From assembly GCA_044373665.1 (NCBI GenBank), contig JBIPNH010000003.1:2196-66195 (forward strand): a stretch of DNA of 64,000 nucleotides. The letters run 5' to 3'. Within the stretch, counting starts at the first letter, position 1. Every line of letters begins with the position of its first letter. Source of the DNA: Bacteroidia bacterium (GTDB taxonomy: Bacteria; Bacteroidota; Bacteroidia; NS11-12g; UBA955). Shown piece after piece: positions 1-64,000 of this stretch. The notes beneath the pieces were generated by a model. That model made no database searches. It was given only the letters and a program-made list of their open reading frames with translations, and was not told where the DNA came from. The translations under genes and the position numbers were made by a program.

Positions 1-187
1 TACTCATGATTCTACCCGCCATACTTACCTCTTGAAAATTATTTTCTTCGGCATTAAAACCATCCAAAATTTCTTGAGAATAAGCATTAATGTCCCACAA
101 TTCAGCTGGATAAGGGTTGATTCCTAATTGAAAAAGTTGGTCTAACTTTTGTCTTCTTTGTATTTGTAGTTCGTTTAACTCTGACAT
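1..187 (-). CDS. lysS: lysine--tRNA ligase, N-terminal fragment (gene runs off the window start)
   Basis: Reverse-strand ATG at 185-187. My translation, MSELNELQIQRRQKLDQLFQLGINPYPAELWD...EVSMAGRIMS, fits the conserved class II LysRS N-terminus (GINPYP, AGRIM). It is absent from the ORF track because the window edge truncates it. Confidence 0.7.
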   Translation of the reverse strand, partial: MSELNELQIQRRQKLDQLFQLGINPYPAELWDINAYSQEILDGFNAEENNFQEVSMAGRIMS

Positions 188-284
188 TTTTTTTCTTTAT
201 AATTGCTGTTTAATAACAAGTTGGCAAAAATACACTTGATTTGGGTATTTTTCATTTATAAAGCAACTAAAACACCAAATTGTT

Positions 285-292
285 TATCTTTG
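285..292 (+). promoter_or_regulatory. Bacteroidetes-type -7 promoter box (TATCTTTG = TAnnTTTG)
   Basis: Matches the TAnnTTTG consensus ~28 nt upstream of the TTG start at 320. No clear -33 TTG was seen. Confidence 0.3.
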
Positions 293-319
293 TGGTAAAA
301 TCAACTAAAATAAATAAAA

Positions 320-3300
320 TTGAATCGAAATCTACAACAAATAGTTTTTGTTTTGAAACCACTCTTTATTGGTTTGATTTTATTTATTTTCAATCATTCT
401 GAAGCCCAACTTTTACTGGAAAACAAAGGCCGATTCCCCGAAAACATTACTTATACCCAACAATTCAAAAATGGAATGGCTTATTTCAATACAACAGGCT
501 ATTCTATCGTATTGAATGATGAAGTCATTAAGGACAGCCTTTGGCATCACTTACACAAATACAAAACCCTAAAACATGACTTTGTAGTTCCTGCTCACCG
601 CTATGATGTTGAATTTGTCAATGCTTTAAAACCTCAAATAATCCCTTCTTTCCCTTCTCCTACTTTATACAACTTTTACAAGGGTTCTCAACCACAGAAT
701 TGGCATACCCTACTGCGTTCCTATGGCAAATTGTATTATCAAAACATCTATCCCAATATTGACTGGGAAATTCTGTATTTACATCAAGCTAGCAAACATA
801 ATTTTATAATTAATCCATCAGGTAACCATCGAAATATCCAATTAAAATACGAATTTACCTCGGGGTTATCGCTAGAAAACGGACACTTAAAAATAAAAAC
901 CAGTGTGGGCACGCTTATTGAACACAAACCTTATGCCTACCAAATTATAGACAATGACACTGTTGTAATTCCTTGCAAGTATCAACTCAAAAAAAATAAG
1001 GATTCTTATATTGTCTCGTTTGAGATTGCTGAATACCATCAAAACCATCGCTTAATTATTGACCCAGTTTTGGTTTTTTCGACATACAGTGGCAGTCAAG
1101 GTGATAATTTCGGCTTTACATCGACTCATGATTCTAAATCTAACCTTTATGGTGCGGGCATTGTAGATGGTGGCACAGGAACAAATTCAGGCGATTTCCC
1201 TTTTACAACAGGCGCTTTTCAAACCGTTTATTCTGGCGGTCAGGGTTTAGCACCGGCCAATCTTCCTTGTGACATTGGTATCAACAAATTTGACAGTGCA
1301 GGCAACACCCAATTATATGGCACTTATTTGGGTGGCGGTAGAGACGAATTTCCTCACAGTTTGGTGGTTGACAATCAGGACAATTTAATTGTTATGGGCA
1401 CCACTTATTCCAATGATTTTCCGGTTCACGACTCGGCTTATGACAGAACTATCAATGGTCAAACTGATATTTTTGTTGTTAAGCTTAGTGAAAATGGAAG
1501 CACGATGATGGGTGGCTCGTATATTGGTGGCAGTGGTTTTGACGGCATTAATGGGAATGATTTAAGGTTCAACTATGCTGATGATTTTAGAGGTGATGTA
1601 ATTGTAGATTCTTTCAATAATATCTACGTAGCATCTTCGACTTACAGTGCTAATTTTCCTGTAAGAAATGCCATACAAAGTTCGCGTGCTTCGCTCCAAG
1701 ATGGCTGTGTTTTTAGCTTTGATCCATTGATTAGAAAATTGAGATTTAGCACTTATTTAGGCGGTAATGATGACGATGCCATGTATTCCATAAGAATGTA
1801 TGACACTTTTATTTACGTGGGTGGAGGTACTGCTAGTAATGCCATGGCGTTTCCGGTAAGCGGACACCAAAATGCCTACAATGGTGGTCGTGCGGATGGT
1901 TTTATAGCAAAAATGTCTCAAAAAGGGAAACTCATCAACAGCACTTATTTTGGAACCCCTTCATACGACCAAATCTTTTTTTTAGACATTGATGTGAATG
2001 GGCAAGTGTATGCCGCAGGTCAAACAGATGGAGATATAAACCGAACCCCTAACACTTATGGTTCTGACAAAAAAAGTCAATTTGTAGTTAGATATTCTCC
2101 CAACATTGCTGTTATTAATTTGGCAACTACATTTGGCAACAGGAATAATAATCCCGAACTTTCTCCTTCTGCATTTTTGGTAGACCGATGTGACAATATT
2201 TACTTTTCGGGTTGGGGTAGCCCAATAGACTATGACGGTTTGCACTCTCTAACAACCTTTGGTTTACCCATTTCAGCCAATGCCATACAACCCACTACAG
2301 ATAATAAAGATTTTTATTTATTGGTTTTAAACAAAAATGCCTCCAATTTACTCTATGCCACCTATTATGGGGGTGACAAAACAGATGACCATGTGGATGG
2401 CGGCACTTCGAGATTTGACAAAAGAGGAGTTGTATACCAATCGGTTTGTGCCAGTTGTCCTGATGTGGGAGGCAATCAAGATTTTCCTGTTACCTCTAAT
2501 GTGCCTTTCCCTACCAATTTAAGCCCAAGGTGCAGTAATGCAACATTCAAAATAGACTTTCAAATCAACTATTCAATTGATGCTTTGTTTAGTGCAACTC
2601 CTAAAATAGGTTGTTTACCTTTACCTGTTCAGTTTACGAAAACTAGCATACAAGCACGACAATATTATTGGGACTTTGGAGATGGAAGTCCGATAGATAC
2701 AGGCAAAAACCCCATCCATATTTACACCAAACCAGGCATTTTTAAGGTAAAACTATTGGCTGTGGATTCTTTTTCATGCAATGTTTCTGAATTTGATTCT
2801 ACTTTTATCGAAGTAAAAGACGTTCCGAAACCTGCTTTTGAATTTAAAACAGAAGTTTGTAGCAATGAATTCATCTTTACTAATTTATCCGAAAACGGGA
2901 TTGACCCTGAATGGAATTTTGGCGACAGCAGTGACTTATCTTTCACCGACAATCCGAAACACATTTATACCAAAGATGGTTACTTTAAAGTATTGTTAAA
3001 AGTAACACACCCTACCTCAGGGTGTACGGATACACAAAGCACTATTATTCCGTATTTCAACGACCCTTTACAATCAATTAAGATTCCAAATGCCTTTACG
3101 CCTAACAATGACAAAAATAATGATTGTTATACCATAGGCGGTTTAAACCCAGGGTGTGATGAAGCCAAAATATGGATTTACAACCGTTGGGGTATTTTGG
3201 TATTTGAGGGCACATTACCTAATGAATGTTGGACCGGCTATTTAAACAACAGTAACGAGCCACTTACTAGTGGAATTTATTACTATATTTTAGAGTTGGA

Positions 3301-3364
3301 CAGTAAAAGAAAAGAGTTTTCTGACCGCAAAACCATCAACGGGGTTATTCACCTCATTAAGTAA
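320..3364 (+). CDS. large secreted surface protein: SBBP beta-propeller repeats + PKD domains + T9SS type B (gliding-motility-associated) C-terminal sorting domain
   Basis: N-terminal signal peptide (TTG start). Repeated G-x-D-x-x-x-x-VD...YV.G.T.S.DFP motifs. PKD-like YYWDFGDGS and EWNFGDSS segments. C-terminal IPNAFTPNNDKNNDCYTI...WNGY...SGIYYY motif, typical of the CHU_C/type B CTD. Confidence 0.8.
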   Translation: MNRNLQQIVFVLKPLFIGLILFIFNHSEAQLLLENKGRFPENITYTQQFKNGMAYFNTTGYSIVLNDEVIKDSLWHHLHKYKTLKHDFVVPAHRYDVEFVNALKPQIIPSFPSPTLYNFYKGSQPQNWHTLLRSYGKLYYQNIYPNIDWEILYLHQASKHNFIINPSGNHRNIQLKYEFTSGLSLENGHLKIKTSVGTLIEHKPYAYQIIDNDTVVIPCKYQLKKNKDSYIVSFEIAEYHQNHRLIIDPVLVFSTYSGSQGDNFGFTSTHDSKSNLYGAGIVDGGTGTNSGDFPFTTGAFQTVYSGGQGLAPANLPCDIGINKFDSAGNTQLYGTYLGGGRDEFPHSLVVDNQDNLIVMGTTYSNDFPVHDSAYDRTINGQTDIFVVKLSENGSTMMGGSYIGGSGFDGINGNDLRFNYADDFRGDVIVDSFNNIYVASSTYSANFPVRNAIQSSRASLQDGCVFSFDPLIRKLRFSTYLGGNDDDAMYSIRMYDTFIYVGGGTASNAMAFPVSGHQNAYNGGRADGFIAKMSQKGKLINSTYFGTPSYDQIFFLDIDVNGQVYAAGQTDGDINRTPNTYGSDKKSQFVVRYSPNIAVINLATTFGNRNNNPELSPSAFLVDRCDNIYFSGWGSPIDYDGLHSLTTFGLPISANAIQPTTDNKDFYLLVLNKNASNLLYATYYGGDKTDDHVDGGTSRFDKRGVVYQSVCASCPDVGGNQDFPVTSNVPFPTNLSPRCSNATFKIDFQINYSIDALFSATPKIGCLPLPVQFTKTSIQARQYYWDFGDGSPIDTGKNPIHIYTKPGIFKVKLLAVDSFSCNVSEFDSTFIEVKDVPKPAFEFKTEVCSNEFIFTNLSENGIDPEWNFGDSSDLSFTDNPKHIYTKDGYFKVLLKVTHPTSGCTDTQSTIIPYFNDPLQSIKIPNAFTPNNDKNNDCYTIGGLNPGCDEAKIWIYNRWGILVFEGTLPNECWTGYLNNSNEPLTSGIYYYILELDSKRKEFSDRKTINGVIHLIK

Positions 3365-3365
3365 A

Positions 3366-3854
3366 CTACTTGTTGAGGTAGGCAGTCAACATCCAAATGG
3401 TTTTTTCTTGAGCACGAATGTAATCACTCATTAAAGCATTAGTACCTTCGTCCTCGGCTTCCGATGCAACTGCAAGAATTTCTCTTTGAAGTTGTATTAA
3501 CTTTTCAAATGAATTTAAAACAGAGCTCAATGATTCTTTTCCAACAAAACTATTGGTGTCTTCTTTGATAGAGGAATGTTTAAGAAAATCCGTAAAACTG
3601 TGAAGAGGAGTATGACCTAGAGTCAAAATTCTTTCAGCAATTTCGTCTATTTTAATTTGGAAATCGGTGTAAAATTCCTCGAACTTCAAGTGTAATTCAA
3701 AAAAATTATCCCCTTTGATATTCCAATGATAGCCACGGGTGTTCATGTAAAATACTTGGTAATTGGAAAGTAAATCGTTGAGTAATTTGCTTAGATTTTT
3801 ACTTTTGTCTTTACTTAAACCGATTCTGTTTGTTTTGACGCTTACTTTACTCAT
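3366..3854 (-). CDS. dps: Dps family DNA-protection/ferritin-like protein
   Basis: YHWNIKGDNFFELHLKFEEFY and DEIAERILTLG are classic Dps ferroxidase-site motifs. Length is 162 aa. Confidence 0.9.
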   Translation of the reverse strand: MSKVSVKTNRIGLSKDKSKNLSKLLNDLLSNYQVFYMNTRGYHWNIKGDNFFELHLKFEEFYTDFQIKIDEIAERILTLGHTPLHSFTDFLKHSSIKEDTNSFVGKESLSSVLNSFEKLIQLQREILAVASEAEDEGTNALMSDYIRAQEKTIWMLTAYLNK

Positions 3855-3910
3855 AACATTTATTTTTTACAAAGATAAGATTATCAAACCGATATGCGTT
3901 CTATATAAAA

Positions 3911-3925
3911 TTATAATAATATCAA
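3911..3925. promoter_or_regulatory. possible PerR/Fur-type box upstream of dps
   Basis: TTATAATAATATCAA resembles the TTATAATnATTATAA Per/Fur consensus (left half perfect, right half degenerate). It lies ~57 nt upstream of the dps start. Confidence 0.2.
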
Positions 3926-4012
3926 TAAAACCAATCTGCTATTAAATAATAAACCATAAATCGTGTATTAGCAACAAATAAGACTGATTAAGGGAGATAC
4001 TTAAACCTGTGT

Positions 4013-4061
4013 TGAAATAGATTCTGAATAAATTTTGAGGACAAAATTTTCCAGAATGACT
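4013..4061. repeat. 49-bp hairpin module, copy 1
   Basis: tgaaatagattctgaataaattttgaggacaaaattttccagaatgact. The arms attctgaa-taaatttt / aaaattt-tccagaat can pair. Confidence 0.9.
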
Positions 4062-4254
4062 GTTCTCAGTTTAAATAGATGCTGAAACCTGTGCTGAACT
4101 GGATTCAGTATAAAAGTCCTTTGCAACAGCCCCATGCGCAACTTTTTCCAGCATGACTGCCCTAATGACTAACCACATTTAATTGCGTATTTCCACCCAA
4201 ACCGTCATGCTGAACTTGATTCAGCATCTTTTAGTTAGATAACGTAAATAGGCC

Positions 4255-4303
4255 TGAAATAGATTCTGAATAAATTTTGAGGACAAAATTTTCCAGAATG
4301 ACT
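4255..4303. repeat. 49-bp hairpin module, copy 2 (identical to 4013-4061)
   Basis: Identical 49-mer. A third, diverged copy (ataaattttgaagacaaaattttccagaatgac) lies at ~4483-4514. Confidence 0.9.
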
Positions 4304-4321
4304 ATACTCGGTAATCGGCAA

Positions 4322-4346
4322 ACGCCAAGCATGGCGTCTCTACCAA
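4322..4346. repeat. 25-bp module with ACGCCA/TGGCGT hairpin, copy 1
   Basis: acgccaagcatggcgtctctaccaa: 6-bp stem with a 4-nt loop. Confidence 0.9.
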
Positions 4347-4570
4347 TAACACCTCACGCTGAACGACTTGAAACAACCTCCCCTGCTGTCATGTCGACGA
4401 AGGAGACATCTTTTCCCGACAGCTTTTCTATTAGAACCAAGATACCTCCGTTGTCGGTATAACAGCCTAAAAAGAATTCAATATAAATTTTGAAGACAAA
4501 ATTTTCCAGAATGACAATACCCACTAACCTCACGCTGCACGATGTGAAAAACGTTAACCATGATTTAAAG

Positions 4571-4595
4571 ACGCCAAGCATGGCGTCTCTACCAA
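4571..4595. repeat. 25-bp module, copy 2 (identical to 4322-4346)
   Basis: Identical 25-mer. Confidence 0.9.
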
Positions 4596-4672
4596 CAACT
4601 ATTAACAACCTTTAATTCCATTAAACTCCGCTCACCCCCTAGGCTGAACCTAGACAAGGCTAATTCATAACT

Positions 4673-4707
4673 CCTAATTCCTAATTCCTAACCCCTAATT
4701 CCTATAA
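4673..4707. repeat. tandem heptamer tract (CCTAATT)n
   Basis: cctaatt cctaatt cctaacc cctaatt cctataa, five units. The tract directly abuts the stop codon of the adaptor gene at 4708. Confidence 0.8.
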
Positions 4708-5988
4708 TTATTCTTCGTTATTATACAATAACTCCCGTTCGGTTTTTTTGACTTTCATGCCATCGGTGAGTTTGAAACTAATGGCTTCGTAAGGTGCAAC
4801 AATAACTTCGTCTCCTTTTTTCAGTCCACTTATAACATGTATAAATTTGGTATCTTGAATACCTGTTTTAACGACTCTCTTTTTGGCAATTCCATTTTCA
4901 TAAACAAACACAACTTCTTCTTTTTCAGTGGCATCCCCTTTTTTCTCTTTCATTGTAATGGCGCTAACATCAATAGCTGTAACTTGTTTTTTGTACGTGG
5001 TATAAATATGAACCGTTGAGGACATTCCTGGTCGGAACAGCCATCTTCCTTTATTTTCCTCTAATAATTTTTGGTAAGATGATTCCAATATCAATACTTT
5101 CACTTCATATTTAGTAACCTGATCTGTACTCATTTGCACTCCTGTAGATTTTGAACTATTGGCAACTTGTGTTACTATTCCCTTAAACATTTTCCCAGGA
5201 AAAGCATTTACTTCCACTCCTGCACTATCTCCTACATGAATTCTAACGATATCATTTTCGTTCACTTCTACCCTTACTTCCATTCTACTTAAATTAGAAA
5301 TACGCATCATTTCTGTACCTGCCATTTGTGCAGTACCAACCACACGTTCTCCTTTTTTTGTAACCAAACCCGTAATAACACCTGATGTAGGAGCAATAAC
5401 ATTGGTTCGGTTGTAATTTTTACCTGCCTGATTTACACTTGCTTGAACAGAAGCTGTGTTGTATTGCGAGGCTAAAACCTGTTTCTCTGCCGATTCATAT
5501 TCTGCTTTGGACATTAAATACTGAGCCTCTGCGGTATTAAATTCTTGTTGACTTATTACTTTATCCTCAAATAATTTCTTTTGCATTTCATAAGTCTTTT
5601 TTTGCAATTCCAAACTGGCTCTTACTCTTGTAAGTTGCGCTTGCACATTGGCTGCATTGGCTTTAGCATTATTGAGTCCAGCATTGGCTTGTTCCAATTG
5701 TGTTTGGTAAATATCGGGGTTAATTCTTGCTAATAACTGTCCTTTTTGGACCTGTTCACCCTCTTGAATGTATAAGTCTATGATTTCTCCTGACACATCG
5801 GGACTAATTTTAACTTCATTTTCAGGATATATAGTACCACTTGCTGTTACTTCCTCCACAATATTCTGAAGACTTACTTTATCTGTCGCAATATTTAATC
5901 CTTTTTTATCTTTTTTAGCAAAAAGCACAGCTACTATTAGCACAATACTAACACTTGCTAAAACTATAATTATTTTTTTGGTTGACAT
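4708..5988 (-). CDS. efflux transporter periplasmic adaptor subunit (HlyD/MacA-like membrane fusion protein)
   Basis: N-terminal TM anchor, biotinyl-lipoyl-like GEIIDLYIQEGEQVQKGQLLARI, a long coiled-coil hairpin, and a beta-barrel C-terminus. Confidence 0.85.
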   Translation of the reverse strand: MSTKKIIIVLASVSIVLIVAVLFAKKDKKGLNIATDKVSLQNIVEEVTASGTIYPENEVKISPDVSGEIIDLYIQEGEQVQKGQLLARINPDIYQTQLEQANAGLNNAKANAANVQAQLTRVRASLELQKKTYEMQKKLFEDKVISQQEFNTAEAQYLMSKAEYESAEKQVLASQYNTASVQASVNQAGKNYNRTNVIAPTSGVITGLVTKKGERVVGTAQMAGTEMMRISNLSRMEVRVEVNENDIVRIHVGDSAGVEVNAFPGKMFKGIVTQVANSSKSTGVQMSTDQVTKYEVKVLILESSYQKLLEENKGRWLFRPGMSSTVHIYTTYKKQVTAIDVSAITMKEKKGDATEKEEVVFVYENGIAKKRVVKTGIQDTKFIHVISGLKKGDEVIVAPYEAISFKLTDGMKVKKTERELLYNNEE

Positions 5989-5995
5989 GGTTTTT

Positions 5996-7411
5996 TTATA
6001 ATGCGATTGGATTTCCTTTGTAAAATTCTATAATAAGTGCTCTAAATACCACTTCGTATTTGGCTTGTATTTCATTAGATGTTGCCATACTGTAATTGTT
6101 TTTGGCTTGTGTTAATTCAAATACATTGGTTGCCCCGGCTTCGTATCTTTTTTGAATGTAATTCAAATTATTCTGCTGAGCTTCCACACTTTTTGATGTG
6201 GCTGCATACCTTTGGGTGGCCGCTAAATAATTGTTGTAGGCTAAGTTTATCTCATTCATCAATGCATTTTCTACTCTTTTTAAATTCAATCCACTCACCT
6301 GACTGTTTATCTTCGATTTAGCAATTTGATTTTGAGCCTGAAATCCATTAAACAAGTTCCAACTTAAACTTATTCCTGCACTTTGACCGATATTGTCACG
6401 CAGTTGTTTATTAAAATCTATGGTTCTGGTTTGGAATGAATAAATTGGTTGCACCACATTTTCATTCCCATTTTGAGTGACACCAATTACTTGAGTTCCA
6501 TTGATATTTACACCTGTAATTTCTTTGGCATTCTCAGAAAAGACGGTACTAACCGACCCGTATAACGATACCGTTGGAGACCATAAACTTTGACTCACTC
6601 TTATCTGTATATCAGCCGCTTCTTTTTGCAAAACCGCCGCCCTTACTTGTGGTAATTTAGACACGGCAGCTCTGTAAATATCATCTGCGGTTCCTGTTTG
6701 TGCCATAAGTGTTTGAATATTGGCAGGCATTATTAACTCAAATGGGTCGTTAAATGGATATTGCATCAACATTTTAAGACTAAGGATAGCATTATTGTAT
6801 TGTGCATTGGCATTAATTACCGCCAATTCTTCATTGGCAAGTTGCGCTTTTTGAGTTAGCAAAACTGTTAAATCTGCCACACCTGCATCCACCATTTTTT
6901 GAGCTCTAATAATATTTTGTTGGGTTGTTTGCACTTGCATTTCTGCATTTTTAACCTGTTCTACACTTTGTATAACCAACAAATAAGCTGAAGAAACATT
7001 GATAGCAACTTGGTTCTTGGTATTTTCTATATTTTCGGCAGATGCTTTTCTTAATGTTTGCTGTTGCTTTATGTTATTGTAGTTTTGAAAACCATTAAAA
7101 ACAGTTAAACCAGCATTGATACCAATATTGTTGGAGCGCAATGTTTGGTTTATAAATGTATTCGTAAACCTGTCAATCGTTCTACCAAATTGATAATGCT
7201 GACCAGCACTTGCAGAAAGAGAAGGCAACAAACTGGTGTAACTTTGGCGTTCATCTATCTCAACACTTTTTTGACTTAAAAGTGCTTGTTGCACATCTAA
7301 GTTATTTTTCCAAGCGTAATCAATACAATCTTTCAATGAAAAAGGAGAAGATTGTGCTCTAATTGAGCTCACCATGAGTGAAAAAACACCAAATAAAACC
7401 AATTTACGCAT
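5996..7411 (-). CDS. TolC family outer-membrane efflux protein
   Basis: Internal Met MRKLVLFGVFSLMVSSIRAQ gives a proper signal peptide. The 61-codon upstream extension in the ORF track overlaps the neighbouring gene and is rejected. Two TolC-type repeat halves are present. Confidence 0.85.
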   Translation of the reverse strand: MRKLVLFGVFSLMVSSIRAQSSPFSLKDCIDYAWKNNLDVQQALLSQKSVEIDERQSYTSLLPSLSASAGQHYQFGRTIDRFTNTFINQTLRSNNIGINAGLTVFNGFQNYNNIKQQQTLRKASAENIENTKNQVAINVSSAYLLVIQSVEQVKNAEMQVQTTQQNIIRAQKMVDAGVADLTVLLTQKAQLANEELAVINANAQYNNAILSLKMLMQYPFNDPFELIMPANIQTLMAQTGTADDIYRAAVSKLPQVRAAVLQKEAADIQIRVSQSLWSPTVSLYGSVSTVFSENAKEITGVNINGTQVIGVTQNGNENVVQPIYSFQTRTIDFNKQLRDNIGQSAGISLSWNLFNGFQAQNQIAKSKINSQVSGLNLKRVENALMNEINLAYNNYLAATQRYAATSKSVEAQQNNLNYIQKRYEAGATNVFELTQAKNNYSMATSNEIQAKYEVVFRALIIEFYKGNPIAL

Positions 7412-7506
7412 CTTGTATTTTCTTTTTAAAAATTTTGTCAAAGCTAATCCGTTTATTCTTTTATCAAAATTACATTCGATTAATTTAATTGTTAAACGAC
7501 CAAAAG

Positions 7507-8979
7507 TCAATTGTCTAAAATCAAATTGCTCGTAATTTTGGCACTCAACAGACACAAAGGAATTCCTCCTCCGGGATGTACACTGCCTCCACAAAAATAC
7601 AAATCACGAATACTTCCACTGAAATTGGCATGCCTGAAAAATGCAGACATCACTGCATTACTACTACTGCCATAGAGTGCCCCTTTGTAACTCGAGGTTT
7701 TGGATTCTATTAATCTTGGGTCTAGTAATTGTTCTTCTTCTATCAATGATTCTATATCCGTTTTTAACATTTGATTGATTTTTGAAATCACCTTTTCACG
7801 AGCAGTTTTAATTAACGCATCCCAATCTTGACCTTCATTACAAGGCACATTAATCATTACAAACCAGTTTTCCGAACCCTGTGGGGCATCTTCCTGCCGA
7901 CATTTTGAACTGATGTTAATGTATATGGTCGGGTCATTGTCAATTGTTTTTTCATTGAAAAGTGTATTAAACTCCTTTTGATAGTCCTCTGTAAACAAAA
8001 TATTGTGCAATCCCAATTCTGGAAAATCCTTTTTAATTCCCCAATAAAAAATAAGGGCACTACTGCTTGATTCTACCTTATTGACTTTGTTGGGGGTTTT
8101 AATAGAAGGCATTAATTTTTTGTAAGTGGGATACACATCCATATTACTTACTGTAATATCCGCGGCAATAAACTGCCCATTCAACATTATTCCTTTACTC
8201 CTATTTCCCTCCACTACTATAGATTGAACAGCGGCATTGTATATAAACTTAACTCCTTTTCTCTCAGCCAAATCAACCAAAGATTGGGTAATACTGTGCA
8301 TCCCTTTTACAGGAAAGAAAGTACCATAACCAAATTCAAGATGAGGGATAATATTTAATGTAGCAGGCGCAACGTAAGGATTGCTGCCATTGTAGGTTGC
8401 ATAACGGTTAAAAAACTGGACCAAATACTTACTTTTGAAGATTTGTGAATTTTTAACATTCATACTCGTCAACATGTTCAAGCGCCATAAATTTAGAATG
8501 CCAATAATTCCTGTTTTACAAAAATAAGTACTGAACTTATGCAATGATTTTTCCAAAAAAACAGGTCGGGTTACATTGTACATCAACTTACTTTTATTTA
8601 AAAAACGAGTCACGGTTGCTTTGTCTTCACCAAATTTTTGATGCGCTATTTCCGTAAATGCTTCGGCGGAACTTGGTGAGTTGAACTGAGTGCCATCCGG
8701 ATAAAAATAGTGACAGGCAGTGTCCAATTTAATGTAGTTGAAATGCTGTCTTGGATTTTCTCCAAACAGCTCAAACAATTCATCGACAAACATGGGCATG
8801 GTAAACAGAGAAGGACCTGCATCAAAGCGGTAATGACCCAATTGCAGTTCCGATAATTTACCACCTGGATAGGCATTTGCCTCATATACTTCGACCTCAA
8901 AACCCTTTGCCCTAAGCCTCAATGCTGTTGCAATACCGGCAATTCCGGCACCAATGATTATGACTTTTTTTGTTTGCAT
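7507..8979 (-). CDS. phytoene desaturase-family FAD-dependent oxidoreductase (CrtI/CrtD-like)
   Basis: KKVIIIGAGIAGIATALRL...YEANAYPGGK dinucleotide-binding fold and a C-terminal GGSVHPGGGIP motif. The start was taken at MQTKK (8979); 8994 is also possible. Confidence 0.8.
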   Translation of the reverse strand: MQTKKVIIIGAGIAGIATALRLRAKGFEVEVYEANAYPGGKLSELQLGHYRFDAGPSLFTMPMFVDELFELFGENPRQHFNYIKLDTACHYFYPDGTQFNSPSSAEAFTEIAHQKFGEDKATVTRFLNKSKLMYNVTRPVFLEKSLHKFSTYFCKTGIIGILNLWRLNMLTSMNVKNSQIFKSKYLVQFFNRYATYNGSNPYVAPATLNIIPHLEFGYGTFFPVKGMHSITQSLVDLAERKGVKFIYNAAVQSIVVEGNRSKGIMLNGQFIAADITVSNMDVYPTYKKLMPSIKTPNKVNKVESSSSALIFYWGIKKDFPELGLHNILFTEDYQKEFNTLFNEKTIDNDPTIYINISSKCRQEDAPQGSENWFVMINVPCNEGQDWDALIKTAREKVISKINQMLKTDIESLIEEEQLLDPRLIESKTSSYKGALYGSSSNAVMSAFFRHANFSGSIRDLYFCGGSVHPGGGIPLCLLSAKITSNLILDN

Positions 8980-9129
8980 ATAAGTGGATAGCAAAGTAAA
9001 TGATTTATTGTTTTAATTTTTAAATTAAAGTATGTTTTTGTTTTAACACACATCACTAAAGTGTTGTTACATTTTCAATTCTTTTAAAATAAGTATTGAT
9101 TAACCTTTTTTAATCTATCTCAAATGGAT

Positions 9130-9137
9130 TAAATTTG
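9130..9137 (+). promoter_or_regulatory. -7 promoter box TAAATTTG
   Basis: TAnnTTTG match 7 nt before the ATG at 9144. This implies a very short leader, or a leaderless transcript. Confidence 0.3.
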
Positions 9138-9143
9138 CATCAA

Positions 9144-11213
9144 ATGCAATTGCTACTTTCTGCACCTTGGTGGTCTATAGTGTTCTGTTTACTAGCAGGA
9201 TTGGGCTATGCTTTTTTGCTTTATCAGTCGCATTTAAAATCAACTTTATACAAAATACTGTTTGTTCTTCGTTTTTTAGTTGTTTCTATTTTGTGCTTTC
9301 TCCTTTTGTCACCTTTGTTTGTTTACAAAAAAAAGACGCTCGAAAAGCCTAAAATAATACTGGTGCTTGACCAATCAGAATCTGTGATAAACAACGCCTC
9401 AAAATTGGATTATGAATCAAGATTTACGAATGAGTGGAAGGATTTGAAAGACCAATTGGGCGAAGATTTTGATGTTGATTATTTAGCACTTGGTAGTGAA
9501 ATAACGCCTTCAGACTCTTTTCAATTTAACCAAAAAAAGACCCATATCAGTCAGTTGTTTGATTATGTAAATAACACTTACACCCGACAAAATATTGGCG
9601 CAGTAGTGTTGGCATCAGACGGCCTTTTTAACCGAGGCATTAATCCTTTGTATAAATCCTTTAATACTGCTACTCACTTATATACCATTGGGTTAGGGGA
9701 TACTGTATTAAAAAAAGACTTGAAAATAAAAGAAGCAAATGCCAATGCTATTGCCTATTTGAATAATTTATTCCCTGTTGAAATTGCGATTCAAGCCAAT
9801 GGTTGTGAAGGCAAAAACACGTTGCTAACGGTTAGTTCAAATGGCAAAACATTGCACACTGAAACAGTATCAATCAATCAACCTAATTTCTACAAAACAG
9901 TAAGTGTCAATGTGGCTGCTGACCAACCCGGCGTTAAACATCTGATTGTAACTGTTCAAGCTGTAGAAAATGAATTTACAGTAAAAAACAACCGACAAGA
10001 TGTGTTTGTGGATGTGATAGATGGAAGAGAAAAAATAGCTTTGGTATATGATGGCCCCCATCCTGATATTGGCGCAATAAAAGAAGCTGTAAAAACCCAA
10101 GAAAACTATGAACTAATCAGTACGGACCTTGGTTCATTTAACCCAAAAGATTTACCACAATACAGTGTCTTAATTTTACACCAAGTACCTTCTAAGTCGA
10201 GCCCTTCGCAAGGATTAATGAATGCTATAAAGCAAGCTAAAATACCTGTTTGGTGCATTGTTGGCACTCAAACCAATGTGGACCAACTGAATCAATTATC
10301 CCCATTTGCCAAAATAGCCAAACATCAAAACAGATTTAATGAAAGTCAAGTTAAGGCCAATACTAATTTTCAGTTATTTACATTAGAAACCAATACTATT
10401 GAGTCTCTTGGCAAATTTCCACCACTTAAATCGCCTTATGGTTTTTACGAAACTGCCGACCCTTCCTACACTTTGGCCTATCAAAAAATTGGAAGTGTAA
10501 ATACCGTTATTCCGATGTTAACGTTTTATAGTAGCAATGGTGAAAAAACAGCTTTTTTGTACGGTGAAGGCCTTTGGAAATGGCGTTTGTCCGATTATGA
10601 AGAAAATGAAAACCACAATGCAAGCAATGAAATCATCAATAAAACCATTCAATTTTTAACCAATAAGGAAGACAAACGTAAGTTTAAGGCTTATCCCACT
10701 CAAAACAAATACGATGAAGACGAGCCTGTTAAATTTTATGCCGAATTATACAACGCAAACTATGAAGCAATAGTGAACAAAAATGTTCAATTAACCATTA
10801 AGAATAATGCCAACAAATCCTTTCAATATAATTTTACGCCTGTTCAGAAAAAATACCAAGCAGACTTAGGCTTTTTAAATTCAGGATTGTACAACTATAC
10901 TGCAAAAGCAGAAGGAATTACGGAAACCGTAAGTGGCAAAATCATAGTCAATGCACTTCAATTGGAATCATTGGAAACACAAGCAAACTTTCAATTATTA
11001 AGAGACCTTTCACAAAAACATAACGGCCATTTTTTCAAGAATAATGAATTGAGCGAATTGGTAAAAACAATTAAAAATAACACCAACATTACAGGCAAAA
11101 CAAGAATTGAAAAAACTGTTGAAGATTTAATTCATTCGAAATGGATTTTTGCTTTGATATTGATTTTGCTTACCATAGAGTGGTTTATTCGCAAATACGA
11201 GGGCGCTTATTGA
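9144..11213 (+). CDS. membrane-anchored von Willebrand factor A (VWA) domain protein
   Basis: N-terminal double TM segment, a MIDAS-like DQSES (DxSxS) motif after the KPKIILVL beta-strand, and a C-terminal TM anchor. Start moved to the ATG at 9144 (MQLLLSAPWW). Confidence 0.6.
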   Translation: MQLLLSAPWWSIVFCLLAGLGYAFLLYQSHLKSTLYKILFVLRFLVVSILCFLLLSPLFVYKKKTLEKPKIILVLDQSESVINNASKLDYESRFTNEWKDLKDQLGEDFDVDYLALGSEITPSDSFQFNQKKTHISQLFDYVNNTYTRQNIGAVVLASDGLFNRGINPLYKSFNTATHLYTIGLGDTVLKKDLKIKEANANAIAYLNNLFPVEIAIQANGCEGKNTLLTVSSNGKTLHTETVSINQPNFYKTVSVNVAADQPGVKHLIVTVQAVENEFTVKNNRQDVFVDVIDGREKIALVYDGPHPDIGAIKEAVKTQENYELISTDLGSFNPKDLPQYSVLILHQVPSKSSPSQGLMNAIKQAKIPVWCIVGTQTNVDQLNQLSPFAKIAKHQNRFNESQVKANTNFQLFTLETNTIESLGKFPPLKSPYGFYETADPSYTLAYQKIGSVNTVIPMLTFYSSNGEKTAFLYGEGLWKWRLSDYEENENHNASNEIINKTIQFLTNKEDKRKFKAYPTQNKYDEDEPVKFYAELYNANYEAIVNKNVQLTIKNNANKSFQYNFTPVQKKYQADLGFLNSGLYNYTAKAEGITETVSGKIIVNALQLESLETQANFQLLRDLSQKHNGHFFKNNELSELVKTIKNNTNITGKTRIEKTVEDLIHSKWIFALILILLTIEWFIRKYEGAY

Positions 11214-11215
11214 GT

Positions 11216-12193
11216 ATGAATATTCCGTTGACCCAACATCCAGTATTGTGCAATTATTATGTCACTTACCGATGTAATGCCAAATGTTCATTTTGCGATA
11301 TATGGGAAAAACCTTCGCCTTACGTAACACTCAATGAAGTGACCCAAAATCTGAAAGACTTAAAAAGATTAGGTGTAAATGTTATAGATTTTACGGGTGG
11401 TGAACCACTCCTTCACAGGCAATTACCCGATTTTTTGAGAATCGCTAAATCATTGGGATTTATTACAACAGTGACAACGAATGCACTACTTTATCCTAAA
11501 ATGGCCACTTCATTAAAAGGGCTTATTGACATGCTTCATTTTTCACTAGATTCACCTCATGAAGCAGCACATAACGAAAGCCGAGGGGTTAAATTATTTG
11601 ATAAATTTTTAGAATCAATAGAAGTCGCTAAAAACCTTAACGAAAGACCCGACATCATTTTCACTGTTTTCAGTCACAATATTCACGAAATAGAGGAAGT
11701 TTACAACCGTTTTTGCCTTCCCAATCAGTTCATGTTAATTCTTAATCCCGTGTTTGAATACAACGAAGTTGGAGCGCAGTTAAGCAAAGCAGATTTAGAC
11801 ATTTTGAGTGTTTGGGGCAAAAAAAAGTTCGTTTACTTGAACCAAGGGTTTATAGAACTCAGAAAAAACGGCGGCAATCATATTACAAATCCGGTTTGTA
11901 AAGCAGGAAGTACAACAGTGGTTATTTCCCCTGAAAATGAATTGGTACTTCCTTGTTATCATTTGGGACTTGAGAACCATAAAATCAGCAATAATTTGTA
12001 TGAATTATGGAGCAGTAAAAACATCCAAAAAGCCATAAAAATGGAAGGTAGGCATGCGGCTTGCGAGGGCTGTACTATCAACTGTTATATGCAACCAAGT
12101 TTTGCCACACATTTAAGTCAATATTGGTTCAAAGCATTGCCATCCACACTCAAATACAATTTAATTAAAGGGACTTGGAAACAACTTTTGTAA
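11216..12193 (+). CDS. radical SAM protein (C-terminal Cys-rich, SPASM-like tail)
   Basis: CNAKCSFC = the CxxxCxxC cluster motif in YVTYRCNAKCSFCDIWEK, plus a GGEPLL SAM-binding motif and a C-terminal CEGCTINC. Start moved to the ATG at 11216, 3 nt after the upstream stop. Confidence 0.8.
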   Translation: MNIPLTQHPVLCNYYVTYRCNAKCSFCDIWEKPSPYVTLNEVTQNLKDLKRLGVNVIDFTGGEPLLHRQLPDFLRIAKSLGFITTVTTNALLYPKMATSLKGLIDMLHFSLDSPHEAAHNESRGVKLFDKFLESIEVAKNLNERPDIIFTVFSHNIHEIEEVYNRFCLPNQFMLILNPVFEYNEVGAQLSKADLDILSVWGKKKFVYLNQGFIELRKNGGNHITNPVCKAGSTTVVISPENELVLPCYHLGLENHKISNNLYELWSSKNIQKAIKMEGRHAACEGCTINCYMQPSFATHLSQYWFKALPSTLKYNLIKGTWKQLL

Positions 12194-12238
12194 GAGATTC
12201 ACGAATCCTTTCAGCTTTTGAAATCTTTTGTTTTTGCA

Positions 12239-14239
12239 ATGTATTTAAATAATATATTTGCAAATAAAACATTGGTAGATATTTCGGTCATAATAGTGAA
12301 TTACAACGTACAAGCTTTGCTTGAACAAACCGTTTTATCTGTTTATAAAGCCGCGTCCAATTTAAACATCGAAATTATTGTCGTTGACAACCATTCTGCT
12401 GACGAATCATGCAACATGATACGCAGGCGTTTTAAGGATGTTATTTTAATTGACAATCAAGACAATGTTGGGTTTAGCAGAGCAAATAACCAAGGAATAG
12501 AAATAGCAAAAGGGCAACATGTATTAATACTAAATCCTGACACTGTTTTAAGCGAAGACAGCCTTAGCAAAACACATCAATATTTACTTTCACACACAGA
12601 TGTAGGTGCTTTGGGAGTAAGGATGATAGATGGCAGAGGAACTTTTTTACCTGAATCAAAAAGGGGTTTACCAACGCCAATGGTTGCCTTTTACAAAATG
12701 AGTGGATTGGCGAAACTTTTTCCAAACTCTAAAAGATTCGGGGCGTATCACCTAAGCTACCTCAATGAATTTGAAAACCACGAGGTGGATGTATTGAGTG
12801 GTGCTTTTATGATGATTAAGAAAAAGGTATTGGATGAAGTTGGTTATTTTGATGAAAGTTTTTTTATGTATGGCGAAGACATTGATTTAAGCTATCGCAT
12901 TCAAAAGGCAGGCTATAAAAATGTCTATTTTGCCGAAACGACCATCATTCATTACAAAGGAGAAAGCACCAAAAAGCACAGCGTAAATTATGTCAAAATT
13001 TTTTACCAAGCCATGGCCAAATTTGCAAAGAAACACTTTAGCAAACAACAAGGTTGGTGGTTTTCTGTGTGTATTAATTTAGCTATCTTTTTAAGAGCAA
13101 TTATCGCCCTTATCAATCGAACACTTAGTCAATTGAAATTGGTGGCAGCCGATTATATACTCACCTATTTGGCTTATGGTGGTATTACTAGGTATTGGGA
13201 ACATTACAACAAGTTTGTGATTGGCGGATTTTATCCCGACCATTATTTGTATTTACATGTCCCTATTTATTGTCTTTTTTGGATAGGCGGCATTTATGTT
13301 AGTGGGGGTTATCAATACAAGTTTGATTTATCTAAATCATCACGAGGTATTATTTTAGGTTCAGTTACTTTACTGACTGCCTACGCATTACTTCCCGAAA
13401 ACATGAGATTTTCTAGGGCATTGATTGTTTTGGGTGCAACATTGGCTTTTTTAATTAGTCTATTTAATCGATTGGTTTTTCATTTCTTAAAATACAAACA
13501 TTTAAATACCAATACCAGTCAACTGTCACAAGTGGTTATTATTGGCGAACCAGAAGAATGTGAAAGAGTCAAACAGATTTTGATATTGTATCCCAATCGT
13601 TTTAAACTGATTGGATTTATTCGTCCTAAATTTTCAAATACAGTTGGAGATTGGATGGGTCATTCAGAGCATTTGAATGATTTGATAGACTTGTACCAAA
13701 TCAATGAAATTATATTTTGTGCCAAAGACATTCCGGGTACAGAAATAATGGAAATGATGAGTAAAAGCAATAATACCCATGTTAAATTTAAAATAATGCC
13801 CGAAAAAGGTGAATTTATCATAGGCAGCAATTCCAAAAATACAAGTGGTGAATTTTATAGCGTAGATATTACACCTGCACTGAACAATCAAGAAACACGA
13901 AACAAAAAAAGAATGTTCGATTTGATTATCTGTTTTCTATTAATTCCTGCTGCACTTTTTATACTTTGGAATTTAAAAACATTCCGACTTATCTATCGCA
14001 ATTGGATGGCTTGTTTAATAGGCCAAAAAACTTGGGTTGGATACCACCCCAATGTTGACATTAAAAAACTACCCTTGCTAAAACCTGGCGTTTTTAAAGT
14101 TGGCGAACATTTGACTAACAAAAACAAAGACAATCAACATGTTAACCATCTAAACCTTATTTATGCCACAAATTATAATTGGCAATTTGATTTAAATATC
14201 CTTGTAAAAGAAATATTTTCTAATAACTTCGCAAAATAA
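12239..14239 (+). CDS. family 2 glycosyltransferase fused to a polytopic membrane region and a degenerate polyprenyl-phosphate sugar-transferase-like C-terminus
   Basis: N-terminus: ISVIIVNYN...VVDNHS.D...GFSRANN...NPD and YGEDIDLSYR (GT2 DxD/ED motifs). Middle: several TM helices and a Rossmann-like VVIIGEPEE...EIIFC segment. C-terminus: KRMFDLIICFLLIPAALFILW ... GQKTWVGYHP ... KPGVF ... YATNYNWQFDLNIL resembles a bacterial sugar-transferase domain that lacks its central catalytic part. The start is uncertain (12218, 12239 or 12272). Confidence 0.65.
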   Translation: MYLNNIFANKTLVDISVIIVNYNVQALLEQTVLSVYKAASNLNIEIIVVDNHSADESCNMIRRRFKDVILIDNQDNVGFSRANNQGIEIAKGQHVLILNPDTVLSEDSLSKTHQYLLSHTDVGALGVRMIDGRGTFLPESKRGLPTPMVAFYKMSGLAKLFPNSKRFGAYHLSYLNEFENHEVDVLSGAFMMIKKKVLDEVGYFDESFFMYGEDIDLSYRIQKAGYKNVYFAETTIIHYKGESTKKHSVNYVKIFYQAMAKFAKKHFSKQQGWWFSVCINLAIFLRAIIALINRTLSQLKLVAADYILTYLAYGGITRYWEHYNKFVIGGFYPDHYLYLHVPIYCLFWIGGIYVSGGYQYKFDLSKSSRGIILGSVTLLTAYALLPENMRFSRALIVLGATLAFLISLFNRLVFHFLKYKHLNTNTSQLSQVVIIGEPEECERVKQILILYPNRFKLIGFIRPKFSNTVGDWMGHSEHLNDLIDLYQINEIIFCAKDIPGTEIMEMMSKSNNTHVKFKIMPEKGEFIIGSNSKNTSGEFYSVDITPALNNQETRNKKRMFDLIICFLLIPAALFILWNLKTFRLIYRNWMACLIGQKTWVGYHPNVDIKKLPLLKPGVFKVGEHLTNKNKDNQHVNHLNLIYATNYNWQFDLNILVKEIFSNNFAK

Positions 14240-14252
14240 TACCCAAAACATT

Positions 14253-16136
14253 ATGACAGTAAAAGATCCAAATTTTGGTTCACTCCACGAATTCTTTCTA
14301 AACTCTGCAAATAATATCCATAAGCCTGAGCATATTTTCCTTATGGAAAAAAACGGCAAAGATTATGAATCAATCACTTACCAAACTGCCCTTGAAAATA
14401 TTGAACTTTGGGCCAGTTACCTTTACCACATTGGCATACGTAAAAATGACAAAGTAGCTATTTGCTTAGACAATTGCCCTGAATTTATATACCTTGACCA
14501 AGCATTACAGAAAATAGGGGCTGTCAATGTTTCTATTTACCCAACTTTAACACCAGAAGAAACCGCCTTTATCCTTAATGATAGCAATAGTAAAGCGGTA
14601 TTATTAGGCAATCCATTTTTATTTAAAAAATTCTTAAAAGTCGAACAAAAATGTCCTGACATTCAGCATGTTTTTTTGGCTTATGACGATAAATCGGCCA
14701 ATCAAGAAAAATATTTAACCGTTAATTACCTCAAAGAAGAAGCCAAAAAACTAGTTTCTACTTATAAAAATGAAATAGACGCAATATTACCAACCATTCA
14801 ACACAATGATTTGGCAGCATTGATATATACCAGTGGTACTACTGGGGTTCCTAAAGGGACCATGTTGAGTCATTACAACTTTATGAGCAACTGTTACGAT
14901 GCTTATGAACTGTGTCCAAGTATCAACAGTGACGACCGTTTTCTATCCTTTTTGCCGTTAAGTCACGTTTATGAGAGAATGGCTGGATACTACTTGCCAA
15001 CATACATTGGTGCTCAAATTGCTTTTGCAGAAAGCATAGAAAAAGTAGCTCAAAATTTTATGGAAGCTCAACCTTCTATCATGACTTGTGTGCCTCGTTT
15101 GTTGGAACGTTTAGAGGGCAGAATTAGAGGCAATGCAGAAGCAAAAGGTGGCATTACATTGAAAATATTTAATTGGTGTTTGTCTGTAGGTGAACAAGTT
15201 CGTTTAAATACCGAGAATAAGAAATCCATTGGACCTTTATTGAAACTTAAACACAGTATTGCAGAGAAATTAGTATTCAGTAAGATAAAAGCAAAGTTGG
15301 GTGGCAGACTAAAATTATTAGTTTCGGGTGGTGGTGCATTACCGCAGCACATTGGTGAATTTTTTGGCAATGTGGGTATCCGCTGTCAACAAGGTTACGG
15401 ACTTACCGAAACCTCTCCTTTTGTTACCGTAAATGAATTTCACAGACAAATTCACGGCACAAGCGGAAGAGTTGCGCCAAGACAACAAGTGGCTATCCAA
15501 AATATAGAAACCAAAGAAATGATTACTATCCAAACTTATGATAGTTTCAAGGATGATTTTGAGTGTGAAGAAGGAGAAATATTGTGTAAAGGTCCAAATA
15601 TTATGTTGGGTTATTACAACAATCCTAAAGAAACTGCATTAGTAATGGACGAAGAAGGTTGGTTTCATACAGGCGACATTGGAAAATTCCATAAAGGTTA
15701 TATTAAAATTACAGATAGATATAAAAACATGCTTAAAACCAGTTTAGGCAAAAACATCTATCCTACACCTATCGAAAACACTTATTTACAGAGTGATAAA
15801 ATAGAACAAATTTTTATTATTGGTGACCAAAGAGAATATGTAACAGCCATTATTATTCCTAAAGAAGAAAAGCTTAAAGATTTTGTTGGTTTAAACAATA
15901 TGAACTTCAATGGAGACTCTGATATTATTGAAGATGAACAATTAAAAAAATGGATTGAAGAAGATATTAAAAAGTTATCTTTGCACCTTTCAAACTACGC
16001 GCGTATTAGAAGCTTTGTTATCAAAAGAAATCCTTTTAGTATTGAAAGTGGCGAACTAACTGTAACACTCAAACAAAAAAGAAAAGTTATTGAAGAAAGA
16101 TACGGACAATGGATAGATAAAATGTATCAATCCTAG
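14253..16136 (+). CDS. long-chain fatty acid--CoA ligase (AMP-forming acyl-CoA synthetase)
   Basis: AMP-binding signature YTSGTTGVPKG, plus GYGLTETS and WFHTGDIG motifs. Confidence 0.85.
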   Translation: MTVKDPNFGSLHEFFLNSANNIHKPEHIFLMEKNGKDYESITYQTALENIELWASYLYHIGIRKNDKVAICLDNCPEFIYLDQALQKIGAVNVSIYPTLTPEETAFILNDSNSKAVLLGNPFLFKKFLKVEQKCPDIQHVFLAYDDKSANQEKYLTVNYLKEEAKKLVSTYKNEIDAILPTIQHNDLAALIYTSGTTGVPKGTMLSHYNFMSNCYDAYELCPSINSDDRFLSFLPLSHVYERMAGYYLPTYIGAQIAFAESIEKVAQNFMEAQPSIMTCVPRLLERLEGRIRGNAEAKGGITLKIFNWCLSVGEQVRLNTENKKSIGPLLKLKHSIAEKLVFSKIKAKLGGRLKLLVSGGGALPQHIGEFFGNVGIRCQQGYGLTETSPFVTVNEFHRQIHGTSGRVAPRQQVAIQNIETKEMITIQTYDSFKDDFECEEGEILCKGPNIMLGYYNNPKETALVMDEEGWFHTGDIGKFHKGYIKITDRYKNMLKTSLGKNIYPTPIENTYLQSDKIEQIFIIGDQREYVTAIIIPKEEKLKDFVGLNNMNFNGDSDIIEDEQLKKWIEEDIKKLSLHLSNYARIRSFVIKRNPFSIESGELTVTLKQKRKVIEERYGQWIDKMYQS

Positions 16137-16158
16137 TTCAAAATACTAAATTATTTAA

Positions 16159-17205
16159 ATGTTAAAACTTTATTATTTTTTAATTGCCCCACTTGGAATG
16201 TTATTGATGGCTTATGGCTATTTAAAAGTTGCTGCTAAACTTAACCTTTACGACCACCCTGTTGGTAGAAGTTCGCACAACAACAGAACCATTACGGGCT
16301 ACGGCATTTTTGTTTTATTGGGTTTGTTTTTGTACAGCATTATTTATCCATTCACGCTAAGTGCCTATTTTATTATTGGTTTAGTAATGATGGCAACCAT
16401 CAGTTTTATTGATGACATTGTTTTTGTAAAACACTTTATCAGGTTAATTTTTCAACTTTTTGCTCTCATCTTATTAGCCATTGACCTCCCCTTTGATTAC
16501 ATTACAACCGATAAACTACCTTTGATTATTGCCTCTGTTATTTTTGGTATAGGGGTATTAAATGCCTTTAATTTTATGGATGGCATTAATGGTATGTTAG
16601 GCCTGAATTCGTTGGTTATCCTAGTCAGTTTTTGGTGGTTGAATAATCATACTTATGACACTTCCGGTCACGAGATTACATTTATAACAAACGAGTTTAT
16701 TTACACATTAATCATTGGTGTTTCTATCTTTTTGTTTTTCAACTTAAGGCATAAAGCGATAGCGTTTGCAGGAGATGTAGGCAGTATTTCAATTGCATTT
16801 GTTATTTTTTACCTGATGGTTAATTTAATATTTGCCACAGGCAATTATGCTTACCTTCTTTTGTTCGTTGTAATAGGCATTGATGCTGCGCTTACGGTTA
16901 TTTTCAAACTACTTTTAAGAGAAAACATATTTGTACCACACAGAGATTTTTTATTCAAAAAACTAGTCCATGTAGGCAAATACAAGCATGTTAATATTTC
17001 TATTATTTATGCTATGGTTCAAGCTTTTATTTCGATAATTGTTATTGCACTACCCCTTCAAAACAAACTTTCGGCCCAATTGAGCATTCTGTTTATAGTA
17101 GTGGTAGGATTATGTAGCACCTATATAATCATCAGAAATAAATACACCAAAAAAAGGGTGATTAAATCCTTACAAAGAGAAGCAAATATTATAGAAGAAG
17201 ATTAA
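16159..17205 (+). CDS. family 4 glycosyltransferase (MraY/WecA-like polyprenyl-phosphate HexNAc-1-phosphate transferase)
   Basis: About 10 TM helices and the NAFNFMDGINGM motif diagnostic of the MraY/WecA family. Confidence 0.8.
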   Translation: MLKLYYFLIAPLGMLLMAYGYLKVAAKLNLYDHPVGRSSHNNRTITGYGIFVLLGLFLYSIIYPFTLSAYFIIGLVMMATISFIDDIVFVKHFIRLIFQLFALILLAIDLPFDYITTDKLPLIIASVIFGIGVLNAFNFMDGINGMLGLNSLVILVSFWWLNNHTYDTSGHEITFITNEFIYTLIIGVSIFLFFNLRHKAIAFAGDVGSISIAFVIFYLMVNLIFATGNYAYLLLFVVIGIDAALTVIFKLLLRENIFVPHRDFLFKKLVHVGKYKHVNISIIYAMVQAFISIIVIALPLQNKLSAQLSILFIVVVGLCSTYIIIRNKYTKKRVIKSLQREANIIEED

Positions 17206-18077
17206 GCAATTTCAGAGCTTGGCGCTATTTTCTTAACCAAGCCTTGCAATACTTTTCCAGGACCACATTCTTCAAAACGCACTGCCCCATCTGTAACCAT
17301 AGCTTGAACACATTGAGTCCATTTTACAGGAGCCGTTAATTGTTTAAGTAAGTTTGCTTTTATTTGTTCAGGGTTTACTTCAGCTTGAGCTGTCACATTT
17401 TGATAAATAGGACAAGAACCTTGACTGAATTTTGTATTTTCTATAGCAATTGCTAATTTTTCTTCAGCAGGTTTCATTAAGGGTGAGTGAAAAGCACCGC
17501 CTACTTGAAGTACCAAAGCACGTTTAGCCCCTGCTGCTTTTAATTTTTCACAAGCTTCATTCACTGCTTCTATTTCTCCTGATATTACCAATTGTCCTGG
17601 ACAGTTATAATTAGCAGGAACTACAATGCCGCTGGTAATTGAGGCACAAATTTCTTCAACTTTAGCATCCTCCAAACCCAATACAGCAGCCATTGTGCTA
17701 GGTTTCAATTGACAAGCTTCTTGCATTGCCATGGCGCGTTGATATACTAATTTTAAGCCATCTTCAAAAGTTAGGGTTCCATTGGCAACCAAAGCCGAAA
17801 ACTCGCCTAAACTGTGACCTGCCACCATGTCGGGCTGAAATGATTCACCTAAACATTTGGCAGCAATCACTGAATGTAAAAAAATGGCAGGTTGAGTGAT
17901 ATTAGTTTGCTTTAAACCCTCATCCGTACCGTTAAACAATTCATCTGTAATACGGAAACCTAATATCTCGTTTGCTTTTTCAAACAACGCTTTAGCTTCT
18001 GGGAATTGCTCATATAAATCTTTTCCCATTCCTACAAATTGCGCGCCTTGTCCTGGAAATAAAAATGCTTTTTTCAT
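17202..18077 (-). CDS. fabD: malonyl-CoA:ACP transacylase
   Basis: FPGQGAQ, the GHSLGEFSAL active-site serine motif, and GAFHS. Confidence 0.92.
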   Translation of the reverse strand: MKKAFLFPGQGAQFVGMGKDLYEQFPEAKALFEKANEILGFRITDELFNGTDEGLKQTNITQPAIFLHSVIAAKCLGESFQPDMVAGHSLGEFSALVANGTLTFEDGLKLVYQRAMAMQEACQLKPSTMAAVLGLEDAKVEEICASITSGIVVPANYNCPGQLVISGEIEAVNEACEKLKAAGAKRALVLQVGGAFHSPLMKPAEEKLAIAIENTKFSQGSCPIYQNVTAQAEVNPEQIKANLLKQLTAPVKWTQCVQAMVTDGAVRFEECGPGKVLQGLVKKIAPSSEIA

Positions 18078-18479
18078 GCTTCAATTTTAATACTTATTTG
18101 ATAATATTAAAAGGTTTTTATTTTTCAGATTATTGAAAGTAAATCGTTTAGAATCTGCAAGCAATGTCGTTTTATTAACTAATCTATTTCCAAGCAGGCA
18201 CAAGTTGGATGAGCCTGTTTTCTTGGGTAAATGAATCCATTTGATTGATGTTAATGATGATGCCGTTGTAAGTTATCTGTCATTACCAATGAATGAACTC
18301 TCACATTTCGAATGGTTAATTGTTAAAAATCAATTTGGTTGTTTGGAGGCAATGGGTTTAATTTGTAAAACAAAACTGAAAAAACGGGAATATCTAAAAC
18401 ACTAAAAAAGTTCCTCCTATATTACGAAAACGTATGTTTTTGGGAACATTTTGAAGAAAAAAGATCTCATATAAGTAAG

Positions 18480-19172
18480 TTATAGCCAATGCTAAAAAGA
18501 CGACAACAAACAAAATAAATTGACAATGGAAGAAAGACCAAAAATAAAATTAGAACTTACGACAGCCGACAAGATATTTGAAAGTATTGGTTGGTTTTTA
18601 ATAATAGCGATTTGGGGTTTGACAATTACAAACTATTCAAACTTGCCTGACACTATTCCGACACATTATAATGGAGCAGGACAAGCTGATGGGTTTGGCG
18701 GAAAGGCGACTATTTTGACTTTGCCCTTAATTGCAACCATTTTATTCATTGGACTGACAATATTAAATAAGTTTCCACACGTATTCAATTATCCAACCAA
18801 TATTACGCAAGACAACGCTTTTAGGCAATATACCAATGCGACAAGACTTATAAGATATCTTAAACTTATTATCGTTTTTATTTTCGGACTTATTGCGTTC
18901 AAGACAATTCAAAATGCAAACGGAAAAGCAGACGGACTTGGAGTTTGGTTTTTACCAATGACAATGGGACTGATTTTTATTCCGCTGATTTATTTTGTGA
19001 TTAAATCATTCAAGACAAAACAATGACCAAAAGACAAAGCACTGGCTATAACAGCACCTACCCAAAAGGCGGGGTGTCGTGTTCCAAAGACAGTTTTGTG
19101 GTTAATCAAACATTAGTTTTTCAAATCAAGTTTTGTGGTAAAAGTCCCGCCCTTCGGCTAAGCCGCGAAACG
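18480..19172 (+). mobile_element. putative integron-type gene cassette 1 (DUF1648 membrane protein + attC-like site A)
   Basis: Bounded by G|TTATAGCC (18479-18487) and by the G|TT of attC-like A (19172). GTTATAGCC is the exact reverse complement of the 5' core GGCTATAAC of attC-like A. Confidence 0.55.
18526..19026 (+). CDS. DUF1648 domain membrane protein
   Basis: Four TM segments and a PDTIPTHYNGAGQADGFG motif typical of DUF1648/SdpI-like N-termini. ATG at 18526. Confidence 0.65.
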   Translation: MEERPKIKLELTTADKIFESIGWFLIIAIWGLTITNYSNLPDTIPTHYNGAGQADGFGGKATILTLPLIATILFIGLTILNKFPHVFNYPTNITQDNAFRQYTNATRLIRYLKLIIVFIFGLIAFKTIQNANGKADGLGVWFLPMTMGLIFIPLIYFVIKSFKTKQ

Positions 19173-19178
19173 TTAGGC
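19044..19178 (+). repeat. attC-like imperfect palindrome A (135 bp)
   Basis: 5' GGCTATAAC ... AGGCGGGG // CCCGCCC ... AAGCCGCGAAAC-GTTAGGC 3'. The outer cores are RYYYAAC/GTTRRRY-like. It is homologous to element B. ORF 19023..19232 in the track is just its translation. Confidence 0.6.
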
Positions 19179-19203
19179 ACAAGCATAAAAAGACACAGAA
19201 CAA

Positions 19204-19767
19204 TTGGAAACTTTAAGACTATATTTCAATAAATTTATAAAACTGAATGACCCAGAATGGGCAGACTTTGAAAAGTATATAATAAAGGCGAAAATTGGGA
19301 AAAACGAGCAAATACTCAGAAAAGGCGAACATTGCAATTTTATCGCATTTATCCACGAGGGGAGTTTTAGATTTTATTACGACAAGGACGGTGAAGAAAA
19401 AATCACTGCCTTTAATTTTAAAGGTGATTTTGTAAGCAATTACAGAAGCTTTTTAACTGGTAATCCTTCAGACCATTTTATTGAAGCGATGCAAGATGCA
19501 GTTATTTATAAAATAAATTTGCAAGAACTTAATTCTTTATATGATAAACATAAAAATATAGAACGACTTGGCAGACTGATTGCTGAAAATTTATATCTTA
19601 TGGTAGCCAGTCGTCTTGACTCGTTCATGTTTCAAACCCCAGAAGAAAGATATAAAGCTTTGATTGAAAGAAATTCAAGATTACTACAAGAAGTACCACA
19701 GTATATGATTGCTTCCTATCTCGGTGTTAAACCGGAAACATTAAGTCGTATTAGAGGACGCAAATAA
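19204..19767 (+). CDS. Crp/Fnr family transcriptional regulator (cNMP-binding domain + C-terminal HTH)
   Basis: 187 aa with a beta-roll region (GEHCNFIAFIHEGSFRFYY) and a C-terminal HTH (IASYLGVKPETLSRIRG). TTG start. Confidence 0.8.
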   Translation: METLRLYFNKFIKLNDPEWADFEKYIIKAKIGKNEQILRKGEHCNFIAFIHEGSFRFYYDKDGEEKITAFNFKGDFVSNYRSFLTGNPSDHFIEAMQDAVIYKINLQELNSLYDKHKNIERLGRLIAENLYLMVASRLDSFMFQTPEERYKALIERNSRLLQEVPQYMIASYLGVKPETLSRIRGRK

Positions 19768-19865
19768 TTTTGGCTCTGAAATGATTTATTGACTTTGGTC
19801 AACGACTTTTGCTTTGTTGACTATCTACCTTTGTCCTATTAATCAACATTTAAAATTTTAAGACA

Positions 19866-20444
19866 ATGAAATCGATATTCATTTATGTTGCTTTGGCAGC
19901 AATCACAGTAGTAAACGCATTTGGACAAGAGCAAAACATTCCATCAAGAAAATGGGGGGCAGAAGTAAATTTACTTTGGCCAATCTTTCCCGGAAACATC
20001 TACAAGGGACAAGTTACTTACGAAACTTGGCGAAAAAATGATTTAGCAGGTGACGTATTTGTTGGCTTTCACATAAGACCATCTGAGTTTAGGGAAGAAG
20101 AAGGCGATTTCGCCAATTATGCGCTAACATTCGGGTACAGACAATTCGTTTGGAAAGGGCTTCATTTTGAACTTTACAATGCATTCGGACCAGGCTTTAA
20201 CAAAAACAATCCTGTTGATGGAAAAGACTATACAAGCTGGGACTATGAAGTGGGATTATTAGCAGGGTATCGCTGGGAATTTTTGAAAAAAGAGAAAAGG
20301 GAAAAGATGAAAATCAGCCCCTATTTAAGCACACAACAAGGATTTTATTATGTAGCTTCAAAGAGTAATCCGCATCCAATTATAGGTTCAACTGGTGAAA
20401 GACCGATTTATGTCGGGACTTTAAACTTGGGAATTAGATTTTAA
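19866..20444 (+). CDS. small secreted protein, probable outer-membrane beta-barrel
   Basis: Signal peptide (VVNAFGQ), alternating aromatic/Gly-rich strands, and a C-terminal ...LNLGIRF with a terminal Phe. Confidence 0.5.
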   Translation: MKSIFIYVALAAITVVNAFGQEQNIPSRKWGAEVNLLWPIFPGNIYKGQVTYETWRKNDLAGDVFVGFHIRPSEFREEEGDFANYALTFGYRQFVWKGLHFELYNAFGPGFNKNNPVDGKDYTSWDYEVGLLAGYRWEFLKKEKREKMKISPYLSTQQGFYYVASKSNPHPIIGSTGERPIYVGTLNLGIRF

Positions 20445-20473
20445 ACTCTAATCTGCCCAAATCATAAATGCCA

Positions 20474-20609
20474 GTGCCTAACAGCGGTTTTGCCTCAGGC
20501 GGGGTTTCGTACTCCGTCTGACGCATTTTGCTATATTTGAACTTTATTGCTTCGTATCAAGTTTGGTGGTTTAATTCCCGCCCGAACGCAAAGCCGCGGA
20601 ACGTTACAA
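20474..20609 (+). repeat. attC-like imperfect palindrome B (136 bp)
   Basis: 5' GTGCCTAACAGCGGTTTTGC..AGGCGGGG // CCCGCCCGAACGCAAAGCCGCGGAAC-GTTACAA 3'. The arms pair extensively (TAAC/GTTA, GCGG.TTTGC, GGCGGG). ORF 20528..20758 is a read-through of it. Confidence 0.6.
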
Positions 20610-20815
20610 GCAAGGCTATGACCAACGAAATGAAATGGACATATCGGTTGACAAGAGACAGAAGCCCCCCGCAAAGGCAAGAGAGAGGCTACGCCTCACA
20701 CTTGCCTTTTTTGCAGCCCGCAATTGTGCCAACAGGCACAATTGTAGCACCTAACTGACTGTAGAAAGGCTATTTTAATAGTTAGGACAAAAAACAAAAT
20801 TAATAATAAACAAAA

Positions 20816-21355
20816 ATGAAATCTTTAAATAAAATAAGTATATTAGCGGTTGTATTTGCTGCTATGACAATTAGTGTTAACGCCCAAACCACAGGGAATT
20901 GGGATTTGAATTCAGGGAATGCCCAAACTACATCTACCTTTGCAGTAGGTCTTGGTACAACCACTCCGAATGCAAGGTTTAATTTAGTAAATCCTGTGTT
21001 CTCCGATGGAGAAGGTGGCTTTTTTTCGCATAATCCTTTTCATATACAATTTAGTGGATTAAGCACTATGATGCTCCTTAACCAATTTGGAATGTTAGGA
21101 TTGAAAACAAATAATCCCAACAGTTATTTTCATCTAAATGTAAATTCACTATCTCACAACATGTTTGAACTCACCAAACAAAACGGTACAGCGACAAGCA
21201 GACTTTATTTTGACTCACGATTTTATACAACTTCACACTTGTCTTTAAATCCAATTTGTGCCGTTGTTGGTGTTATCACCAACGACATGCATTTCATGAA
21301 ACTTGATTGTTGGTCTCGGCTAAGCCGAGACCAACAATGGCTTCAAATTTTTTAA
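20816..21355 (+). CDS. secreted hypothetical protein, probably a truncated remnant (N-terminus resembles tail-fibre/T9SS-cargo-type proteins)
   Basis: Signal peptide MKSLNKISILAVVFAAMTISVNAQ and a VGLGTTTPNARFNL motif. The last ~34 codons are encoded by the hairpin-rich duplicated segment that starts at 21255, which suggests the native 3' end is missing. Confidence 0.4.
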   Translation: MKSLNKISILAVVFAAMTISVNAQTTGNWDLNSGNAQTTSTFAVGLGTTTPNARFNLVNPVFSDGEGGFFSHNPFHIQFSGLSTMMLLNQFGMLGLKTNNPNSYFHLNVNSLSHNMFELTKQNGTATSRLYFDSRFYTTSHLSLNPICAVVGVITNDMHFMKLDCWSRLSRDQQWLQIF

Positions 21356-21632
21356 AACAGAGCTTTACAACCCCTCCAATTCTTTTTTCTGTTGTTTGGT
21401 CAATCCACTTTTAACCAATTCATAACTGTGGTCAACTAATTCCTTTGTGCCGTTGTTGGTGTTATCACCAACGACATGCATTTCATGAAACTTGATTGTT
21501 GGTCTCGGCTAAGCCGAGACCAACAATGGCTTCAAATTTTTTAAAACAGAGCTTTACAACCCCTCCAATTCTTTTTTCTGTTGTTTGGTCAATCCGCTTT
21601 TAACCAATTCATAACTGTGGTCAACTAATTCT
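21255..21632. repeat. 189-bp tandem duplication (2 copies: 21255-21443 and 21444-21632)
   Basis: By-eye alignment gives 187/189 identity (differences at 21407/21596 and 21443/21632). Each copy holds a 7-bp hairpin (gttggtg..caccaac), a 14-bp perfect hairpin (ttgttggtctcggc taa gccgagaccaacaa) and the last ~26 codons plus the stop of the yjbR-like gene. Confidence 0.9.
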
Positions 21633-21904
21633 TTTAATAATTGCTCGGACAAACCTTCAACATAAACCGTATTCCAATGGGTTTTATTCATGTGGTATCC
21701 TGGTTGTATTTGCGAATATTCCTCCCTTAATTCAATGGCTTTTTCGGGATTGCATTTTAAATTGATGCTTTGAAAATCGTTTAAACTACACAATGCAAAT
21801 ACTTTTCCCATCACTTTGAAGACTAATGTATCAGGACCAAAAGGACATTCCTCGCTCACACCAGGTTTGGAAATGCAATAGTTTCTAAATTGCTCAATGT
21901 CCAT
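21554..21904 (-). CDS. MmcQ/YjbR family DNA-binding protein
   Basis: 116 aa; CISKPGVSEECPFGPDTLVFKVMGKVFA is typical of the YjbR fold family. Confidence 0.75.
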   Translation of the reverse strand: MDIEQFRNYCISKPGVSEECPFGPDTLVFKVMGKVFALCSLNDFQSINLKCNPEKAIELREEYSQIQPGYHMNKTHWNTVYVEGLSEQLLKELVDHSYELVKSGLTKQQKKELEGL

Positions 21905-21912
21905 TGTTGATT

Positions 21913-23604
21913 CTAAAAAGCAATGGCCTCTTCAACACGTTGAAGTATGGCATCTATTTGAGTATGATTTTCTTTCAACAATTGTTTTGCTTCTTCGGCA
22001 AATGCAGCAGCTTGTTGTTTGTTAGACAAACCCTTAGCATTAATCATGACATTAAAATAAGCCCCTCTTACCGCAGTTTTGATACACAATAAGCCTACAC
22101 CAGCATCGGTTATACTGTTCTGATTGCCTTGTTCCACCATTTGACGAAGAATGTCAACACATTGAAACGCAACCTTCATGGTTTTTAATGGCACTTCAGT
22201 TGCATAAATTGACGCATTTTCAATTGCAGCTTTTCGACTATTTTTTTCCTCTTCAGTTGATTTTGGCAATTGCATCGCAGACATTATAGCATTAAACGCC
22301 TGAGTATCTTCATCAATAAAAGTCAATAATTGCTGTTTCAATGTTTGCGCTTTTTCTGCCCAAGCAGAGAATTCAGCGGTACGATGTTCCCAACCTCTTT
22401 TATCCGCACTTAAATTGGCAACCATAGCCCCTAAACTGATGCCTATTGTTCCACACAATGCACTTACAGAGCCGCCTCCAGGAGCAGGACTCTCGCTTGC
22501 AGTTTCGTTAGCAAATTGCTTAATTGTTAAATCGATTAGCGCGGTTTTGTTTTGTTGTTGTAAAACGTATTCAATAATTCGTTCTTGCGGATTGAAAGAA
22601 CTTAATTGGTTGAGCCCCAAAGATTCAACTGCTATGTGAATCAGTTCTTCTTCACTTACCCCAACACTTCTGCCTTGTTTTTCTAAATAATATTTACCAG
22701 CCTCTAAGAGGGGTTGCAATGGCACTAATCCTACCAATTCACTTCCAGTAACCCGTACACCACGTTCATTGGCTTTGGCACAAACCTCATCAAAAGCTTT
22801 GTGTACCGACGTAATTTTGTAATTGGTTAAATTCATGCTTATTTGCGCTAACCCATACTCTTCGATATACCAACCAATTGCTTTTACTGATTTTAACGTC
22901 CCCGGAATTCTTACATCTTCTCCATTTTCATCTTTCACCACTTTCCCTGAATAAGGATTTCCTTCTCTCTTTACCCTTCCTGCTTCTCTTACATCAAAAG
23001 CAATTCTGTTGGCAATACGGGTCGACTTTGTATTCAAATTCACATTGTAAGCTATTAAAAAATCGCGAGCACCAATAACAGTTGCGCCATGTTTAAGTGG
23101 TAATTCACTAGGACCAAAATCAGGTTTCCATTCAGGAAGTTTTATTTTTTCGGCAAATCCTTCATATTCACCTCCACGAATCACTGACAAGTTGGAACGG
23201 TTTTTATTCGGTTGAGCCTCTTCGTACAGATAAACAGGAATTTGAAGTTCTTTACCCACTTTTTCAGCTAAAACAATGGCCCATTTGGCACATTCTTCCA
23301 TGCTAATGCCCGAAACAGGCACAAAAGGACAAACATCGGTTGCACCCATGCGAGGGTGTTCTCCTTTGTGTGTTCTCATGTCAATTAATTCAGCAGCTTT
23401 TTGAATTCCTAAAAATGCGGCTTCTACCACTTCGGCAGGAGTGCCTGCAAATGTAACAACGGTTCTGTTTGTGGCTTTACCCATGTCAACATGTAATAAT
23501 TTTACACCTTCTACACTTTCTATGGCTTGGGTAATTTGATTGATAATTTCAGGATTTTGCCCTTCACTAAAATTAGGCACACATTCTATGATTTGTTTCG
23601 ACAT
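21913..23604 (-). CDS. ftcD: bifunctional glutamate formimidoyltransferase / formimidoyltetrahydrofolate cyclodeaminase
   Basis: N-terminal ECVPNFSEGQN transferase signature. The C-terminal ~210 aa carry the cyclodeaminase motif SPAPGGGSVSALCG. Confidence 0.88.
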   Translation of the reverse strand: MSKQIIECVPNFSEGQNPEIINQITQAIESVEGVKLLHVDMGKATNRTVVTFAGTPAEVVEAAFLGIQKAAELIDMRTHKGEHPRMGATDVCPFVPVSGISMEECAKWAIVLAEKVGKELQIPVYLYEEAQPNKNRSNLSVIRGGEYEGFAEKIKLPEWKPDFGPSELPLKHGATVIGARDFLIAYNVNLNTKSTRIANRIAFDVREAGRVKREGNPYSGKVVKDENGEDVRIPGTLKSVKAIGWYIEEYGLAQISMNLTNYKITSVHKAFDEVCAKANERGVRVTGSELVGLVPLQPLLEAGKYYLEKQGRSVGVSEEELIHIAVESLGLNQLSSFNPQERIIEYVLQQQNKTALIDLTIKQFANETASESPAPGGGSVSALCGTIGISLGAMVANLSADKRGWEHRTAEFSAWAEKAQTLKQQLLTFIDEDTQAFNAIMSAMQLPKSTEEEKNSRKAAIENASIYATEVPLKTMKVAFQCVDILRQMVEQGNQNSITDAGVGLLCIKTAVRGAYFNVMINAKGLSNKQQAAAFAEEAKQLLKENHTQIDAILQRVEEAIAF

Positions 23605-23737
23605 GATGCCACAAAAATAATATCAAACTATTAAATAGAAGTGGATTGTAAAAAAATAATAGTATTTCTTTTAAAGTTGATTATTAAGTTTTTATCGATT
23701 TTTTTCATCTGTTTTACTATTTAATCCATGGCTTTTG

Positions 23738-23745
23738 TATGTTTG
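23738..23745 (+). promoter_or_regulatory. -7 promoter box TATGTTTG
   Basis: TAnnTTTG match ending 4 nt before the ATG at 23750. Confidence 0.3.
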
Positions 23746-23749
23746 TGTT

Positions 23750-24184
23750 ATGAATACACAAAAATTATGGCGCAAAAAAGACGATAAAGTTATTGCAGGA
23801 ATCTGCAGTGGCTTAGGTCAATATTTTAATTCAGATCCTATTTTATTCAGATTTGCGTTCTTGGCTTTGCTTTTTGCAGGTGGTAGCAGTATTTTCATCT
23901 ATATTATTTTATGGATTGTGCTTCCCTCTGAACCAATCTCTATAAAAAGCGAAACTATTTATACAGAAACAATCCATTCTACTGATACGGAAAACAATAT
24001 CAAAGAAATGCAATCGATGGACAGCACAAGCTTGGTGTTTGGGTTATTATTAATTTCTGGTGGGGTATTACTCCTTTTGAACAACTTAGTACCTTATTTG
24101 AAAATGCAAAAGTTGTGGCCCGTAATACTCATTATGATTGGTTTAGGATTGCTATTTAACAAAAAGAAAGATAAAAACAATTAA
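23750..24184 (+). CDS. PspC domain-containing membrane protein
   Basis: KVIAGICSGLGQYFNSDPILFRFAFL is the PspC domain. Start taken at MNTQKL. Confidence 0.75.
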   Translation: MNTQKLWRKKDDKVIAGICSGLGQYFNSDPILFRFAFLALLFAGGSSIFIYIILWIVLPSEPISIKSETIYTETIHSTDTENNIKEMQSMDSTSLVFGLLLISGGVLLLLNNLVPYLKMQKLWPVILIMIGLGLLFNKKKDKNN

Positions 24185-24185
24185 T

Positions 24186-24443
24186 ATGAAAAATCAGAAT
24201 TTTACAGCAGGACTTTTATTGTCGATACTTGGCGTAGTTTTATTATTACGTAATTTCGATTTATTGAATATCAATTGGAATGTGGTTTTAAAGTTTTGGC
24301 CACTATTGCTTATTTATTTGGGGTTAGCCACCTTATACGGCAACAAAAAAACATGGGTTGTTCCCATTGCAATGTTGTTTATAACTTTGGTTTCAATATT
24401 ACTTTATTGGTTATTTAAAGAATCAGCTGGATTGATAGTATAG
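24186..24443 (+). CDS. small membrane protein (LiaF/DUF5668-like N-terminal domain)
   Basis: 85 aa with three TM segments, adjacent to the pspC-like gene. Confidence 0.4.
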   Translation: MKNQNFTAGLLLSILGVVLLLRNFDLLNINWNVVLKFWPLLLIYLGLATLYGNKKTWVVPIAMLFITLVSILLYWLFKESAGLIV

Positions 24444-24506
24444 TAAATGAGGGAGTTATCTCCTTAAAATAAAAATTATATTATATTTAGTAAATCATAT
24501 TCAATT

Positions 24507-24535
24507 AAAAAGGGAACCAAATTGGTTCCCTTTTT
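24507..24535. terminator. bidirectional rho-independent terminator
   Basis: aaaa-AGGGAACCaaattGGTTCCCT-tttt, between convergent genes. Confidence 0.8.
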
Positions 24536-24558
24536 AATATCAATTTTTCAAGTATCTA

Positions 24559-27500
24559 TTAACTACAACCGCTTGTAGTTCCACAAGTTAAGCAAGTGTA
24601 ACATGTGCCTGAGCGAACTGTAATATTACCACAGCTTTTGCATGCAGGTGCATCACCCATACTTGGTGGCAAATTGGCTTTAACCACTTGTTTTACTTCT
24701 TTTTTTACTACTGAAGACAAGTTAGTTTCAGTAATTGAAGACGTTGTAGTCATTTGAATTTCATTTTGCGCCAAATTGTATGATGCATCAATCGGGCTGA
24801 TTTCATCTACAATTTTTGGTTTAATATGCAATTGTTCTTGTCTGTTTAGGTATTCGAATCCTAGTAATCTGAAGATAAAATCTACAACTGAAGTTGATGA
24901 TTTGATATTGTCATGACCTTCTACCATTCCGCTTGGTTCGAATCTGCTGAATGTAAATTTATCATAATACTCTTCCAAAGGAACACCATATTGAAGACCA
25001 ATTGAAACTGCGATAGCAAAACAGTTCATTAATGAACGGAAGCTAGCACCTTCTTTGTGCATATCTACAAATATTTCTCCTAATGATCCATCTTCGTATT
25101 CACCTGTTCTTACAAACACTGTATTACCATCTATTTTTGATTTTTGAGTAAAGCCTTTGCGTTTGTTTGGCAATACTTTACGAGTCGCAATATTTGATAA
25201 TTGTTGTTTGAACGATGGGTTATTGCTATTGTTGATAATCAATCGAGCTGCTTCTAACACTATTTCTGGTGTTAAATCTTCAACTCTAGTCGTTGCATTA
25301 ATACCTACAGCTTTTTCTACCACGTCTACTTGGTCGCTTACAGCATCTTCGGTTACATCTACTTTTTTGTCAGATTTGTTTGACAATGGTTGAGATAATT
25401 TACAACCATCTCTGTATAATGCATTGGCTTTGATACCTAATTTCCAACTTAGTTCGTAGCAAGATTTAATATCTTCTACAGAAGCTTCGTTTGGCAAGTT
25501 GATTGTTTTTGAAATAGCACCCGAAATAAATGGTTGTGCTGCAGCCATCATACGAATATGAGAATGTGCATGTAAGAAACGGGTTCCATTTTTACCACAT
25601 TTGTTAGCTGTATCAAACACAGGATAGTGTTCTTCTTTTAAGTAAGGAGCACCTTCTATAGACATAGTTCCTGTTACAAACTCATTCGCTTTTTCAATAT
25701 CAGCATATTTAAACCCTAATGCATGTAACATATTAAAATCAACTTCATTGTATTGAGCAGGCGTAAATCCTAATTTTTGCAACATTGTTTCACCTAAAGT
25801 AGCAATATTAAATACAAACTCAATATCGAAAGCACGTTCCAATTGAGCTTCTACAACTTGAATATCTTCTGCAGAAAATCCTTTTGCCATCAATGTTTCA
25901 TGATTGATAAATGGCGCACCTTTTAAAGTTGCGTGACCTTTAGCATAATTGATAATTGCATCAGACTCCTCTTGAGTATAACCTAATGTTTTAAGGGCAG
26001 AAGGCACTGCTTGGTTGATGATTTTAAAATAACCACCACCACTTAATTTTTTAAATTTAACAAGTGCAAAATCAGGCTCGATACCTGTAGTATCACAATC
26101 CATCACTAAACCAATAGTTCCTGTAGGAGCTATTACTGTAGATTGGGCATTGCGGTAACCAAATTTTTCACCTAGCATTAAAGCTTTGTCCCATGCATTA
26201 CAAGCTGATCTCAATAAATCTTCAGGGCAATATTGAGGATCGATACCTACTGCAGGAATACTTAATCCTTCGTAAGCCAATGGCGTATTGTAGGCAGCAT
26301 AACGATGGTTACGAATAACGCGCAACATGTGTTTTTTGTTTTTCTCATACATTTTGAAAGCCCCTTTAGCTGCGGCCATTTCAGCACTTGTTGCGTATGA
26401 TTGTCCTGTTAATATTGCAGTTAATGAACCACAGATAGCAGAAGCTTTTGGACTGTCGTAAGGAATACCTGACACCATTAATAAAGCACCTAAGTTAGCA
26501 TATCCAAGACCCAAAGTACGGTATTCGTAGCTTAATTGAGCAACTTCTTTACTAGGGAATTGCGCCATTAATACAGAAACCTCCAAAACTACAGTCCACA
26601 AACGAATAGCATATTCATAAGAAGCGATATCGAACTCTAATTTATCAGCATCAAAAAACTTCATTAAGTTTAAAGAAGCCAAATTACAAGCCGTATTGTC
26701 TAAGAACATGTATTCAGAACATGGGTTAGACGCATTGATACGTCCACCTTCTGGGCAAGTATGCCATTCATTGATAGTATCGTCGTATTGAACACCTGGG
26801 TCAGCACATGCCCAAGCTGCGTCACCGATAGTATCCCAAACTTCTCTTGCTGGAATTTCTTTCATTACATTTCCTTTCGCACGACCTACCAACTGCCAAT
26901 TAGTGTCTTGTTTTAGTGCTTCAAAGAATTTATTTGGAATACGAACTGAGTTATTTGAATTTTGACCAGACACTGTTGCGTATGCTTCACCTTCATAATC
27001 GCTTGGGTAACCAGCATCTATTAAAGCAGCTACTTTTTTCTCTTCTTCTTTCTTCCAACTAATGAAAGACATTATTTCCGGATGGTCTAAATCTAAACAA
27101 ACCATTTTAGCAGCTCTTCTTGTTGTTCCTCCAGATTTGATTGCACCTGCAGCTCTGTCACCAATTTTTAAGAACGACATTAAACCAGAAGACGTTCCTC
27201 CTCCTGATAACTTTTCACCATTTCCTCTAATTCTAGAGAAATTGGTACCCACACCTGAACCATATTTAAAAATACGCGCTTCACGAACCCATAAATCCAT
27301 GATACCACCTTCATTTACCAAATCATCATCAACAGATAAAATAAAACATGCATGAGGCTGAGGGCGTTCGTATGCAGAAGTTGAACGCATTAATTTTTCA
27401 GTATCAGGGTCTACATAATAATGCCCTTGAGGATTACCTGTAATACCATATGCAGAATGTAAACCTGTATTAAACCATTGAGGGGAGTTAGGCGCTGATT

Positions 27501-27891
27501 GTTGAGCTATTATAGAGAACACCAATTCTTCATAAAACACTTGAGCATCATTGGCAGAGGCAAAATAATTGTGCTTTTGACCCCACTGTCTCCAGCAATC
27601 AGCCAAACGGTGAGCAACTTGTTTCACACTAGTTTCACTTCCCAGTGAACCATCTTCTAATGGCACACCTGCTTTTCTAAAATACTTTTGAGCTAAAATA
27701 TCTGTAGCCACCTGACTCCAAGAAGCAGGTACTTCTACATTTTTCATTTCAAACACCACATCACCATTAGGATTCTTAATGGCAGAAGTACGGTATTCAT
27801 ATTGGAATAAGTCAAAAGGGGAAACGCCCTCTTTGGTGTTTAGCCTCTCAAATTTGAGGCCTTTTTTCATTTGGTCAAGGTTTTGCTGCAT
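24559..27891 (-). CDS. nrdJ: adenosylcobalamin-dependent (class II) ribonucleotide reductase
   Basis: Motifs [30 protein letters not shown] and SKTINLP, plus a C-terminal Cys-rich tail CKSCG...CYTCLTCG. Length is 1110 aa. Confidence 0.9.
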   Translation of the reverse strand: [1110 protein letters not shown]

Positions 27892-28147
27892 ACGCTATAT
27901 GGTTTATTTTTTTGTAATCAATTGGTTTTAAAATAAAAAGACTTCGATGCATTTTCTGCAAAGAAGTCCTTCAAAACTAATCTTATTCAATGGACAATTT
28001 AAAATGGACTTTTCCACATAAATTGCAAAACCCTTTACTGATGTTATTTTTGCTATGTTGAAAACAAAAATTAAGAGTTATTTTACTTGTTTTTTAAAAA
28101 AATGTGTTACTTTTACCCTCCGTATTTAATAACTATTCTAGGTTTTC

Positions 28148-28912
28148 ATGTCCCAATTTACAACAAAACTAATAACTTGTCAAATCGACCAAAAAAAAGC
28201 GCTTGCAGTGTTGATAGACCCTGACAAAAACAACGAAAGTGTCTCAAATATTGCACAACTTTGTGAGCAAAATCAGGTTGATTTTATTTTAGTTGGTGGT
28301 AGTCTTTTGAGCAGCAATAATTTACAAAACACCATCCTGAGTATTAAACAACATTATTCTGGTTTTGTTTATTTATTCCCTGGAAATGAAATGATGATTG
28401 CCCCCGAAGCGGATGGTATTCTATTTTTATCTTTGTTAAGTGGCAGAAATCCAGAATATTTAATTGGCAAACATGTTAATGCTGCCCCATTATTAATTCA
28501 AAGTAATTTGGATGTGGTACCTACAGCCTACATTCTTATTGATGGTGGTCGCGAAACCAGTGTATCCTACATGAGTAATACCAAACCTATTCCTTCCGAC
28601 AAACCCGATATTGCAACTGCAACGGCCCTAGCCGGACAACTGCTTGGTTTCCAGTGTACATACATGGATGCAGGCAGTGGTGCCTTACACGCCATTCCAG
28701 AAGACGTAATAAGAAAAGTTAAAAATCACACCCGTTTGCCTCTCATTATTGGTGGTGGCATCAAAAACAATCAAAATGCGCTTGTTGCCTATAATGCCGG
28801 TGCCGACCTGTTGGTAATTGGAAATGGCGTGGAGGACAATAGCAATCTTATTGAAACTATCTCTAAAGTAAAACATCAGTTAAACACTCAAACATTATCA
28901 CAAAATTCTTAA
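28148..28912 (+). CDS. geranylgeranylglyceryl phosphate synthase family protein (PcrB/GGGPS-like TIM barrel)
   Basis: LIDPDK ... FILVGGS ... YMDAGSG ... PLIIGGGIK ... LLVIGNGVE matches the GGGPS/PcrB pattern. Confidence 0.8.
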   Translation: MSQFTTKLITCQIDQKKALAVLIDPDKNNESVSNIAQLCEQNQVDFILVGGSLLSSNNLQNTILSIKQHYSGFVYLFPGNEMMIAPEADGILFLSLLSGRNPEYLIGKHVNAAPLLIQSNLDVVPTAYILIDGGRETSVSYMSNTKPIPSDKPDIATATALAGQLLGFQCTYMDAGSGALHAIPEDVIRKVKNHTRLPLIIGGGIKNNQNALVAYNAGADLLVIGNGVEDNSNLIETISKVKHQLNTQTLSQNS

Positions 28913-28955
28913 AAAAGTTTCCATACCGAAATATTGGTGGTTTTTAGGACTTGGC

Positions 28956-30389
28956 TTGCTCTTTATATTATTCCCCAATCCTAATCCACACATTGATGCA
29001 TGGTATTATGCGGCTTGTGTCAAACATCAAGAAGATTTATTGATGAATCATCATCTTCTTTACAATTTAGCTGGTTTCGTTTGGCATCAAATAATCTCGT
29101 TTTTTATTCCACAAATTGAGGCAATGACAAGCTTAAATCTATTAAACAGTTTGTGTGGCACCGCTTCTCTATTTTGCATTTATTCTATTTTCATTAAGCT
29201 CAATTCACAAAAAAACCAAGCATTTCTACTGAGTTTACTTTGTGGCGTTTGTTTTGGTTTTTGGCGTTATTCTATAGAAGCCGAAACCTATATCATTCCT
29301 TTATTCCTTTCTTTACTTTCTACTAACTTATACTTTAACAAATCAAAATGGTTGTTGTCGGGATTATTGGCCGCACTAAGCATCTTGTTCCATCAGGTAC
29401 ATTTGTGGTGGGGATTGGCCTTTGTATTTGGGCTCTATTTTTCTGATTCATCCGTAAAGGAGAAATTCAAATTCATTATCCCTTTTGCTATTATACCAAT
29501 TGTGTATGTTTTAGTGTTTTTGACCCAGTCTACACACGACTCTTTTTTTACTTTTATACTTGGCGAGTATCAGGGTGGACATGCTTCCATTCAAATAAAG
29601 CCAATGTCGTTTGTGTTAACAGGTGTTAATTTTTTCCGTTCTTTTATACAATTACATGGCGAAATAATGATTTTCATTGTCACCTATTTTGAAATATTTA
29701 TTTTTTTGTTGTTGCTTGCCTTTTATTTTGGTGTTAAAACATGGTCGAACCGTTCAAATTATCAATTTAACCGAATAACTACGGCATATTCACATGTAAA
29801 ATGGGGACTTATTTTGGCTTTTATTTTTCATTTATTGTTTGCCTTTTTATCCGACGGCAATGTTGAATTTATGGTTATGTTGCCTTTTCTAATTGTTGCT
29901 ATCTTGGTTTCCAAATTCCAAATTCAGGCACAAGGGCTGTTAAGATATTGTGTAACAGTATTGTTTATATGGAACTTTTCATTTGGGATTCTTATTCACT
30001 ATATATTTAACACGAACAACTCCCAAACACAAGTAAAAATAGCCTTGGAACATCCCAACGACCTTTTTATTTGGAGCAATCAGCCACTTATTCAAAATCA
30101 AATTATTTACAAGAAGGGATTTCAGTATCATAGCAACTTTGTAAAACACGACACGGTTCAATCGGGTACATTATATTTAGCCATGAAAAACGGTAAACGG
30201 GTTTTTACTGATTTGGGAATTAAAAAAAGCAGTTGGTCACGAGCAGGTATGATAAGTAAACAAGAAAATAATGCTTTTTTAAAGTACTTTAATACTCGAA
30301 ATATTGACTCATTTGAAAATATCTACGGGAAAAATTACATAGAAGAATTGATACTGAGTGATAAATTACTATTTTTGCAGGTACAATAA
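28956..30389 (+). CDS. polytopic integral membrane protein (possibly a GT-C-type glycosyltransferase-like protein)
   Basis: More than 10 hydrophobic segments and a soluble C-terminal ~100 aa. TTG start. The functional call is tentative. Confidence 0.35.
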   Translation: MLFILFPNPNPHIDAWYYAACVKHQEDLLMNHHLLYNLAGFVWHQIISFFIPQIEAMTSLNLLNSLCGTASLFCIYSIFIKLNSQKNQAFLLSLLCGVCFGFWRYSIEAETYIIPLFLSLLSTNLYFNKSKWLLSGLLAALSILFHQVHLWWGLAFVFGLYFSDSSVKEKFKFIIPFAIIPIVYVLVFLTQSTHDSFFTFILGEYQGGHASIQIKPMSFVLTGVNFFRSFIQLHGEIMIFIVTYFEIFIFLLLLAFYFGVKTWSNRSNYQFNRITTAYSHVKWGLILAFIFHLLFAFLSDGNVEFMVMLPFLIVAILVSKFQIQAQGLLRYCVTVLFIWNFSFGILIHYIFNTNNSQTQVKIALEHPNDLFIWSNQPLIQNQIIYKKGFQYHSNFVKHDTVQSGTLYLAMKNGKRVFTDLGIKKSSWSRAGMISKQENNAFLKYFNTRNIDSFENIYGKNYIEELILSDKLLFLQVQ

Positions 30390-30390
30390 A

Positions 30391-31545
30391 ATGCTTCCTT
30401 CAACAATAAAAATCGGAATAATAGGTGGTGGTCAATTGGGAAAAATGCTCATAGAAGCCGGTAAACCATGGAATATCCATTACACGATATTAGAAACCGA
30501 TAATGCCCCTGCACAACAAATTGCAAACGAACATATTGTGGGTCATTTGTATGATTCAGAAAAAATAAAACTATTGGCAGAATGTAGTGATGTAATTACT
30601 TACGAGATAGAACACATTGATACCCAAACTTTACTTGAATTAGAAGCTTCAGGTAAACGAATTATACCATCTCCACAGTTGTTGCAAATTATCCAAGACA
30701 AAGGATTACAAAAAGATTTTTTCAGCAAGCATTACATAGCTACTGCGCCCTATTTATTGGCAGACAACAGAGCAGATTGTGCAGAAAAAGTAAAAACCTT
30801 TAACAGTGAAAAGGTCGCAATAAAATTACGCAAGGGTGGTTACGATGGCAAGGGGGTTGAATTACTTTCGAAAGCCGAAATCATAAACAACCCAATGTGC
30901 ATTCCATTTGATGAACCTTGTGTAATAGAAGCTTTTGTTCCCAATGCAATAGAAATTGCCATTATTGTGGCTCGAAACGAACAAGGAGAAGTTAATACTT
31001 TCCCCTCTGTCGAAATGGAATTTAATCCTAAAACTAATTTAGTTGAGTTTTTATTTTCTCCTGCAAACATCAGTAAAGAAATAGAACAAAATGCCAAATT
31101 ATTGGCTATAAAATGTGTAGAAAAATTAAATGGAGTCGGAATTTTTGCCATTGAAATGTTTTTGGACAAAAACAATGAATTATACGTCAATGAAATTGCC
31201 CCACGACCGCACAACAGTGGTCACCACACCATAGAGGCTTGTTACACGAGTCAGTACGAACAATTAAACCGCATCTTATTAAAAATGCCTTTGGGTTCAA
31301 CTGAATTAATTCAACCGGCTGCAATGTTAAATTTACTTGGTGCTGAGGGTGTTAATGGGAAATACGAATTAACAGGACTAGATCAATTACTGTCCACAGA
31401 GGGTATTTATATTCATTTGTATAATAAAGAAACAAGCAAACCGCACCGCAAAATGGGTCACATTACTGTTTTGGGAGCAACGATAGAAGAAGTAAAAGAA
31501 AAGGCTACCTTTGTACAAAATAATATTGGTATGAAAGCTTTATAG
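30391..31545 (+). CDS. purK: N5-carboxyaminoimidazole ribonucleotide synthase
   Basis: IGIIGGGQLGKM, an ATP-grasp core, NEIAPRPHNSGH, and HLYNKETSKPHRKMGHIT. Start at the ATG at 30391. Confidence 0.9.
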   Translation: MLPSTIKIGIIGGGQLGKMLIEAGKPWNIHYTILETDNAPAQQIANEHIVGHLYDSEKIKLLAECSDVITYEIEHIDTQTLLELEASGKRIIPSPQLLQIIQDKGLQKDFFSKHYIATAPYLLADNRADCAEKVKTFNSEKVAIKLRKGGYDGKGVELLSKAEIINNPMCIPFDEPCVIEAFVPNAIEIAIIVARNEQGEVNTFPSVEMEFNPKTNLVEFLFSPANISKEIEQNAKLLAIKCVEKLNGVGIFAIEMFLDKNNELYVNEIAPRPHNSGHHTIEACYTSQYEQLNRILLKMPLGSTELIQPAAMLNLLGAEGVNGKYELTGLDQLLSTEGIYIHLYNKETSKPHRKMGHITVLGATIEEVKEKATFVQNNIGMKAL

Positions 31546-31580
31546 AAATTGATAAAAAGATAAATTTAACATAAAAGAAT

Positions 31581-32093
31581 ATGGCAGATGTTTTAATAAT
31601 TATGGGTTCAGACAGCGACTTACCTGTTATGAAAGAGGCCGCAGTAGTACTTGAAGAATTAGGTGTAAGTTTTAAAATCAGTATTGTTAGTGCACACCGT
31701 ACACCAAAACGCATGTTTACTGAGGCACAAAATGCAAAAAAAAATGGCCACAAATGCATCATTGCTGGTGCAGGTGGTGCGGCACATTTACCGGGCATGA
31801 CGGCTAGTTTAACAGAACTACCTGTTATTGGTGTCCCAATAAGATTAAATGTATTAAGTGGGATTGACGCACTTTACAGTATTGTTCAAATGCCTCCTGG
31901 AGTGCCGGTAGCAACAATGTCTATAGATGGCGCAAAAAATGCAGGTTTATTTGCTGCTAAAATTTTAGCTATTAATGATTCAAAAATTGCTAACAACCTA
32001 AAAAAATTCTCCAGTAAACTTGAAGAAGTTGTTTTAGAAAAAGCCACTCAACTGGAGCGTGACGGTTATCAAAAATATCTCAGCAGAAAATGA
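31581..32093 (+). CDS. purE: N5-carboxyaminoimidazole ribonucleotide mutase
   Basis: IIMGSDSDLPVM...SAHRTP...AGGAAHLPG motifs. Confidence 0.92.
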   Translation: MADVLIIMGSDSDLPVMKEAAVVLEELGVSFKISIVSAHRTPKRMFTEAQNAKKNGHKCIIAGAGGAAHLPGMTASLTELPVIGVPIRLNVLSGIDALYSIVQMPPGVPVATMSIDGAKNAGLFAAKILAINDSKIANNLKKFSSKLEEVVLEKATQLERDGYQKYLSRK

Positions 32094-32668
32094 TCATTGA
32101 GCTTGGAGATACGCTCATTTCCACTGAGATATTTGACACCAATTTTGTTTGCAACTTAAGTAAATGTAAAGGCGCTTGTTGTATTGAAGGCAACAGAGGT
32201 GCACCATTGGAGATAGAGGAAATCAATGCTTACCAAAGGGAATGGAAAAACCTATCACCCTATTTAAATGAGCAAAGTGCCAAACTTTTTGAAAAAGAAG
32301 GCTTTTATGAAGGGGATGATTTTATTGAATATGCCACAACTTGTCACCCTACAGGCGAATGTATTTTTGCCTACCGTAACGATGGTTGTCTTAGTTGTGG
32401 AATAGAAAAAGCTTATAAAGAAAAAGCCATAGAAACCGCTAAACCTATCAGCTGCCATTTATATCCTATTCGTTTGGGTAAAGTGGGCCTATACACAACA
32501 CTCAACTATCACAAATGGGATATTTGCAGTGCGGCATGTTCCCTTGGTGATGAACTAAAAGTTCCAGTTTTTAAATTTTTAAAAGAGCCTTTGGTTAGAC
32601 AATTCGGCATGGATTGGTATCAGGAACTTGAGAGTATTTATGAAGTTTGGCTCACAGAAAAAAAATAA
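32090..32668 (+). CDS. DUF3109 family Cys-rich protein
   Basis: CKGACCIEG and further conserved Cys residues. 192 aa. The 4-nt overlap with purE suggests co-transcription. Confidence 0.6.
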   Translation: MIIELGDTLISTEIFDTNFVCNLSKCKGACCIEGNRGAPLEIEEINAYQREWKNLSPYLNEQSAKLFEKEGFYEGDDFIEYATTCHPTGECIFAYRNDGCLSCGIEKAYKEKAIETAKPISCHLYPIRLGKVGLYTTLNYHKWDICSAACSLGDELKVPVFKFLKEPLVRQFGMDWYQELESIYEVWLTEKK

Positions 32669-32680
32669 AAAACTATAGCG

Positions 32681-33301
32681 TTGACAAAGGCAGAATTAAC
32701 CGAAAAAATAAAACCTTTTCTTCCCTTAGGTACTGAAAACTATGTAGTAGATTTACTTATTCAGTATAAAATTCAACTTAGATTAAGCAAACCCCGAATC
32801 AGCAAATATGGCGATTACAGAGCGCCATTTAAAAACGAGAAAAACCACCGAATTTCCGTTAATAAGAACTTAAATCCCTATGCTTTTATCACTACTTTTT
32901 TGCACGAAGTGGCGCACTTAGTGGCTTTTGAAAAATTCAGAAACAAGATAGACCCGCATGGTAAAGAATGGAAACATGAGTTTAAATTGCTTTTAGAACC
33001 ATTAATCAGTCACCACCAGTTGCCCGACGATGTTGCACAAGCACTCAAAGCATACATGCACGACCCTTCTGCCAGTAGTTGTAGCGACCAAAACCTGAGT
33101 AAAGTTCTGTCAATGTACGACAAAGACCAAAAACTACTGCTTGAAACCTTATCGATTGGTTCAGTTTTTAGAATAGAGAGTGGCAGAGTGTTTAAGAAAG
33201 GGAAAACACTTAGAACTTGGGTTCAATGTATCGAAATAAAAAGTGGTAAAGAATACAGAATTAGCGGAATATGCAAGGTGGAGGAAATCGAAAACTTATA
33301 A
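32681..33301 (+). CDS. SprT-like zinc-metalloprotease-fold protein
   Basis: HExxH motif in TFLHEVAHLVAF, followed by HGKEWK. TTG start. Confidence 0.6.
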   Translation: MTKAELTEKIKPFLPLGTENYVVDLLIQYKIQLRLSKPRISKYGDYRAPFKNEKNHRISVNKNLNPYAFITTFLHEVAHLVAFEKFRNKIDPHGKEWKHEFKLLLEPLISHHQLPDDVAQALKAYMHDPSASSCSDQNLSKVLSMYDKDQKLLLETLSIGSVFRIESGRVFKKGKTLRTWVQCIEIKSGKEYRISGICKVEEIENL

Positions 33302-33514
33302 GTCCCACACTGCTGTGCGTTTTTCGTAATAATAGTTTTTGATATTCATCCAAAAGGCTAAAATCATGTAAATAATTATTGGAGAGCCTAGAGTTAAAAA
33401 GGTGGTATAAATAAAAAACAAACGGATTCTTTTGGTGCACAAGCCCATTTTATCTCCTATTTTAGAGCAAACACCAAAGGCTTTCTGTTCGATTAAACTT
33501 TTAAAAATTTGCAT
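33296..33514 (-). CDS. small PspC domain-containing membrane protein
   Basis: 72 aa; AFGVCSKIGDKMGLCTKRIRLFFIYTTF followed by a TM helix. Confidence 0.55.
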   Translation of the reverse strand: MQIFKSLIEQKAFGVCSKIGDKMGLCTKRIRLFFIYTTFLTLGSPIIIYMILAFWMNIKNYYYEKRTAVWDL

Positions 33515-33610
33515 TCAACAAAAATAGTAAAAAAGGATTAAAGTTTAATTTTAATTTTTTAATCTCAAACCCTACTTTATTAAAAAAAGATTACTTCCTC
33601 AAAATCAATT

Positions 33611-34003
33611 CTATGAAACCAGAAAATACTTGATTTGAGTGAGTAATATATTGATTAAAAAATGACTGTAAGCCATGGCATTATTTTTACTCAAATAAAA
33701 GATACCTAAAGACAAATTTAACCCATACAATACTAAAAAATACAACGAACCTAATGAACCTATATACAAAATAGTTAAAATAAAAGAAAGTGAAACTGAC
33801 AACACAACACTAGACGCTATAGACATCAATCCTGTTTTATGGATTATTTGAGTTAAAATTTTATAGGGGTTATAATACATTATAAATACAACATAGGGTA
33901 TTACAACCATTAATCTGCCCATTACATTGATTTGATGTAATAAGAGTACAACTATTAAACCAATTAGAATTAGGTTTTCGTATTTTGATTTTATGGTATT
34001 CAT
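33611..34003 (-). CDS. hypothetical integral membrane protein (4 TM)
   Basis: 130 aa and highly hydrophobic. Preceded by the tRNA-half-like element at 34018-34080. Confidence 0.45.
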   Translation of the reverse strand: MNTIKSKYENLILIGLIVVLLLHQINVMGRLMVVIPYVVFIMYYNPYKILTQIIHKTGLMSIASSVVLSVSLSFILTILYIGSLGSLYFLVLYGLNLSLGIFYLSKNNAMAYSHFLINILLTQIKYFLVS

Positions 34004-34017
34004 GTTTTATATTTAAT

Positions 34018-34080
34018 GCTTACTCTTACCTCCCGATAGCTATCGCGAGAGCATTCAGGGTATTGGGGTCGGGTGAGCGG
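34018..34080 (-). repeat. tRNA 5'-half-like repeat element 1 (with 18-bp palindrome insert)
   Basis: Minus-strand reading: ccgctcacccgaccccaat-accctgaatgctc-TCGCGATAGCTATCGGGA-ggtaagagtaagc, ending 14 nt before the ATG at 34003. It shares modules with 34983-35032 and 46018-46063. Confidence 0.7.
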
Positions 34081-34098
34081 CAATAAGGATGTCATCTT

Positions 34099-34148
34099 AA
34101 AAAAAACATTGTTACCGCAAGTATTTATTAGTACTTACGGCAACAATG
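34099..34148 (-). terminator. rho-independent terminator of the 34958->34181 operon
   Basis: A 17-bp stem (cattgttgccgtaagta/tacttgcggtaacaatg). The two mismatches are G-U pairs only on the minus strand. It is followed by a run of 8 U on the minus strand. Confidence 0.8.
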
Positions 34149-34180
34149 CATAAGTTTATTAATTTTTTTGTTTTCAATTT

Positions 34181-34567
34181 TCAGGGCGTTTTCAAACTTT
34201 TGCTCAAGTAATAGTTTCCTTCATTAAAACTCAAGACTAACTTGTTATCAGAATTTAGAAACAAAGCTTTATTTTCACCAATTAAAATAGAGTCACCCCC
34301 AATAAATTGAATAATTTCTTGTTCTTCCAACTCCATTGATGGTGTATATATTTGCAACTTTTCTTCTGAAAATTTAAAAATCATTCCCGAATAATCAACC
34401 GAAGTTAAAAGGAGATCTTCAATTTTATTTATGTTATCAGATGTCCTCACAAAACTATCTACACGCCAAATCCCAATTATTGAAGAATCAACTGAAACTT
34501 GATTGGGTTTATTATTACAAGAAATAATTAAACAACCCATTACTAAGACTATTATTTTACTATTCAT
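34181..34567 (-). CDS. hypothetical lipoprotein
   Basis: Lipobox LIISC in MNSKIIVLVMGCLIISCNNK. 128 aa. Overlaps the upstream gene by 8 nt. Confidence 0.55.
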   Translation of the reverse strand: MNSKIIVLVMGCLIISCNNKPNQVSVDSSIIGIWRVDSFVRTSDNINKIEDLLLTSVDYSGMIFKFSEEKLQIYTPSMELEEQEIIQFIGGDSILIGENKALFLNSDNKLVLSFNEGNYYLSKSLKTP

Positions 34568-34958
34568 TTGTATTTGCAGTTATCTTTTTCATTTCAACGA
34601 TAATATTTCCCCATGGTATAACATCTAATGGTTCCTCTATGCCTGTTTCACTAAATACATTCATTTTGTACCCATTACTTTCATTTCCAGTTTTTCCTCC
34701 ATTTCCGCTTTGATATGCAATTCCAACAAAATGATGTTTTTTCCCATCTCCATCTGTTACCCACAAATCCCAATGTTCTAAACTTGGAGGACAACACATA
34801 TCTACTTCGATCCAACCTTTAATTTCCCATGTTTTTCCATTGGCGTCCTTTACAGTAGTATTAATTTGTATTTTTTTTGCTGAAACATCATTTACAAATC
34901 CTACTAATCCAAAAAACATTAAGACAGAGAGGAGAGACAATTTTACTACTTTTTTCAT
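34560..34958 (-). CDS. hypothetical secreted protein
   Basis: Signal peptide ending VSAKK. 132 aa. No recognisable domain. Confidence 0.5.
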   Translation of the reverse strand: MKKVVKLSLLSVLMFFGLVGFVNDVSAKKIQINTTVKDANGKTWEIKGWIEVDMCCPPSLEHWDLWVTDGDGKKHHFVGIAYQSGNGGKTGNESNGYKMNVFSETGIEEPLDVIPWGNIIVEMKKITANTNE

Positions 34959-34982
34959 GACTTTTTTTATATTTATTTTTTT

Positions 34983-35032
34983 GCTTACTCTTACCTTTTT
35001 CAGCTTTCAGGGTATCGGGGTCGGGTGAGCGG
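34983..35032 (-). repeat. tRNA 5'-half-like repeat element 2 (no palindrome insert)
   Basis: Minus-strand reading: ccgctcacccgaccccgat-accctgaaagctg-aaaaa-ggtaagagtaagc, ending 24 nt before the ATG at 34958. Confidence 0.7.
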
Positions 35033-35088
35033 CCGTCTCTTTTGCCTTTCAACATTACAAATTAATATAGATTTTTTTTGAATAAAAA

Positions 35089-35140
35089 GGAATACTTTAT
35101 TCCACTTTTACTCTATTTTTTGGAATAAAAGTGGAATAAA
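35089..35140. promoter_or_regulatory. inverted-repeat operator candidate (GGAATA half-sites)
   Basis: Perfect 14-bp inverted repeat: ttattccactttta (35097-35110) / taaaagtggaataa (35126-35139), with a 15-nt spacer. Additional GGAATA copies lie at 35089, 35122 and 35133. It sits in the divergent region between the XRE gene and the 34958 operon. Confidence 0.45.
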
Positions 35141-35203
35141 TGCCAATAATGTCACAAATATGCTATATTGTTTAAAACAACTTTCTGTTATAAGTTTGTA
35201 ACA

Positions 35204-35632
35204 ATGAATAATGAAAACGATTGGATTTTGCCTAAAATTAAAAAACTAATAAGAGAAAAACAAACCAAACTAGAAATCTTAGCCAAATTTATCGGCATTT
35301 CTCAAGGTGAGTTTTCGAAAATATTAAATGGGGAAAGGCTTAATTACTATAAACACATCCCTGCCATAGCCGATTATTTTAACCTCTCTTTTTTGGAATT
35401 AGTAAAAAATGACCTTCCTAATCATTTTAATACTTCTACATCCGAAAACTCTGAGATATTTTTACTTAACAAATACATTACTCAATGTAATGAAACGATT
35501 AGTTCAAAAGATGCTACCATAAAAACTTTGGATGACTTGGTTAAATCTGAACGAGAAGCCAAAGAAAACTACAAACGGAAATACGAAAATTGTAAGGAAA
35601 AATTGAGACTGTCTGAGACTAAAAAATCTTAA
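35204..35632 (+). CDS. XRE-family helix-turn-helix protein with C-terminal coiled coil
   Basis: HTH segment KLEILAKFIGISQGEFSKILNGER and a charged helical C-terminus. Start taken at MNNENDW. Confidence 0.65.
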   Translation: MNNENDWILPKIKKLIREKQTKLEILAKFIGISQGEFSKILNGERLNYYKHIPAIADYFNLSFLELVKNDLPNHFNTSTSENSEIFLLNKYITQCNETISSKDATIKTLDDLVKSEREAKENYKRKYENCKEKLRLSETKKS

Positions 35633-35637
35633 ATCAA

Positions 35638-36894
35638 TTACGTTTTTAATTTTTTCTTCTTTGCACTTGGGAACAACACATTGTTTAAAATCAAACGATA
35701 ACCTGGACTGTTGGGAAACAATTGCAAATTAGTAGGTGGCTCCCCTACCATGTGTTGGTAATCTTCGGGGTCGTGACCACTGTAAAAAGTCCACGTCCCT
35801 TTTCCTATACTTCCATGAATATAGCGGGCTTCGTTGGCAGGTGCATAATCACCCATAATAACCACTTCACTTTTAATGTATTGTTTTTTGAATGCAGTGG
35901 TTTGTCCCATAAATCCTTTAATGGTATTGGTATGGTTTTGACACAACATAGCTGGAACTACATCCCACTTTGCACTAAAATCGAACAAGGTAAAATAATC
36001 ACTGCTTTCGTTTACAAACCGCGTGTGGGTATTATCTATACTGGCATGTTCATAGGTCATTGGTCCTCGTTCCAAGGTAAAATCCTTGAATGCAAAGGTT
36101 TGGTTAAAGTTTAATTTTTCTTGTGCATCGGGGTCAGCAGCATCGCCATCAAATACACTTTCGCAAATATCTACACCATCGGCTGCTAAAGCTATGTCAT
36201 AAGTATCGGTGGCACTACACATGGCAAAAAGGAATCCGCCTCCCAAACAAAAATCTCTTATTTTTTTGGCGACCGCTAATTTCAATTGCGACACTTTGGT
36301 AAACCCATTTCGTACGGCACAAGCTTCATTCTCCCTAACCTCCTCCTGATACCAAGACGTGTTTCTGTAATTGTACCAAAACTTTCCATACTGACCCGTA
36401 AAATCCTCGTGATGAAGGTGCAGCCAATCATACAATAATAGTTTGTCTTGTAACACTTCGTCATCAAACACTTTGTCGTATGGTATTTCGGCATATTCCA
36501 TTACCATTGTAACGGCATCATCCCAAGGTTGTTTATTTTTGGGCGTGTAAACCGCAATTTTAGGAACTTTAAGCAACTTTACGGTTTCCATGTTTACTTC
36601 GGGATTTGAAATTTCGGCATAAATAGCATTGGCTTTGGCTTCCGTTACTATTTGATAAGAAACTCCCCTTACTTTACATTCACTTTCTTGAGCTGCATTA
36701 AACGTAAACATAAAACTGCCCCCTTGGTAATTGAGCAACCAATCCACCTCTCCTCCTGATTTAAGTACATAAAAAGCAATACCATAAGCCTTTAAATGGT
36801 CTTTTTGGGTTTCATCCATCGGTATAAAAATCTGTAAGGCCTGTGCCGATTGGACAAGCAAAACAAATAAAAAAGTAAAGACAGATTTTTTCAT
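35638..36894 (-). CDS. conserved secreted protein of unknown function
   Basis: Signal peptide, 418 aa, no motif I can assign. From memory, similar Bacteroidetes proteins are sometimes labelled asparagine synthetase B-like. Confidence 0.4.
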   Translation of the reverse strand: MKKSVFTFLFVLLVQSAQALQIFIPMDETQKDHLKAYGIAFYVLKSGGEVDWLLNYQGGSFMFTFNAAQESECKVRGVSYQIVTEAKANAIYAEISNPEVNMETVKLLKVPKIAVYTPKNKQPWDDAVTMVMEYAEIPYDKVFDDEVLQDKLLLYDWLHLHHEDFTGQYGKFWYNYRNTSWYQEEVRENEACAVRNGFTKVSQLKLAVAKKIRDFCLGGGFLFAMCSATDTYDIALAADGVDICESVFDGDAADPDAQEKLNFNQTFAFKDFTLERGPMTYEHASIDNTHTRFVNESSDYFTLFDFSAKWDVVPAMLCQNHTNTIKGFMGQTTAFKKQYIKSEVVIMGDYAPANEARYIHGSIGKGTWTFYSGHDPEDYQHMVGEPPTNLQLFPNSPGYRLILNNVLFPSAKKKKLKT

Positions 36895-36990
36895 AAGATG
36901 ATGTTTTACAAATTTAAGGTTTTTTTATGTTGAAGTCAATTATTTTTATTTTACAACTAACGTAGCAAATTCTAACATTCATTTATACAC

Positions 36991-37353
36991 TCATTTTGCT
37001 AACTGTAAGCCAATAAATGCAAGAGATATTCCCAACAAATTACTTAACAAAGCATAAGTAAAGGCAGTGAAAATATGACCATTTCTAAACAAGGCAACAA
37101 ACTCTAATCCAAAAGATGAAAATGTAGTAAAACCGCCTAAAACGCCTACAATCCAAAACAAAGTGTATTGTTCTGATAATTTAGCTTTAAAAAAATAACT
37201 AAACAAAAGTCCAATCATAAAGCAACCTAATAAATTGCTTATAAATGTATTAAAAGGAAATTGATGTCCATCTGATTTGCCAAGAACCTGAGTTAACAAG
37301 TATCTTAAACAAGCGCCAATTCCGCCCCCTAAAAATACATAAATTAAATTCAT
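36991..37353 (-). CDS. crcB: fluoride ion channel CrcB/FluC
   Basis: 120 aa with 4 TM segments; GGGIGACLRY and GGFTTFSSF motifs. Confidence 0.88.
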   Translation of the reverse strand: MNLIYVFLGGGIGACLRYLLTQVLGKSDGHQFPFNTFISNLLGCFMIGLLFSYFFKAKLSEQYTLFWIVGVLGGFTTFSSFGLEFVALFRNGHIFTAFTYALLSNLLGISLAFIGLQLAK

Positions 37354-38255
37354 CGTTGTTCTAATTGACTTTGTATAAGCGCTAAGCCTTCTCTAAAAGA
37401 ATGTGGTTTATAGCCTAATTCTTTTTCCGCTTTTTCTATTATAAATCCCGTTTTGGGTGGTCTTTTGGCCGCTTGATTAAGAACGGTTGAAGCAGTGGTG
37501 TTAATTAACCCTTTGTCGTATCCAAAAAAATCAGCTACTTCCATTACCAATTCATCTATTCTAAAAAAGTCCTTACCCGAAATATGATAAATCCCCTCAG
37601 CATTTTTAGACTCAGCTAAAAAACAACCAATCGCCAAATCCTCGGCTAAAGTTGGTGTTCGGTATTGGTCGTTAACAACATTTAAAGTCTGTTTTTTTTC
37701 AAATGCCCCCTTTGCCCACAGCACAATATTGCTTCTACTCATGTCGGAAACCACACCATACACTAACACCGTTCTTAATATGGCGTAGTGATGAGATTGC
37801 GTTAATACAATTTGTTCCCCCTTTAATTTTGACAATCCATAATAGCTAATTGGATTGGGAATTTCCTCCTCAGACAAAGGACCATGGGTGCCATCGAAAA
37901 TAAAATCGGTAGAAATATGAATCAAATGAGCCTTTATTTCGTTACAAGCATTTACCAAGTATTGAACTGCGTGAATATTTAAAGTATCGCAACCCTCTTT
38001 ATCTGTTTCACAAGCATCTACATTGGTCATGGCAGCCGTATTGATAACGCAATCTGGTCGTTCATTTATTAGGACCTCCATTACTTGTGCTTCATTGCTG
38101 ATGTCCAAATCAATGTAATGTAAATTGTCCTTTTGAGGATGTCTGCAAGGCCCTTTGGCAGTCGCTATAAAATGCTTATCAGAATGTTGAAGGTATAAAT
38201 CAACTAATTTTTGACCAAGCAAACCATTAGCACCAGTTATTAGTATTTTTTTCAT
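37350..38255 (-). CDS. rfbD: dTDP-4-dehydrorhamnose reductase-like SDR (RmlD substrate-binding family)
   Basis: KILITGANGLLGQ Rossmann motif, YGLSK (YxxxK), and about 300 aa. Confidence 0.65.
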   Translation of the reverse strand: MKKILITGANGLLGQKLVDLYLQHSDKHFIATAKGPCRHPQKDNLHYIDLDISNEAQVMEVLINERPDCVINTAAMTNVDACETDKEGCDTLNIHAVQYLVNACNEIKAHLIHISTDFIFDGTHGPLSEEEIPNPISYYGLSKLKGEQIVLTQSHHYAILRTVLVYGVVSDMSRSNIVLWAKGAFEKKQTLNVVNDQYRTPTLAEDLAIGCFLAESKNAEGIYHISGKDFFRIDELVMEVADFFGYDKGLINTTASTVLNQAAKRPPKTGFIIEKAEKELGYKPHSFREGLALIQSQLEQR

Positions 38256-38258
38256 GGG

Positions 38259-38756
38259 TTAAAATTCGGGAGTAGAGATAGGTTTAAATTTTATAGATTT
38301 CGATTTCTTTTTCTTCTTTTTAGGTACAGCGGTTCTCGATTGATTTTTATGTTTTAAAATATCTTCTTCAATCGCTTTATCGATCACTTTCACTTTAAAA
38401 ACAGCATATTTTTCGGCCCCATTATTAATCACAATGATTTGTTTGACCATGGTTTGTCCTGCAAAACCGGCACTTCTAAATTGTACTTTTATCACACCTC
38501 TTTCACCTGGTTTTATTGCCCCTTCTGTAAATGTTGGAGTAGTACAACCGCAGGCAGGCCAAGCTTGTTTGATGATTAAATCCTCATTACCAATATTGGT
38601 AAAACCAAAGTCGTAAAAGAAAGTATCTCCAGCATATACTTTTCCAAACTGAGCTGTATCTACATCAAATTTTAGTAAGGGTTGAGCATTTACATTTGCA
38701 ATTCCTGTATGGAAGAAAAGCATCAAAAGAGCAAAAAGTTTAAAATTTTTATTCAT
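38259..38756 (-). CDS. DUF1573 domain-containing secreted protein
   Basis: F.F.N.G...L.I......CGCT signature (FGFTNIGNEDLIIKQAWPACGCTTP). Start at MNKNFKLF. Confidence 0.75.
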   Translation of the reverse strand: MNKNFKLFALLMLFFHTGIANVNAQPLLKFDVDTAQFGKVYAGDTFFYDFGFTNIGNEDLIIKQAWPACGCTTPTFTEGAIKPGERGVIKVQFRSAGFAGQTMVKQIIVINNGAEKYAVFKVKVIDKAIEEDILKHKNQSRTAVPKKKKKKSKSIKFKPISTPEF

Positions 38757-38797
38757 TGAATCCACGAAATTAATAAAAAACAAGTATAATTGCTAAC

Positions 38798-40852
38798 ATG
38801 AAACAAACCCTTTACAATGGCTTTTTGGCTTGTCTTATTTTAAGCACTCTAACTCAATGTAGTTCAACAAGTGCGCCACAAACAGAAGAAGTGGCAATAA
38901 ACGATGGTTTTGACACGAGCTCCCTCGACCGAAGATACAGACCACAAGATGATTTTGACAGTTTTGCAAATGGAGGTTGGAAAAAACTAAATCCAATCCC
39001 TTCTACTGAGGGAACTTGGGGAGCTTTTGGCATTTTAGACAAAGAAAATTCAGAAGTTAAACTAAAGGGTATCATTGATGAGGTTTCAAAAAACAAATCG
39101 AACAAACCGCAATCGGATGAGCAAAAAATAGCTGACATGTATCGTTCGTTTATGGACACCATGTTGATTGAAAAATTGGGGCTAAGTCCATTGCAAAACT
39201 ATATCAACGAAATTGAACAAGTAAAACAGTTGGACCAATGGGTGGCACTAAGTGGTAAATTGCAAATTGTAGGCGTACCAAGTGTGGTGGGTATTTATGT
39301 TGATGCCGACGACAAAAACAGCGCAATGAATGCTGTTAAAATGGTTCAAGGTGGTTTAAGTTTGGGTGAAAAAAGCTACTATTCAGGAAATGATGAACGC
39401 ATGAAAAGCATTCGCAATGAATTTGTAAAACACGTAGATAATTTAATGAAGTTAAGTGGTAAATCAAAAGCTAATATTGGCAAATCTTTGCTTGACTTTG
39501 AAACCAAATTAGCTTCCATTCAATTGAGTAATGTTGAATTAAGAGACCCTCTTAAAACATACAATAAAGTCGCATTAAAAGATTTACAGAAACAAAGCAA
39601 AGACATTGATTGGGTTAATTTTGCTGCACAACAACAAGTAATAACCGATACAGTTGTGGTTCAAAACCTTCAATATTACCAAAAGCTAAACACCCTTTTG
39701 AGTAGTGTTCCGGTTGATGTTTTAAAACAATACACTTTGTACAAACTGATTATTTCATACAGCACCTACCTACCGTCAGCCTTTAAGAATGAAAGGTTTA
39801 ATTTTTATGGCGTTATTAAAAGTGGCATTAAAGAACAGAAAAAACGCGAGATTCAAGCAATCGATATTACAGAAAGCATTGGAGAAGGCAACATTTTAGG
39901 CAGACTTTATACTAAAAAATATTTCCCTGAAGAGTCCAAACAAAAAGTATCTGAAATGATAGAAAATGTTCGTGCCGTATATGGCGAAAGAATAGACCAA
40001 TTGGTTTGGATGAGCGAAAGCACTAAAAAAATGGCAAAGAAAAAACTATCTACTTTCACTTATAAAATTGGATATCCTGACCAATGGGACGATTATTCAG
40101 CCATTAATATTACACCTAGCACATTAATTGCCAATGTAATTTCGAACAGCGAATGGAGTCACAAAAAAATGGTAAAAGACATTGGCAAACCGGTTGACAA
40201 AAAACGTTGGTACATGTCGCCACAAACTGTTAATGCTTATTACAATCCGTTGAACAATGAAATCGTTTTTCCTGCGGGCATTTTACAAGCACCATTTTTT
40301 AATCCTAATGCTGATGATGCTATTAATTACGGTGGTATTATTGCGGTTATTGGTCATGAATTCACCCATGGTTTTGACGATCAAGGGGCTCAATATGATG
40401 AAGTAGGTAACTTAAGAAATTGGTGGACTGAAGCTGACTTTACTAATTTTAATAATTTAAGCAAAAGCTATATTTCCTATTTCAGCAAATTTGAGGTATT
40501 GCCTCAAGTTTTTGTGAATGGCGAATTAACCATTGGCGAAAATATCGCAGATTTGGGTGGACTTACATTGGCATATTACGCCTTAGTTAGGTCAATGAAA
40601 GGCAAAAAAGAACCTGCCCCTATTGATGGTTTTACTTGGCAACAAAGATTCTTTTTAAGTTGGGCTCAAGTATGGCATAACAATATCAAAGACGAAGAAT
40701 TGCGCAACAGAATACTTACCGACCCACATGCCCCTGCTAGACAAAGAATCAATGGACCATTGAGACATTTAAATGAATTTTACAAAGCGTTTGATTTAAA
40801 AGAAGGCGATAAAATGTGGTTACCAGAAAGCGAAAGAATTAAAATTTGGTAG
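38798..40852 (+). CDS. M13 family zinc metallopeptidase (PepO/endothelin-converting enzyme-like), lipoprotein
   Basis: HEFTHGFD zinc motif, ENIADLGG, and N-terminal lipobox LTQC. Confidence 0.88.
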   Translation: MKQTLYNGFLACLILSTLTQCSSTSAPQTEEVAINDGFDTSSLDRRYRPQDDFDSFANGGWKKLNPIPSTEGTWGAFGILDKENSEVKLKGIIDEVSKNKSNKPQSDEQKIADMYRSFMDTMLIEKLGLSPLQNYINEIEQVKQLDQWVALSGKLQIVGVPSVVGIYVDADDKNSAMNAVKMVQGGLSLGEKSYYSGNDERMKSIRNEFVKHVDNLMKLSGKSKANIGKSLLDFETKLASIQLSNVELRDPLKTYNKVALKDLQKQSKDIDWVNFAAQQQVITDTVVVQNLQYYQKLNTLLSSVPVDVLKQYTLYKLIISYSTYLPSAFKNERFNFYGVIKSGIKEQKKREIQAIDITESIGEGNILGRLYTKKYFPEESKQKVSEMIENVRAVYGERIDQLVWMSESTKKMAKKKLSTFTYKIGYPDQWDDYSAINITPSTLIANVISNSEWSHKKMVKDIGKPVDKKRWYMSPQTVNAYYNPLNNEIVFPAGILQAPFFNPNADDAINYGGIIAVIGHEFTHGFDDQGAQYDEVGNLRNWWTEADFTNFNNLSKSYISYFSKFEVLPQVFVNGELTIGENIADLGGLTLAYYALVRSMKGKKEPAPIDGFTWQQRFFLSWAQVWHNNIKDEELRNRILTDPHAPARQRINGPLRHLNEFYKAFDLKEGDKMWLPESERIKIW

Positions 40853-40973
40853 AGCTTTCATATGACTTAGTTTTTGGGTCCTGTTTTCTTTCACCACCTC
40901 AAAAAATTTTTTATTATACAAATAACACGTTTACCAATAGAAAACGATTATTTGAAATACCATCCATTCTTAT

Positions 40974-40981
40974 TAACTTTG
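40974..40981 (+). promoter_or_regulatory. -7 promoter box TAACTTTG
   Basis: TAnnTTTG match 9 nt upstream of the ATG at 40991. Confidence 0.3.
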
Positions 40982-40990
40982 CCCTAACTT

Positions 40991-42430
40991 ATGTTGAACA
41001 TACAAATAAAAGCGAAAGCAAGCGTTGCCGACCATATTATTACCATTATAAACAGTGTTGGTTTTAAGTCTTTAAAGTCCTTGACTCCAAAGGAGAACAA
41101 AGCAATTATAGATGCCATTAAGAACAAAAAACAATGGCTGTATTTCTACAATGGCGAACTATATCATTACATAGTAATCACAGAAAATCCGAACCATTGG
41201 GAGCAAAAAGAAAAATTAAGAACTGTTGGTGCAGAACTATCAAAACAACTTAATCACAATAAAGTAAGTCAAGCTGCTATTTTTTCAGACGAAGCTTCAT
41301 CTGCGCTTGCATTATCAGAGGGAATTGCATTAAAAAATTACCAGTTTTTAAAATACAAAACCAAATCAGAAGATGTTAAAAATACATTAACCTCCATACA
41401 TATTATTTGCAAAAAAATGACAGAAGAGGCGCTTCATGAACTTAACACTATCATTAAAGCGACTTACGTAGCCAGAGACTTAGTGAACGAACCTCAAAGT
41501 TATTTAAATGCAATTCAGTTGTCCGAGGAGTTTAAAAAACTCAGCAAAGAGGCAGGTTTTAAATTAGAGGTTTGGAATGAGGCTAAAATAGCAACACAGA
41601 AAATGGGCGGATTATTGGCTGTAAACAAAGGCAGTAAAATACCACCGACATTTAATATTATGGAATACAAGCCTAAAAACGCCACTAACAAGAAACCATT
41701 TGTATTAGTTGGTAAAGGGATTGTATATGATACAGGTGGATTAAGCTTAAAACCTACGCCGCAAAGTATGGATTTTATGAAGTGCGACATGGCAGGTAGT
41801 GCAGTTGTGGCAGGCGTTATGTATGCTATTGCACTTTTAAAACTTCCTTTACACGTTGTTGGATTAGTGCCTGCAACAGACAATTGGATTGGAGAAAATA
41901 GTTATGCACCCGGCGATGTAATAACGATGTACAGCTGCACAACTGTTGAAATATTAAACACAGATGCCGAAGGAAGATTAGTATTAGCAGATGCTTTACA
42001 TTTTGCTAAAAAACTAAAACCAGAATTAGTAATAGATTTTGCTACTTTAACTGGCGCTGCTGTTAGAGCAATAGGACCTTATGCATCGGCTATGATGGGC
42101 ACTGCAAATGATGAATTCAAAGGACAAATGTTTGAAAGCAGTTATGCCGTATTTGAGCGTTTAATTGAGTTTCCATTGTGGAAAGATTACGCAGACGAGT
42201 TAAAATCATCTGTTGCGGACATGAGCAATTTGGGTAAAGGAGAAGGTGGACAAATTAGTGCCGCTAAATTTTTAGAACATTTTACAGACTACCCTTGGAT
42301 GCATATAGACATAGCAGGTACCGCATTTAATCATGCAGAAAAAGGTTATCAAACCATTGGTGGAACAGGAGTTGGTGTAAGAATGATGATTGATTTTTTA
42401 AGCAAACAATGTTCAACAACTAAAAAGTAA
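40991..42430 (+). CDS. pepA: leucyl aminopeptidase (M17)
   Basis: VGKGIVYDTGGLSLKP and NTDAEGRLVLADAL motifs. Confidence 0.9.
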   Translation: MLNIQIKAKASVADHIITIINSVGFKSLKSLTPKENKAIIDAIKNKKQWLYFYNGELYHYIVITENPNHWEQKEKLRTVGAELSKQLNHNKVSQAAIFSDEASSALALSEGIALKNYQFLKYKTKSEDVKNTLTSIHIICKKMTEEALHELNTIIKATYVARDLVNEPQSYLNAIQLSEEFKKLSKEAGFKLEVWNEAKIATQKMGGLLAVNKGSKIPPTFNIMEYKPKNATNKKPFVLVGKGIVYDTGGLSLKPTPQSMDFMKCDMAGSAVVAGVMYAIALLKLPLHVVGLVPATDNWIGENSYAPGDVITMYSCTTVEILNTDAEGRLVLADALHFAKKLKPELVIDFATLTGAAVRAIGPYASAMMGTANDEFKGQMFESSYAVFERLIEFPLWKDYADELKSSVADMSNLGKGEGGQISAAKFLEHFTDYPWMHIDIAGTAFNHAEKGYQTIGGTGVGVRMMIDFLSKQCSTTKK

Positions 42431-42431
42431 C

Positions 42432-43496
42432 ATGAAATTACCAATCATAGGCATCTCACAAGGCGACCCTAATGGAATTGGGTTTGAAGTTATTTTAAAA
42501 ACATTTCAGCACTCTTTTATTTACGAACACTGTACGCCAGTATTATACGCCAATCCAAAATCATTCTCTTTTTACAAAAAGCTGCTGAATATGGAACAAC
42601 CTAGTTATGTATTAATTAGAGACATAAAAGAGGCAAAACCCAATCAGCTCAACTTAATAGCTAGCAGTCAGGAAGCATTTGAAATTTCGTTAGGTAAAGC
42701 CGATGAAGGTTCAGGTAAGGAAGCCTTAATGGCATTGGACAGAATGCTAGTTGATTCTTTAGCAGGGAACTTAGACGCCATTGTTACTGCACCCTTGGAT
42801 AAGTCAACCGTAAAAACTGCAGAAGGCTTTACAGGACATACAGGTCATATTACCAAAGCATATAAAAAATCGGAGTCATTAATGGTTTTATTTAATGACG
42901 ATATTCGTGTGGGATTAATTACAGAACATATTCCGGTGAGTAAAATTGCGCAAACAATTACAACGGAATTAATTCTAAAAAAAGTAAAAATAGCTCACGA
43001 GAGTTTAAAAACCGACTTTGGAATCAACAAACCAAAAATTGCATTATTGGGTTTAAATCCACACAACGGTGATAATGGTAAAATGGGACAAGAGGAACAA
43101 ACCATTATAGATCCTGCAATAAAACAAGCCAAAGAAGAAGGTATTTTTTGCATGGGTCCTTACAGTGCTGACGGTTTTTTTGGAATGAAATTGTATTCTA
43201 AATTTGATTTAGTAATGGCCATGTACCACGACCAAGGCTTAATTCCTTTTAAAAGCATGGCTTTTGAAGATGGCGTTAATTACACTGCGGGTCTTCCTAT
43301 TATTAGAACAAGTCCCGACCACGGCACAGCTTATGACCTAGTGGGTAAAAACATTGCAAGCAACTTGAGTTTCACCAATGCATTATTCGAAGCAGTTCAT
43401 TTGTATCATACCAGAAATGAATCAGATGAATTGGCTAAAAACCCACTTAAATATTCTGAATTTAAGCGTGAGAGATTTAGATTAGAAAAAGGTTAA
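42432..43496 (+). CDS. pdxA: 4-hydroxythreonine-4-phosphate dehydrogenase
   Basis: GDPNGIG, FTGHTGH, NPHNGDNG and MYHDQGLIP motifs. Confidence 0.88.
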   Translation: MKLPIIGISQGDPNGIGFEVILKTFQHSFIYEHCTPVLYANPKSFSFYKKLLNMEQPSYVLIRDIKEAKPNQLNLIASSQEAFEISLGKADEGSGKEALMALDRMLVDSLAGNLDAIVTAPLDKSTVKTAEGFTGHTGHITKAYKKSESLMVLFNDDIRVGLITEHIPVSKIAQTITTELILKKVKIAHESLKTDFGINKPKIALLGLNPHNGDNGKMGQEEQTIIDPAIKQAKEEGIFCMGPYSADGFFGMKLYSKFDLVMAMYHDQGLIPFKSMAFEDGVNYTAGLPIIRTSPDHGTAYDLVGKNIASNLSFTNALFEAVHLYHTRNESDELAKNPLKYSEFKRERFRLEKG

Positions 43497-43503
43497 CCTG
43501 TCT

Positions 43504-44037
43504 TTAAACAAACCTAGGGTCAGTTTCCATTATATGACCGCATGATTTACAAGAACGCAAATCTTCATTGCCATAAAACTCCTTAAAACGAGGAATAAAG
43601 TCTTTTTCGATGTCATTTAATTCAAAATGATAAGCATGTAAAGGGTGGTTACATTTTTCGCAAAACCACATTAATCCGTCAGTAAAACCTTTACCAGCAC
43701 GCACTCTTTCTATTACCAAACCCAAAGAATTGGCAGAACGAACAGGCGAATGGGGAACTTTTGCAGGCAACAAAAACATGTCTCCGGCAGTTAAAGGAAT
43801 ATCTACTGCTTTACCATCTTGTTGAATTCTAACATTAATATCTCCTTCCAATTGGTAGAAAAACTCTTCCGTTTCATTATAGTGGTAATCCTTGCGGGCA
43901 TTAGGTCCAGCAACCACCATTACAATAAAATCTCCAGCACCTATGGTTAAATTTTTATTTCCAACAGGTGGTTTCAAAAGATGTCTATTTTCTTCAATCC
44001 ATTTATTAAAATTAAAAGGGGGAGTTATGTTTGTCAT
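43504..44037 (-). CDS. 3-hydroxyanthranilate 3,4-dioxygenase (cupin, kynurenine pathway)
   Basis: PFNFNKWIEENRHLLKPPVGNK, cupin His/Glu motifs (YHYNETEEFFYQLEG, HSP), and C-terminal CxxC...CxxC. Confidence 0.85.
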   Translation of the reverse strand: MTNITPPFNFNKWIEENRHLLKPPVGNKNLTIGAGDFIVMVVAGPNARKDYHYNETEEFFYQLEGDINVRIQQDGKAVDIPLTAGDMFLLPAKVPHSPVRSANSLGLVIERVRAGKGFTDGLMWFCEKCNHPLHAYHFELNDIEKDFIPRFKEFYGNEDLRSCKSCGHIMETDPRFV

Positions 44038-44101
44038 GCTTCAAAAATAGTTTTTTTTTTACTTTTGTTGAAATTATCATTTATTTTCTCATATTCGCAG
44101 T

Positions 44102-44974
44102 ATGAACAAAGAGAGCGAAGATATCGCCCCAATATATATTCGAAAGGTCTTTAAAGACAAGAATCCTAAGTTAGCAAAATGGCTACCTGGCTTTATATTT
44201 AGTTTTTTGGAGCGTTTGTTACATCAAACCGATATGAACAGAGTTATTGAAAGAACAAGAGGAAAAAAAGGAGTTGATTTTGCGCGTGGTTGTTTCGACG
44301 AGATTGGCGTTACCATTCAGTCTAGACACCAAGAGAACGTACCAAAAACAGGAAGATTGATATTGGCATCTAACCATCCTTTGGGTGGATTGGACGGTAT
44401 GGGTTTTATCAGTGAAGTACACAAAATAAGACCTGATGTTCGTTTTATCGTTAATGACATTTTATTAAACGTAAAACCATTACAAGGTATTTTCTTGGGT
44501 GTAAATAAACACGGAACAAATGCCAAAAATTCATTAATCGAAGTTGAAAATCAGTTTGCTTCGGAGAGTGCAACCTTAATTTTTCCTGCAGGCTTAGTTT
44601 CGCGCAAACAAGAAGGTAAAATATTTGATTTAAAATGGCATAAAAGTTTTATTACTAAATCAGTGAAATATCAATCTGATATTATTCCAGTATTTATTGA
44701 TGGCAACAACAGTAAACGCTTTTACAATATCGCCATGTGGCGCAAAAGATTAGGTATTAAAATAAACATTGAAATGTTGCTATTACCAAGTGAAATGTTC
44801 AAATTGAAAGGCCAAACAGTTACTATTTATTTTGGGAAACCAATACCTGCGTATTTAATTAAAAATATAGGTGAGCATCATAAAATAGCCAATGCGATGC
44901 GTCATTTTGTCTACAAATTAAAAGACGAGCCTAATGCAGATTTTGAAACGTATTATAACCAATTCAAACAATAA
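44102..44974 (+). CDS. PlsC-family acyltransferase (lyso-lipoamino-acid O-acyltransferase, GlsA/OlsA-like)
   Basis: NHPLGGLDG acyltransferase motif and FPAG. Paired with the N-acyltransferase gene downstream. Confidence 0.65.
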   Translation: MNKESEDIAPIYIRKVFKDKNPKLAKWLPGFIFSFLERLLHQTDMNRVIERTRGKKGVDFARGCFDEIGVTIQSRHQENVPKTGRLILASNHPLGGLDGMGFISEVHKIRPDVRFIVNDILLNVKPLQGIFLGVNKHGTNAKNSLIEVENQFASESATLIFPAGLVSRKQEGKIFDLKWHKSFITKSVKYQSDIIPVFIDGNNSKRFYNIAMWRKRLGIKINIEMLLLPSEMFKLKGQTVTIYFGKPIPAYLIKNIGEHHKIANAMRHFVYKLKDEPNADFETYYNQFKQ

Positions 44975-45005
44975 ACAACTATATTTACACACTTAAAATA
45001 GAGGT

Positions 45006-45947
45006 ATGAATGAAATAATAGCGCCAATTGATCGTGACCTATTAATTAAAGAATTAGAGCAAGACCATTTTATTCGTCCCACCAATAATGGCGGAAATGA
45101 ATTGTATGTTGTTGACTGCCATACAGCACCAAATGTTCTTAGAGAAATTGGGAGATTAAGGGAATTGTCATTTAGAGCAGCAGGTGGAGGTACAGGGAAA
45201 GATTGTGATTTAGATGAGTTTGATTTTGGACCAACTGCTTACAAACAGTTAATAGTATGGCAACCACAAGACAAAGAAATTATTGGCGGTTACAGATACA
45301 TTAAAACGATAGATGCGAGGCAAGAAAATGGCGACTATCATTTAGCCACGACAGAAATTTACAAATTTAGCGATAAGATGAAAAACTTTTATTTTTTATC
45401 TACTATTGAGCTAGGTCGTTCCTTTGTTCAGCCCAAATATCAGCCAAGTGCCGAAAACAGAAAAGGCTTATTTAGTTTAGATAATTTATGGGATGGTTTG
45501 GGAGCTCTAATTGTAATGCATCCTGAGGTTCATTACTTCTTTGGAAAGGTGACCATGTATACTCACTTTGATAAAGAGGCTAGAGACTTAATATTATCAT
45601 TTATGCACCATTATTTCCCTGACCAAGAACAACTAATTAAAGTAGAACATCCGGTAGAGATTGGACATGACACAACATCATTTGTTGAATCATTAAAAGA
45701 GTTAGATTACAAAGAGGGTCATCACTTATTAAATGGTAAAGTAAGAGAATTAGGCGAAAACATTCCGCCTTTGTTTAATTCATACATGAATACAAGTCCT
45801 ACGATGAAGACATTTCCGACCTGTATAAACCATCATTTTGGTGATGTAGAAGAAACGGGCATTATGGTTACAATAGCTGATATCTATGAGAGTAAGAAGG
45901 ATAGACACGTCAGTTCATACTTAAAATTTTTAACTCAAAAAGATTAA
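45006..45947 (+). CDS. GNAT-fold amino-acid N-acyltransferase (GlsB/OlsB/hemolysin-like)
   Basis: 313 aa; LRELSFRAAGGGTGK and ELGRSFVQPKYQ are typical of OlsB-like N-acyltransferases. Confidence 0.65.
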   Translation: MNEIIAPIDRDLLIKELEQDHFIRPTNNGGNELYVVDCHTAPNVLREIGRLRELSFRAAGGGTGKDCDLDEFDFGPTAYKQLIVWQPQDKEIIGGYRYIKTIDARQENGDYHLATTEIYKFSDKMKNFYFLSTIELGRSFVQPKYQPSAENRKGLFSLDNLWDGLGALIVMHPEVHYFFGKVTMYTHFDKEARDLILSFMHHYFPDQEQLIKVEHPVEIGHDTTSFVESLKELDYKEGHHLLNGKVRELGENIPPLFNSYMNTSPTMKTFPTCINHHFGDVEETGIMVTIADIYESKKDRHVSSYLKFLTQKD

Positions 45948-45992
45948 TAAATAAAAACTTAAAAATATTTTTTGTCATTCCCGAAAAATATT

Positions 45993-46000
45993 TATATTTG
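45993..46000 (+). promoter_or_regulatory. -7 promoter box TATATTTG upstream of the tRNA-Asn locus
   Basis: TAnnTTTG match. The predicted transcript would include the pseudo 5'-half (46018-) and tRNA-Asn. Confidence 0.35.
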
Positions 46001-46017
46001 CACTCCTTTTAGGAAAT

Positions 46018-46063
46018 TCCTTGATAGCTCTCCCGATAGCTATCGGGAGGTTAGAGTGAGTGA
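46018..46063 (+). pseudogene. tRNA-Asn 5'-half-like fragment interrupted by an 18-bp perfect palindrome
   Basis: tccttgatagctc-[TCCCGATAGCTATCGGGA]-ggttagagtgagtga, compared with genuine tccttgatagctc-agct-ggttagagcgagtga 80 bp downstream. There is no anticodon/T-arm continuation. Confidence 0.75.
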
Positions 46064-46097
46064 AAACAAACTCTAATTAAAAAAAAATCGGATAGAT

Positions 46098-46171
46098 TCC
46101 TTGATAGCTCAGCTGGTTAGAGCGAGTGACTGTTAATCACTAGGTCCCTGGTTCGAGCCCAGGTCAGGGAG
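46098..46171 (+). tRNA. tRNA-Asn (anticodon GTT)
   Basis: Manual cloverleaf. Acceptor stem tccttga/tcaggga (one G-U pair). D arm gctc-agctggtta-gagc. Anticodon stem agtga/tcact with loop ctGTTaa. T arm cctgg-ttcgagc-ccagg. Discriminator g. CCA is not encoded. Confidence 0.92.
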
Positions 46172-46183
46172 CAAAACAAAACA

Positions 46184-46209
46184 AGGCGACAGAAATGTCG
46201 CCTTTTTTT
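46184..46209 (+). terminator. rho-independent terminator after tRNA-Asn
   Basis: AGGCGAC-agaaat-GTCGCCT followed by tttttt. Confidence 0.8.
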
Positions 46210-46421
46210 ATGCCAGATTCTTAAAAACCCTTGTTATCATTGAGGATTAGAAATGTCCAAATACTGAGTTTGGTGGTTCGATATACTCCATTTCCATAAA
46301 CCAATAAATCTCTCAATATCTTGCTAATGATTTCTTGCTTCCCTATTAAATCTAAGTTTTTAAATAGATGAGTGATTTTTTCCTAAATCAGTAAGGAATT
46401 TTATGTAATTTTGAACGCAAA

Positions 46422-46808
46422 ATGCAACGCTTCAGACACCATATTATTTTCCGACTTATTTGTCTACTGATGGCGTTTCATATCTTCAACTGCAGTGTGG
46501 ACACTCCAGATGCAAAGCCCGACTATATTCCCGAAGATCTGTCTTACAACGATATCGAAAGTGTTGCCGAACTTATTCTAGAAGAAGTTTTAAATATTGA
46601 AAATGCAATTGCCGAACACGATGAAAAAGACACAGAAGACGGCAATAGTTTTGACCTTAAAAAAGATTTTGTTTATTTCCATCGAACAGAAGTTAAGAAC
46701 GACAAAAATTTCAACAACGGACTCTCCATAATTGCTTTAACCTATTATGATGAGCAATACAGCTCACAATTTCACCCCGAAATTGTGCCTCCACCACCCA
46801 AGTCCTAA
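46422..46808 (+). CDS. hypothetical small membrane/secreted protein upstream of the RND operon
   Basis: 128 aa with an N-terminal hydrophobic segment IIFRLICLLMAFHIFNC, an acidic middle and a PPPP C-terminus. No known domain recognised. Confidence 0.4.
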   Translation: MQRFRHHIIFRLICLLMAFHIFNCSVDTPDAKPDYIPEDLSYNDIESVAELILEEVLNIENAIAEHDEKDTEDGNSFDLKKDFVYFHRTEVKNDKNFNNGLSIIALTYYDEQYSSQFHPEIVPPPPKS

Positions 46809-46916
46809 TTCACCTTTTCAGCTGTTTTTAATTTAAGCCATTCAAAAAATTGAATTGCCTTTTGGTTTGGAGTAATCTCCAAACTCATTATCATTTTTAA
46901 CAATTTCATAAAATCA

Positions 46917-48029
46917 ATGAACAAGATAGTATTGCTATTTAGCATCGTTGTGGGCTTTGCGGCTTGCACATCAACCGAAGAAAACAAAACTGAACCAGGG
47001 AAATTCCCTTTAACCAGCCCACTTTTGGTGGACACCACATACACAAGTGAATATGTTGCCGAAATACAATCATTACATAATGTAGAAATAAGGGCAAAAA
47101 TCAAGGGCTACATAGAAAAAATTTATGTTGACGAAGGAAAACCTGTTAAAGCAGGACAAACCCTTTTCAGCATTAGCAATAAGGAGTTTAATCAGGAACT
47201 TTTGAAAGCAAAAGCAATGCTAAAAACTGTAATTGCTGAAGCAAAAACTGCCGAATTAGAACTACAAAACGTAAAAACTTTATCCGACAAAAACATTGTT
47301 TCTAAAACAGAATTGGAAAAAGCACAAGCCAATTTGGATGCTGCCAATGCACGGATTGACGAGGCAAAAGCCAATGAAGCAAGTGCAAGCATTAATTTAT
47401 CTCTAACGGAGATCAAAGCACCTTTTGACGGAACAGTTAACCGCATTCCTTTTAAGACAGGCAGTTTGATTGATGAAGGAACTTTGCTTACATCACTTTC
47501 AAACAACAAAGAAGTATATGCCTATTTCAATGTTTCGGAAAAGGAATATTTGGACTACACCACCAAAAAAGTAAACGGAGAGAAAAACAACATCACCCTT
47601 TTCTTGGCAAACGCAAAAGCCCACAAATACAAAGGAACAGTTGAAACCATTGAAGGGGAGTTTGACAAAAACACAGGGAACATTGCTTTTAGGGCAATAT
47701 TTCCAAATCCTGATTTGTTGCTCAAACATGGTTCAAGTGGCAAAGTGCAATTAACAAGCAACATAAAAAATGCTTTGCTAATTCCTCAAAAAGCAACCTT
47801 TGAAATTCAGGATAAATTTTATGTTTTTGTTGTAGATGCAAACAATGTTGTAAAGCAAAGAAACATAGTAATAAAGCAGCGTTTGCCGCAACTGTATGTT
47901 ATTGAAAGCGGACTTTCTGCAAATGATAAAATAATTTACGAAGGCATACAAACCGTGAAAGAAGGCGATAAAATCGTAACTGATTTTGTGCCGATGCAAC
48001 AAGTTATTTCACAATTAAAAACGCAATAA
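46917..48029 (+). CDS. RND efflux periplasmic adaptor subunit (AcrA/MexA-like), lipoprotein
   Basis: Lipobox FAAC, a lipoyl-like GYIEKIYVDEGKPVKAGQTLF segment, and a coiled-coil hairpin. Confidence 0.88.
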   Translation: MNKIVLLFSIVVGFAACTSTEENKTEPGKFPLTSPLLVDTTYTSEYVAEIQSLHNVEIRAKIKGYIEKIYVDEGKPVKAGQTLFSISNKEFNQELLKAKAMLKTVIAEAKTAELELQNVKTLSDKNIVSKTELEKAQANLDAANARIDEAKANEASASINLSLTEIKAPFDGTVNRIPFKTGSLIDEGTLLTSLSNNKEVYAYFNVSEKEYLDYTTKKVNGEKNNITLFLANAKAHKYKGTVETIEGEFDKNTGNIAFRAIFPNPDLLLKHGSSGKVQLTSNIKNALLIPQKATFEIQDKFYVFVVDANNVVKQRNIVIKQRLPQLYVIESGLSANDKIIYEGIQTVKEGDKIVTDFVPMQQVISQLKTQ

Positions 48030-48031
48030 AG

Positions 48032-51000
48032 ATGTTTAATAAATTTATTCACAGACCTGTTCTGTCCATAGTAATATCTTTAATGATATTGATATTGGGT
48101 GGTTTGGCACTTACTCAGTTGCCAATGACCCAATTCCCAAGTATAGCTCCACCCGAAGTAAACGTCACCATAGAATACACTGGTGCAAATGCAGAAACAG
48201 TTACAAAAGCAGCAATTGTTCCTTTAGAACGTGCCATAAATGGAGTTCCAGGAATGAAATATATGAGTAGTGATGCTGGAAACGATGGTGTAGGAGTTGT
48301 ACAAATACTTTTTGAAATAGGAACAAACCCAGATGTAGCTGCCGTTAACGTTCAAAATAGAGTAGCTGCCGTAATGGGTGAATTGCCTGCCGAAGTTATC
48401 CGTAATGGGGTAAAAATTGCCAAGGAAGAAAACGCAATGTTGATGTATTTGAACATATACAGCAACGATACAACGGTTGAAGAAAAGTTCCTTTATAACT
48501 TTGCCGATATCAATATTTTGGCAGAATTAAAACGTGTAAACGGTGTTGGCTATGCAGATATTTTAGGTGCAAAAGAATATGCAATGAGGGTTTGGTTAAA
48601 ACCCGATAAAATGCTCAATTACAAACTATCAACCGAAGATATTTTAACAGCTTTAGAAGAACAAAACGTAGAAGCAGCTCCTGGAAAAGTGGGTGAAAGT
48701 TCTGATAAAAAAGCACAAGCCTTACAGTATGTAATTAAATACACAGGTAAATACAATACCAAAGAAGAGTTTGAAAATATTGCCATAAAATCAACCATTA
48801 ACGGACAAATTTTAAGAGTAAAGGACATTGCGGATGTGGAGTTTGGCACTATTTATTTTGATGTGGAAGCCAAACTAAACGGCAAGCCATGTGCTGCAAT
48901 TATGCTTAAACAATTGCCAGGTTCTAATGCAAGTGAGGTAATAAAAAATGTAAAGTTGAGAATGACTGAAATCAAAAAATCAACTTTCACTAATGGAATG
49001 GACTATGAAATGAGCTATGATGTTTCTAAATTTTTAGATGCTTCGGTACACGAAGTTTTGAGAACATTATTAGAAGCATTTTTATTGGTGGCATTGGTAG
49101 TATTTATCTTTTTGGGTGATTTCCGTTCTACATTAATTCCTGCCATTGCAGTGCCCGTTTCGCTTGTTGGAACATTCTTTTTTATGCAACTATTTGGGTT
49201 TTCTATTAACCTAATAACCTTGTTTGCATTGGTTTTAGCAATTGGAATTGTGGTTGACAATGCAATTGTAGTAGTTGAAGCAGTTCATGCCAAAATGGAA
49301 GAACTTAACATAGATGCAAAAACGGCAACCGAAATAGCAATGAAAGAAATTAGCGGGGCGATTATTGCAATCACATTAGTAATGTCAGCAGTATTTATTC
49401 CTGTTGCATTTATGTCTGGCCCTGTGGGTATTTTCTACCGACAATTTTCGGTTACAATGGCGATCTCAATCGTGCTTTCAGGAATTAGTGCCTTGACATT
49501 AACCCCTGCCTTATGTGCCATGCTACTAAAAAACACACACGGAAAAGAGAAAAAGAAAAACTGGTTAAACAAATTCTTAGATGGTTTCAATAACCGTTAC
49601 AACAAACTTTCAAACCGTTACCAAAAACTGCTTGGTTATATAGTAAACAGAAGAGTAATTACATTCTTGGCATTGCTTATTTTCTGTTTGGGAACTTGGG
49701 GTTTAGGTAAAATTTTGCCTTCGGGTTTTATTCCAAACGAAGACCAAGGCACTTTTTATGCAAGTATAACAACTCCTTCGGGTGCAACTTTGGAGCGTAC
49801 AAAAGCAGTTGTTAATGAAGTTCAAAAATCGTGTTTGGGTGTTGATGCCATACAATCCGTTTCTTCATTAGCAGGAACAAATATCTTGTCGGATGGAACA
49901 GGGGCAACTTATGGCACTTGCTTAATTAACCTAAAAGATTGGGACAACAGAACAGAAAGTGTGGATGATGTTATTGCAATCATTGAAGAAAAAACAAAAC
50001 ATATTAAAGACGCTAAAATTGAGTTTTTTCCACCTCCAGCAGTACCTGGTTATGGTAATGCAAGCGGCTTTGAATTACGCCTTTTGAATAAAACAGGAAG
50101 CGGTGATTTCAAAAAAATGGAAGCAATAGTAAACCAATTCCTTCTAGATTTAAAAGCCCGACCAGAAATAGCAAGTGCATTTACCATTTTTGATGCCAGT
50201 TATCCGCAGTTTATGCTACATATTGATAATGACAAAGCTGCACAAAAAGGTGTAACGGTAAACAATGCAATGGGAACTTTACAAACCATGCTTGGCAGCG
50301 AATACGCTACAAACTTTATCAAGTTTAACCAAATGTATAAAGTAATGGTGCAAGCATTGCCCGAATATCGTGCTAAACCAGAAGATATTTTAAAACTAAC
50401 TGTTAAAAACGATGTTGGCGAAATGATTCCACTGTCCGCTTTTATGGATATTGAAAAAGTGTATGGTGTTGACCAAATTACACGTTATAATATGTATCCA
50501 TCGGCAGAATTAAATGGTGAAGCAAAAGCAGGTTATAGCAGCGGTGCGGTAATTTCAGCTATTCAAGAAGTTGCAAAAACTAAACTACCTAGAGGTTACG
50601 ACATTGACTGGGCAGGTATTACAAGAGATGAAGTAGCCACAGGAAACCAAGCTATTTACATTTTTATTATCTGTCTGCTATTTGTGTATTTACTATTGGC
50701 AGCACAATACGAAAGTTTTGTATTGCCTTTGCCTGTGATTCTTTCCTTGCCTACTGGTGTTTTCGGAGCATTTTTCCTGTTAACCATTTTGGGACTTGAA
50801 AACAATATTTATGCACAGGTAGCAATGGTTATGCTTATTGGCTTGTTAGGCAAAAATGCCGTATTGATTGTGGAGTTTGCCGTTCAAAAACATCGTGAAG
50901 GGCGGACAGTTTTTCAAGCAGCCATTGAAGGAGCAACGGTTAGGTTACGCCCAATCTTAATGACCTCATTTGCCTTTATAGCAGGTTTATTACCACTCGT

Positions 51001-51199
51001 TTTTGCAAGTGGTGCAGGTGCAGTAGGTAACAGAACAATAGGCACAGCAGCCGCAGGTGGTATGCTTTTCGGAACAATTTTCGGAGTAATAATCGTTCCA
51101 GGGCTTTACTACATTTTTGCAAGAATTTCAGAGAAAAACTTGCTGATTGACACAGAAGCAGAAAATCCATTAACAGAAGAAATTGAGAACAACAGATGA
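48032..51199 (+). CDS. RND efflux permease (HAE1/AcrB family)
   Basis: 1055 aa with 12 TM segments; FIHRPVLSIV N-terminus and AIGIVVDNAIVVVE motif. Confidence 0.92.
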   Translation: MFNKFIHRPVLSIVISLMILILGGLALTQLPMTQFPSIAPPEVNVTIEYTGANAETVTKAAIVPLERAINGVPGMKYMSSDAGNDGVGVVQILFEIGTNPDVAAVNVQNRVAAVMGELPAEVIRNGVKIAKEENAMLMYLNIYSNDTTVEEKFLYNFADINILAELKRVNGVGYADILGAKEYAMRVWLKPDKMLNYKLSTEDILTALEEQNVEAAPGKVGESSDKKAQALQYVIKYTGKYNTKEEFENIAIKSTINGQILRVKDIADVEFGTIYFDVEAKLNGKPCAAIMLKQLPGSNASEVIKNVKLRMTEIKKSTFTNGMDYEMSYDVSKFLDASVHEVLRTLLEAFLLVALVVFIFLGDFRSTLIPAIAVPVSLVGTFFFMQLFGFSINLITLFALVLAIGIVVDNAIVVVEAVHAKMEELNIDAKTATEIAMKEISGAIIAITLVMSAVFIPVAFMSGPVGIFYRQFSVTMAISIVLSGISALTLTPALCAMLLKNTHGKEKKKNWLNKFLDGFNNRYNKLSNRYQKLLGYIVNRRVITFLALLIFCLGTWGLGKILPSGFIPNEDQGTFYASITTPSGATLERTKAVVNEVQKSCLGVDAIQSVSSLAGTNILSDGTGATYGTCLINLKDWDNRTESVDDVIAIIEEKTKHIKDAKIEFFPPPAVPGYGNASGFELRLLNKTGSGDFKKMEAIVNQFLLDLKARPEIASAFTIFDASYPQFMLHIDNDKAAQKGVTVNNAMGTLQTMLGSEYATNFIKFNQMYKVMVQALPEYRAKPEDILKLTVKNDVGEMIPLSAFMDIEKVYGVDQITRYNMYPSAELNGEAKAGYSSGAVISAIQEVAKTKLPRGYDIDWAGITRDEVATGNQAIYIFIICLLFVYLLLAAQYESFVLPLPVILSLPTGVFGAFFLLTILGLENNIYAQVAMVMLIGLLGKNAVLIVEFAVQKHREGRTVFQAAIEGATVRLRPILMTSFAFIAGLLPLVFASGAGAVGNRTIGTAAAGGMLFGTIFGVIIVPGLYYIFARISEKNLLIDTEAENPLTEEIENNR

Positions 51200-52629
51200 A
51201 ATCACTTAAAAAAAATTTAGGTATACTTTCGATATTAGTTAGCATTGTTTATTTGAGTTGCAAAACACCCGAAACTATTGTAAAGAACGATAGAAAAAAA
51301 ATACCAATATCTTTTGAAGAAACAAAAGACAGCAGCAATTCGGCAGACATAAAGTGGAAAGATTTTTTTGCAGATAAAGATTTAATCATACTGATCGATA
51401 CTGCACTGAAAAACAATTTTGATGTGCTGATGACCTTGCAAAAAATTGAAATGGCAAGAAATGATTTGCGTTTAACCAAAGGTGCCATGCTGCCAACAGT
51501 TAATTCAAACTTTGCTTATTTGCAACGCAAATTTGGTTACTATACAATGGATGATGCAGGGAATAGAACAACAGAAATTACACCTGGACAAATCATTCCA
51601 ACAAATTTACCCGACTACTTTGTAGGAATACAAACCAATTGGGAAATTGACATTTGGGGCAAACTTCGCAACAAAAAGAAAGCGGCATTTTCAAGGTATT
51701 TAAGTAGCGTGGAAGGCACACATTTAGTGCTTACAAATTTGGTCTCTGAAATTGCAAATGCTTATTATGAATTGATTACATTGGACAATGAGTTAGACAT
51801 AATCCGTGAAACAATTAAGTTGCAGCAAGACGCATTAGAAATAATAAAAGTGCAGAAAGAAACTGGTGTAGCCAATGAATTAGCGGTAAAACAGTTTGAA
51901 GCACAAGTATTAAACTCACAAGGTTTGGAATTTGAAACCCTACAACAAATCACAGAGAACGAAAACAAAATGAATTTTTTGTTGGGCAGATTTCCGCAAC
52001 CAATTTTTAGGGAAAAATTCAATTTCACAACTCCAATTCCAACACAAATAAAAGCAGGTATTCCTTCCCAATTACTCAAAAACCGACCCGACATAAAGCA
52101 AACAGAGTTTGAATTATTGGCAACAAAATTTGATGTAAAAGCAGCTAAAGCCGCTTTTTATCCATCATTCAACATTACAGGTTCTTTGGGCTTTCAAGCA
52201 TTCAACACAGCTTTTCTTTTCGCTTCTCCGCAGTCTTTAGCTTACAATTTGTTAGGAAGTTTGGCAACACCCCTAATAAACCGAAGTGCCATAAAAGCAC
52301 AATTCAACAATGCAAAGGTCAATCAATTAGAGGCAATGTATAATTATCAGAAAACCATTTTGAACGGTTATGTTGAAGTATCAAATGAAATTTCAAATAT
52401 CAAAAATTTGGAACAAATCCACGACCGTAAAACCAAAGAAGTTAATGCATTATCGCAGTCCATTGACATTTCAAACGACTTGTTCAAATCAGGACGGGCA
52501 ACCTATTTTGAAGTTTTAATGATACAAAGCCGTTCTTTACAATCAAAACTTGAACTAGTACATACAAAAAAACGACAATACAACGCAACTGTGAATATTT
52601 ACAAAGCATTGGGAGGCGGTTGGAGGTAA
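51196..52629 (+). CDS. RND efflux outer-membrane factor lipoprotein (NodT family)
   Basis: Lipobox YLSC, TolC-type repeats, and a C-terminal YKALGGGW motif. 4-nt overlap with the permease gene. Confidence 0.88.
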   Translation: MKSLKKNLGILSILVSIVYLSCKTPETIVKNDRKKIPISFEETKDSSNSADIKWKDFFADKDLIILIDTALKNNFDVLMTLQKIEMARNDLRLTKGAMLPTVNSNFAYLQRKFGYYTMDDAGNRTTEITPGQIIPTNLPDYFVGIQTNWEIDIWGKLRNKKKAAFSRYLSSVEGTHLVLTNLVSEIANAYYELITLDNELDIIRETIKLQQDALEIIKVQKETGVANELAVKQFEAQVLNSQGLEFETLQQITENENKMNFLLGRFPQPIFREKFNFTTPIPTQIKAGIPSQLLKNRPDIKQTEFELLATKFDVKAAKAAFYPSFNITGSLGFQAFNTAFLFASPQSLAYNLLGSLATPLINRSAIKAQFNNAKVNQLEAMYNYQKTILNGYVEVSNEISNIKNLEQIHDRKTKEVNALSQSIDISNDLFKSGRATYFEVLMIQSRSLQSKLELVHTKKRQYNATVNIYKALGGGWR

Positions 52630-52714
52630 ACTGTCTCAAACTTGCCAGTACTTTAACTATGCTTCTTGATTTCAAAGAACTAACGCAAAATTAAGTGTCG
52701 CATAGACCCTCAAT

Positions 52715-52755
52715 TCATCCCAAAATCGGTTCGAGAATAGACCACCCTGGGGAGC
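52715..52755 (+). repeat. 41-bp direct repeat, left copy (tRNA 3'-half-like)
   Basis: tcatcccaaaatcGGTTCGAGaatagaccaccctgGGGAGC. By-eye identity to 54691-54731 is 34/41. Confidence 0.75.
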
Positions 52756-52804
52756 ACAAATGATAAAAAGGTTATACTTTTGTAGTGTAACCTTTTTATG
52801 TTTT

Positions 52805-52912
52805 ATGGATAAGTTAGTTCAATTCCTTAAAAAGTACCGAAATGAAGTTATCGTGGGCGTACTTGTGTTTCTCTTCTTGATTTTCCGAGATATAATAAAG
52901 ACTTTCCTATAA
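52805..52912 (+). CDS. possible 35-aa hydrophobic peptide
   Basis: My translation: MDKLVQFLKKYRNEVIVGVLVFLFLIFRDIIKTFL*. A TACTTTTG -7-like box lies at 52775-52782 and a terminator at 53004-53031. Too short for the ORF track, and there is no independent support. Confidence 0.2.
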   Translation: MDKLVQFLKKYRNEVIVGVLVFLFLIFRDIIKTFL

Positions 52913-53003
52913 AATTGCAGGAACTTTAACCCTTCAATTTCCTCATAGTAACATACTCTATCATCGCATTATAGTTGCATCTTTCGACGAAAAGGGGAGC
53001 CAA

Positions 53004-53031
53004 AAGCCTCACAGTATTGTGGGGCTTTTTT
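53004..53031 (+). terminator. rho-independent terminator
   Basis: AAGCCTCACA-gtat-TGTGGGGCTT (one G-U pair) followed by tttttt. Confidence 0.7.
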
Positions 53032-53059
53032 GTGTTTACATGCTTGGGGTAATTTCATA

Positions 53060-53099
53060 TTCCGCCAAAACAAACTAAATTGATGGATTTTGGCGAATT
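53060..53099. repeat. palindromic element H1 (imperfect) immediately 3' of the ATPase gene
   Basis: ttccgccaaaa-N17-ttttggcgaatt. Shares the 17-mer attttggcgaattataa with H2. Confidence 0.75.
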
Positions 53100-53106
53100 A
53101 TAAATA

Positions 53107-54522
53107 CTAATCAATAAATAAAACATCCATTTCCAAGTGACTATGAACTAATTCTTTGCTAAATTCATTTTCCTTAATTCCATAAGTCGTAATTAGCGTT
53201 ACGAAAATATTTTTCCTAGTTTTGGTATCTTGTTGTAGCTCTACAATTTTATTTTTCAGATTCATATAATATGATTTATCAATTGTAAAAACAGCATTAT
53301 AAAACTTCATTTCACACAATTGCATAACATTATCGCTTCGGTCAATCAATAGATCGACTTGGGCATTTTCATTAAACCAACTGCTGCCCGTTGTATAAAT
53401 AGCATCTATTCTCAACGCCTTCTTGATTTGTTGAATATGTTTAAGGCAAAGCGTTTCAAAAGCAAATCCAGACCATGAGAGATAGGATTGGGTAGTATAA
53501 AGTTTTTGCCAAGTCCCAGCTCCACCATTCTTGTTATTGTCAATAAACTTCAAGTAAAATCTAGAATACTCATCGGATAAGCGATAAAGTGTGAGCTGTT
53601 TCTTATTCTGATAGTATGGAGAATCCGTTACAAAGCCAGATTCAATTAACTCTTCAAGTTTTGAAGTAAAATCACCACTAGACGATATTTTACTTTGATT
53701 TATTAATTCATTCCTTGTCAGCCCTTTATTTGATTTTGCCAACGTTTTTATAAGTTTCATATGACGCACAGATTCATCAAATAGAGAAGCAAACAAATGA
53801 TTAAACTCATCGTTCAATATACCATCTTTACTAAAACATAATTTATCGATATTTTGAGATGCACTTAACCCTTTGCACAATTTTTCTAAATAGTGCGGCA
53901 CCCCGCCCAAAGCCATATAAATTTGTATCACGTCATAACGAGTATATTTTATACCATTCTTTATCAAAAACTGTTCTGTTTCAAATAGATTAAATGGAAG
54001 CAAACGTATTTTTCTTGAGATTCTATTATGCAGTCCGCCTTTATTTTTTATTATTTTCTGAACCATATAGGAAGCAGCAGAGCCACAAATAACCACAATC
54101 AAATCATTCCTTTTTGTGCAATAGGTATTCCAAAAGTTTTCAAAGGCCATTAAAAACTTCGATTTGGGCGTAGCTATCCAAGGAAATTCATCGATAAATA
54201 TTACTTTTTTACTCCCTGATTTAAAAGCCCCCAAATAAGATTCAAGCATTGTGAATGCCTGAAACCATGATTTTGCAGTCTCCAATTCAGTCTTCTTTGT
54301 TCTTTTAATGAGTTCCTTATTGAAAGTTTCAAGTTGATCTTTTAATGAGCCTCCAAATAATCCTGACATTTCAAAAACAAGATTAGCCTTAAAGTATTCA
54401 CGTATCAGATACGTTTTACCAATTCTTCTTCGCCCGTATAGGGCAATTAATTCAGACTTGTCATTGTCAATGGCTTCTTTGAGAAGTGCCTGCTCAAACT
54501 TTCTACCAATAATTTTATTCAT
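53107..54522 (-). CDS. AAA+ ATPase (archaeal-ATPase/ORC-like P-loop) fused to a DUF234-type wHTH/PD-(D/E)xK nuclease-like C-terminus
   Basis: Walker A in LYGRRRIGKTYL, Walker B in VIFIDEF, and a C-terminal FETLC...VDLLID...LCEMKF pattern (E...D...ExK). Confidence 0.75.
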   Translation of the reverse strand: MNKIIGRKFEQALLKEAIDNDKSELIALYGRRRIGKTYLIREYFKANLVFEMSGLFGGSLKDQLETFNKELIKRTKKTELETAKSWFQAFTMLESYLGAFKSGSKKVIFIDEFPWIATPKSKFLMAFENFWNTYCTKRNDLIVVICGSAASYMVQKIIKNKGGLHNRISRKIRLLPFNLFETEQFLIKNGIKYTRYDVIQIYMALGGVPHYLEKLCKGLSASQNIDKLCFSKDGILNDEFNHLFASLFDESVRHMKLIKTLAKSNKGLTRNELINQSKISSSGDFTSKLEELIESGFVTDSPYYQNKKQLTLYRLSDEYSRFYLKFIDNNKNGGAGTWQKLYTTQSYLSWSGFAFETLCLKHIQQIKKALRIDAIYTTGSSWFNENAQVDLLIDRSDNVMQLCEMKFYNAVFTIDKSYYMNLKNKIVELQQDTKTRKNIFVTLITTYGIKENEFSKELVHSHLEMDVLFID

Positions 54523-54531
54523 AAAGATAAG

Positions 54532-54580
54532 TTATAATTCGCCAAAATTACAAAATAAAATCAATTTTGGCGAATTATAA
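54532..54580. repeat. palindromic element H2 (perfect 18-bp inverted repeat) immediately 5' of the ATPase gene
   Basis: ttataattcgccaaaatt-N13-aattttggcgaattataa. On the minus strand it contains a TAATTTTG -7-like box upstream of the ATG at 54522. Confidence 0.8.
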
Positions 54581-54690
54581 TAATATTTTAGCAATTTCCC
54601 TTAACCATAATAAAGAGATTTTGTTACTTGACTCTAAAGAAATATTACCAAAATTAACTATAACCTATTATACCAAAGCTGCATAAATCC

Positions 54691-54731
54691 TCATCCCAAA
54701 ATTGATTCGAGAATAGCCCCGTTTGGGGAGC
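54691..54731 (+). repeat. 41-bp direct repeat, right copy
   Basis: tcatcccaaaattGATTCGAGaatagccccgtttgGGGAGC. A partial third copy (ggggagccaaaa) lies at 52994-53005. Confidence 0.75.
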
Positions 54732-54764
54732 CAAAAAAAACACTCATCTTCTAATAGCTTTTTA

Positions 54765-55280
54765 TTAAATATCTTTCACAAACCAATAATCTGTTTGGGG
54801 TGTAGACCCTAATGGGAAATCATTTTCTATTCCTGAATTCAAAAAGCCATGTTTTTCATAAAAACCTCGGGCGCGGAAATTGTATTCCCAAACTGACAAA
54901 TACATCATATTAAAGCCTTTGTTTCGGGCAAAATCTATTGCAAAATCCATGAGCTTATTGGCTATACCCATTCCATGAAATTCTTTTAACACATACAATC
55001 TTACCAACTCAACAGAGTTTCGATTTTGAAATGCCTCTAATGGGCAATCATGTTTAGCATTGATACGCATATACCCTTTCACTAACCCATCTTCTTCAAA
55101 GAAGAAAAAGTTGTCATTATCGTCTAATAATTCTAACTGAACTTGTGCCGGATTAAAATACAAATCTAAAACACCCCTCATGTCTTCCTTTGTACAGGTA
55201 TTGCCAAAGGTATCGTCGAAAGTTTTTCTTCCAATTTCATGTAAAAGTGTAACATCATCCAAATTACCGCGTCGAATCAT
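54765..55280 (-). CDS. GNAT family N-acetyltransferase
   Basis: 171 aa with an acetyl-CoA-binding motif region: LYVLKEFHGMGIANKLM. Confidence 0.8.
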   Translation of the reverse strand: MIRRGNLDDVTLLHEIGRKTFDDTFGNTCTKEDMRGVLDLYFNPAQVQLELLDDNDNFFFFEEDGLVKGYMRINAKHDCPLEAFQNRNSVELVRLYVLKEFHGMGIANKLMDFAIDFARNKGFNMMYLSVWEYNFRARGFYEKHGFLNSGIENDFPLGSTPQTDYWFVKDI

Positions 55281-55552
55281 TTGACAAAGTTATAACATTT
55301 GATTCTTAAACAATAAATAATCACATTTGAGAAAACTTAAACCCAATAATTATCTGAAATTTATGGTTTAACTAATGTATTGAAACCTCCACTTTAATCA
55401 TTAAGTGAAGCCAAACAGAGTAAAGAGTTTAATCACCCTTTTTTATAATTTACCTTACTAAAAAAACCTTGTTGTTGTGGAAAACGCCATTGTTTTCTTA
55501 AAAGTCACAGCTTTGTAATTTCTGATAGCCGACAATTCTCAATTTCTTGTAT

Positions 55553-56083
55553 TTAGTATTTCACAATACTTAAAACATTTGTTCCTGATGTTTCTAATTT
55601 TTGGCGTCCATTTAGAAATTCCAACTCAGCAATAAAGCATGCCACAACAGGTTCTGAACCTGCTTTTCTTATCAAATTAGAGGCTGCACCAAGTGTTCCA
55701 CCCGTTGCCAATACATCGTCAATAACGGCAACCCTTTTACCAGATTCTATTGCATCACAATGCATTTCTATGGTAGCCGTTCCATATTCTAACTGATAAG
55801 TCTCTTGGTATGTTTTTGCAGGTAATTTTCCTGCTTTTCTAATCATCACAAATGGAAGCTGCATTTTTGCTGCGATTGCCGCTCCTAATAAAAACCCTCT
55901 GCTTTCTACTCCTGCTATGACTTCTACATTATACGGTTGTAATAACGCAATACTTTCTAATATAATTTCATTGATTAACTCTGGTTTTAAAAACAGCGTT
56001 GATATGTCTTTATATTGAACCCCTTGTTCTGGAAAGTCAGGTATGGTGCGAATAGCCCCTTTTATCTTTTCGGTTAATATCAT
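55553..56083 (-). CDS. apt: adenine phosphoribosyltransferase
   Basis: PRPP-binding motif VAVIDDVLATGGT, and DFPEQGVQYKDIS. Confidence 0.9.
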   Translation of the reverse strand: MILTEKIKGAIRTIPDFPEQGVQYKDISTLFLKPELINEIILESIALLQPYNVEVIAGVESRGFLLGAAIAAKMQLPFVMIRKAGKLPAKTYQETYQLEYGTATIEMHCDAIESGKRVAVIDDVLATGGTLGAASNLIRKAGSEPVVACFIAELEFLNGRQKLETSGTNVLSIVKY

Positions 56084-56084
56084 A

Positions 56085-56573
56085 TTATTGATGCAAATGT
56101 GCTATTATTTCATAATGTTGTGGAAACATCTCCATCAAAGTCTCTGCAGTATAAAGTTGAAAATCAGCAAAATCAAATCCTGGCGCAACCATACAGGCTG
56201 ACAAAGCATACGTATTATCCCCTAAAACTTCCGCACCAAATAGAGTGTTTGAAGGAATAATTACCTGTAATTGTTGACCACTACTCAAATCACTGCCTAA
56301 TATTTCAGTTTTATGACTTCCATCTTCAAGTAATAAATGGATGGCCACTGGCGCACCTTGTTGATATAGCCAAATTTCATCTGACGCAATTTTATGAAAC
56401 TTAGAAAACTTCCCTGAAGGCAATAAAAAGTATATGAGTGTGGTTAAATCTCGGCTTTCTCCTTCATGGTTTATTACTTTTTCATTACTACGATAGGTTT
56501 CTTTGTAATAACCACCTTCTATGTGTGGTAGTAGTTGTAATTGGTCTATGAGTTTTTGTATTTCTGTTGTCAT
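56085..56573 (-). CDS. cupin domain protein (DUF985 family)
   Basis: L.PH.EGGYYKETYRS N-terminus typical of DUF985. 162 aa. Confidence 0.7.
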   Translation of the reverse strand: MTTEIQKLIDQLQLLPHIEGGYYKETYRSNEKVINHEGESRDLTTLIYFLLPSGKFSKFHKIASDEIWLYQQGAPVAIHLLLEDGSHKTEILGSDLSSGQQLQVIIPSNTLFGAEVLGDNTYALSACMVAPGFDFADFQLYTAETLMEMFPQHYEIIAHLHQ

Positions 56574-57284
56574 TTAAATGTGTGTATTATCTAAAATTTG
56601 TTGAATGACGGCAAGTGAATTACCTACAACTTCCGGCAAAAAGGCTTCAAAATTCTCGGGAGCTTCACTGTTGGCTTTGTCAGATATTGTACGCACCAAA
56701 ATAAAGGGTGTATCATGTTTTTTACATACATAAGCCACTGAAGCACCTTCCATATCCACCGCATCACCTTGTAACTCATCGCGCATATAGCTATAGGTTG
56801 TTTGCTCCTTATTGGTTATAAACTGATCGCCGGTTAGCACTCTGCCTATATGAACACGATGAGCACAATTAGTTTTTTCGGCTATGTCAAGCAATTGCTT
56901 ATTTGAGTCAAAAAAACGCTGACCCGAATAAGGCACCTCACCACGTGGAAAACCTAAGCCACGACCATCCATATCATGTTGTACGGTATCTTTAGCAATT
57001 ACTATATCGCCAATCTGATATTCTGGATTTAATGCTCCCGCCACCCCTGTAAAAATAACAAATTTAGGTTGGTATAAGGAAAGTAAATATTGTGCAGTAA
57101 AAGTAGATGCCACTTTTCCAACTCCGCTTATCGCCACTACACAATGCTTACCAAACAAATAACCCTCAACAATTGAAATCCCATACTCTTCGCAATGAAG
57201 TTGGTCAGTCATATTACTTATAACCGCCTCGTATTCTTGCTGCATTGCACTAAGCAATAAAATCGATTGTTTCTCAGATTTCAT
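56574..57284 (-). CDS. mtnN: 5'-methylthioadenosine/S-adenosylhomocysteine nucleosidase
   Basis: SGVGKVAST, FTGVAGAL, AVDMEGASVA and RTISDKA motifs. Confidence 0.85.
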   Translation of the reverse strand: MKSEKQSILLLSAMQQEYEAVISNMTDQLHCEEYGISIVEGYLFGKHCVVAISGVGKVASTFTAQYLLSLYQPKFVIFTGVAGALNPEYQIGDIVIAKDTVQHDMDGRGLGFPRGEVPYSGQRFFDSNKQLLDIAEKTNCAHRVHIGRVLTGDQFITNKEQTTYSYMRDELQGDAVDMEGASVAYVCKKHDTPFILVRTISDKANSEAPENFEAFLPEVVGNSLAVIQQILDNTHI

Positions 57285-57352
57285 TGGAACAAATATACAT
57301 GTTAATAGATAGGATTTTAGACATCCTTAATGTGCATTATTAAATGATTGGA

Positions 57353-58873
57353 TTAATTATTTTTTTCATCTCTCCCATATTCATTTTCCCAAAAATCAGC
57401 ATTTTTAATCCCTAAGTCGCTTGGTCTAAAAATCGGGTCTTTTCCTTCCTTTCTCTGTCTTTCAAAATCTTTAAAAGCAAGCAGCGCTGGTTTTTGGAGA
57501 ATTATAATAGCGATTACATTTAACCAAGCCATAATACCAACCCCCATATCTCCAAGATCCCATGCAATTGTTGCAGCACGAACACAACCCAAATATACAG
57601 CAGCCATGATGACTAGTTTTAATAAAAAAAGCAAAACAGGTGCGCGTTTTTTTTGAGTGAGATAAGCGAGATTGGTTTCCGCAATATAATAGTAAGCCAT
57701 TAGTGTAGTAAAAGCAAAGAAAAACAATGCAATTGCCACAAAATAGCTGCCTGTTCCTACATAACCTGGATGAAATGTCTCTTGACCACTGCTGAAAGCT
57801 TTGTCAATTGCAGCCTGCGTATAGGTAGGGCTTCCATCCACTTGCTTAACCCCATCCTGAACATAATACACGCCATTATCAACTATTAAATTTCCATCAG
57901 CTCCTTTTACATTGTACATGCCCGTAATTAAAATCATAAAGGCAGTGGCCGAACAAACAAAAAGCGTATCAACATAAACAGAAAAAGCCTGTACTAAACC
58001 TTGTTTAGCAGGATGAGATACTTCGGCTGCTGACGAAGGATGGGGACCAGTCCCTTGACCAGCTTCATTGCTATAAACACCTCTCTTTACACCTATTGTA
58101 ATCATTGCACCAATGATACCAGCAAATGATGCCTTTAATCCAAAAGCACTACTTATTATCAAACTAAAAATTTCAGGAATTCTTTCATAATTCAAACCCA
58201 TAATGATAAGGGCGACTAAAATATAAGCAGATGCCATAAAAGGCACTACAAATTCGGCCACTTTAGCGATATTTTTAATCCCTCCAAAAATGACTAATCC
58301 TAACAATAAAGCAAGTACTATTCCTGTATAAACATATTTAATGTCAAAAGCACTTTTAATGGCAGAAGCAATACTGTTTGATTGTACTCCAGGCAGTAAT
58401 AATCCGCAAGCTAAAATAGTTGAAATAGCAAAGACGATTGCATACCATTTTCCAATCGCTTTATTTTTAAATCCTTTTTCAATATAAAACGCTGGGCCAC
58501 CTCTGTACTCTCCATTCTCTTTTATTTTGTAGATTTGTCCAAGGGTAGATTCAATAAAAGCAGAACCGGAACCTAAAAATGCGACAAGCCACATCCAAAA
58601 AACCGCTCCCGGACCGCCAATATATATAGCTGTTGCTACTCCTGCAATATTCCCTGTGCCTACTCTACCTGCCAAAGAGACTGCCAAAGATTGAAAAGAA
58701 GAAATACCTGCTGAGGATTTAGTGCTGCCAAACATCTGTTTTATCATTTCTTTAAAGAGTCTGACTTGAAAAAAACGCATCCGAATAGAGAAATAAACGC
58801 CTGTTATGAGCAATAAATAGATTAATGCATTGCTCCAAATAATGGAGTTCAAATATTTTACAAAGTTTTCCAA
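57353..58873 (-). CDS. alanine/glycine:cation symporter (AGCS family)
   Basis: About 11 TM segments; motifs SSFQSLAVSLAGRVGTGNIAGVATAI and RGVYSNEAGQG. TTG start as given in the ORF track. Confidence 0.88.
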   Translation of the reverse strand: MENFVKYLNSIIWSNALIYLLLITGVYFSIRMRFFQVRLFKEMIKQMFGSTKSSAGISSFQSLAVSLAGRVGTGNIAGVATAIYIGGPGAVFWMWLVAFLGSGSAFIESTLGQIYKIKENGEYRGGPAFYIEKGFKNKAIGKWYAIVFAISTILACGLLLPGVQSNSIASAIKSAFDIKYVYTGIVLALLLGLVIFGGIKNIAKVAEFVVPFMASAYILVALIIMGLNYERIPEIFSLIISSAFGLKASFAGIIGAMITIGVKRGVYSNEAGQGTGPHPSSAAEVSHPAKQGLVQAFSVYVDTLFVCSATAFMILITGMYNVKGADGNLIVDNGVYYVQDGVKQVDGSPTYTQAAIDKAFSSGQETFHPGYVGTGSYFVAIALFFFAFTTLMAYYYIAETNLAYLTQKKRAPVLLFLLKLVIMAAVYLGCVRAATIAWDLGDMGVGIMAWLNVIAIIILQKPALLAFKDFERQRKEGKDPIFRPSDLGIKNADFWENEYGRDEKNN

Positions 58874-59002
58874 ATTATGTTTTTATTATTTTTTTGAATT
58901 AAGGGTGTGAATTTAATAATTTATTGATTATTCTTAATCTTAAAATTTAATAAAATTATATATTAAAGTTTTTACTTAAAGTTGTAACCATAATAATTCA
59001 AA

Positions 59003-59362
59003 ATGAAACAAGTCATATTAATAGCTACATTTTTGCTAGTGTTTGTCAACGTAAAGGCTCAAATAGGTGATGTTCAACAAAAAGGAAATTTCATTATTTC
59101 TTATGACGGCAACAAGGAAGTTGGTCGCTTTTCCATTAACTCATCTGATGTACTTTTAGGTTTTTCATCCACTATCATTGTCATTAAAAAAAGCAATTTT
59201 ATTATTTCATATGATGCTAAAGGAAAAGGAAAAGGCAGATTCTCTATCAATTCAAATGACAAGTTTAAAAATGTCAATGGAACTACTATTTACATCATTA
59301 AAGGTAGATTTATAATCGCTTATGAGGTTAATGGAAAAGAAATATCTCGCAGAAGTATGTAG
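59003..59362 (+). CDS. secreted hypothetical protein with three internal repeats
   Basis: Signal peptide. Repeats: GNFIISYDGNKEVGRFSINSSD, SNFIISYDAKGKGKGRFSINSND and GRFIIAYEVNGKEISRRS. Confidence 0.5.
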   Translation: MKQVILIATFLLVFVNVKAQIGDVQQKGNFIISYDGNKEVGRFSINSSDVLLGFSSTIIVIKKSNFIISYDAKGKGKGRFSINSNDKFKNVNGTTIYIIKGRFIIAYEVNGKEISRRSM

Positions 59363-59663
59363 TAATTAAGCTTAAGTATTCCACTGTATTAAAACAATTA
59401 TTGCAACATACATCCGCACAACTAAGAAACGGTGAATTAAAATCTTTACCATCCTGTTTCATTTTTATAAATTTGCAAACCCTTATTATAGTTAAGTAAA
59501 AACACAATTGTTTTTTGAAAAGGAATAGAATATTCTTTTCAAAATTTAACTAAAGAACTAGGTTAATTCATTGATTGATTTAAAGATTGACCTATATGAC
59601 TGATGTACTATTTTAAGTAACACATTTAGTCTATACATTTGTGAAATATTTAAGAAAATTAAA

Positions 59664-60911
59664 ATGATTAAAAAATTAATATTTACCACATTAATCACTT
59701 TTGGGGTTATTCATCATTCAAACTCACAACAAATAAATTCCTTTTCTCCAAAATTCATAATAGGCGGTAAGGGAGAGGTCCTTACAATTACAGGAAGTGG
59801 ATTTGGCAATGTTCAAGGAAATTCTTACGTTTCTTTTTTTCAAGAAAGCAATACGTATTCAGACGCAACAACTTCAAATCAATTTAAATATTTGAGTTGG
59901 AGTAACACAGAAATTAAAGTAGAAATGCCCATTGCTTTTTCGAACAAAATTAAATTAAACATTAATGGAAATGAATACTTCTCTTCTGAAACGCTAAAGG
60001 TAAATGCCAACTTGGGATATAGAAATGTAAATCCACTTATTTATAATTTACTAACCGATAACAATAAAAAAGGAGGGGTAACATGGTTTGTACATCCTGT
60101 TTACTGGAATAATCCAGAAATAAAAGAGGCTATTGCTGATGTTATGAAGGAATTTCGTTGCAAAACAGGCGTTAATTATATCATTGAACCATTAACAAAA
60201 TGGGTTCCACTTAATTTAAATCAAGGTATACATATTTTAGCACCTGATTCTTCCTTAAATGTAGTTGGATTCAATGACAAACTTTGGACGTCATGCATTT
60301 TAGGAACAGAAACTTTTTACAACTACCAAACTCAACTTCTTCGCTTCAGCACTTCACAAAACTGGTACTATGGAAAAGGGCAACCACCTGCTGGGAGTGC
60401 AAAATTTAGATATGTTCTATACCATGAAATTGGCCACTCTTTAGGTTTAGGTCACGTGAATGAATTGGGAGAAAGCATGTATCCAACTGTAACAAACCTA
60501 CCCTCGGACAACTGGTGTAGTAGAGACTCTATTACAAGCTCAGAACAAAAAGCTATTCGACATTACATCCAACTTAGCCAAAACTTTACTTTTCGTGGCT
60601 GTGGCATTAATCCAATGAAAAAAATTACAAATTGTGAAGATGTTTATAGCGAAACCGTTCAAGTAAAAGAAACTGAAATTCACCATGTGGTTTTGTACCC
60701 TAATCCTGCCAAAAACTTCATACATATCAATCTTTTAGACGAAGTTCCTACAGATATTGAAATAAGAAATGTTTTTGGTAAGCTATGTTTAAACGCTCAA
60801 ATAGAATCTTCGGGAACAATTCTGCTGCCATCAAACCTTCCCTCTGGCATGTACATAGTTAATTTAAAATCATCCATTGGCTACACCTTTCATCGTTTGA
60901 TTATTCAATAA
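59664..60911 (+). CDS. secreted zinc metalloprotease (matrixin/M10-like HExxHxxGxxH) with an N-terminal IPT/TIG-like domain and a T9SS type A C-terminal sorting domain
   Basis: HEIGHSLGLGH zinc motif. N-terminal SFSPKFIIGGKGEVLTITGSGFG. C-terminal LYPNPAKNFIHINL...GMYIVNL. Confidence 0.8.
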   Translation: MIKKLIFTTLITFGVIHHSNSQQINSFSPKFIIGGKGEVLTITGSGFGNVQGNSYVSFFQESNTYSDATTSNQFKYLSWSNTEIKVEMPIAFSNKIKLNINGNEYFSSETLKVNANLGYRNVNPLIYNLLTDNNKKGGVTWFVHPVYWNNPEIKEAIADVMKEFRCKTGVNYIIEPLTKWVPLNLNQGIHILAPDSSLNVVGFNDKLWTSCILGTETFYNYQTQLLRFSTSQNWYYGKGQPPAGSAKFRYVLYHEIGHSLGLGHVNELGESMYPTVTNLPSDNWCSRDSITSSEQKAIRHYIQLSQNFTFRGCGINPMKKITNCEDVYSETVQVKETEIHHVVLYPNPAKNFIHINLLDEVPTDIEIRNVFGKLCLNAQIESSGTILLPSNLPSGMYIVNLKSSIGYTFHRLIIQ

Positions 60912-61074
60912 TAAAATTAAAGAATTTACTTATTTAAATAAAGAAATCATTGCTTTATTTTGATAATTTAATTCCATAAAAAATTATTAATTTGGAGATT
61001 AAGATATAACCCTTATTTTTGTATCATTATGTTCCCTTATGGGGAGTGTTTTCATAGTTTTAGTTTTTACAAAA

Positions 61075-61094
61075 AGGGAGTTCGCTCCCTTTTT
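61075..61094. terminator. bidirectional rho-independent terminator
   Basis: aaaa-AGGGAG-ttcg-CTCCCT-tttt, between convergent genes. Confidence 0.75.
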
Positions 61095-61134
61095 GTATTT
61101 AAGAAAAGTCTATACAATTAAAATCCAAAATGGA

Positions 61135-62016
61135 TTAAGCTTTAAATCCAACACCAAATTTTACACCTACTGTAAAAGTAGATGGAGTGAATTTATATTT
61201 GTAATCTTCGTAATATGGTATTTTGCAATATAAAATATATGGACTAACATAAAAAGCTGCATCATTATTACTTTTTGTAAACTTAATTGGAACATGAGAA
61301 CTTATCTCCCAATATCTTCCCATCAATTTTGACTTTTTGTTAGAAACATCTATAACGCCTGCACCCACTCTTGCTTTGAATTGAACAGGCAATGAGTTTC
61401 GGGTCATGTATTGATAACTAAATGCACCACCAAATGTTTGTTGAATAACTGCATTATTATGTAAAAAAGCCCCCCAAAACAAACCCGGACCTACCCTTTT
61501 TTTATCTGTTTTTTCAAGTGATAACATCCCCCCAACACTCATTCCTAAAAACTGACTTGATAAATTAAATTTCTTAGACTCTACATAACCTCCACCACCA
61601 TAAATCCAACTTCCAACACTCCATCCTAAATAATACAGAGCATCTCCATCAATGTCCATAAAAAACCCTCCTTGTGAAAAATTTAGTGATAAATTTAATG
61701 GAAATCCTTGTTGATGTATATTTTGAAAATCTACTTGATTATGCACACTGCTTGTTTTTAGTAAATATAAGCAAACAAAAGGTTCGTTATTCTCATACTT
61801 CTCTCTTTCAAATTTTTTAAGTGACGCATTTTTTAAAGAATCAGATTTAGAAATAACTTCGACTGTATCCTTTTTACATTTATCATTAATAATATTATAA
61901 TTGAATGTATCCTTGTTTGCAGCAGAATCTAAATAATTTGATAAATCATTCTGTGCTTGAAGTTTTGATTGAACATTCATACCTACTATCAATAACATTA
62001 ATAATTTTATTTTCAT
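61135..62016 (-). CDS. hypothetical secreted/outer-membrane protein
   Basis: Signal peptide ending LQAQ and a Gly/aromatic-rich C-terminal half. No assignable domain. Confidence 0.45.
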   Translation of the reverse strand: MKIKLLMLLIVGMNVQSKLQAQNDLSNYLDSAANKDTFNYNIINDKCKKDTVEVISKSDSLKNASLKKFEREKYENNEPFVCLYLLKTSSVHNQVDFQNIHQQGFPLNLSLNFSQGGFFMDIDGDALYYLGWSVGSWIYGGGGYVESKKFNLSSQFLGMSVGGMLSLEKTDKKRVGPGLFWGAFLHNNAVIQQTFGGAFSYQYMTRNSLPVQFKARVGAGVIDVSNKKSKLMGRYWEISSHVPIKFTKSNNDAAFYVSPYILYCKIPYYEDYKYKFTPSTFTVGVKFGVGFKA

Positions 62017-62084
62017 TATATTTGATTGAAATAATTTTACAATTAATATGCCAAATCAAAAATAAGAAATAAAATTTAAAACAT

Positions 62085-62108
62085 AAAAGCCCATTTTATT
62101 GGGCTTTT
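62085..62108. terminator. bidirectional rho-independent terminator
   Basis: AAAAGCCCA-ttttat-TGGGCTTTT, downstream of katG. Confidence 0.75.
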
Positions 62109-62135
62109 ATGTTAATATGAGTAGGCTAAATTTCT

Positions 62136-64000
<1,865 letters not shown>

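What the first reader, a model, noticed from the sequence alone, without database searches (positions are those of the whole stretch)
18479..20609. Integron-type gene cassettes (two attC-like sites with a cross-boundary complementarity signature) and no integrase in the window
Seen in sequence: two homologous imperfect palindromes lie at 19044-19178 and 20474-20609. They sit 18 bp and 30 bp after the stops of + strand genes. Each begins with an RYYYAAC-like core (GGCTATAAC; GTGCCTAAC) and ends with ...AAGCCGCG.AAC-GTT (GTTAGGC; GTTACAA). GC-rich inner arms (AGGCGGGG / CCCGCC) pair across a ~70-bp variable centre. This is the R''-L''...L'-R' layout of integron attC sites. The decisive detail concerns what each 5' core pairs with. 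Against the GTT core at its own 3' end it is only 4-bp complementary (TAAC/GTTA). Against the GTT core at the START of its own cassette it is 9/9 complementary. GGCTATAAC (19044-19052) matches GTTATAGCC (18479-18487), and GTGCCTAAC (20474-20482) matches GTTAGGCAC (19172-19180). Established knowledge: IntI crossover occurs between G and TT of R'. The first six bases of a linear cassette therefore belong to the attC at its far end, which gives exactly this circular permutation. Inference: 18480-19172 (DUF1648 membrane protein) and 19173-20603 (Crp/Fnr regulator plus small OM beta-barrel) are two captured cassettes. The genes are tightly packed, with 46 and 31 bp of 5' spacer. No intI or recognisable attI is present; the left neighbour is fabD after ~400 bp of non-coding DNA. 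The array is therefore CALIN-like, or the integrase lies elsewhere or has been lost. To my knowledge, integron cassettes are poorly characterised in Bacteroidota.
Basis: partly seen in the sequence, partly recalled or inferred. Interest (0 to 1): 0.8.

Follow-up and report, generated by a model that had tools for sequence, protein, structure and literature searches.

The report
Integron-like gene cassettes in Bacteroidota chromosome
Two small gene units between fabD and ftcD are mobile gene cassettes, each ending in a 135-base hairpin recombination site. They belong to a cassette-capture system found across Bacteroidota that works like an integron but uses an integrase lacking the feature that defines classical integron integrases.

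Summary

- **The two elements.** Those at 19044-19178 and 20474-20609 are homologous imperfect palindromes. Each 5' core is complementary to the GTT core at the start of its own cassette (14/15 and 13/15 nt), and the 64-kb window holds no other partner.
- **A wider family.** They belong to a ~140-nt family found in 23 genomes, all but one Bacteroidota. It often forms same-strand arrays with one ORF per unit. Stem covariation is strong: 20 of 23 pairs show changes on both sides.
- **A close relative.** With ~91% identical flanks, it has different genes at the same fabD-YjbR site, and identity breaks right after GTTA(T).
- **Mobility.** Cassette 2 (Crp-like regulator plus 192-aa protein) occurs in at least six other genomic contexts.
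- **The recombinase.** In other Bacteroidota the same elements lie directly downstream of a ~380-aa tyrosine recombinase. It is closest to IntI and XerA but lacks the IntI-specific insertion. It points towards the cassettes and is paired with a conserved zinc-finger-like gene. The attI crossover also falls at GTT.
- **Departures from the canon.** The unpaired bases of the hairpin lie on the opposite arm to those of canonical attC.
- **Limits.** The window has no recombinase, and IntegronFinder could not be run.

Verdict: a new variant of a known kind.

The parts
17202..18077 (-). fabD, the conserved left-flank gene
   Evidence: Pfam Acyl_transf_1. About 91% nt identity to relative L126 up to 18129.
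18078..18478 (.). Non-coding leader between fabD and the insertion point. Partly conserved in the relative, with no attI-like inverted repeat.
   Evidence: 18299-18478 aligns with L126 at ~90%. It does not resemble the attI next to the recombinases.
18479..18493 (+). Lone GTT core, the left junction of the array (G|TTATAGCCAATGCT). It is the recombination point shared with the relative.
   Evidence: 14/15 complementary to 19038-19052. Identity with L126 ends after GTTAT.
18480..19172 (+). Cassette 1: the DUF1648 membrane-protein gene (18526-19026) plus element el1
19044..19178 (+). el1, an attC-like hairpin site. It is a hybrid: the 5' arm is of the GCACCTACCC type and the 3' outer arm of the AAGCCGCGAAAC type.
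   Evidence: Model R1 97 bits. Near-copies with matching arms occur in L014 2839-2982 and L110 15405-15548; the predicted fold of el1 lacks the outer stem.
19173..20603 (+). Cassette 2: a Crp/cNMP-binding regulator gene (19204-19767), a 192-aa putative outer-membrane protein gene (19866-20444), and element el2
   Evidence: DNA homology to L117, L116, L122 and L123 starts at 19172/19173 and ends at 20465-20482.
20474..20609 (+). el2, an intact attC-like hairpin site of the commonest type
   Evidence: Model R1 131.7 bits. The long-range stem forms in the bottom-strand fold and in the top-strand fold.
20604..21254 (+). Third variable unit: a 212-nt spacer with small hairpins, plus most of a 179-aa ORF (20816-21355). 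It has no attC of its own and may be a truncated cassette.
   Evidence: Absent from relative L126. No partner exists for GTTACAAGC. No Pfam hit above the curated cut-off; only a sub-threshold match to PF20452.
21255..21632 (.). 189-nt tandem duplication (21255-21443 and 21444-21632). Each copy starts with a ~93-nt hairpin repeat. The conserved right flank resumes at 21347 and 21536.
   Evidence: (D2, I7). The duplication is absent from same-species contigs L001 and L002.
21554..23604 (-). YjbR and ftcD, the conserved right-flank genes
   Evidence: Pfam. About 91% nt identity to L126.

Best explanation
The interval from 18479 to about 21254 is a small chromosomal array of integron-like gene cassettes with no recombinase gene nearby.

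Each cassette is a gene or gene pair followed by a ~135-nt imperfect palindrome. That palindrome can fold as a single strand into a long bulged hairpin, an attC-like site. A tyrosine recombinase cuts and rejoins at the G|TT of the 3' core. As a result, the first bases of each linear cassette are the complement of the 5' core of its own hairpin.

The cassettes were inserted at a secondary GTT site next to fabD. In this lineage that site behaves as a hot spot whose content turns over.

The enzyme is most likely supplied in trans by a Bacteroidota-specific recombinase of ~380 aa. It is related to IntI and XerA but lacks the IntI insertion that reads extrahelical bases. It has an extra N-terminal domain and a conserved zinc-finger-like partner gene.

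Shown: the site anatomy, the family, covariation, the junctions, turnover at this locus, mobility of cassette 2, and physical linkage of the family to that recombinase elsewhere.

Inferred: single-strand folding in vivo, which strand is used, and that this recombinase (rather than a canonical IntI) acts on the window's cassettes.
For: - **Boundary signature.** It is present in the window and repeated in many loci: 12/13 matches in many cases against controls that mostly reach 9-10/13 and rarely 11/13.
- **Family.** A 22-base pattern from the 3' arm hits 23 genome loci, all but one (a Methanoperedens MAG) from Bacteroidota. There are arrays of up to 8 same-strand copies, each a few nt after an ORF stop.
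- **Orientation.** Sense-strand model scores of 37-145 bits compare with 35 bits or less for antisense.
- **Covariation.** 20 of 23 pairs change on both sides. There are 244 compensatory cells against 83.5 +/- 6.7 in shuffles. 83% of cells pair, against 31-44% when the partner is slid. Independent single-sequence folds give the same architecture in 59 of 60 elements.
- **Crossover at GTT.** L006 and L026 are 96% identical through the genes and the hairpin, then diverge after GTTA. The same recombinase with the same upstream flank has different cassettes in L109 and L110, diverging right after GTT; the same holds for L113 and L114.
- **This locus.** Relative L126 has ~91% identical flanks and a different ~3-kb content. 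The break falls after AAGTAAGTTAT, and its first cassette start GTTATGCGG is 9/9 complementary to the 5' core of its own attC.
- **Mobility of cassette 2.** The module sits in at least six other neighbourhoods at 67-94% amino-acid identity, with homology ending at the cassette ends.
- **Recombinase linkage.** A recombinase lies upstream and in the same orientation in L022/L107, L010, L014, L108-L110, L113 and L114; model R1 confirms elements downstream in all but L113 and L114. Its catalytic residues are invariant. Its best fold matches are VchIntIA and XerA.
Against: - No recombinase and no partner gene lie in the 64-kb window. The rest of the genome could not be examined.
- The linked recombinases score below the curated cut-off for integron integrase (TIGR02249: 204.7 against 265). 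They lack the alpha-I2 / beta-4,5 region that canonical IntI uses to read attC.
- The extra unpaired bases lie on the 3' arm of the top strand (about 5 nt against 1 nt). This is the opposite of canonical attC (PMC3053210).
- Fold energies of el1 and el2 are no better than those of shuffled sequence.
- el1 has a broken outer stem.
- In L117 and L122, cassette 2 keeps its end sequences but has no recognisable hairpin after TAA(C). The canonical model does not predict this.
- IntegronFinder's attC model was not available.
Confidence: 0.8

Rival explanations
1. It is an ordinary CALIN of a canonical integron. The cassettes are moved by a classical IntI (with the alpha-I2 insertion) encoded elsewhere in the genome or in donor cells. 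The Xer-like recombinase next to other arrays is incidental or plays a different role.
For: - The core sequences are canonical (RYYYAAC / GTTRRRY, crossover at G|TT).
- CALINs are common and half of them occur in genomes without IntI (PMC4889954).
- The blaVEB-1 cassette of class 1 integrons has a similar 133-nt attC. A site of this kind can therefore sit in an IntI1 integron.
Against: - In 8 independent loci the recombinase immediately upstream of the arrays is the insertion-less type. No canonical IntI was seen in any locus.
- Cassette content differs right at the GTT downstream of that recombinase.
- The hairpins lack the bulged bases on the '' arm that IntI reads.
- IntegronFinder surveys report almost no complete integrons in Bacteroidetes (PMC9024848).
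Confidence: 0.12
2. The 135-nt hairpins are small mobile elements of their own (MITE-like). They insert at TAAC/GTTA-type targets next to genes, rather than being an integral part of a gene cassette.
For: - The Crp + 192-aa module occurs with identical ends but without a recognisable hairpin in L117 and L122. Homology to the window stops exactly at TAA(C).
- Near-identical hairpin bodies follow unrelated genes: el1 and L014 2839-2982, and several within L007 and L009.
- el1 is a hybrid of two hairpin types.
Against: - L006 and L026 share genes and hairpin as one block that ends at GTTA.
- Each hairpin's 5' flank matches the start of its own cassette, not a fixed target.
- L123 shows a decayed hairpin after the same module, so loss by decay is documented.
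- Homogenised attC bodies within one host lineage are usual for chromosomal integrons (established knowledge, for example Vibrio VCRs).
Confidence: 0.05
3. The elements are structural repeats such as terminators or REP-like sites, with no role in recombination, and the flank complementarity is coincidental.
For: - They lie just after stop codons.
- Fold energies are unexceptional.
Against: - The chance expectation for the flank matches is 0.05-0.10 per window, and they recur in many loci.
- Content at the same junction varies between relatives and behind the same recombinase.
- The long-range stem shows covariation.
Confidence: 0.02

Closest known systems
Integron gene cassettes and attC sites, in the form of a CALIN (cluster of attC sites lacking an integron integrase)
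   Same: - One promoter-poor ORF or operon is followed by an imperfect palindrome with RYYYAAC...GTTRRRY cores.
- The crossover is at G|TT, so the cassette start is complementary to the 5' core of its own attC.
- Arrays are same-strand, and no integrase lies nearby.
- Site length (~135 nt) is within the known attC range.
   Different: - The unpaired spacer is strongly asymmetric: 1 nt on the R''-L'' side against ~5 nt (GGAAC) on the L'-R' side.
- There are no single-base bulges on the '' arm.
- The family is conserved in sequence across several Bacteroidota orders.
- Where a recombinase is linked, it is not a canonical IntI.
Sedentary chromosomal integrons with homogeneous attC (Vibrio VCR type), and integrons whose integrase points the same way as the cassettes (Treponema denticola type; from my own knowledge)
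   Same: - attC sites are long (120-140 nt) and lineage-specific.
- Arrays carry many cassettes of unknown function.
- The integrase gene is oriented towards the array, with attI at its 3' side.
- Content is strain-specific behind an identical integrase (L109 against L110).
   Different: - The integrase lacks the alpha-I2 / beta-4,5 insertion: 24 aa stand in place of 67 aa of VchIntIA.
- It carries an extra ~100-aa N-terminal extension (folded domain at residues 1-76).
- It is always paired with a divergent ~120-aa CxxC...CxxxC protein.
- It scores below the TIGR02249 cut-off and about equally well against XerA.
Insertion of integron cassettes at secondary genomic GTT sites ('attG'; bioRxiv 10.1101/2022.09.11.507474, abstract shown)
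   Same: The window array, and those in L019 and L023, start at a lone GTT in ordinary intergenic DNA with no attI-like inverted repeat. Housekeeping genes lie on both sides.
   Different: Here the same secondary site holds different cassettes in two close relatives. It therefore behaves as a reusable hot spot rather than a one-off insertion.
Xer-dependent modules (pdif modules, IMEX elements)
   Same: A Xer-like tyrosine recombinase, and small gene modules bounded by short recombination sites.
   Different: There is no dif-like pair of 11-bp arms. The sites are 135-nt hairpins with covarying stems, the repeats are direct rather than alternately inverted, and a dedicated recombinase with attI sits at the head of the arrays.

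Membership tests
Integron cassette / attC site | Cores RYYYAAC (R'') and GTTRRRY (R') at the two ends of an imperfect palindrome located 3' of the cassette ORF | tested here: met
   el2 reads GTGCCTAAC...GTTACAA and el1 reads GGCTATAAC...GTTAGGC. AAC and GTT are invariant or nearly so in 67 elements.
Integron cassette / attC site | Crossover at G|TT of R', so that the start of the linear cassette is complementary to its own R'' | tested here: met
   The breakpoints fall after GTT/GTTA in L006/L026, L109/L110, L113/L114 and window/L126.
Integron cassette / attC site | Conserved secondary structure, rather than sequence, of the folded single strand (R box, L box, variable centre) | tested here: met
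   Covariation in 20 of 23 pairs. The same fold appears in 59 of 60 elements. The count was made on an alignment fitted to the model, which inflates the paired fraction.
Integron cassette / attC site | Two or three extrahelical bases (typically T-N6-G) on the R''-L'' arm of the bottom strand, which direct strand choice (PMC3053210) | tested here: not met
   The extra bases lie on the opposite arm: 5 unpaired nt at the 5' end against 9 at the 3' end in 39-43 of 59 elements, with no bulge on the '' arm.
Integron cassette / attC site | A hit to the attC covariance model of IntegronFinder or HattCI | not testable with these tools
   The model is not available. Rfam returned no attC-like match at its gathering thresholds, only a tRNA.
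Integron (complete) | An IntI tyrosine recombinase carrying the IntI-specific insertion (alpha-I2 helix, beta-4,5) | tested here: not met
   None is in the window. The recombinases linked to the same elements elsewhere skip TIGR02249 positions 182-239 and VchIntIA residues 179-245. They score 204.7 against a cut-off of 265.
Integron (complete) | An attI site next to the integrase, where cassettes are inserted | tested here: met
   This was tested in related loci only. An inverted repeat followed by ~9 nt and GTT lies 55-100 nt after the recombinase stop codon. Cassette content diverges right after the GTT. The window has no such site.
CALIN | At least two attC sites within 4 kb and no integron integrase within the neighbourhood | tested here: met
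   Two elements lie 1.4 kb apart, and no recombinase is present in 64 kb.
Xer/dif systems | A 28-30-bp dif-like site with two inverted arms and a 6-8-bp centre, acted on by XerC/D-type enzymes | tested here: not met
   No such site lies at the junctions. The sites are 135-nt hairpins. The recombinase scores far below the XerC and XerD cut-offs.

The most novel reading that the evidence does not exclude
Bacteroidota (Flavobacteriales, Chitinophagales, Saprospiraceae and Cytophagales-like groups) may carry a second lineage of integrons.

Its features would be:
- an integrase that lacks the extrahelical-base-reading insertion, has an extra N-terminal domain, and works with a conserved zinc-finger-like partner;
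- attI on the 3' side of the integrase gene;
- ~140-nt attC sites whose asymmetry is the reverse of the classical one.

Because the integrase fails the IntI test, current tools would see its arrays only as CALINs or miss them.

This pool already holds tet(X), an lnu(H)-like gene and subclass A2 beta-lactamase cassettes. It may be the source of the blaVEB-1 cassette of clinical class 1 integrons. The window's two cassettes would be an off-platform deposit of that system.
Probability: 0.4. Interest if true: 0.85.

Novelty: new variant of a known kind. Interest (0 to 1): 0.68.

Why it matters
- **Gap in surveys.** The integron surveys I read report almost nothing for Bacteroidetes. IntegronFinder 2.0 found only In0 elements and one complete integron in Salinibacter. 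The 11 taxon-specific attC models include no Bacteroidota.
- **What the data show.** A conserved, phylum-wide cassette system exists in Bacteroidota, but its integrase would fail the standard IntI criterion.
- **Mechanism.** It raises a testable question: how is a folded attC recognised, and the strand chosen, without the alpha-I2 / beta-4,5 elements and with the unpaired bases on the other arm?
- **Practical side.** The same cassette pool carries tet(X), an lnu(H)-like gene and an ESBL-type beta-lactamase behind one such integrase. It may connect to blaVEB-1 in clinical integrons.
- **For the window itself.** The result explains a strain-variable 3-kb island between fabD and ftcD.

Tried and rejected
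- **Rfam** at gathering thresholds found only a tRNA and no attC family.
- **RNAalifold** on the MAFFT alignment missed the long stem because stem variants are offset by one column. I replaced it with a hand-drawn structure, a covariance model and pair counts.
- **Single-sequence fold energies** of el1 and el2 are not better than shuffles, because the 70-nt centre is unstructured.
- **Twenty long ORFs near the elements** were scanned with Pfam for integrases. All are housekeeping or cassette genes.
- **Synteny through ftcD.** The metagenome scan for ftcD relatives returned 80 loci at 80% identity or less, with no conserved synteny. That route gave no empty-site test. The test succeeded later through the 90% protein cluster of FtcD.
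- **Model R1 on the other Crp + 192-aa loci** found no element. With filters off there was only a faint central remnant in L123.
- **Top- versus bottom-strand stability** does not discriminate between the strands.
- **The sigma-70 promoter and terminator scan** was uninformative.
- **A mirror-image model** (crossover at the 5' AAC, genes inverted relative to canonical) was considered because of the reversed bulge asymmetry. I rejected it as the main model: arrays start with a lone GTT core and end with a hairpin (window, L019, L023), and shared blocks end at GTTA.
- **A faint tblastn hit of the recombinase at 18372-18452** (E 1.4) was discarded as noise.
- **nhmmer** did not detect the blaVEB-1 attC.
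Full report
**1. The observation**

The sequence reads as described.

- Elements el1 (19044-19178) and el2 (20474-20609) align over their whole length. Their 3' 67 nt are 76% identical.
- Each starts with ...YTAAC-A and ends with ...AAGCCGCGNAAC-GTTA.
- In the bottom-strand folds, the inner arms GGCGGG/CCCGCC and an outer stem close a long hairpin around a ~70-nt centre.
- The fold energies are not better than those of shuffled sequence, because the centre is unpaired.
- The neighbouring genes are fabD, a DUF1648 protein, a cNMP-binding (Crp-like) regulator, a 192-aa protein with no Pfam hit, a 179-aa ORF, YjbR and ftcD.
- The 15-nt stretch ending in the 5' core of el1 is 14/15 complementary to 18479-18493. 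That of el2 is 13/15 complementary to 19172-19186.
- In each case this is the only other match in the 64-kb window within two mismatches. Chance would give 0.10 and 0.05 matches.
- The sequence after el2 (GTTACAAGCAAGG) has no partner.
- No further copy of the element exists in the window, and no tyrosine recombinase either.

**2. The elements belong to a large family**

A 22-base pattern from the 3' arm was scanned over one genome per prokaryotic species. About 0.4 chance hits were expected (my own estimate). It found 23 loci, all Bacteroidota (Flavobacterium, Aequorivita, Chryseobacterium, Chitinophaga, Saprospiraceae, Roseivirgaceae) except one Methanoperedens MAG.

All share one layout: nnnnTAAC-A-[11-bp stem]-[small internal loop]-[6-9-bp GC stem]-~65 nt-[stems]-GGAAC-GTTAnnnn.

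- An HMM and then a covariance model (R1) found 67 sense-strand copies at E < 1e-6.
- Arrays hold up to 8 copies 0.4-1.4 kb apart, all on the strand of the ORFs. Each copy begins a few nt after an ORF stop.
- Sense scores are 37-145 bits and antisense scores 35 bits or less, so the element is oriented.
- Of the 23 modelled pairs, 20 show changes on both sides.
- There are 244 compensatory cells, against 83.5 +/- 6.7 in shuffles (0 of 500 reach the observed value).
- 83% of cells pair, against 31-44% when partners are slid by 1-3 columns.
- That alignment was fitted to the model. However, unconstrained folds of 60 individual elements give the same architecture in 59 of them.

**3. Where the crossover is**

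- The 13-nt 5' flank of an element matches the reverse complement of the 3' flank of the preceding element at 12/13 in many loci, or matches a lone GTT site upstream. Controls mostly reach 9-10/13 and rarely 11/13.
- L019 (a lone site plus two cassettes) and L023 (a lone site plus one) repeat the window's layout.
- L006 and L026 share a 96% identical block running through the genes and the hairpin, and diverge right after GTTA.

These results place the exchange at the GTT of the 3' core, as in integrons.

**4. A recombinase is linked to the family elsewhere**

It picked up tyrosine recombinase genes next to arrays in L022, L010 and L014, plus a fragment in L006.

- By NCBIfam they score about equally for XerA (214.7, cut-off 220) and integron integrase TIGR02249 (204.7, cut-off 265). 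The TIGR02249 match comes in two pieces that skip profile positions 182-239.
- Against the solved VchIntIA (2a3v), 24 residues stand in place of IntI residues 179-245.
- That region holds K209, Y210, W219, P232, H240 and H241, which contact the extrahelical bases of attC (PMC3053210).
- The family has thousands of Bacteroidota members, annotated as XerD or site-specific integrase.
- Its catalytic R, K, H-x-x-R, H and Y residues are invariant.
- An AlphaFold model (pLDDT 85) shows an additional N-terminal alpha/beta domain and no helix at the alpha-I2 position. Its best PDB matches are VchIntIA and XerA.
- Contigs for four members show one layout. A divergent ~120-aa gene with CxxC...CxxxC comes first, then the recombinase, then 55-100 nt. 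Same-strand small genes follow, interspersed with R1 elements in L107-L110.
- The identical recombinase P0017, with an identical upstream flank, is followed by different cassettes in different samples. L109 and L110 are identical up to ...CAATACAATTGTT and diverge immediately after. L113 and L114 (P0020) behave the same way after ...ACAAACGTTA.

This defines an attI: an inverted repeat, about 9 nt, then GTT, on the 3' side of the recombinase gene. It also shows cassette turnover there.

**5. This locus in a close relative**

FtcD of the window belongs to a 90%-identity cluster of 60 proteins. One member lies on a 1.25-Mb contig (L126).

- L126 keeps the order RNR, PspC, ftcD, YjbR ... fabD, GT4 and AMP ligase, at ~91% nt identity to the window.
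- Between YjbR and fabD it has different genes in the same orientation: 158 aa, a Fic/HTH protein, and 327 aa.
- At the left junction, both read ...CATATAAGTAAGTTAT and then diverge: AGCCAATGC in the window, GCGGCATG in L126.
- The L126 cassette start GTTATGCGG is 9/9 complementary to the core CCGCATAAC of its own, degenerate hairpin (R1, 24.9 bits).
- At the right junction, both resume at TTTTTTAAAACAG. In L126 a truncated hairpin 5' arm abuts this point. In the window a ~93-nt unrelated hairpin repeat does.

The site next to fabD is therefore a shared recombination point with strain-specific content. It does not resemble the attI described above, so I call it a secondary GTT site.

**6. Cassette 2 is mobile**

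- Homologues of the 192-aa protein (52-99% identity, 106 clusters) are confined to Bacteroidota.
- In the eight contexts retrieved in which the upstream DNA is present, the protein is preceded by the 187-191-aa Crp-like gene. Excluding duplicate contigs, the neighbourhoods differ in L116, L117, L119, L120, L122 (94% amino-acid identity) and L123-125.
- DNA homology to the window starts at 19172/19173 in L116, L117 and L123. It ends at 20465-20482, that is, at the cassette ends.
- Crp-like genes also occur inside arrays in L005, L010 and L021.

**7. What does not fit the canonical picture**

(a) The unpaired bases lie on the other arm. One nt (A) follows the 5' AAC, but about 5 nt (GGAAC) precede the 3' GTT, and the '' arm has no single-base bulges. 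This fits the missing extrahelical-base-reading region of the recombinase, but which strand reacts is unknown.

(b) el1 is a hybrid.
- Its body is a near-copy of L014 2839-2982 and L110 15405-15548.
- In those, GCACCTACCC pairs with GGGTAGCTGC. In el1 the last ~14 nt before GTT are of the AAGCCGCGAAAC type, so the outer stem cannot form.
- Cassette 1 may therefore be poorly mobile.

(c) In L117 and L122, cassette 2 keeps its end words but is not followed by a recognisable hairpin. In L122 (94% nt identity), homology stops exactly at GTGCCTAA.
- L123 shows a decayed hairpin, so decay explains part of this.
- A second exchange point at the 5' core cannot be excluded.

**8. Literature**

- IntegronFinder 2.0 reports only In0 elements and one complete integron (Salinibacter ruber) in Bacteroidetes (PMC9024848).
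- The 11 taxon-specific attC models include no Bacteroidota (PMC8352920).
- Eight full-text searches found no description of this Bacteroidota system. The library lacks most subscription journals, so this is not proof of absence.

**9. Verdict**

The window carries two integron-type cassettes, and probably the remnant of a third, at a secondary site without an integrase.

It is not filed as a canonical integron. Two defining features were tested and not met: the IntI insertion in the linked recombinases, and extrahelical bases on the '' arm. It works like an integron and is best described as a new variant of that kind.

Noticed in passing
L110:11335-16376 (same recombinase as L109; ENA ERZ27296327): The array behind recombinase P0017 carries resistance genes as cassettes, each followed by an R1 element. 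They are an Lnu(H)-like nucleotidyltransferase (452 bits, below the cut-off of 540), a bona fide Tet(X) monooxygenase (861.7 bits, cut-off 750) and a subclass A2 class A beta-lactamase (347.7 bits, cut-off 320).
   Followed up: partly
L128:3897-4041 (K. pneumoniae IncC plasmid NZ_CP031802.1, class 1 integron): The 133-nt attC of the blaVEB-1 cassette resembles the Bacteroidota family. It has the flank words AACTACCGCTAAC / GTTAGCGGTAATT, an inner stem ATGGCGG/CCGCCACTG, and a 3-nt against 6-nt spacer asymmetry. The best R1 hit in the locus lies exactly on it but is weak (11.8 bits, E 0.07). It is 70% identical to L010:5507-5651, against 63% or less for shuffles. Unlike the family, it has a bulged G on the '' arm. 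This may point to a Bacteroidota origin of blaVEB-1.
   Followed up: partly
window 21255-21632; L126 15354-15437 and neighbours: A ~93-nt hairpin repeat (TTTGTGCCGTTGTTGG...CCAACAATGGCTTCAAA) sits at the right end of the variable interval. It lies inside a 189-nt tandem duplication that is absent from same-species contigs L001 and L002. Two to three copies of the repeat lie on the fabD side in the relative L126. It forms the 3' end of the 179-aa ORF.
   Followed up: partly
L107:9466-9822, L108:9467-9838, L109:9407-9769, L113:9471-9833: A conserved ~120-aa gene with an N-terminal CxxC...CxxxC motif is always divergently placed ~160-230 nt upstream of the recombinase. It has only faint zinc-finger Pfam hits. 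Classical integrons have no such partner.
   Followed up: partly
window 19044-19178 (el1): el1 is a chimera of two hairpin subtypes, with the switch ~14 nt before the GTT core. L007 4651-4794 shows the same kind of mismatch. A crossover at G|TT does not explain this.
   Followed up: partly
L117:6600-6680, L122:770-1020, L116:6590-6779: Copies of the Crp + 192-aa module keep the cassette end words, but no recognisable 135-nt hairpin follows. In L122 the homology to the window ends exactly at GTGCCTAA. L116 and L122 continue with ...ATCTACCC..., which resembles an el1-type 5' arm.
   Followed up: partly
L011:2732-2875 (Candidatus Methanoperedens MAG, JBGPUU010000017.1): One full-length element (R1, 82 bits) lies on a contig assigned to an archaeal MAG. 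Either the contig was mis-binned or a cassette crossed domains.
   Followed up: no
L126:7646-9127 versus window 24501-24531: The relative has an extra 493-aa gene with no Pfam hit between the ribonucleotide reductase gene and the LiaF-like gene. The window has only ~30 nt there, so this is a second indel between the two relatives.
   Followed up: no
window 20660-20745: The spacer after el2 holds two short GC-rich hairpins: AAAGGCAAGAGAGAGGC/GCCTCACACTTGCCTTT, and GTGCC-AACA-GGCAC inside CAATTGTGCC...GGCACAATTG. Their role is unknown and they do not match the element family.
   Followed up: no

What the first reader, a model, noticed from the sequence alone, without database searches (positions are those of the whole stretch)
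53060..54580. Single-gene AAA+ ATPase/PD-(D/E)xK unit bracketed by two copies of the same palindrome
Seen in sequence: the 471-aa protein has Walker A (GRRRIGKT) and Walker B (VIFIDEF) motifs. Its C-terminal region has an E...D...ExK pattern (FETLC, VDLLID, LCEMKF), as in DUF234/restriction-endonuclease-fold domains. A perfect 18-bp inverted repeat lies 10-58 bp upstream of its start (54532-54580, ttataattcgccaaaatt-N13-aattttggcgaattataa). An imperfect copy of the same palindrome lies 8-47 bp downstream of its stop (53060-53099). The two share the 17-mer attttggcgaattataa in the same orientation. Inference: the gene and its flanking hairpins look like a discrete, possibly mobile or recombination-delimited module, and the upstream copy overlaps a -7-like box (TAATTTTG) and could be an auto-operator. 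NTPase-nuclease fusions of this kind are candidates for conflict or defence functions, but as far as I know this family has no established role.
Basis: partly seen in the sequence, partly recalled or inferred. Interest (0 to 1): 0.6.

Follow-up and report, generated by a model that had tools for sequence, protein, structure and literature searches.

The report
Self-addressed ATPase-nuclease gene with private palindromes
A horizontally acquired single gene for an Orc/Cdc6-like ATPase fused to a DNA-cutting domain (the untested phage-defence candidate PDC-S27) carries its own private DNA palindromes before and after the gene, and the protein most likely binds them itself to control its own expression.

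Summary
The 471-aa gene (53107-54522, minus strand) has a perfect 18-bp-arm palindrome 10-58 nt upstream and an imperfect copy 3 nt after the stop. The half-site occurs nowhere else in the 2.66-Mb genome.

The protein is an Orc1/Cdc6-like AAA+ ATPase, a winged helix and a PD-(D/E)xK nuclease domain. It matches PADLOC candidate PDC-S27 (E=2.9e-188).

The palindromes are a family-wide feature. Across 89 homologous loci, each gene has its own half-site close to the gene and almost never inside it. One genome has 12 paralogues with 12 different palindromes.

The base next to the GCCAAA core co-varies with one residue at the start of the recognition helix (D284 here). Arm mismatches show no RNA-type bias. 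The upstream copy contains the -7 promoter box. I therefore read the palindromes as double-stranded operators bound by the encoded protein, with the downstream copy as an auxiliary operator.

They are not the mobile-element ends. The recently transferred unit (88-90% identical in two other genera) ends at 12-bp direct repeats, GGGGAGCCAAAA, which resemble a tRNA-Asn 3' end.

The biological role is unproven. One published test of a PDC-S27 gene gave no phage protection.

The parts
53107..54522 (-). 471-aa ATPase_2 / winged-helix / DUF234 gene (PDC-S27 family). AAA+ domain about residues 1-245, wHTH 251-315, PD-(D/E)xK 345-471.
   Evidence: PADLOC PDC-S27 E=2.9e-188 over residues 1-469. AF2 model pLDDT 92.8. 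Foldseek best matches 2QEN and archaeal Orc1/Cdc6.
54532..54580 (.). Upstream (primary) palindrome: TTATAATTCGCCAAAATT-N13-AATTTTGGCGAATTATAA. Predicted auto-operator that encloses the core promoter.
   Evidence: It is unique in the genome. Equivalent private palindromes occur in 89 homologous loci.
54543..54550 (-). Bacteroidota-type -7 promoter box TAATTTTG, formed by the spacer end plus the gene-proximal arm.
   Evidence: Read from the sequence. The same sense-strand box is present in 20/43 upstream palindromes of the family, against 5/43 on the antisense side.
53054..53104 (.). Downstream (auxiliary) palindrome, an imperfect copy of the same half-sites. It starts 3 nt after the stop codon.
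   Evidence: I8, D2. A gene's own half-site recurs downstream in 17/52 family loci, against 2.6% for other loci's half-sites. Loci with a downstream copy have fewer upstream half-sites.
53671..53673 (-). Codon of D284, the first turn of the wHTH recognition helix (H283-295). This residue co-varies with the base 5' of the GCCAAA core, which is C here.
   Evidence: An MI scan of all columns ranks it top (z=12.3, next 7.2). Residue-versus-base table. Independent co-changes on the tree.
53110..53490 (-). PD-(D/E)xK nuclease domain (DUF234) with E356, D390, E404 and K406.
   Evidence: These residues are invariant in 73 sequences. The domain model (pLDDT 95.7) matches AF1548, MspJI, EndoMS/NucS and LmuA. 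DUF234 is listed as PD-(D/E)XK family 76 in PMC3424549.
52994..53005 (+). Left copy of the 12-bp direct repeat GGGGAGCCAAAA (tRNA-Asn-3'-end-like). This is the left border of the transferred module.
   Evidence: (D3). Identity to G058 starts at 52991. Genus relatives without the module share sequence up to this GGGGAGC and then diverge.
53007..53033 (.). GC-rich terminator hairpin (GCCTCACA-GTAT-TGTGGGGC plus T run). It belongs to the module and lies beyond the downstream palindrome.
   Evidence: Sequence. It is conserved in the G058 and G036 copies.
54676..54736 (+). D1b: the right-end arm of the module, a degenerate tRNA 3' half (..GATTCGAGAATAG..GGGGAGCCAAAA). It ends in the right copy of the 12-bp repeat (54725-54736).
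   Evidence: D1. Alignments with G036 and G058 both end at 54735. Sequences shown.
52697..52760 (+). D1a: a second copy of the same right-end arm. It closes the RND-efflux insertion that separates tRNA-Asn from its usual downstream sequence.
   Evidence: 89% identical to the G058 module end. In G001 the tRNA-Asn runs directly into the equivalent of 52750-53000.
46098..46172 (+). tRNA-Asn(GTT), the anchor of the variable cassette array in which the module lies.

Best explanation
The locus is a compact single-gene cassette of the PDC-S27 / COG1672 family. It encodes an Orc1/Cdc6-like AAA+ ATPase, a winged helix and a PD-(D/E)xK nuclease domain.

The two flanking palindromes are double-stranded binding sites for the protein's own winged helix. 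Each half-site, TTATAATTC|GCCAAAA, is read by one protomer. D284, at the start of the recognition helix, specifies the C next to the GCCAAA core.

The upstream palindrome wraps the gene's own promoter, with the -7 box TAATTTTG in its proximal arm. Binding there should repress transcription, which would keep a potentially toxic nuclease at a low, homeostatic level after transfer into a new host.

The downstream palindrome is a second, auxiliary operator. The family normally has about four half-sites, either two palindromes upstream or one upstream and one just past the stop codon. In this layout, cooperative binding would bridge the two sites and loop out the 1.4-kb gene.

The cassette reached this genome as part of a 1.73-kb module. 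The module sits in an array of small cassettes downstream of tRNA-Asn and is bounded by 12-bp tRNA-3'-like direct repeats. It has no integrase, so it is probably a stranded remnant, or an element that depends on an integrase supplied in trans.

Shown: the anatomy, the private and co-varying sites, the residue-base covariation, the promoter overlap, the module borders and the patchy distribution.
Inferred: actual binding, repression, looping, nuclease activity and the cellular role (defence or selfish).
For: 1. Specificity to the locus: the half-site is unique to this locus in the genome.

2. Family-wide position, 59 loci: own half-sites give 143 hits within 150 nt upstream and 44 within 150 nt downstream. 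There is 1 hit in the gene bodies and 12 hits beyond 500 nt. The own half-site recurs downstream in 17/52 loci, against 2.6% for foreign half-sites.

3. Orthogonality: genome G066 has 12 full-length paralogues (40-69% aa identity), each with a different palindrome. The own-versus-other matrix gives a diagonal sum of 40 and an off-diagonal sum of 8 over 132 cells.

4. Direct readout:
- An unbiased mutual-information scan of all protein columns against the base 5' of GCCAAA puts D284 first (z=12.3). Second is I293 in the same helix (z=7.2).
- T or S pairs with A in 28/30 cases, D with C in 6/6, Y with C in 3/3, and R with G in 4/5.
- On a tree built with that helix masked, the four R/G tips are each nested among T/A or S/A relatives. 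These are four independent co-changes.

5. Double-stranded DNA, not RNA: arm mismatches are 28 G.T-type, 18 A.C-type (p=0.18) and 35 transversion-type.

6. Promoter overlap: a sense-strand -7 box lies at the spacer/arm junction in 20/43 upstream palindromes, against 5/43 on the antisense side. Downstream copies show 2/11 against 3/11.

7. Footprint: in six Niabella species the 66 nt before the ATG are almost invariant while the sequence further upstream cannot be aligned. The downstream arms are conserved while the spacer varies.

8. Two-site requirement: loci with a downstream palindrome have fewer upstream half-sites (2.24 against 3.11, p=0.009).

9. Fold: the N-terminal two thirds match 2QEN and DNA-bound archaeal Orc1/Cdc6 (2QBY, 1W5T). 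The C-terminal domain has a PD-(D/E)xK fold.

10. No other candidate binder: there is no conserved neighbouring gene.
Against: - No binding, transcription or TSS data exist.
- The -7 box is a motif match only, and only about half of the upstream palindromes carry a strict TAnnTTTG.
- The residue-284 rule has exceptions: Gly pairs with C, A, G and T, and two S/G tips occur.
- In the Niabella downstream element, three species changed both arms in concert. This would also fit selection for a stem, or gene conversion between the arms.
- The looping role of the downstream copy is inferred only from a site-number trade-off.
- A defence role is not supported here. The flanking genes are housekeeping genes. 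Few of 135 nearest neighbours in the family hit defence models convincingly. One PDC-S27 representative gave no protection against T4, T5 or T7 in E. coli B.
Confidence: 0.62

Rival explanations
1. The palindromes are the ends of an autonomous single-gene mobile element. The AAA+/winged-helix/PD-(D/E)xK protein would recognise them and cut or recombine there to move or home the 1.5-kb unit.
For: - The gene is bracketed by copies of the same site.
- Between more distant cassettes (64-84% nt identity), detectable homology stops at the outer edges of the palindromes: +66/+55 nt against L034, +57/+50 nt for L013 against L030.
- The closest PDB sequence match of the ATPase is the transposition regulator TnsC (E=1e-4).
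- The distribution is very patchy, with decayed remnants.
Against: - The most recently transferred copies (88-90% nt identity in three genera) share about 155 nt and 60-110 nt beyond the palindromes. They end at GGGGAGCCAAA direct repeats.
- About two thirds of family loci have no downstream copy.
- No genome examined has near-identical copies. The 12 G066 paralogues are at most 69% identical.
- In Niabella the cassette is syntenic in six species and decays by frameshifts.
- Only the upstream copy carries the promoter box.
- Homology that ends at the palindromes is equally expected from constraint on operators.
Confidence: 0.1
2. The palindromes act as RNA (or single-stranded DNA) hairpins. 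They would be 5'/3' UTR structures that control mRNA stability, translation or termination.
For: - Both elements can form long stems.
- The downstream one lies between the stop codon and the terminator, so it should be transcribed.
- In Niabella, three species show coordinated changes in both arms of the downstream element, and a T-run follows it.
Against: - There is no excess of G.U-compatible mismatches on the sense strand (28 against 18, p=0.18), and there are 35 transversion mismatches.
- The predicted -7 box lies inside the upstream palindrome, so most of that palindrome would not be transcribed.
- Some family members keep the half-sites but arrange them tail-to-tail with 3-6-nt spacers, which changes any hairpin geometry.
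- The protein-residue/base covariation points to duplex readout.
Confidence: 0.07
3. The sites are an ORB-like assembly platform rather than a simple operator. The Orc1/Cdc6-like ATPase would oligomerise on its own flanking palindromes in an ATP-dependent way. The sites would serve as a resting or 'self' address from which the nuclease is released or activated, for example on infection or DNA damage.
For: - The fold is closest to archaeal Orc1/Cdc6, which bind inverted ORB repeats next to their own genes (the ORB arrangement is textbook knowledge).
- About four half-sites per gene bracket or precede it.
- The ATPase and nuclease motifs are strictly conserved, and a mere repressor would not need them.
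Against: Nothing here distinguishes this from plain autorepression. There is no evidence of oligomerisation, of a trigger or of a target. The spacers are 8-20 nt, far shorter than an origin unwinding element.
Confidence: 0.15

Closest known systems
PADLOC 'phage defence candidate' PDC-S27 (Pfam ATPase_2 PF01637 + DUF234 PF03008; COG1672; annotated 'ATP-binding protein' by PGAP)
   Same: Full-length HMM match (E=2.9e-188) and the same ATPase plus PD-(D/E)xK single-gene architecture. The family is widespread in Bacteria and Archaea and occurs on plasmids.
   Different: The papers that name PDC-S27, DUF234 or COG1672 in the library searched treat it only as a catalogue entry. None describes private palindromes, a winged-helix recognition rule or a DNA target. 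Defence is unproven, and one tested representative gave no protection.
Archaeal Orc1/Cdc6 initiators and their ORB inverted repeats (PDB 2QBY, 1W5T); PAB2304 Walker-type ATPase (2QEN)
   Same: Best structural matches for the AAA+ plus winged-helix part. These are sequence-specific winged-helix proteins whose inverted-repeat sites lie next to their own gene.
   Different: Sequence identity is 12-16%. This protein carries an extra PD-(D/E)xK nuclease domain. The spacers are 13-17 nt rather than an AT-rich unwinding region. There is no link to replication, and genes are gained and lost rapidly.
Controller (C) protein / C-box autoregulation of mobile restriction-modification systems, and autoregulated toxin-antitoxin or Abi operators (e.g. 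AbiEi)
   Same: A palindromic operator overlaps the promoter of a horizontally mobile, potentially toxic nuclease gene. Operator sequences are specific to each lineage.
   Different: Here the regulator, the ATPase and the nuclease are one polypeptide. There is no partner gene. In a third of loci an auxiliary operator lies beyond the stop codon.
tRNA-gene-targeting integrative elements and their integrase-less derivatives (cis-mobilisable elements, CIMEs; tandem accretion)
   Same: The module is flanked by direct repeats that resemble the 3' end of tRNA-Asn. It lies in an array of cassettes downstream of that tRNA, and the array differs between species of the genus.
   Different: There is no integrase in the module or on the 66.7-kb contig. 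The repeat is only 12 bp exact. The right-end arm is a degenerate pseudo-tRNA half that is also found at the end of the neighbouring RND-efflux insertion.

Membership tests
PADLOC PDC-S27 | Full-length match to the PDC-S27 profile | tested here: met
   PDLC04984: E=2.9e-188, 624.6 bits, residues 1-469 on profile positions 1-473 of 474.
PADLOC PDC-S27 | Confers anti-phage protection | not testable with these tools
In the literature it is a candidate only. One representative tested in E. coli B against T4, T5 and T7 was not among the protective systems.
Pfam ATPase_2 (PF01637) / Orc1-Cdc6-like AAA+ | Profile score above the gathering cut-off, with Walker A and Walker B present | tested here: met
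   59.4 bits against a cut-off of 33.2. G30-T37 and D111/E112 are invariant in 73 sequences.
Pfam ATPase_2 (PF01637) / Orc1-Cdc6-like AAA+ | AAA+ fold followed by a winged helix | tested here: met
   AF2 pLDDT 92.8. Foldseek: 2QEN E=2.6e-12, 1W5T E=1.2e-10, 2QBY E=2.9e-9.
PD-(D/E)xK nuclease superfamily (DUF234, PF03008) | Conserved E...D...ExK catalytic motif on an alpha-beta-beta-beta-alpha-beta core | tested here: met
   DUF234 scores 24.2 bits against a cut-off of 22.5. E356, D390, E404 and K406 are invariant. The domain model matches AF1548, MspJI, EndoMS and LmuA.
PD-(D/E)xK nuclease superfamily (DUF234, PF03008) | Nuclease activity | not testable with these tools
   Needs biochemistry.
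Autoregulatory operator bound by the gene's own product | The site overlaps the gene's core promoter | tested here: met
   The -7 box TAATTTTG at 54543-54550 lies inside the palindrome. Family: 20/43 sense against 5/43 antisense. This is motif-level evidence only; there are no TSS data.
Autoregulatory operator bound by the gene's own product | Site specificity co-varies with the DNA-reading residues of the encoded protein | tested here: met
   Residue 284 ranks first of all columns (z=12.3). R pairs with G in 4/5, T/S with A in 28/30 and D with C in 6/6. There are at least four independent co-changes. Twelve orthogonal paralogue/site pairs occur in one genome.
Autoregulatory operator bound by the gene's own product | Binding represses transcription | not testable with these tools
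   Needs reporter or RNA data.
Insertion sequence / transposon with terminal inverted repeats | The borders of the mobile unit coincide with the repeats | tested here: not met
   Copies 88-90% identical in three genera extend to 52991/52914 and to 54735, well beyond both palindromes.
Insertion sequence / transposon with terminal inverted repeats | Multiple near-identical copies within genomes | tested here: not met
   The gene is single-copy in G000. The 12 G066 paralogues are at most 69% identical.
Integron gene cassette (attC) | An integron integrase and attI adjacent to the array | tested here: not met
   There is no tyrosine recombinase on the window's contig. The four in the genome lie on other contigs.
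tRNA-targeting integrative element | Direct repeats that duplicate the tRNA 3' end flank the element | tested here: met
   GGGGAGCCAAAA at 52994 and 54725. It resembles the tRNA-Asn 3' end. Relatives without the module diverge right after GGGGAGC.
tRNA-targeting integrative element | The element encodes its own integrase | tested here: not met
   The module has a single ORF. No Phage_integrase hit lies on the contig.

The most novel reading that the evidence does not exclude
PDC-S27 proteins would be bacterial and archaeal Orc1/Cdc6-like, sequence-specific ATPase-nucleases that assemble on private ORB-like palindromes bracketing their own gene. On this reading the sites are more than a repressor target. 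They are the 'home address' of a nucleoprotein complex whose ATPase and nuclease are released or activated from there, or which cuts and recombines at these sites. That would define a self-addressed class of single-gene element with a simple, reprogrammable one-residue/one-base recognition code.
Probability: 0.15. Interest if true: 0.8.

Novelty: new variant of a known kind. Interest (0 to 1): 0.55.

Why it matters
PDC-S27 is among the most abundant candidate defence genes. Published counts are about 8,000 hits in 47,747 genomes and 71% of Halobacteria genomes. Yet it has no known function, target or regulation.

This work gives the family a concrete and testable handle:
- Each gene travels with its own palindromic sites.
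- The encoded winged helix appears to read those sites through residue 284.
- Paralogues within one genome are mutually orthogonal.

The predicted DNA target also suggests why heterologous defence tests may fail: the cloned gene may shut itself off or sit parked on its own sites. The Orc1/Cdc6-like, palindrome-specific ATPase-nuclease may also have a programmable specificity.

For genome annotation, the result shows that such 'hairpin-bracketed' genes are not transposons. In this genome the real mobility signature is a tRNA-Asn-linked cassette array.

Tried and rejected
- Genome-wide REP-like repeat: rejected. The half-site and the D1 repeat occur only at this locus.
- Paralogue family in this genome with the same palindromes: there are no paralogues.
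- RNA hairpin reading: tested through strand asymmetry of the arm mismatches and not supported.
- Palindromes as element termini: rejected for this lineage from three-genome alignments and from relatives that lack the module.
- General tRNA adjacency in the family: only 5 of 89 loci have a tRNA within 3 kb, which is about background. The tRNA-Asn link is specific to the clade with at least 84% identity.
- Conserved partner gene: none found.
- Defence-island context: few of 135 nearest neighbours give convincing PADLOC hits. Most hits are generic ATPase, GlgB or IscS-like matches.
- Empty site for a palindrome-only cassette in Niabella: the five closest species all carry the cassette at the same place, so no empty site was available.
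- NCBIfam: no family hit.
- Literature searches for ATPase_2/Arch_ATPase returned only noise.
Full report
**1. Observation**

The ORF 53107..54522 (minus strand) encodes 471 aa. It contains Walker A GRRRIGKT, Walker B VIFIDEF, and FETLC / VDLLID / LCEMKF.

The upstream palindrome is perfect: arms 54532-54549 and 54563-54580, 18 nt, with a 13-nt spacer. The downstream copy is imperfect: arms 53054-53070 and 53088-53104, 82% complementary, with a 17-nt spacer. The 17-mer ATTTTGGCGAATTATAA is exact at three places.

In the whole 2.66-Mb assembly the exact 16-mer occurs only at these three places. Hits with 1-2 mismatches number 8, against 10 for a reversed control pattern. BLAST of both intergenic regions finds no other copy, and there is no paralogue of the gene.

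**2. The protein**

- Pfam: ATPase_2 (59.4 bits, residues 12-215) and DUF234 (24.2 bits, residues 345-409), both above their cut-offs.
- NCBIfam: no hit.
- PADLOC: PDC-S27, E=2.9e-188 over the full length.
- Full-length AlphaFold2 model from 73 homologues: pLDDT 92.8. Its best PDB matches are the Pyrococcus Walker-type ATPase 2QEN, archaeal Orc1/Cdc6 (1W5T, and 2QBY bound to origin DNA), eukaryotic ORC subunits, and further down TnsC.
- A profile search of PDB sequences finds only TnsC (E=1e-4).
- The C-terminal 136 residues modelled alone (pLDDT 95.7) match PD-(D/E)xK folds: AF1548, MspJI, EndoMS/NucS, LmuA, FokI.
- E356, D390, E404 and K406 are invariant in 73 sequences, as are the Walker motifs.
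- DUF234/COG1672 is listed as PD-(D/E)XK family 76 in PMC3424549.

**3. The palindromes are a family trait and are private to each gene**

A scan of species-representative genomes returned at least 599 relatives, and I kept 80 loci. Together with 9 loci from relatives of the window's genome, almost all show palindromes next to the gene. The general form is TTATA-NNNN-GCCAAA(A) – 8-20-nt T-rich spacer – (T)TTTGGC-NNNN-TATAA, and the variable part differs between lineages.

- Own 14-mer half-sites (up to 2 mismatches), over 59 loci: 143 hits within 150 nt upstream, 44 within 150 nt downstream, 1 in the gene bodies, and 12 beyond 500 nt.
- The own half-site recurs in the 250 nt downstream in 17/52 loci, against 2.6% for other loci's half-sites.
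- One 12.8-Mb Saprospiraceae genome (G066) has 14 matches. Twelve full-length paralogues (40-69% identical) each have a different palindrome. The own-versus-other matrix has a diagonal sum of 40 and an off-diagonal sum of 8 over 132 cells.
- Repeats of the same kind precede homologues in Bacillota. In Butyrivibrio the half-site is even the same TTTTGGCGGAATATA type. Other repeat types precede homologues in Alphaproteobacteria, Wolbachia phage WO, Campylobacterota, Desulfobacterota and a haloarchaeon.

**4. What reads the palindromes**

No neighbouring gene is conserved. The largest neighbour cluster covers 4 of 89 loci. The only lineage-specific factor that is always present is therefore the encoded protein, which has a winged helix (H251-262, H270-277, recognition helix H283-295, wing 298-315).

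I scanned every alignment column for mutual information with the base immediately 5' of the GCCAAA core (58 loci). The top column is residue 284 (z=12.3, 1.06 bits), the first turn of the recognition helix. Second is I293 in the same helix (z=7.2).

| Residue 284 | Base 5' of GCCAAA | Count |
|---|---|---|
| T | A | 19/19 |
| S | A | 9/11 |
| D | C | 6/6 |
| Y | C | 3/3 |
| G | C | 8/12 |
| R | G | 4/5 |

Arg-guanine and Asp-cytosine are classical contacts.

On a maximum-likelihood tree built with that helix masked, the four R/G tips are each nested among T/A or S/A relatives. Examples are L040 against L062 and L103 against L101, both with 100/100 support. These are independent co-changes. The window's protein has D284, and its half-sites read C|GCCAAA.

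**5. Double-stranded DNA site or hairpin?**

Mismatches between arms show no sense-strand wobble bias: 28 G.T-type, 18 A.C-type (p=0.18) and 35 transversion-type. Some family members keep the half-sites but place them tail-to-tail with 3-6-nt spacers. Both points favour duplex recognition by a symmetric dimer over an RNA or ssDNA stem.

**6. Link to the promoter**

On the gene's strand, the spacer end plus the proximal arm form TAATTTTG (54550-54543). This matches the Bacteroidota -7 consensus TAnnTTTG.

The same junction carries a sense-strand -7 box in 20/43 upstream palindromes, against 5/43 on the antisense side. Downstream copies show no enrichment (2/11 and 3/11).

In six Niabella species that share the cassette at one syntenic site, the 66 nt before the ATG are almost invariant. 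The sequence further upstream cannot be aligned. This is the geometry of an auto-operator.

**7. The downstream copy**

The downstream copy is present in about a third of loci. Loci that have it carry fewer upstream half-sites (2.24 against 3.11, Mann-Whitney p=0.009). The family therefore seems to need about two palindromes, and the second can lie either about 55 nt upstream or just past the stop codon. I read it as an auxiliary operator. Binding to both sites would loop out the gene. This step is inferred.

In Niabella the downstream arms are conserved while the spacer varies. One species (G077) has the spacer inverted, and three species changed both arms in concert. That pattern fits gene conversion between the arms but leaves some room for a stem-based role.

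**8. How the gene got here**

The gene is intact in only 1 of 33 genomes of the genus, and two others hold C-terminal remnants. Copies with 92% aa identity occur in another genus (G036) and another family (G058).

Nucleotide identity of 88-90% runs from 52991 (G058) or 52914 (G036) to 54735, and then stops. The module is flanked by an exact 12-mer, GGGGAGCCAAAA, at 52994 and 54725. These are the only two GGGGAGCCAAA in the window. Its right end is a degenerate tRNA 3' half, D1b.

The true tRNA-Asn lies at 46098-46172. In G001 the tRNA-Asn runs directly into the equivalent of 52750-53000. G001 shares sequence up to ...GAAAAGGGGAGC and then continues with a different small cassette. G018 also has an array of small cassettes after tRNA-Asn, separated by 'pseudo-tRNA 3' end plus terminator' units, and G004 (no tRNA on its fetched stretch) carries the same 52750-52980 equivalent. 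G008 has a decayed remnant (palindrome plus the last ~50 codons) in the same kind of slot. L034 (85% aa) lies 228 nt from a tRNA-Asn.

The recently moved unit is therefore a 1.73-kb module with att-like borders in a tRNA-Asn-linked array. It has no integrase. The four Phage_integrase genes of the genome are on other contigs.

Across the wider family, tRNA adjacency is at background level, so this vehicle is specific to the lineage.

The palindromes are not the ends of this unit. No genome shows near-identical copies. In Niabella the gene is stably syntenic, and it is frameshifted in 2 of 6 species.

**9. Function**

The flanking genes here are housekeeping: RND efflux, GNAT, APRT. Few of the 135 nearest neighbours in the family give convincing defence hits.

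The literature treats PDC-S27 as an abundant candidate with no validation. One representative, tested in E. coli B against T4, T5 and T7, was not among the protective systems.

Rapid gain and loss, plasmid carriage (153 plasmids), orthogonal paralogues and tight self-regulation all fit a conflict or selfish gene. The cellular role remains open.

**10. Verdict**

- The architecture and the auto-operator idea are supported and extended.
- The 'palindrome-delimited mobile module' idea is replaced by tRNA-like att borders.
- The gene is a member of a known, uncharacterised candidate family.
- The private, co-varying operator palindromes and the residue-284 rule do not appear in any paper the library searches returned.

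Noticed in passing
window 46173-52760: The RND efflux operon (MFP 46917-48029, pump 48032-51199, outer-membrane factor 51196-52629) plus ORF 46422-46808 is an insertion between tRNA-Asn and that tRNA's usual downstream sequence. In G001 the tRNA-Asn runs straight into the equivalent of 52750; G018 and G004 also lack the operon on the stretches fetched. The right end of the insertion (D1a, 52697-52760) is a copy of the ATPase module's right-end arm and is 89% identical to the G058 copy.
   Followed up: partly
window 52805-52912 (+): A 35-aa hydrophobic small ORF (MDKLVQFLKKYRNEVIVGVLVFLFLIFRDIIKTFL) lies right after the native tRNA-Asn terminator hairpin (52770-52797). It is conserved in G001 and G004.
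   Followed up: partly
window 54765-55347 versus L126/L127/L128: The GNAT acetyltransferase gene lies next to the module here. In G001, G018 and G004 it sits on the other side of the APRT-to-symporter block, between the equivalents of 59369 and 59598. This is a local transposition of a native gene without inversion.
   Followed up: no
L126 (G001) 1660-2700; L127 (G018) 11700-12440; L027 (G008) 9560-11660: Downstream of tRNA-Asn, these genus relatives carry arrays of small cassettes separated by 'pseudo-tRNA 3' end (TTCGAG...GGGAGC) plus terminator' units. Several cassettes hold a small gene whose motifs look GIY-YIG-like (not checked with a family search). G008 also has tandem GCACCCTGAGCGGAG-type repeats around it.
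   Followed up: partly
L168 (G077) and L169 (G073), Niabella: Two of six syntenic Niabella orthologues are broken by frameshifts while their palindromes stay intact. In G077 the spacer of the downstream palindrome is inverted relative to the other species.
   Followed up: partly
G066 (L136-L148): A 12.8-Mb Saprospiraceae MAG gives 14 matches to this family: 12 full-length paralogues with their own palindromes, a 5'-truncated copy and a short C-terminal fragment. Two pairs lie only about 5 kb apart (C33 569-576 kb; C11 143-150 kb).
   Followed up: partly
L032 2178-3329: One family member lies next to a gene of the other orphan ATPase family (PDC-S01). Two of 135 nearest neighbours hit PDC-S01.
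   Followed up: no
window 57491-57507: TTTTTGGAGAATTATAA, a 2-mismatch look-alike of the half-site, lies inside the alanine/sodium symporter gene. It is also present in G001 and G018, so it is native coding sequence and a chance match.
   Followed up: yes
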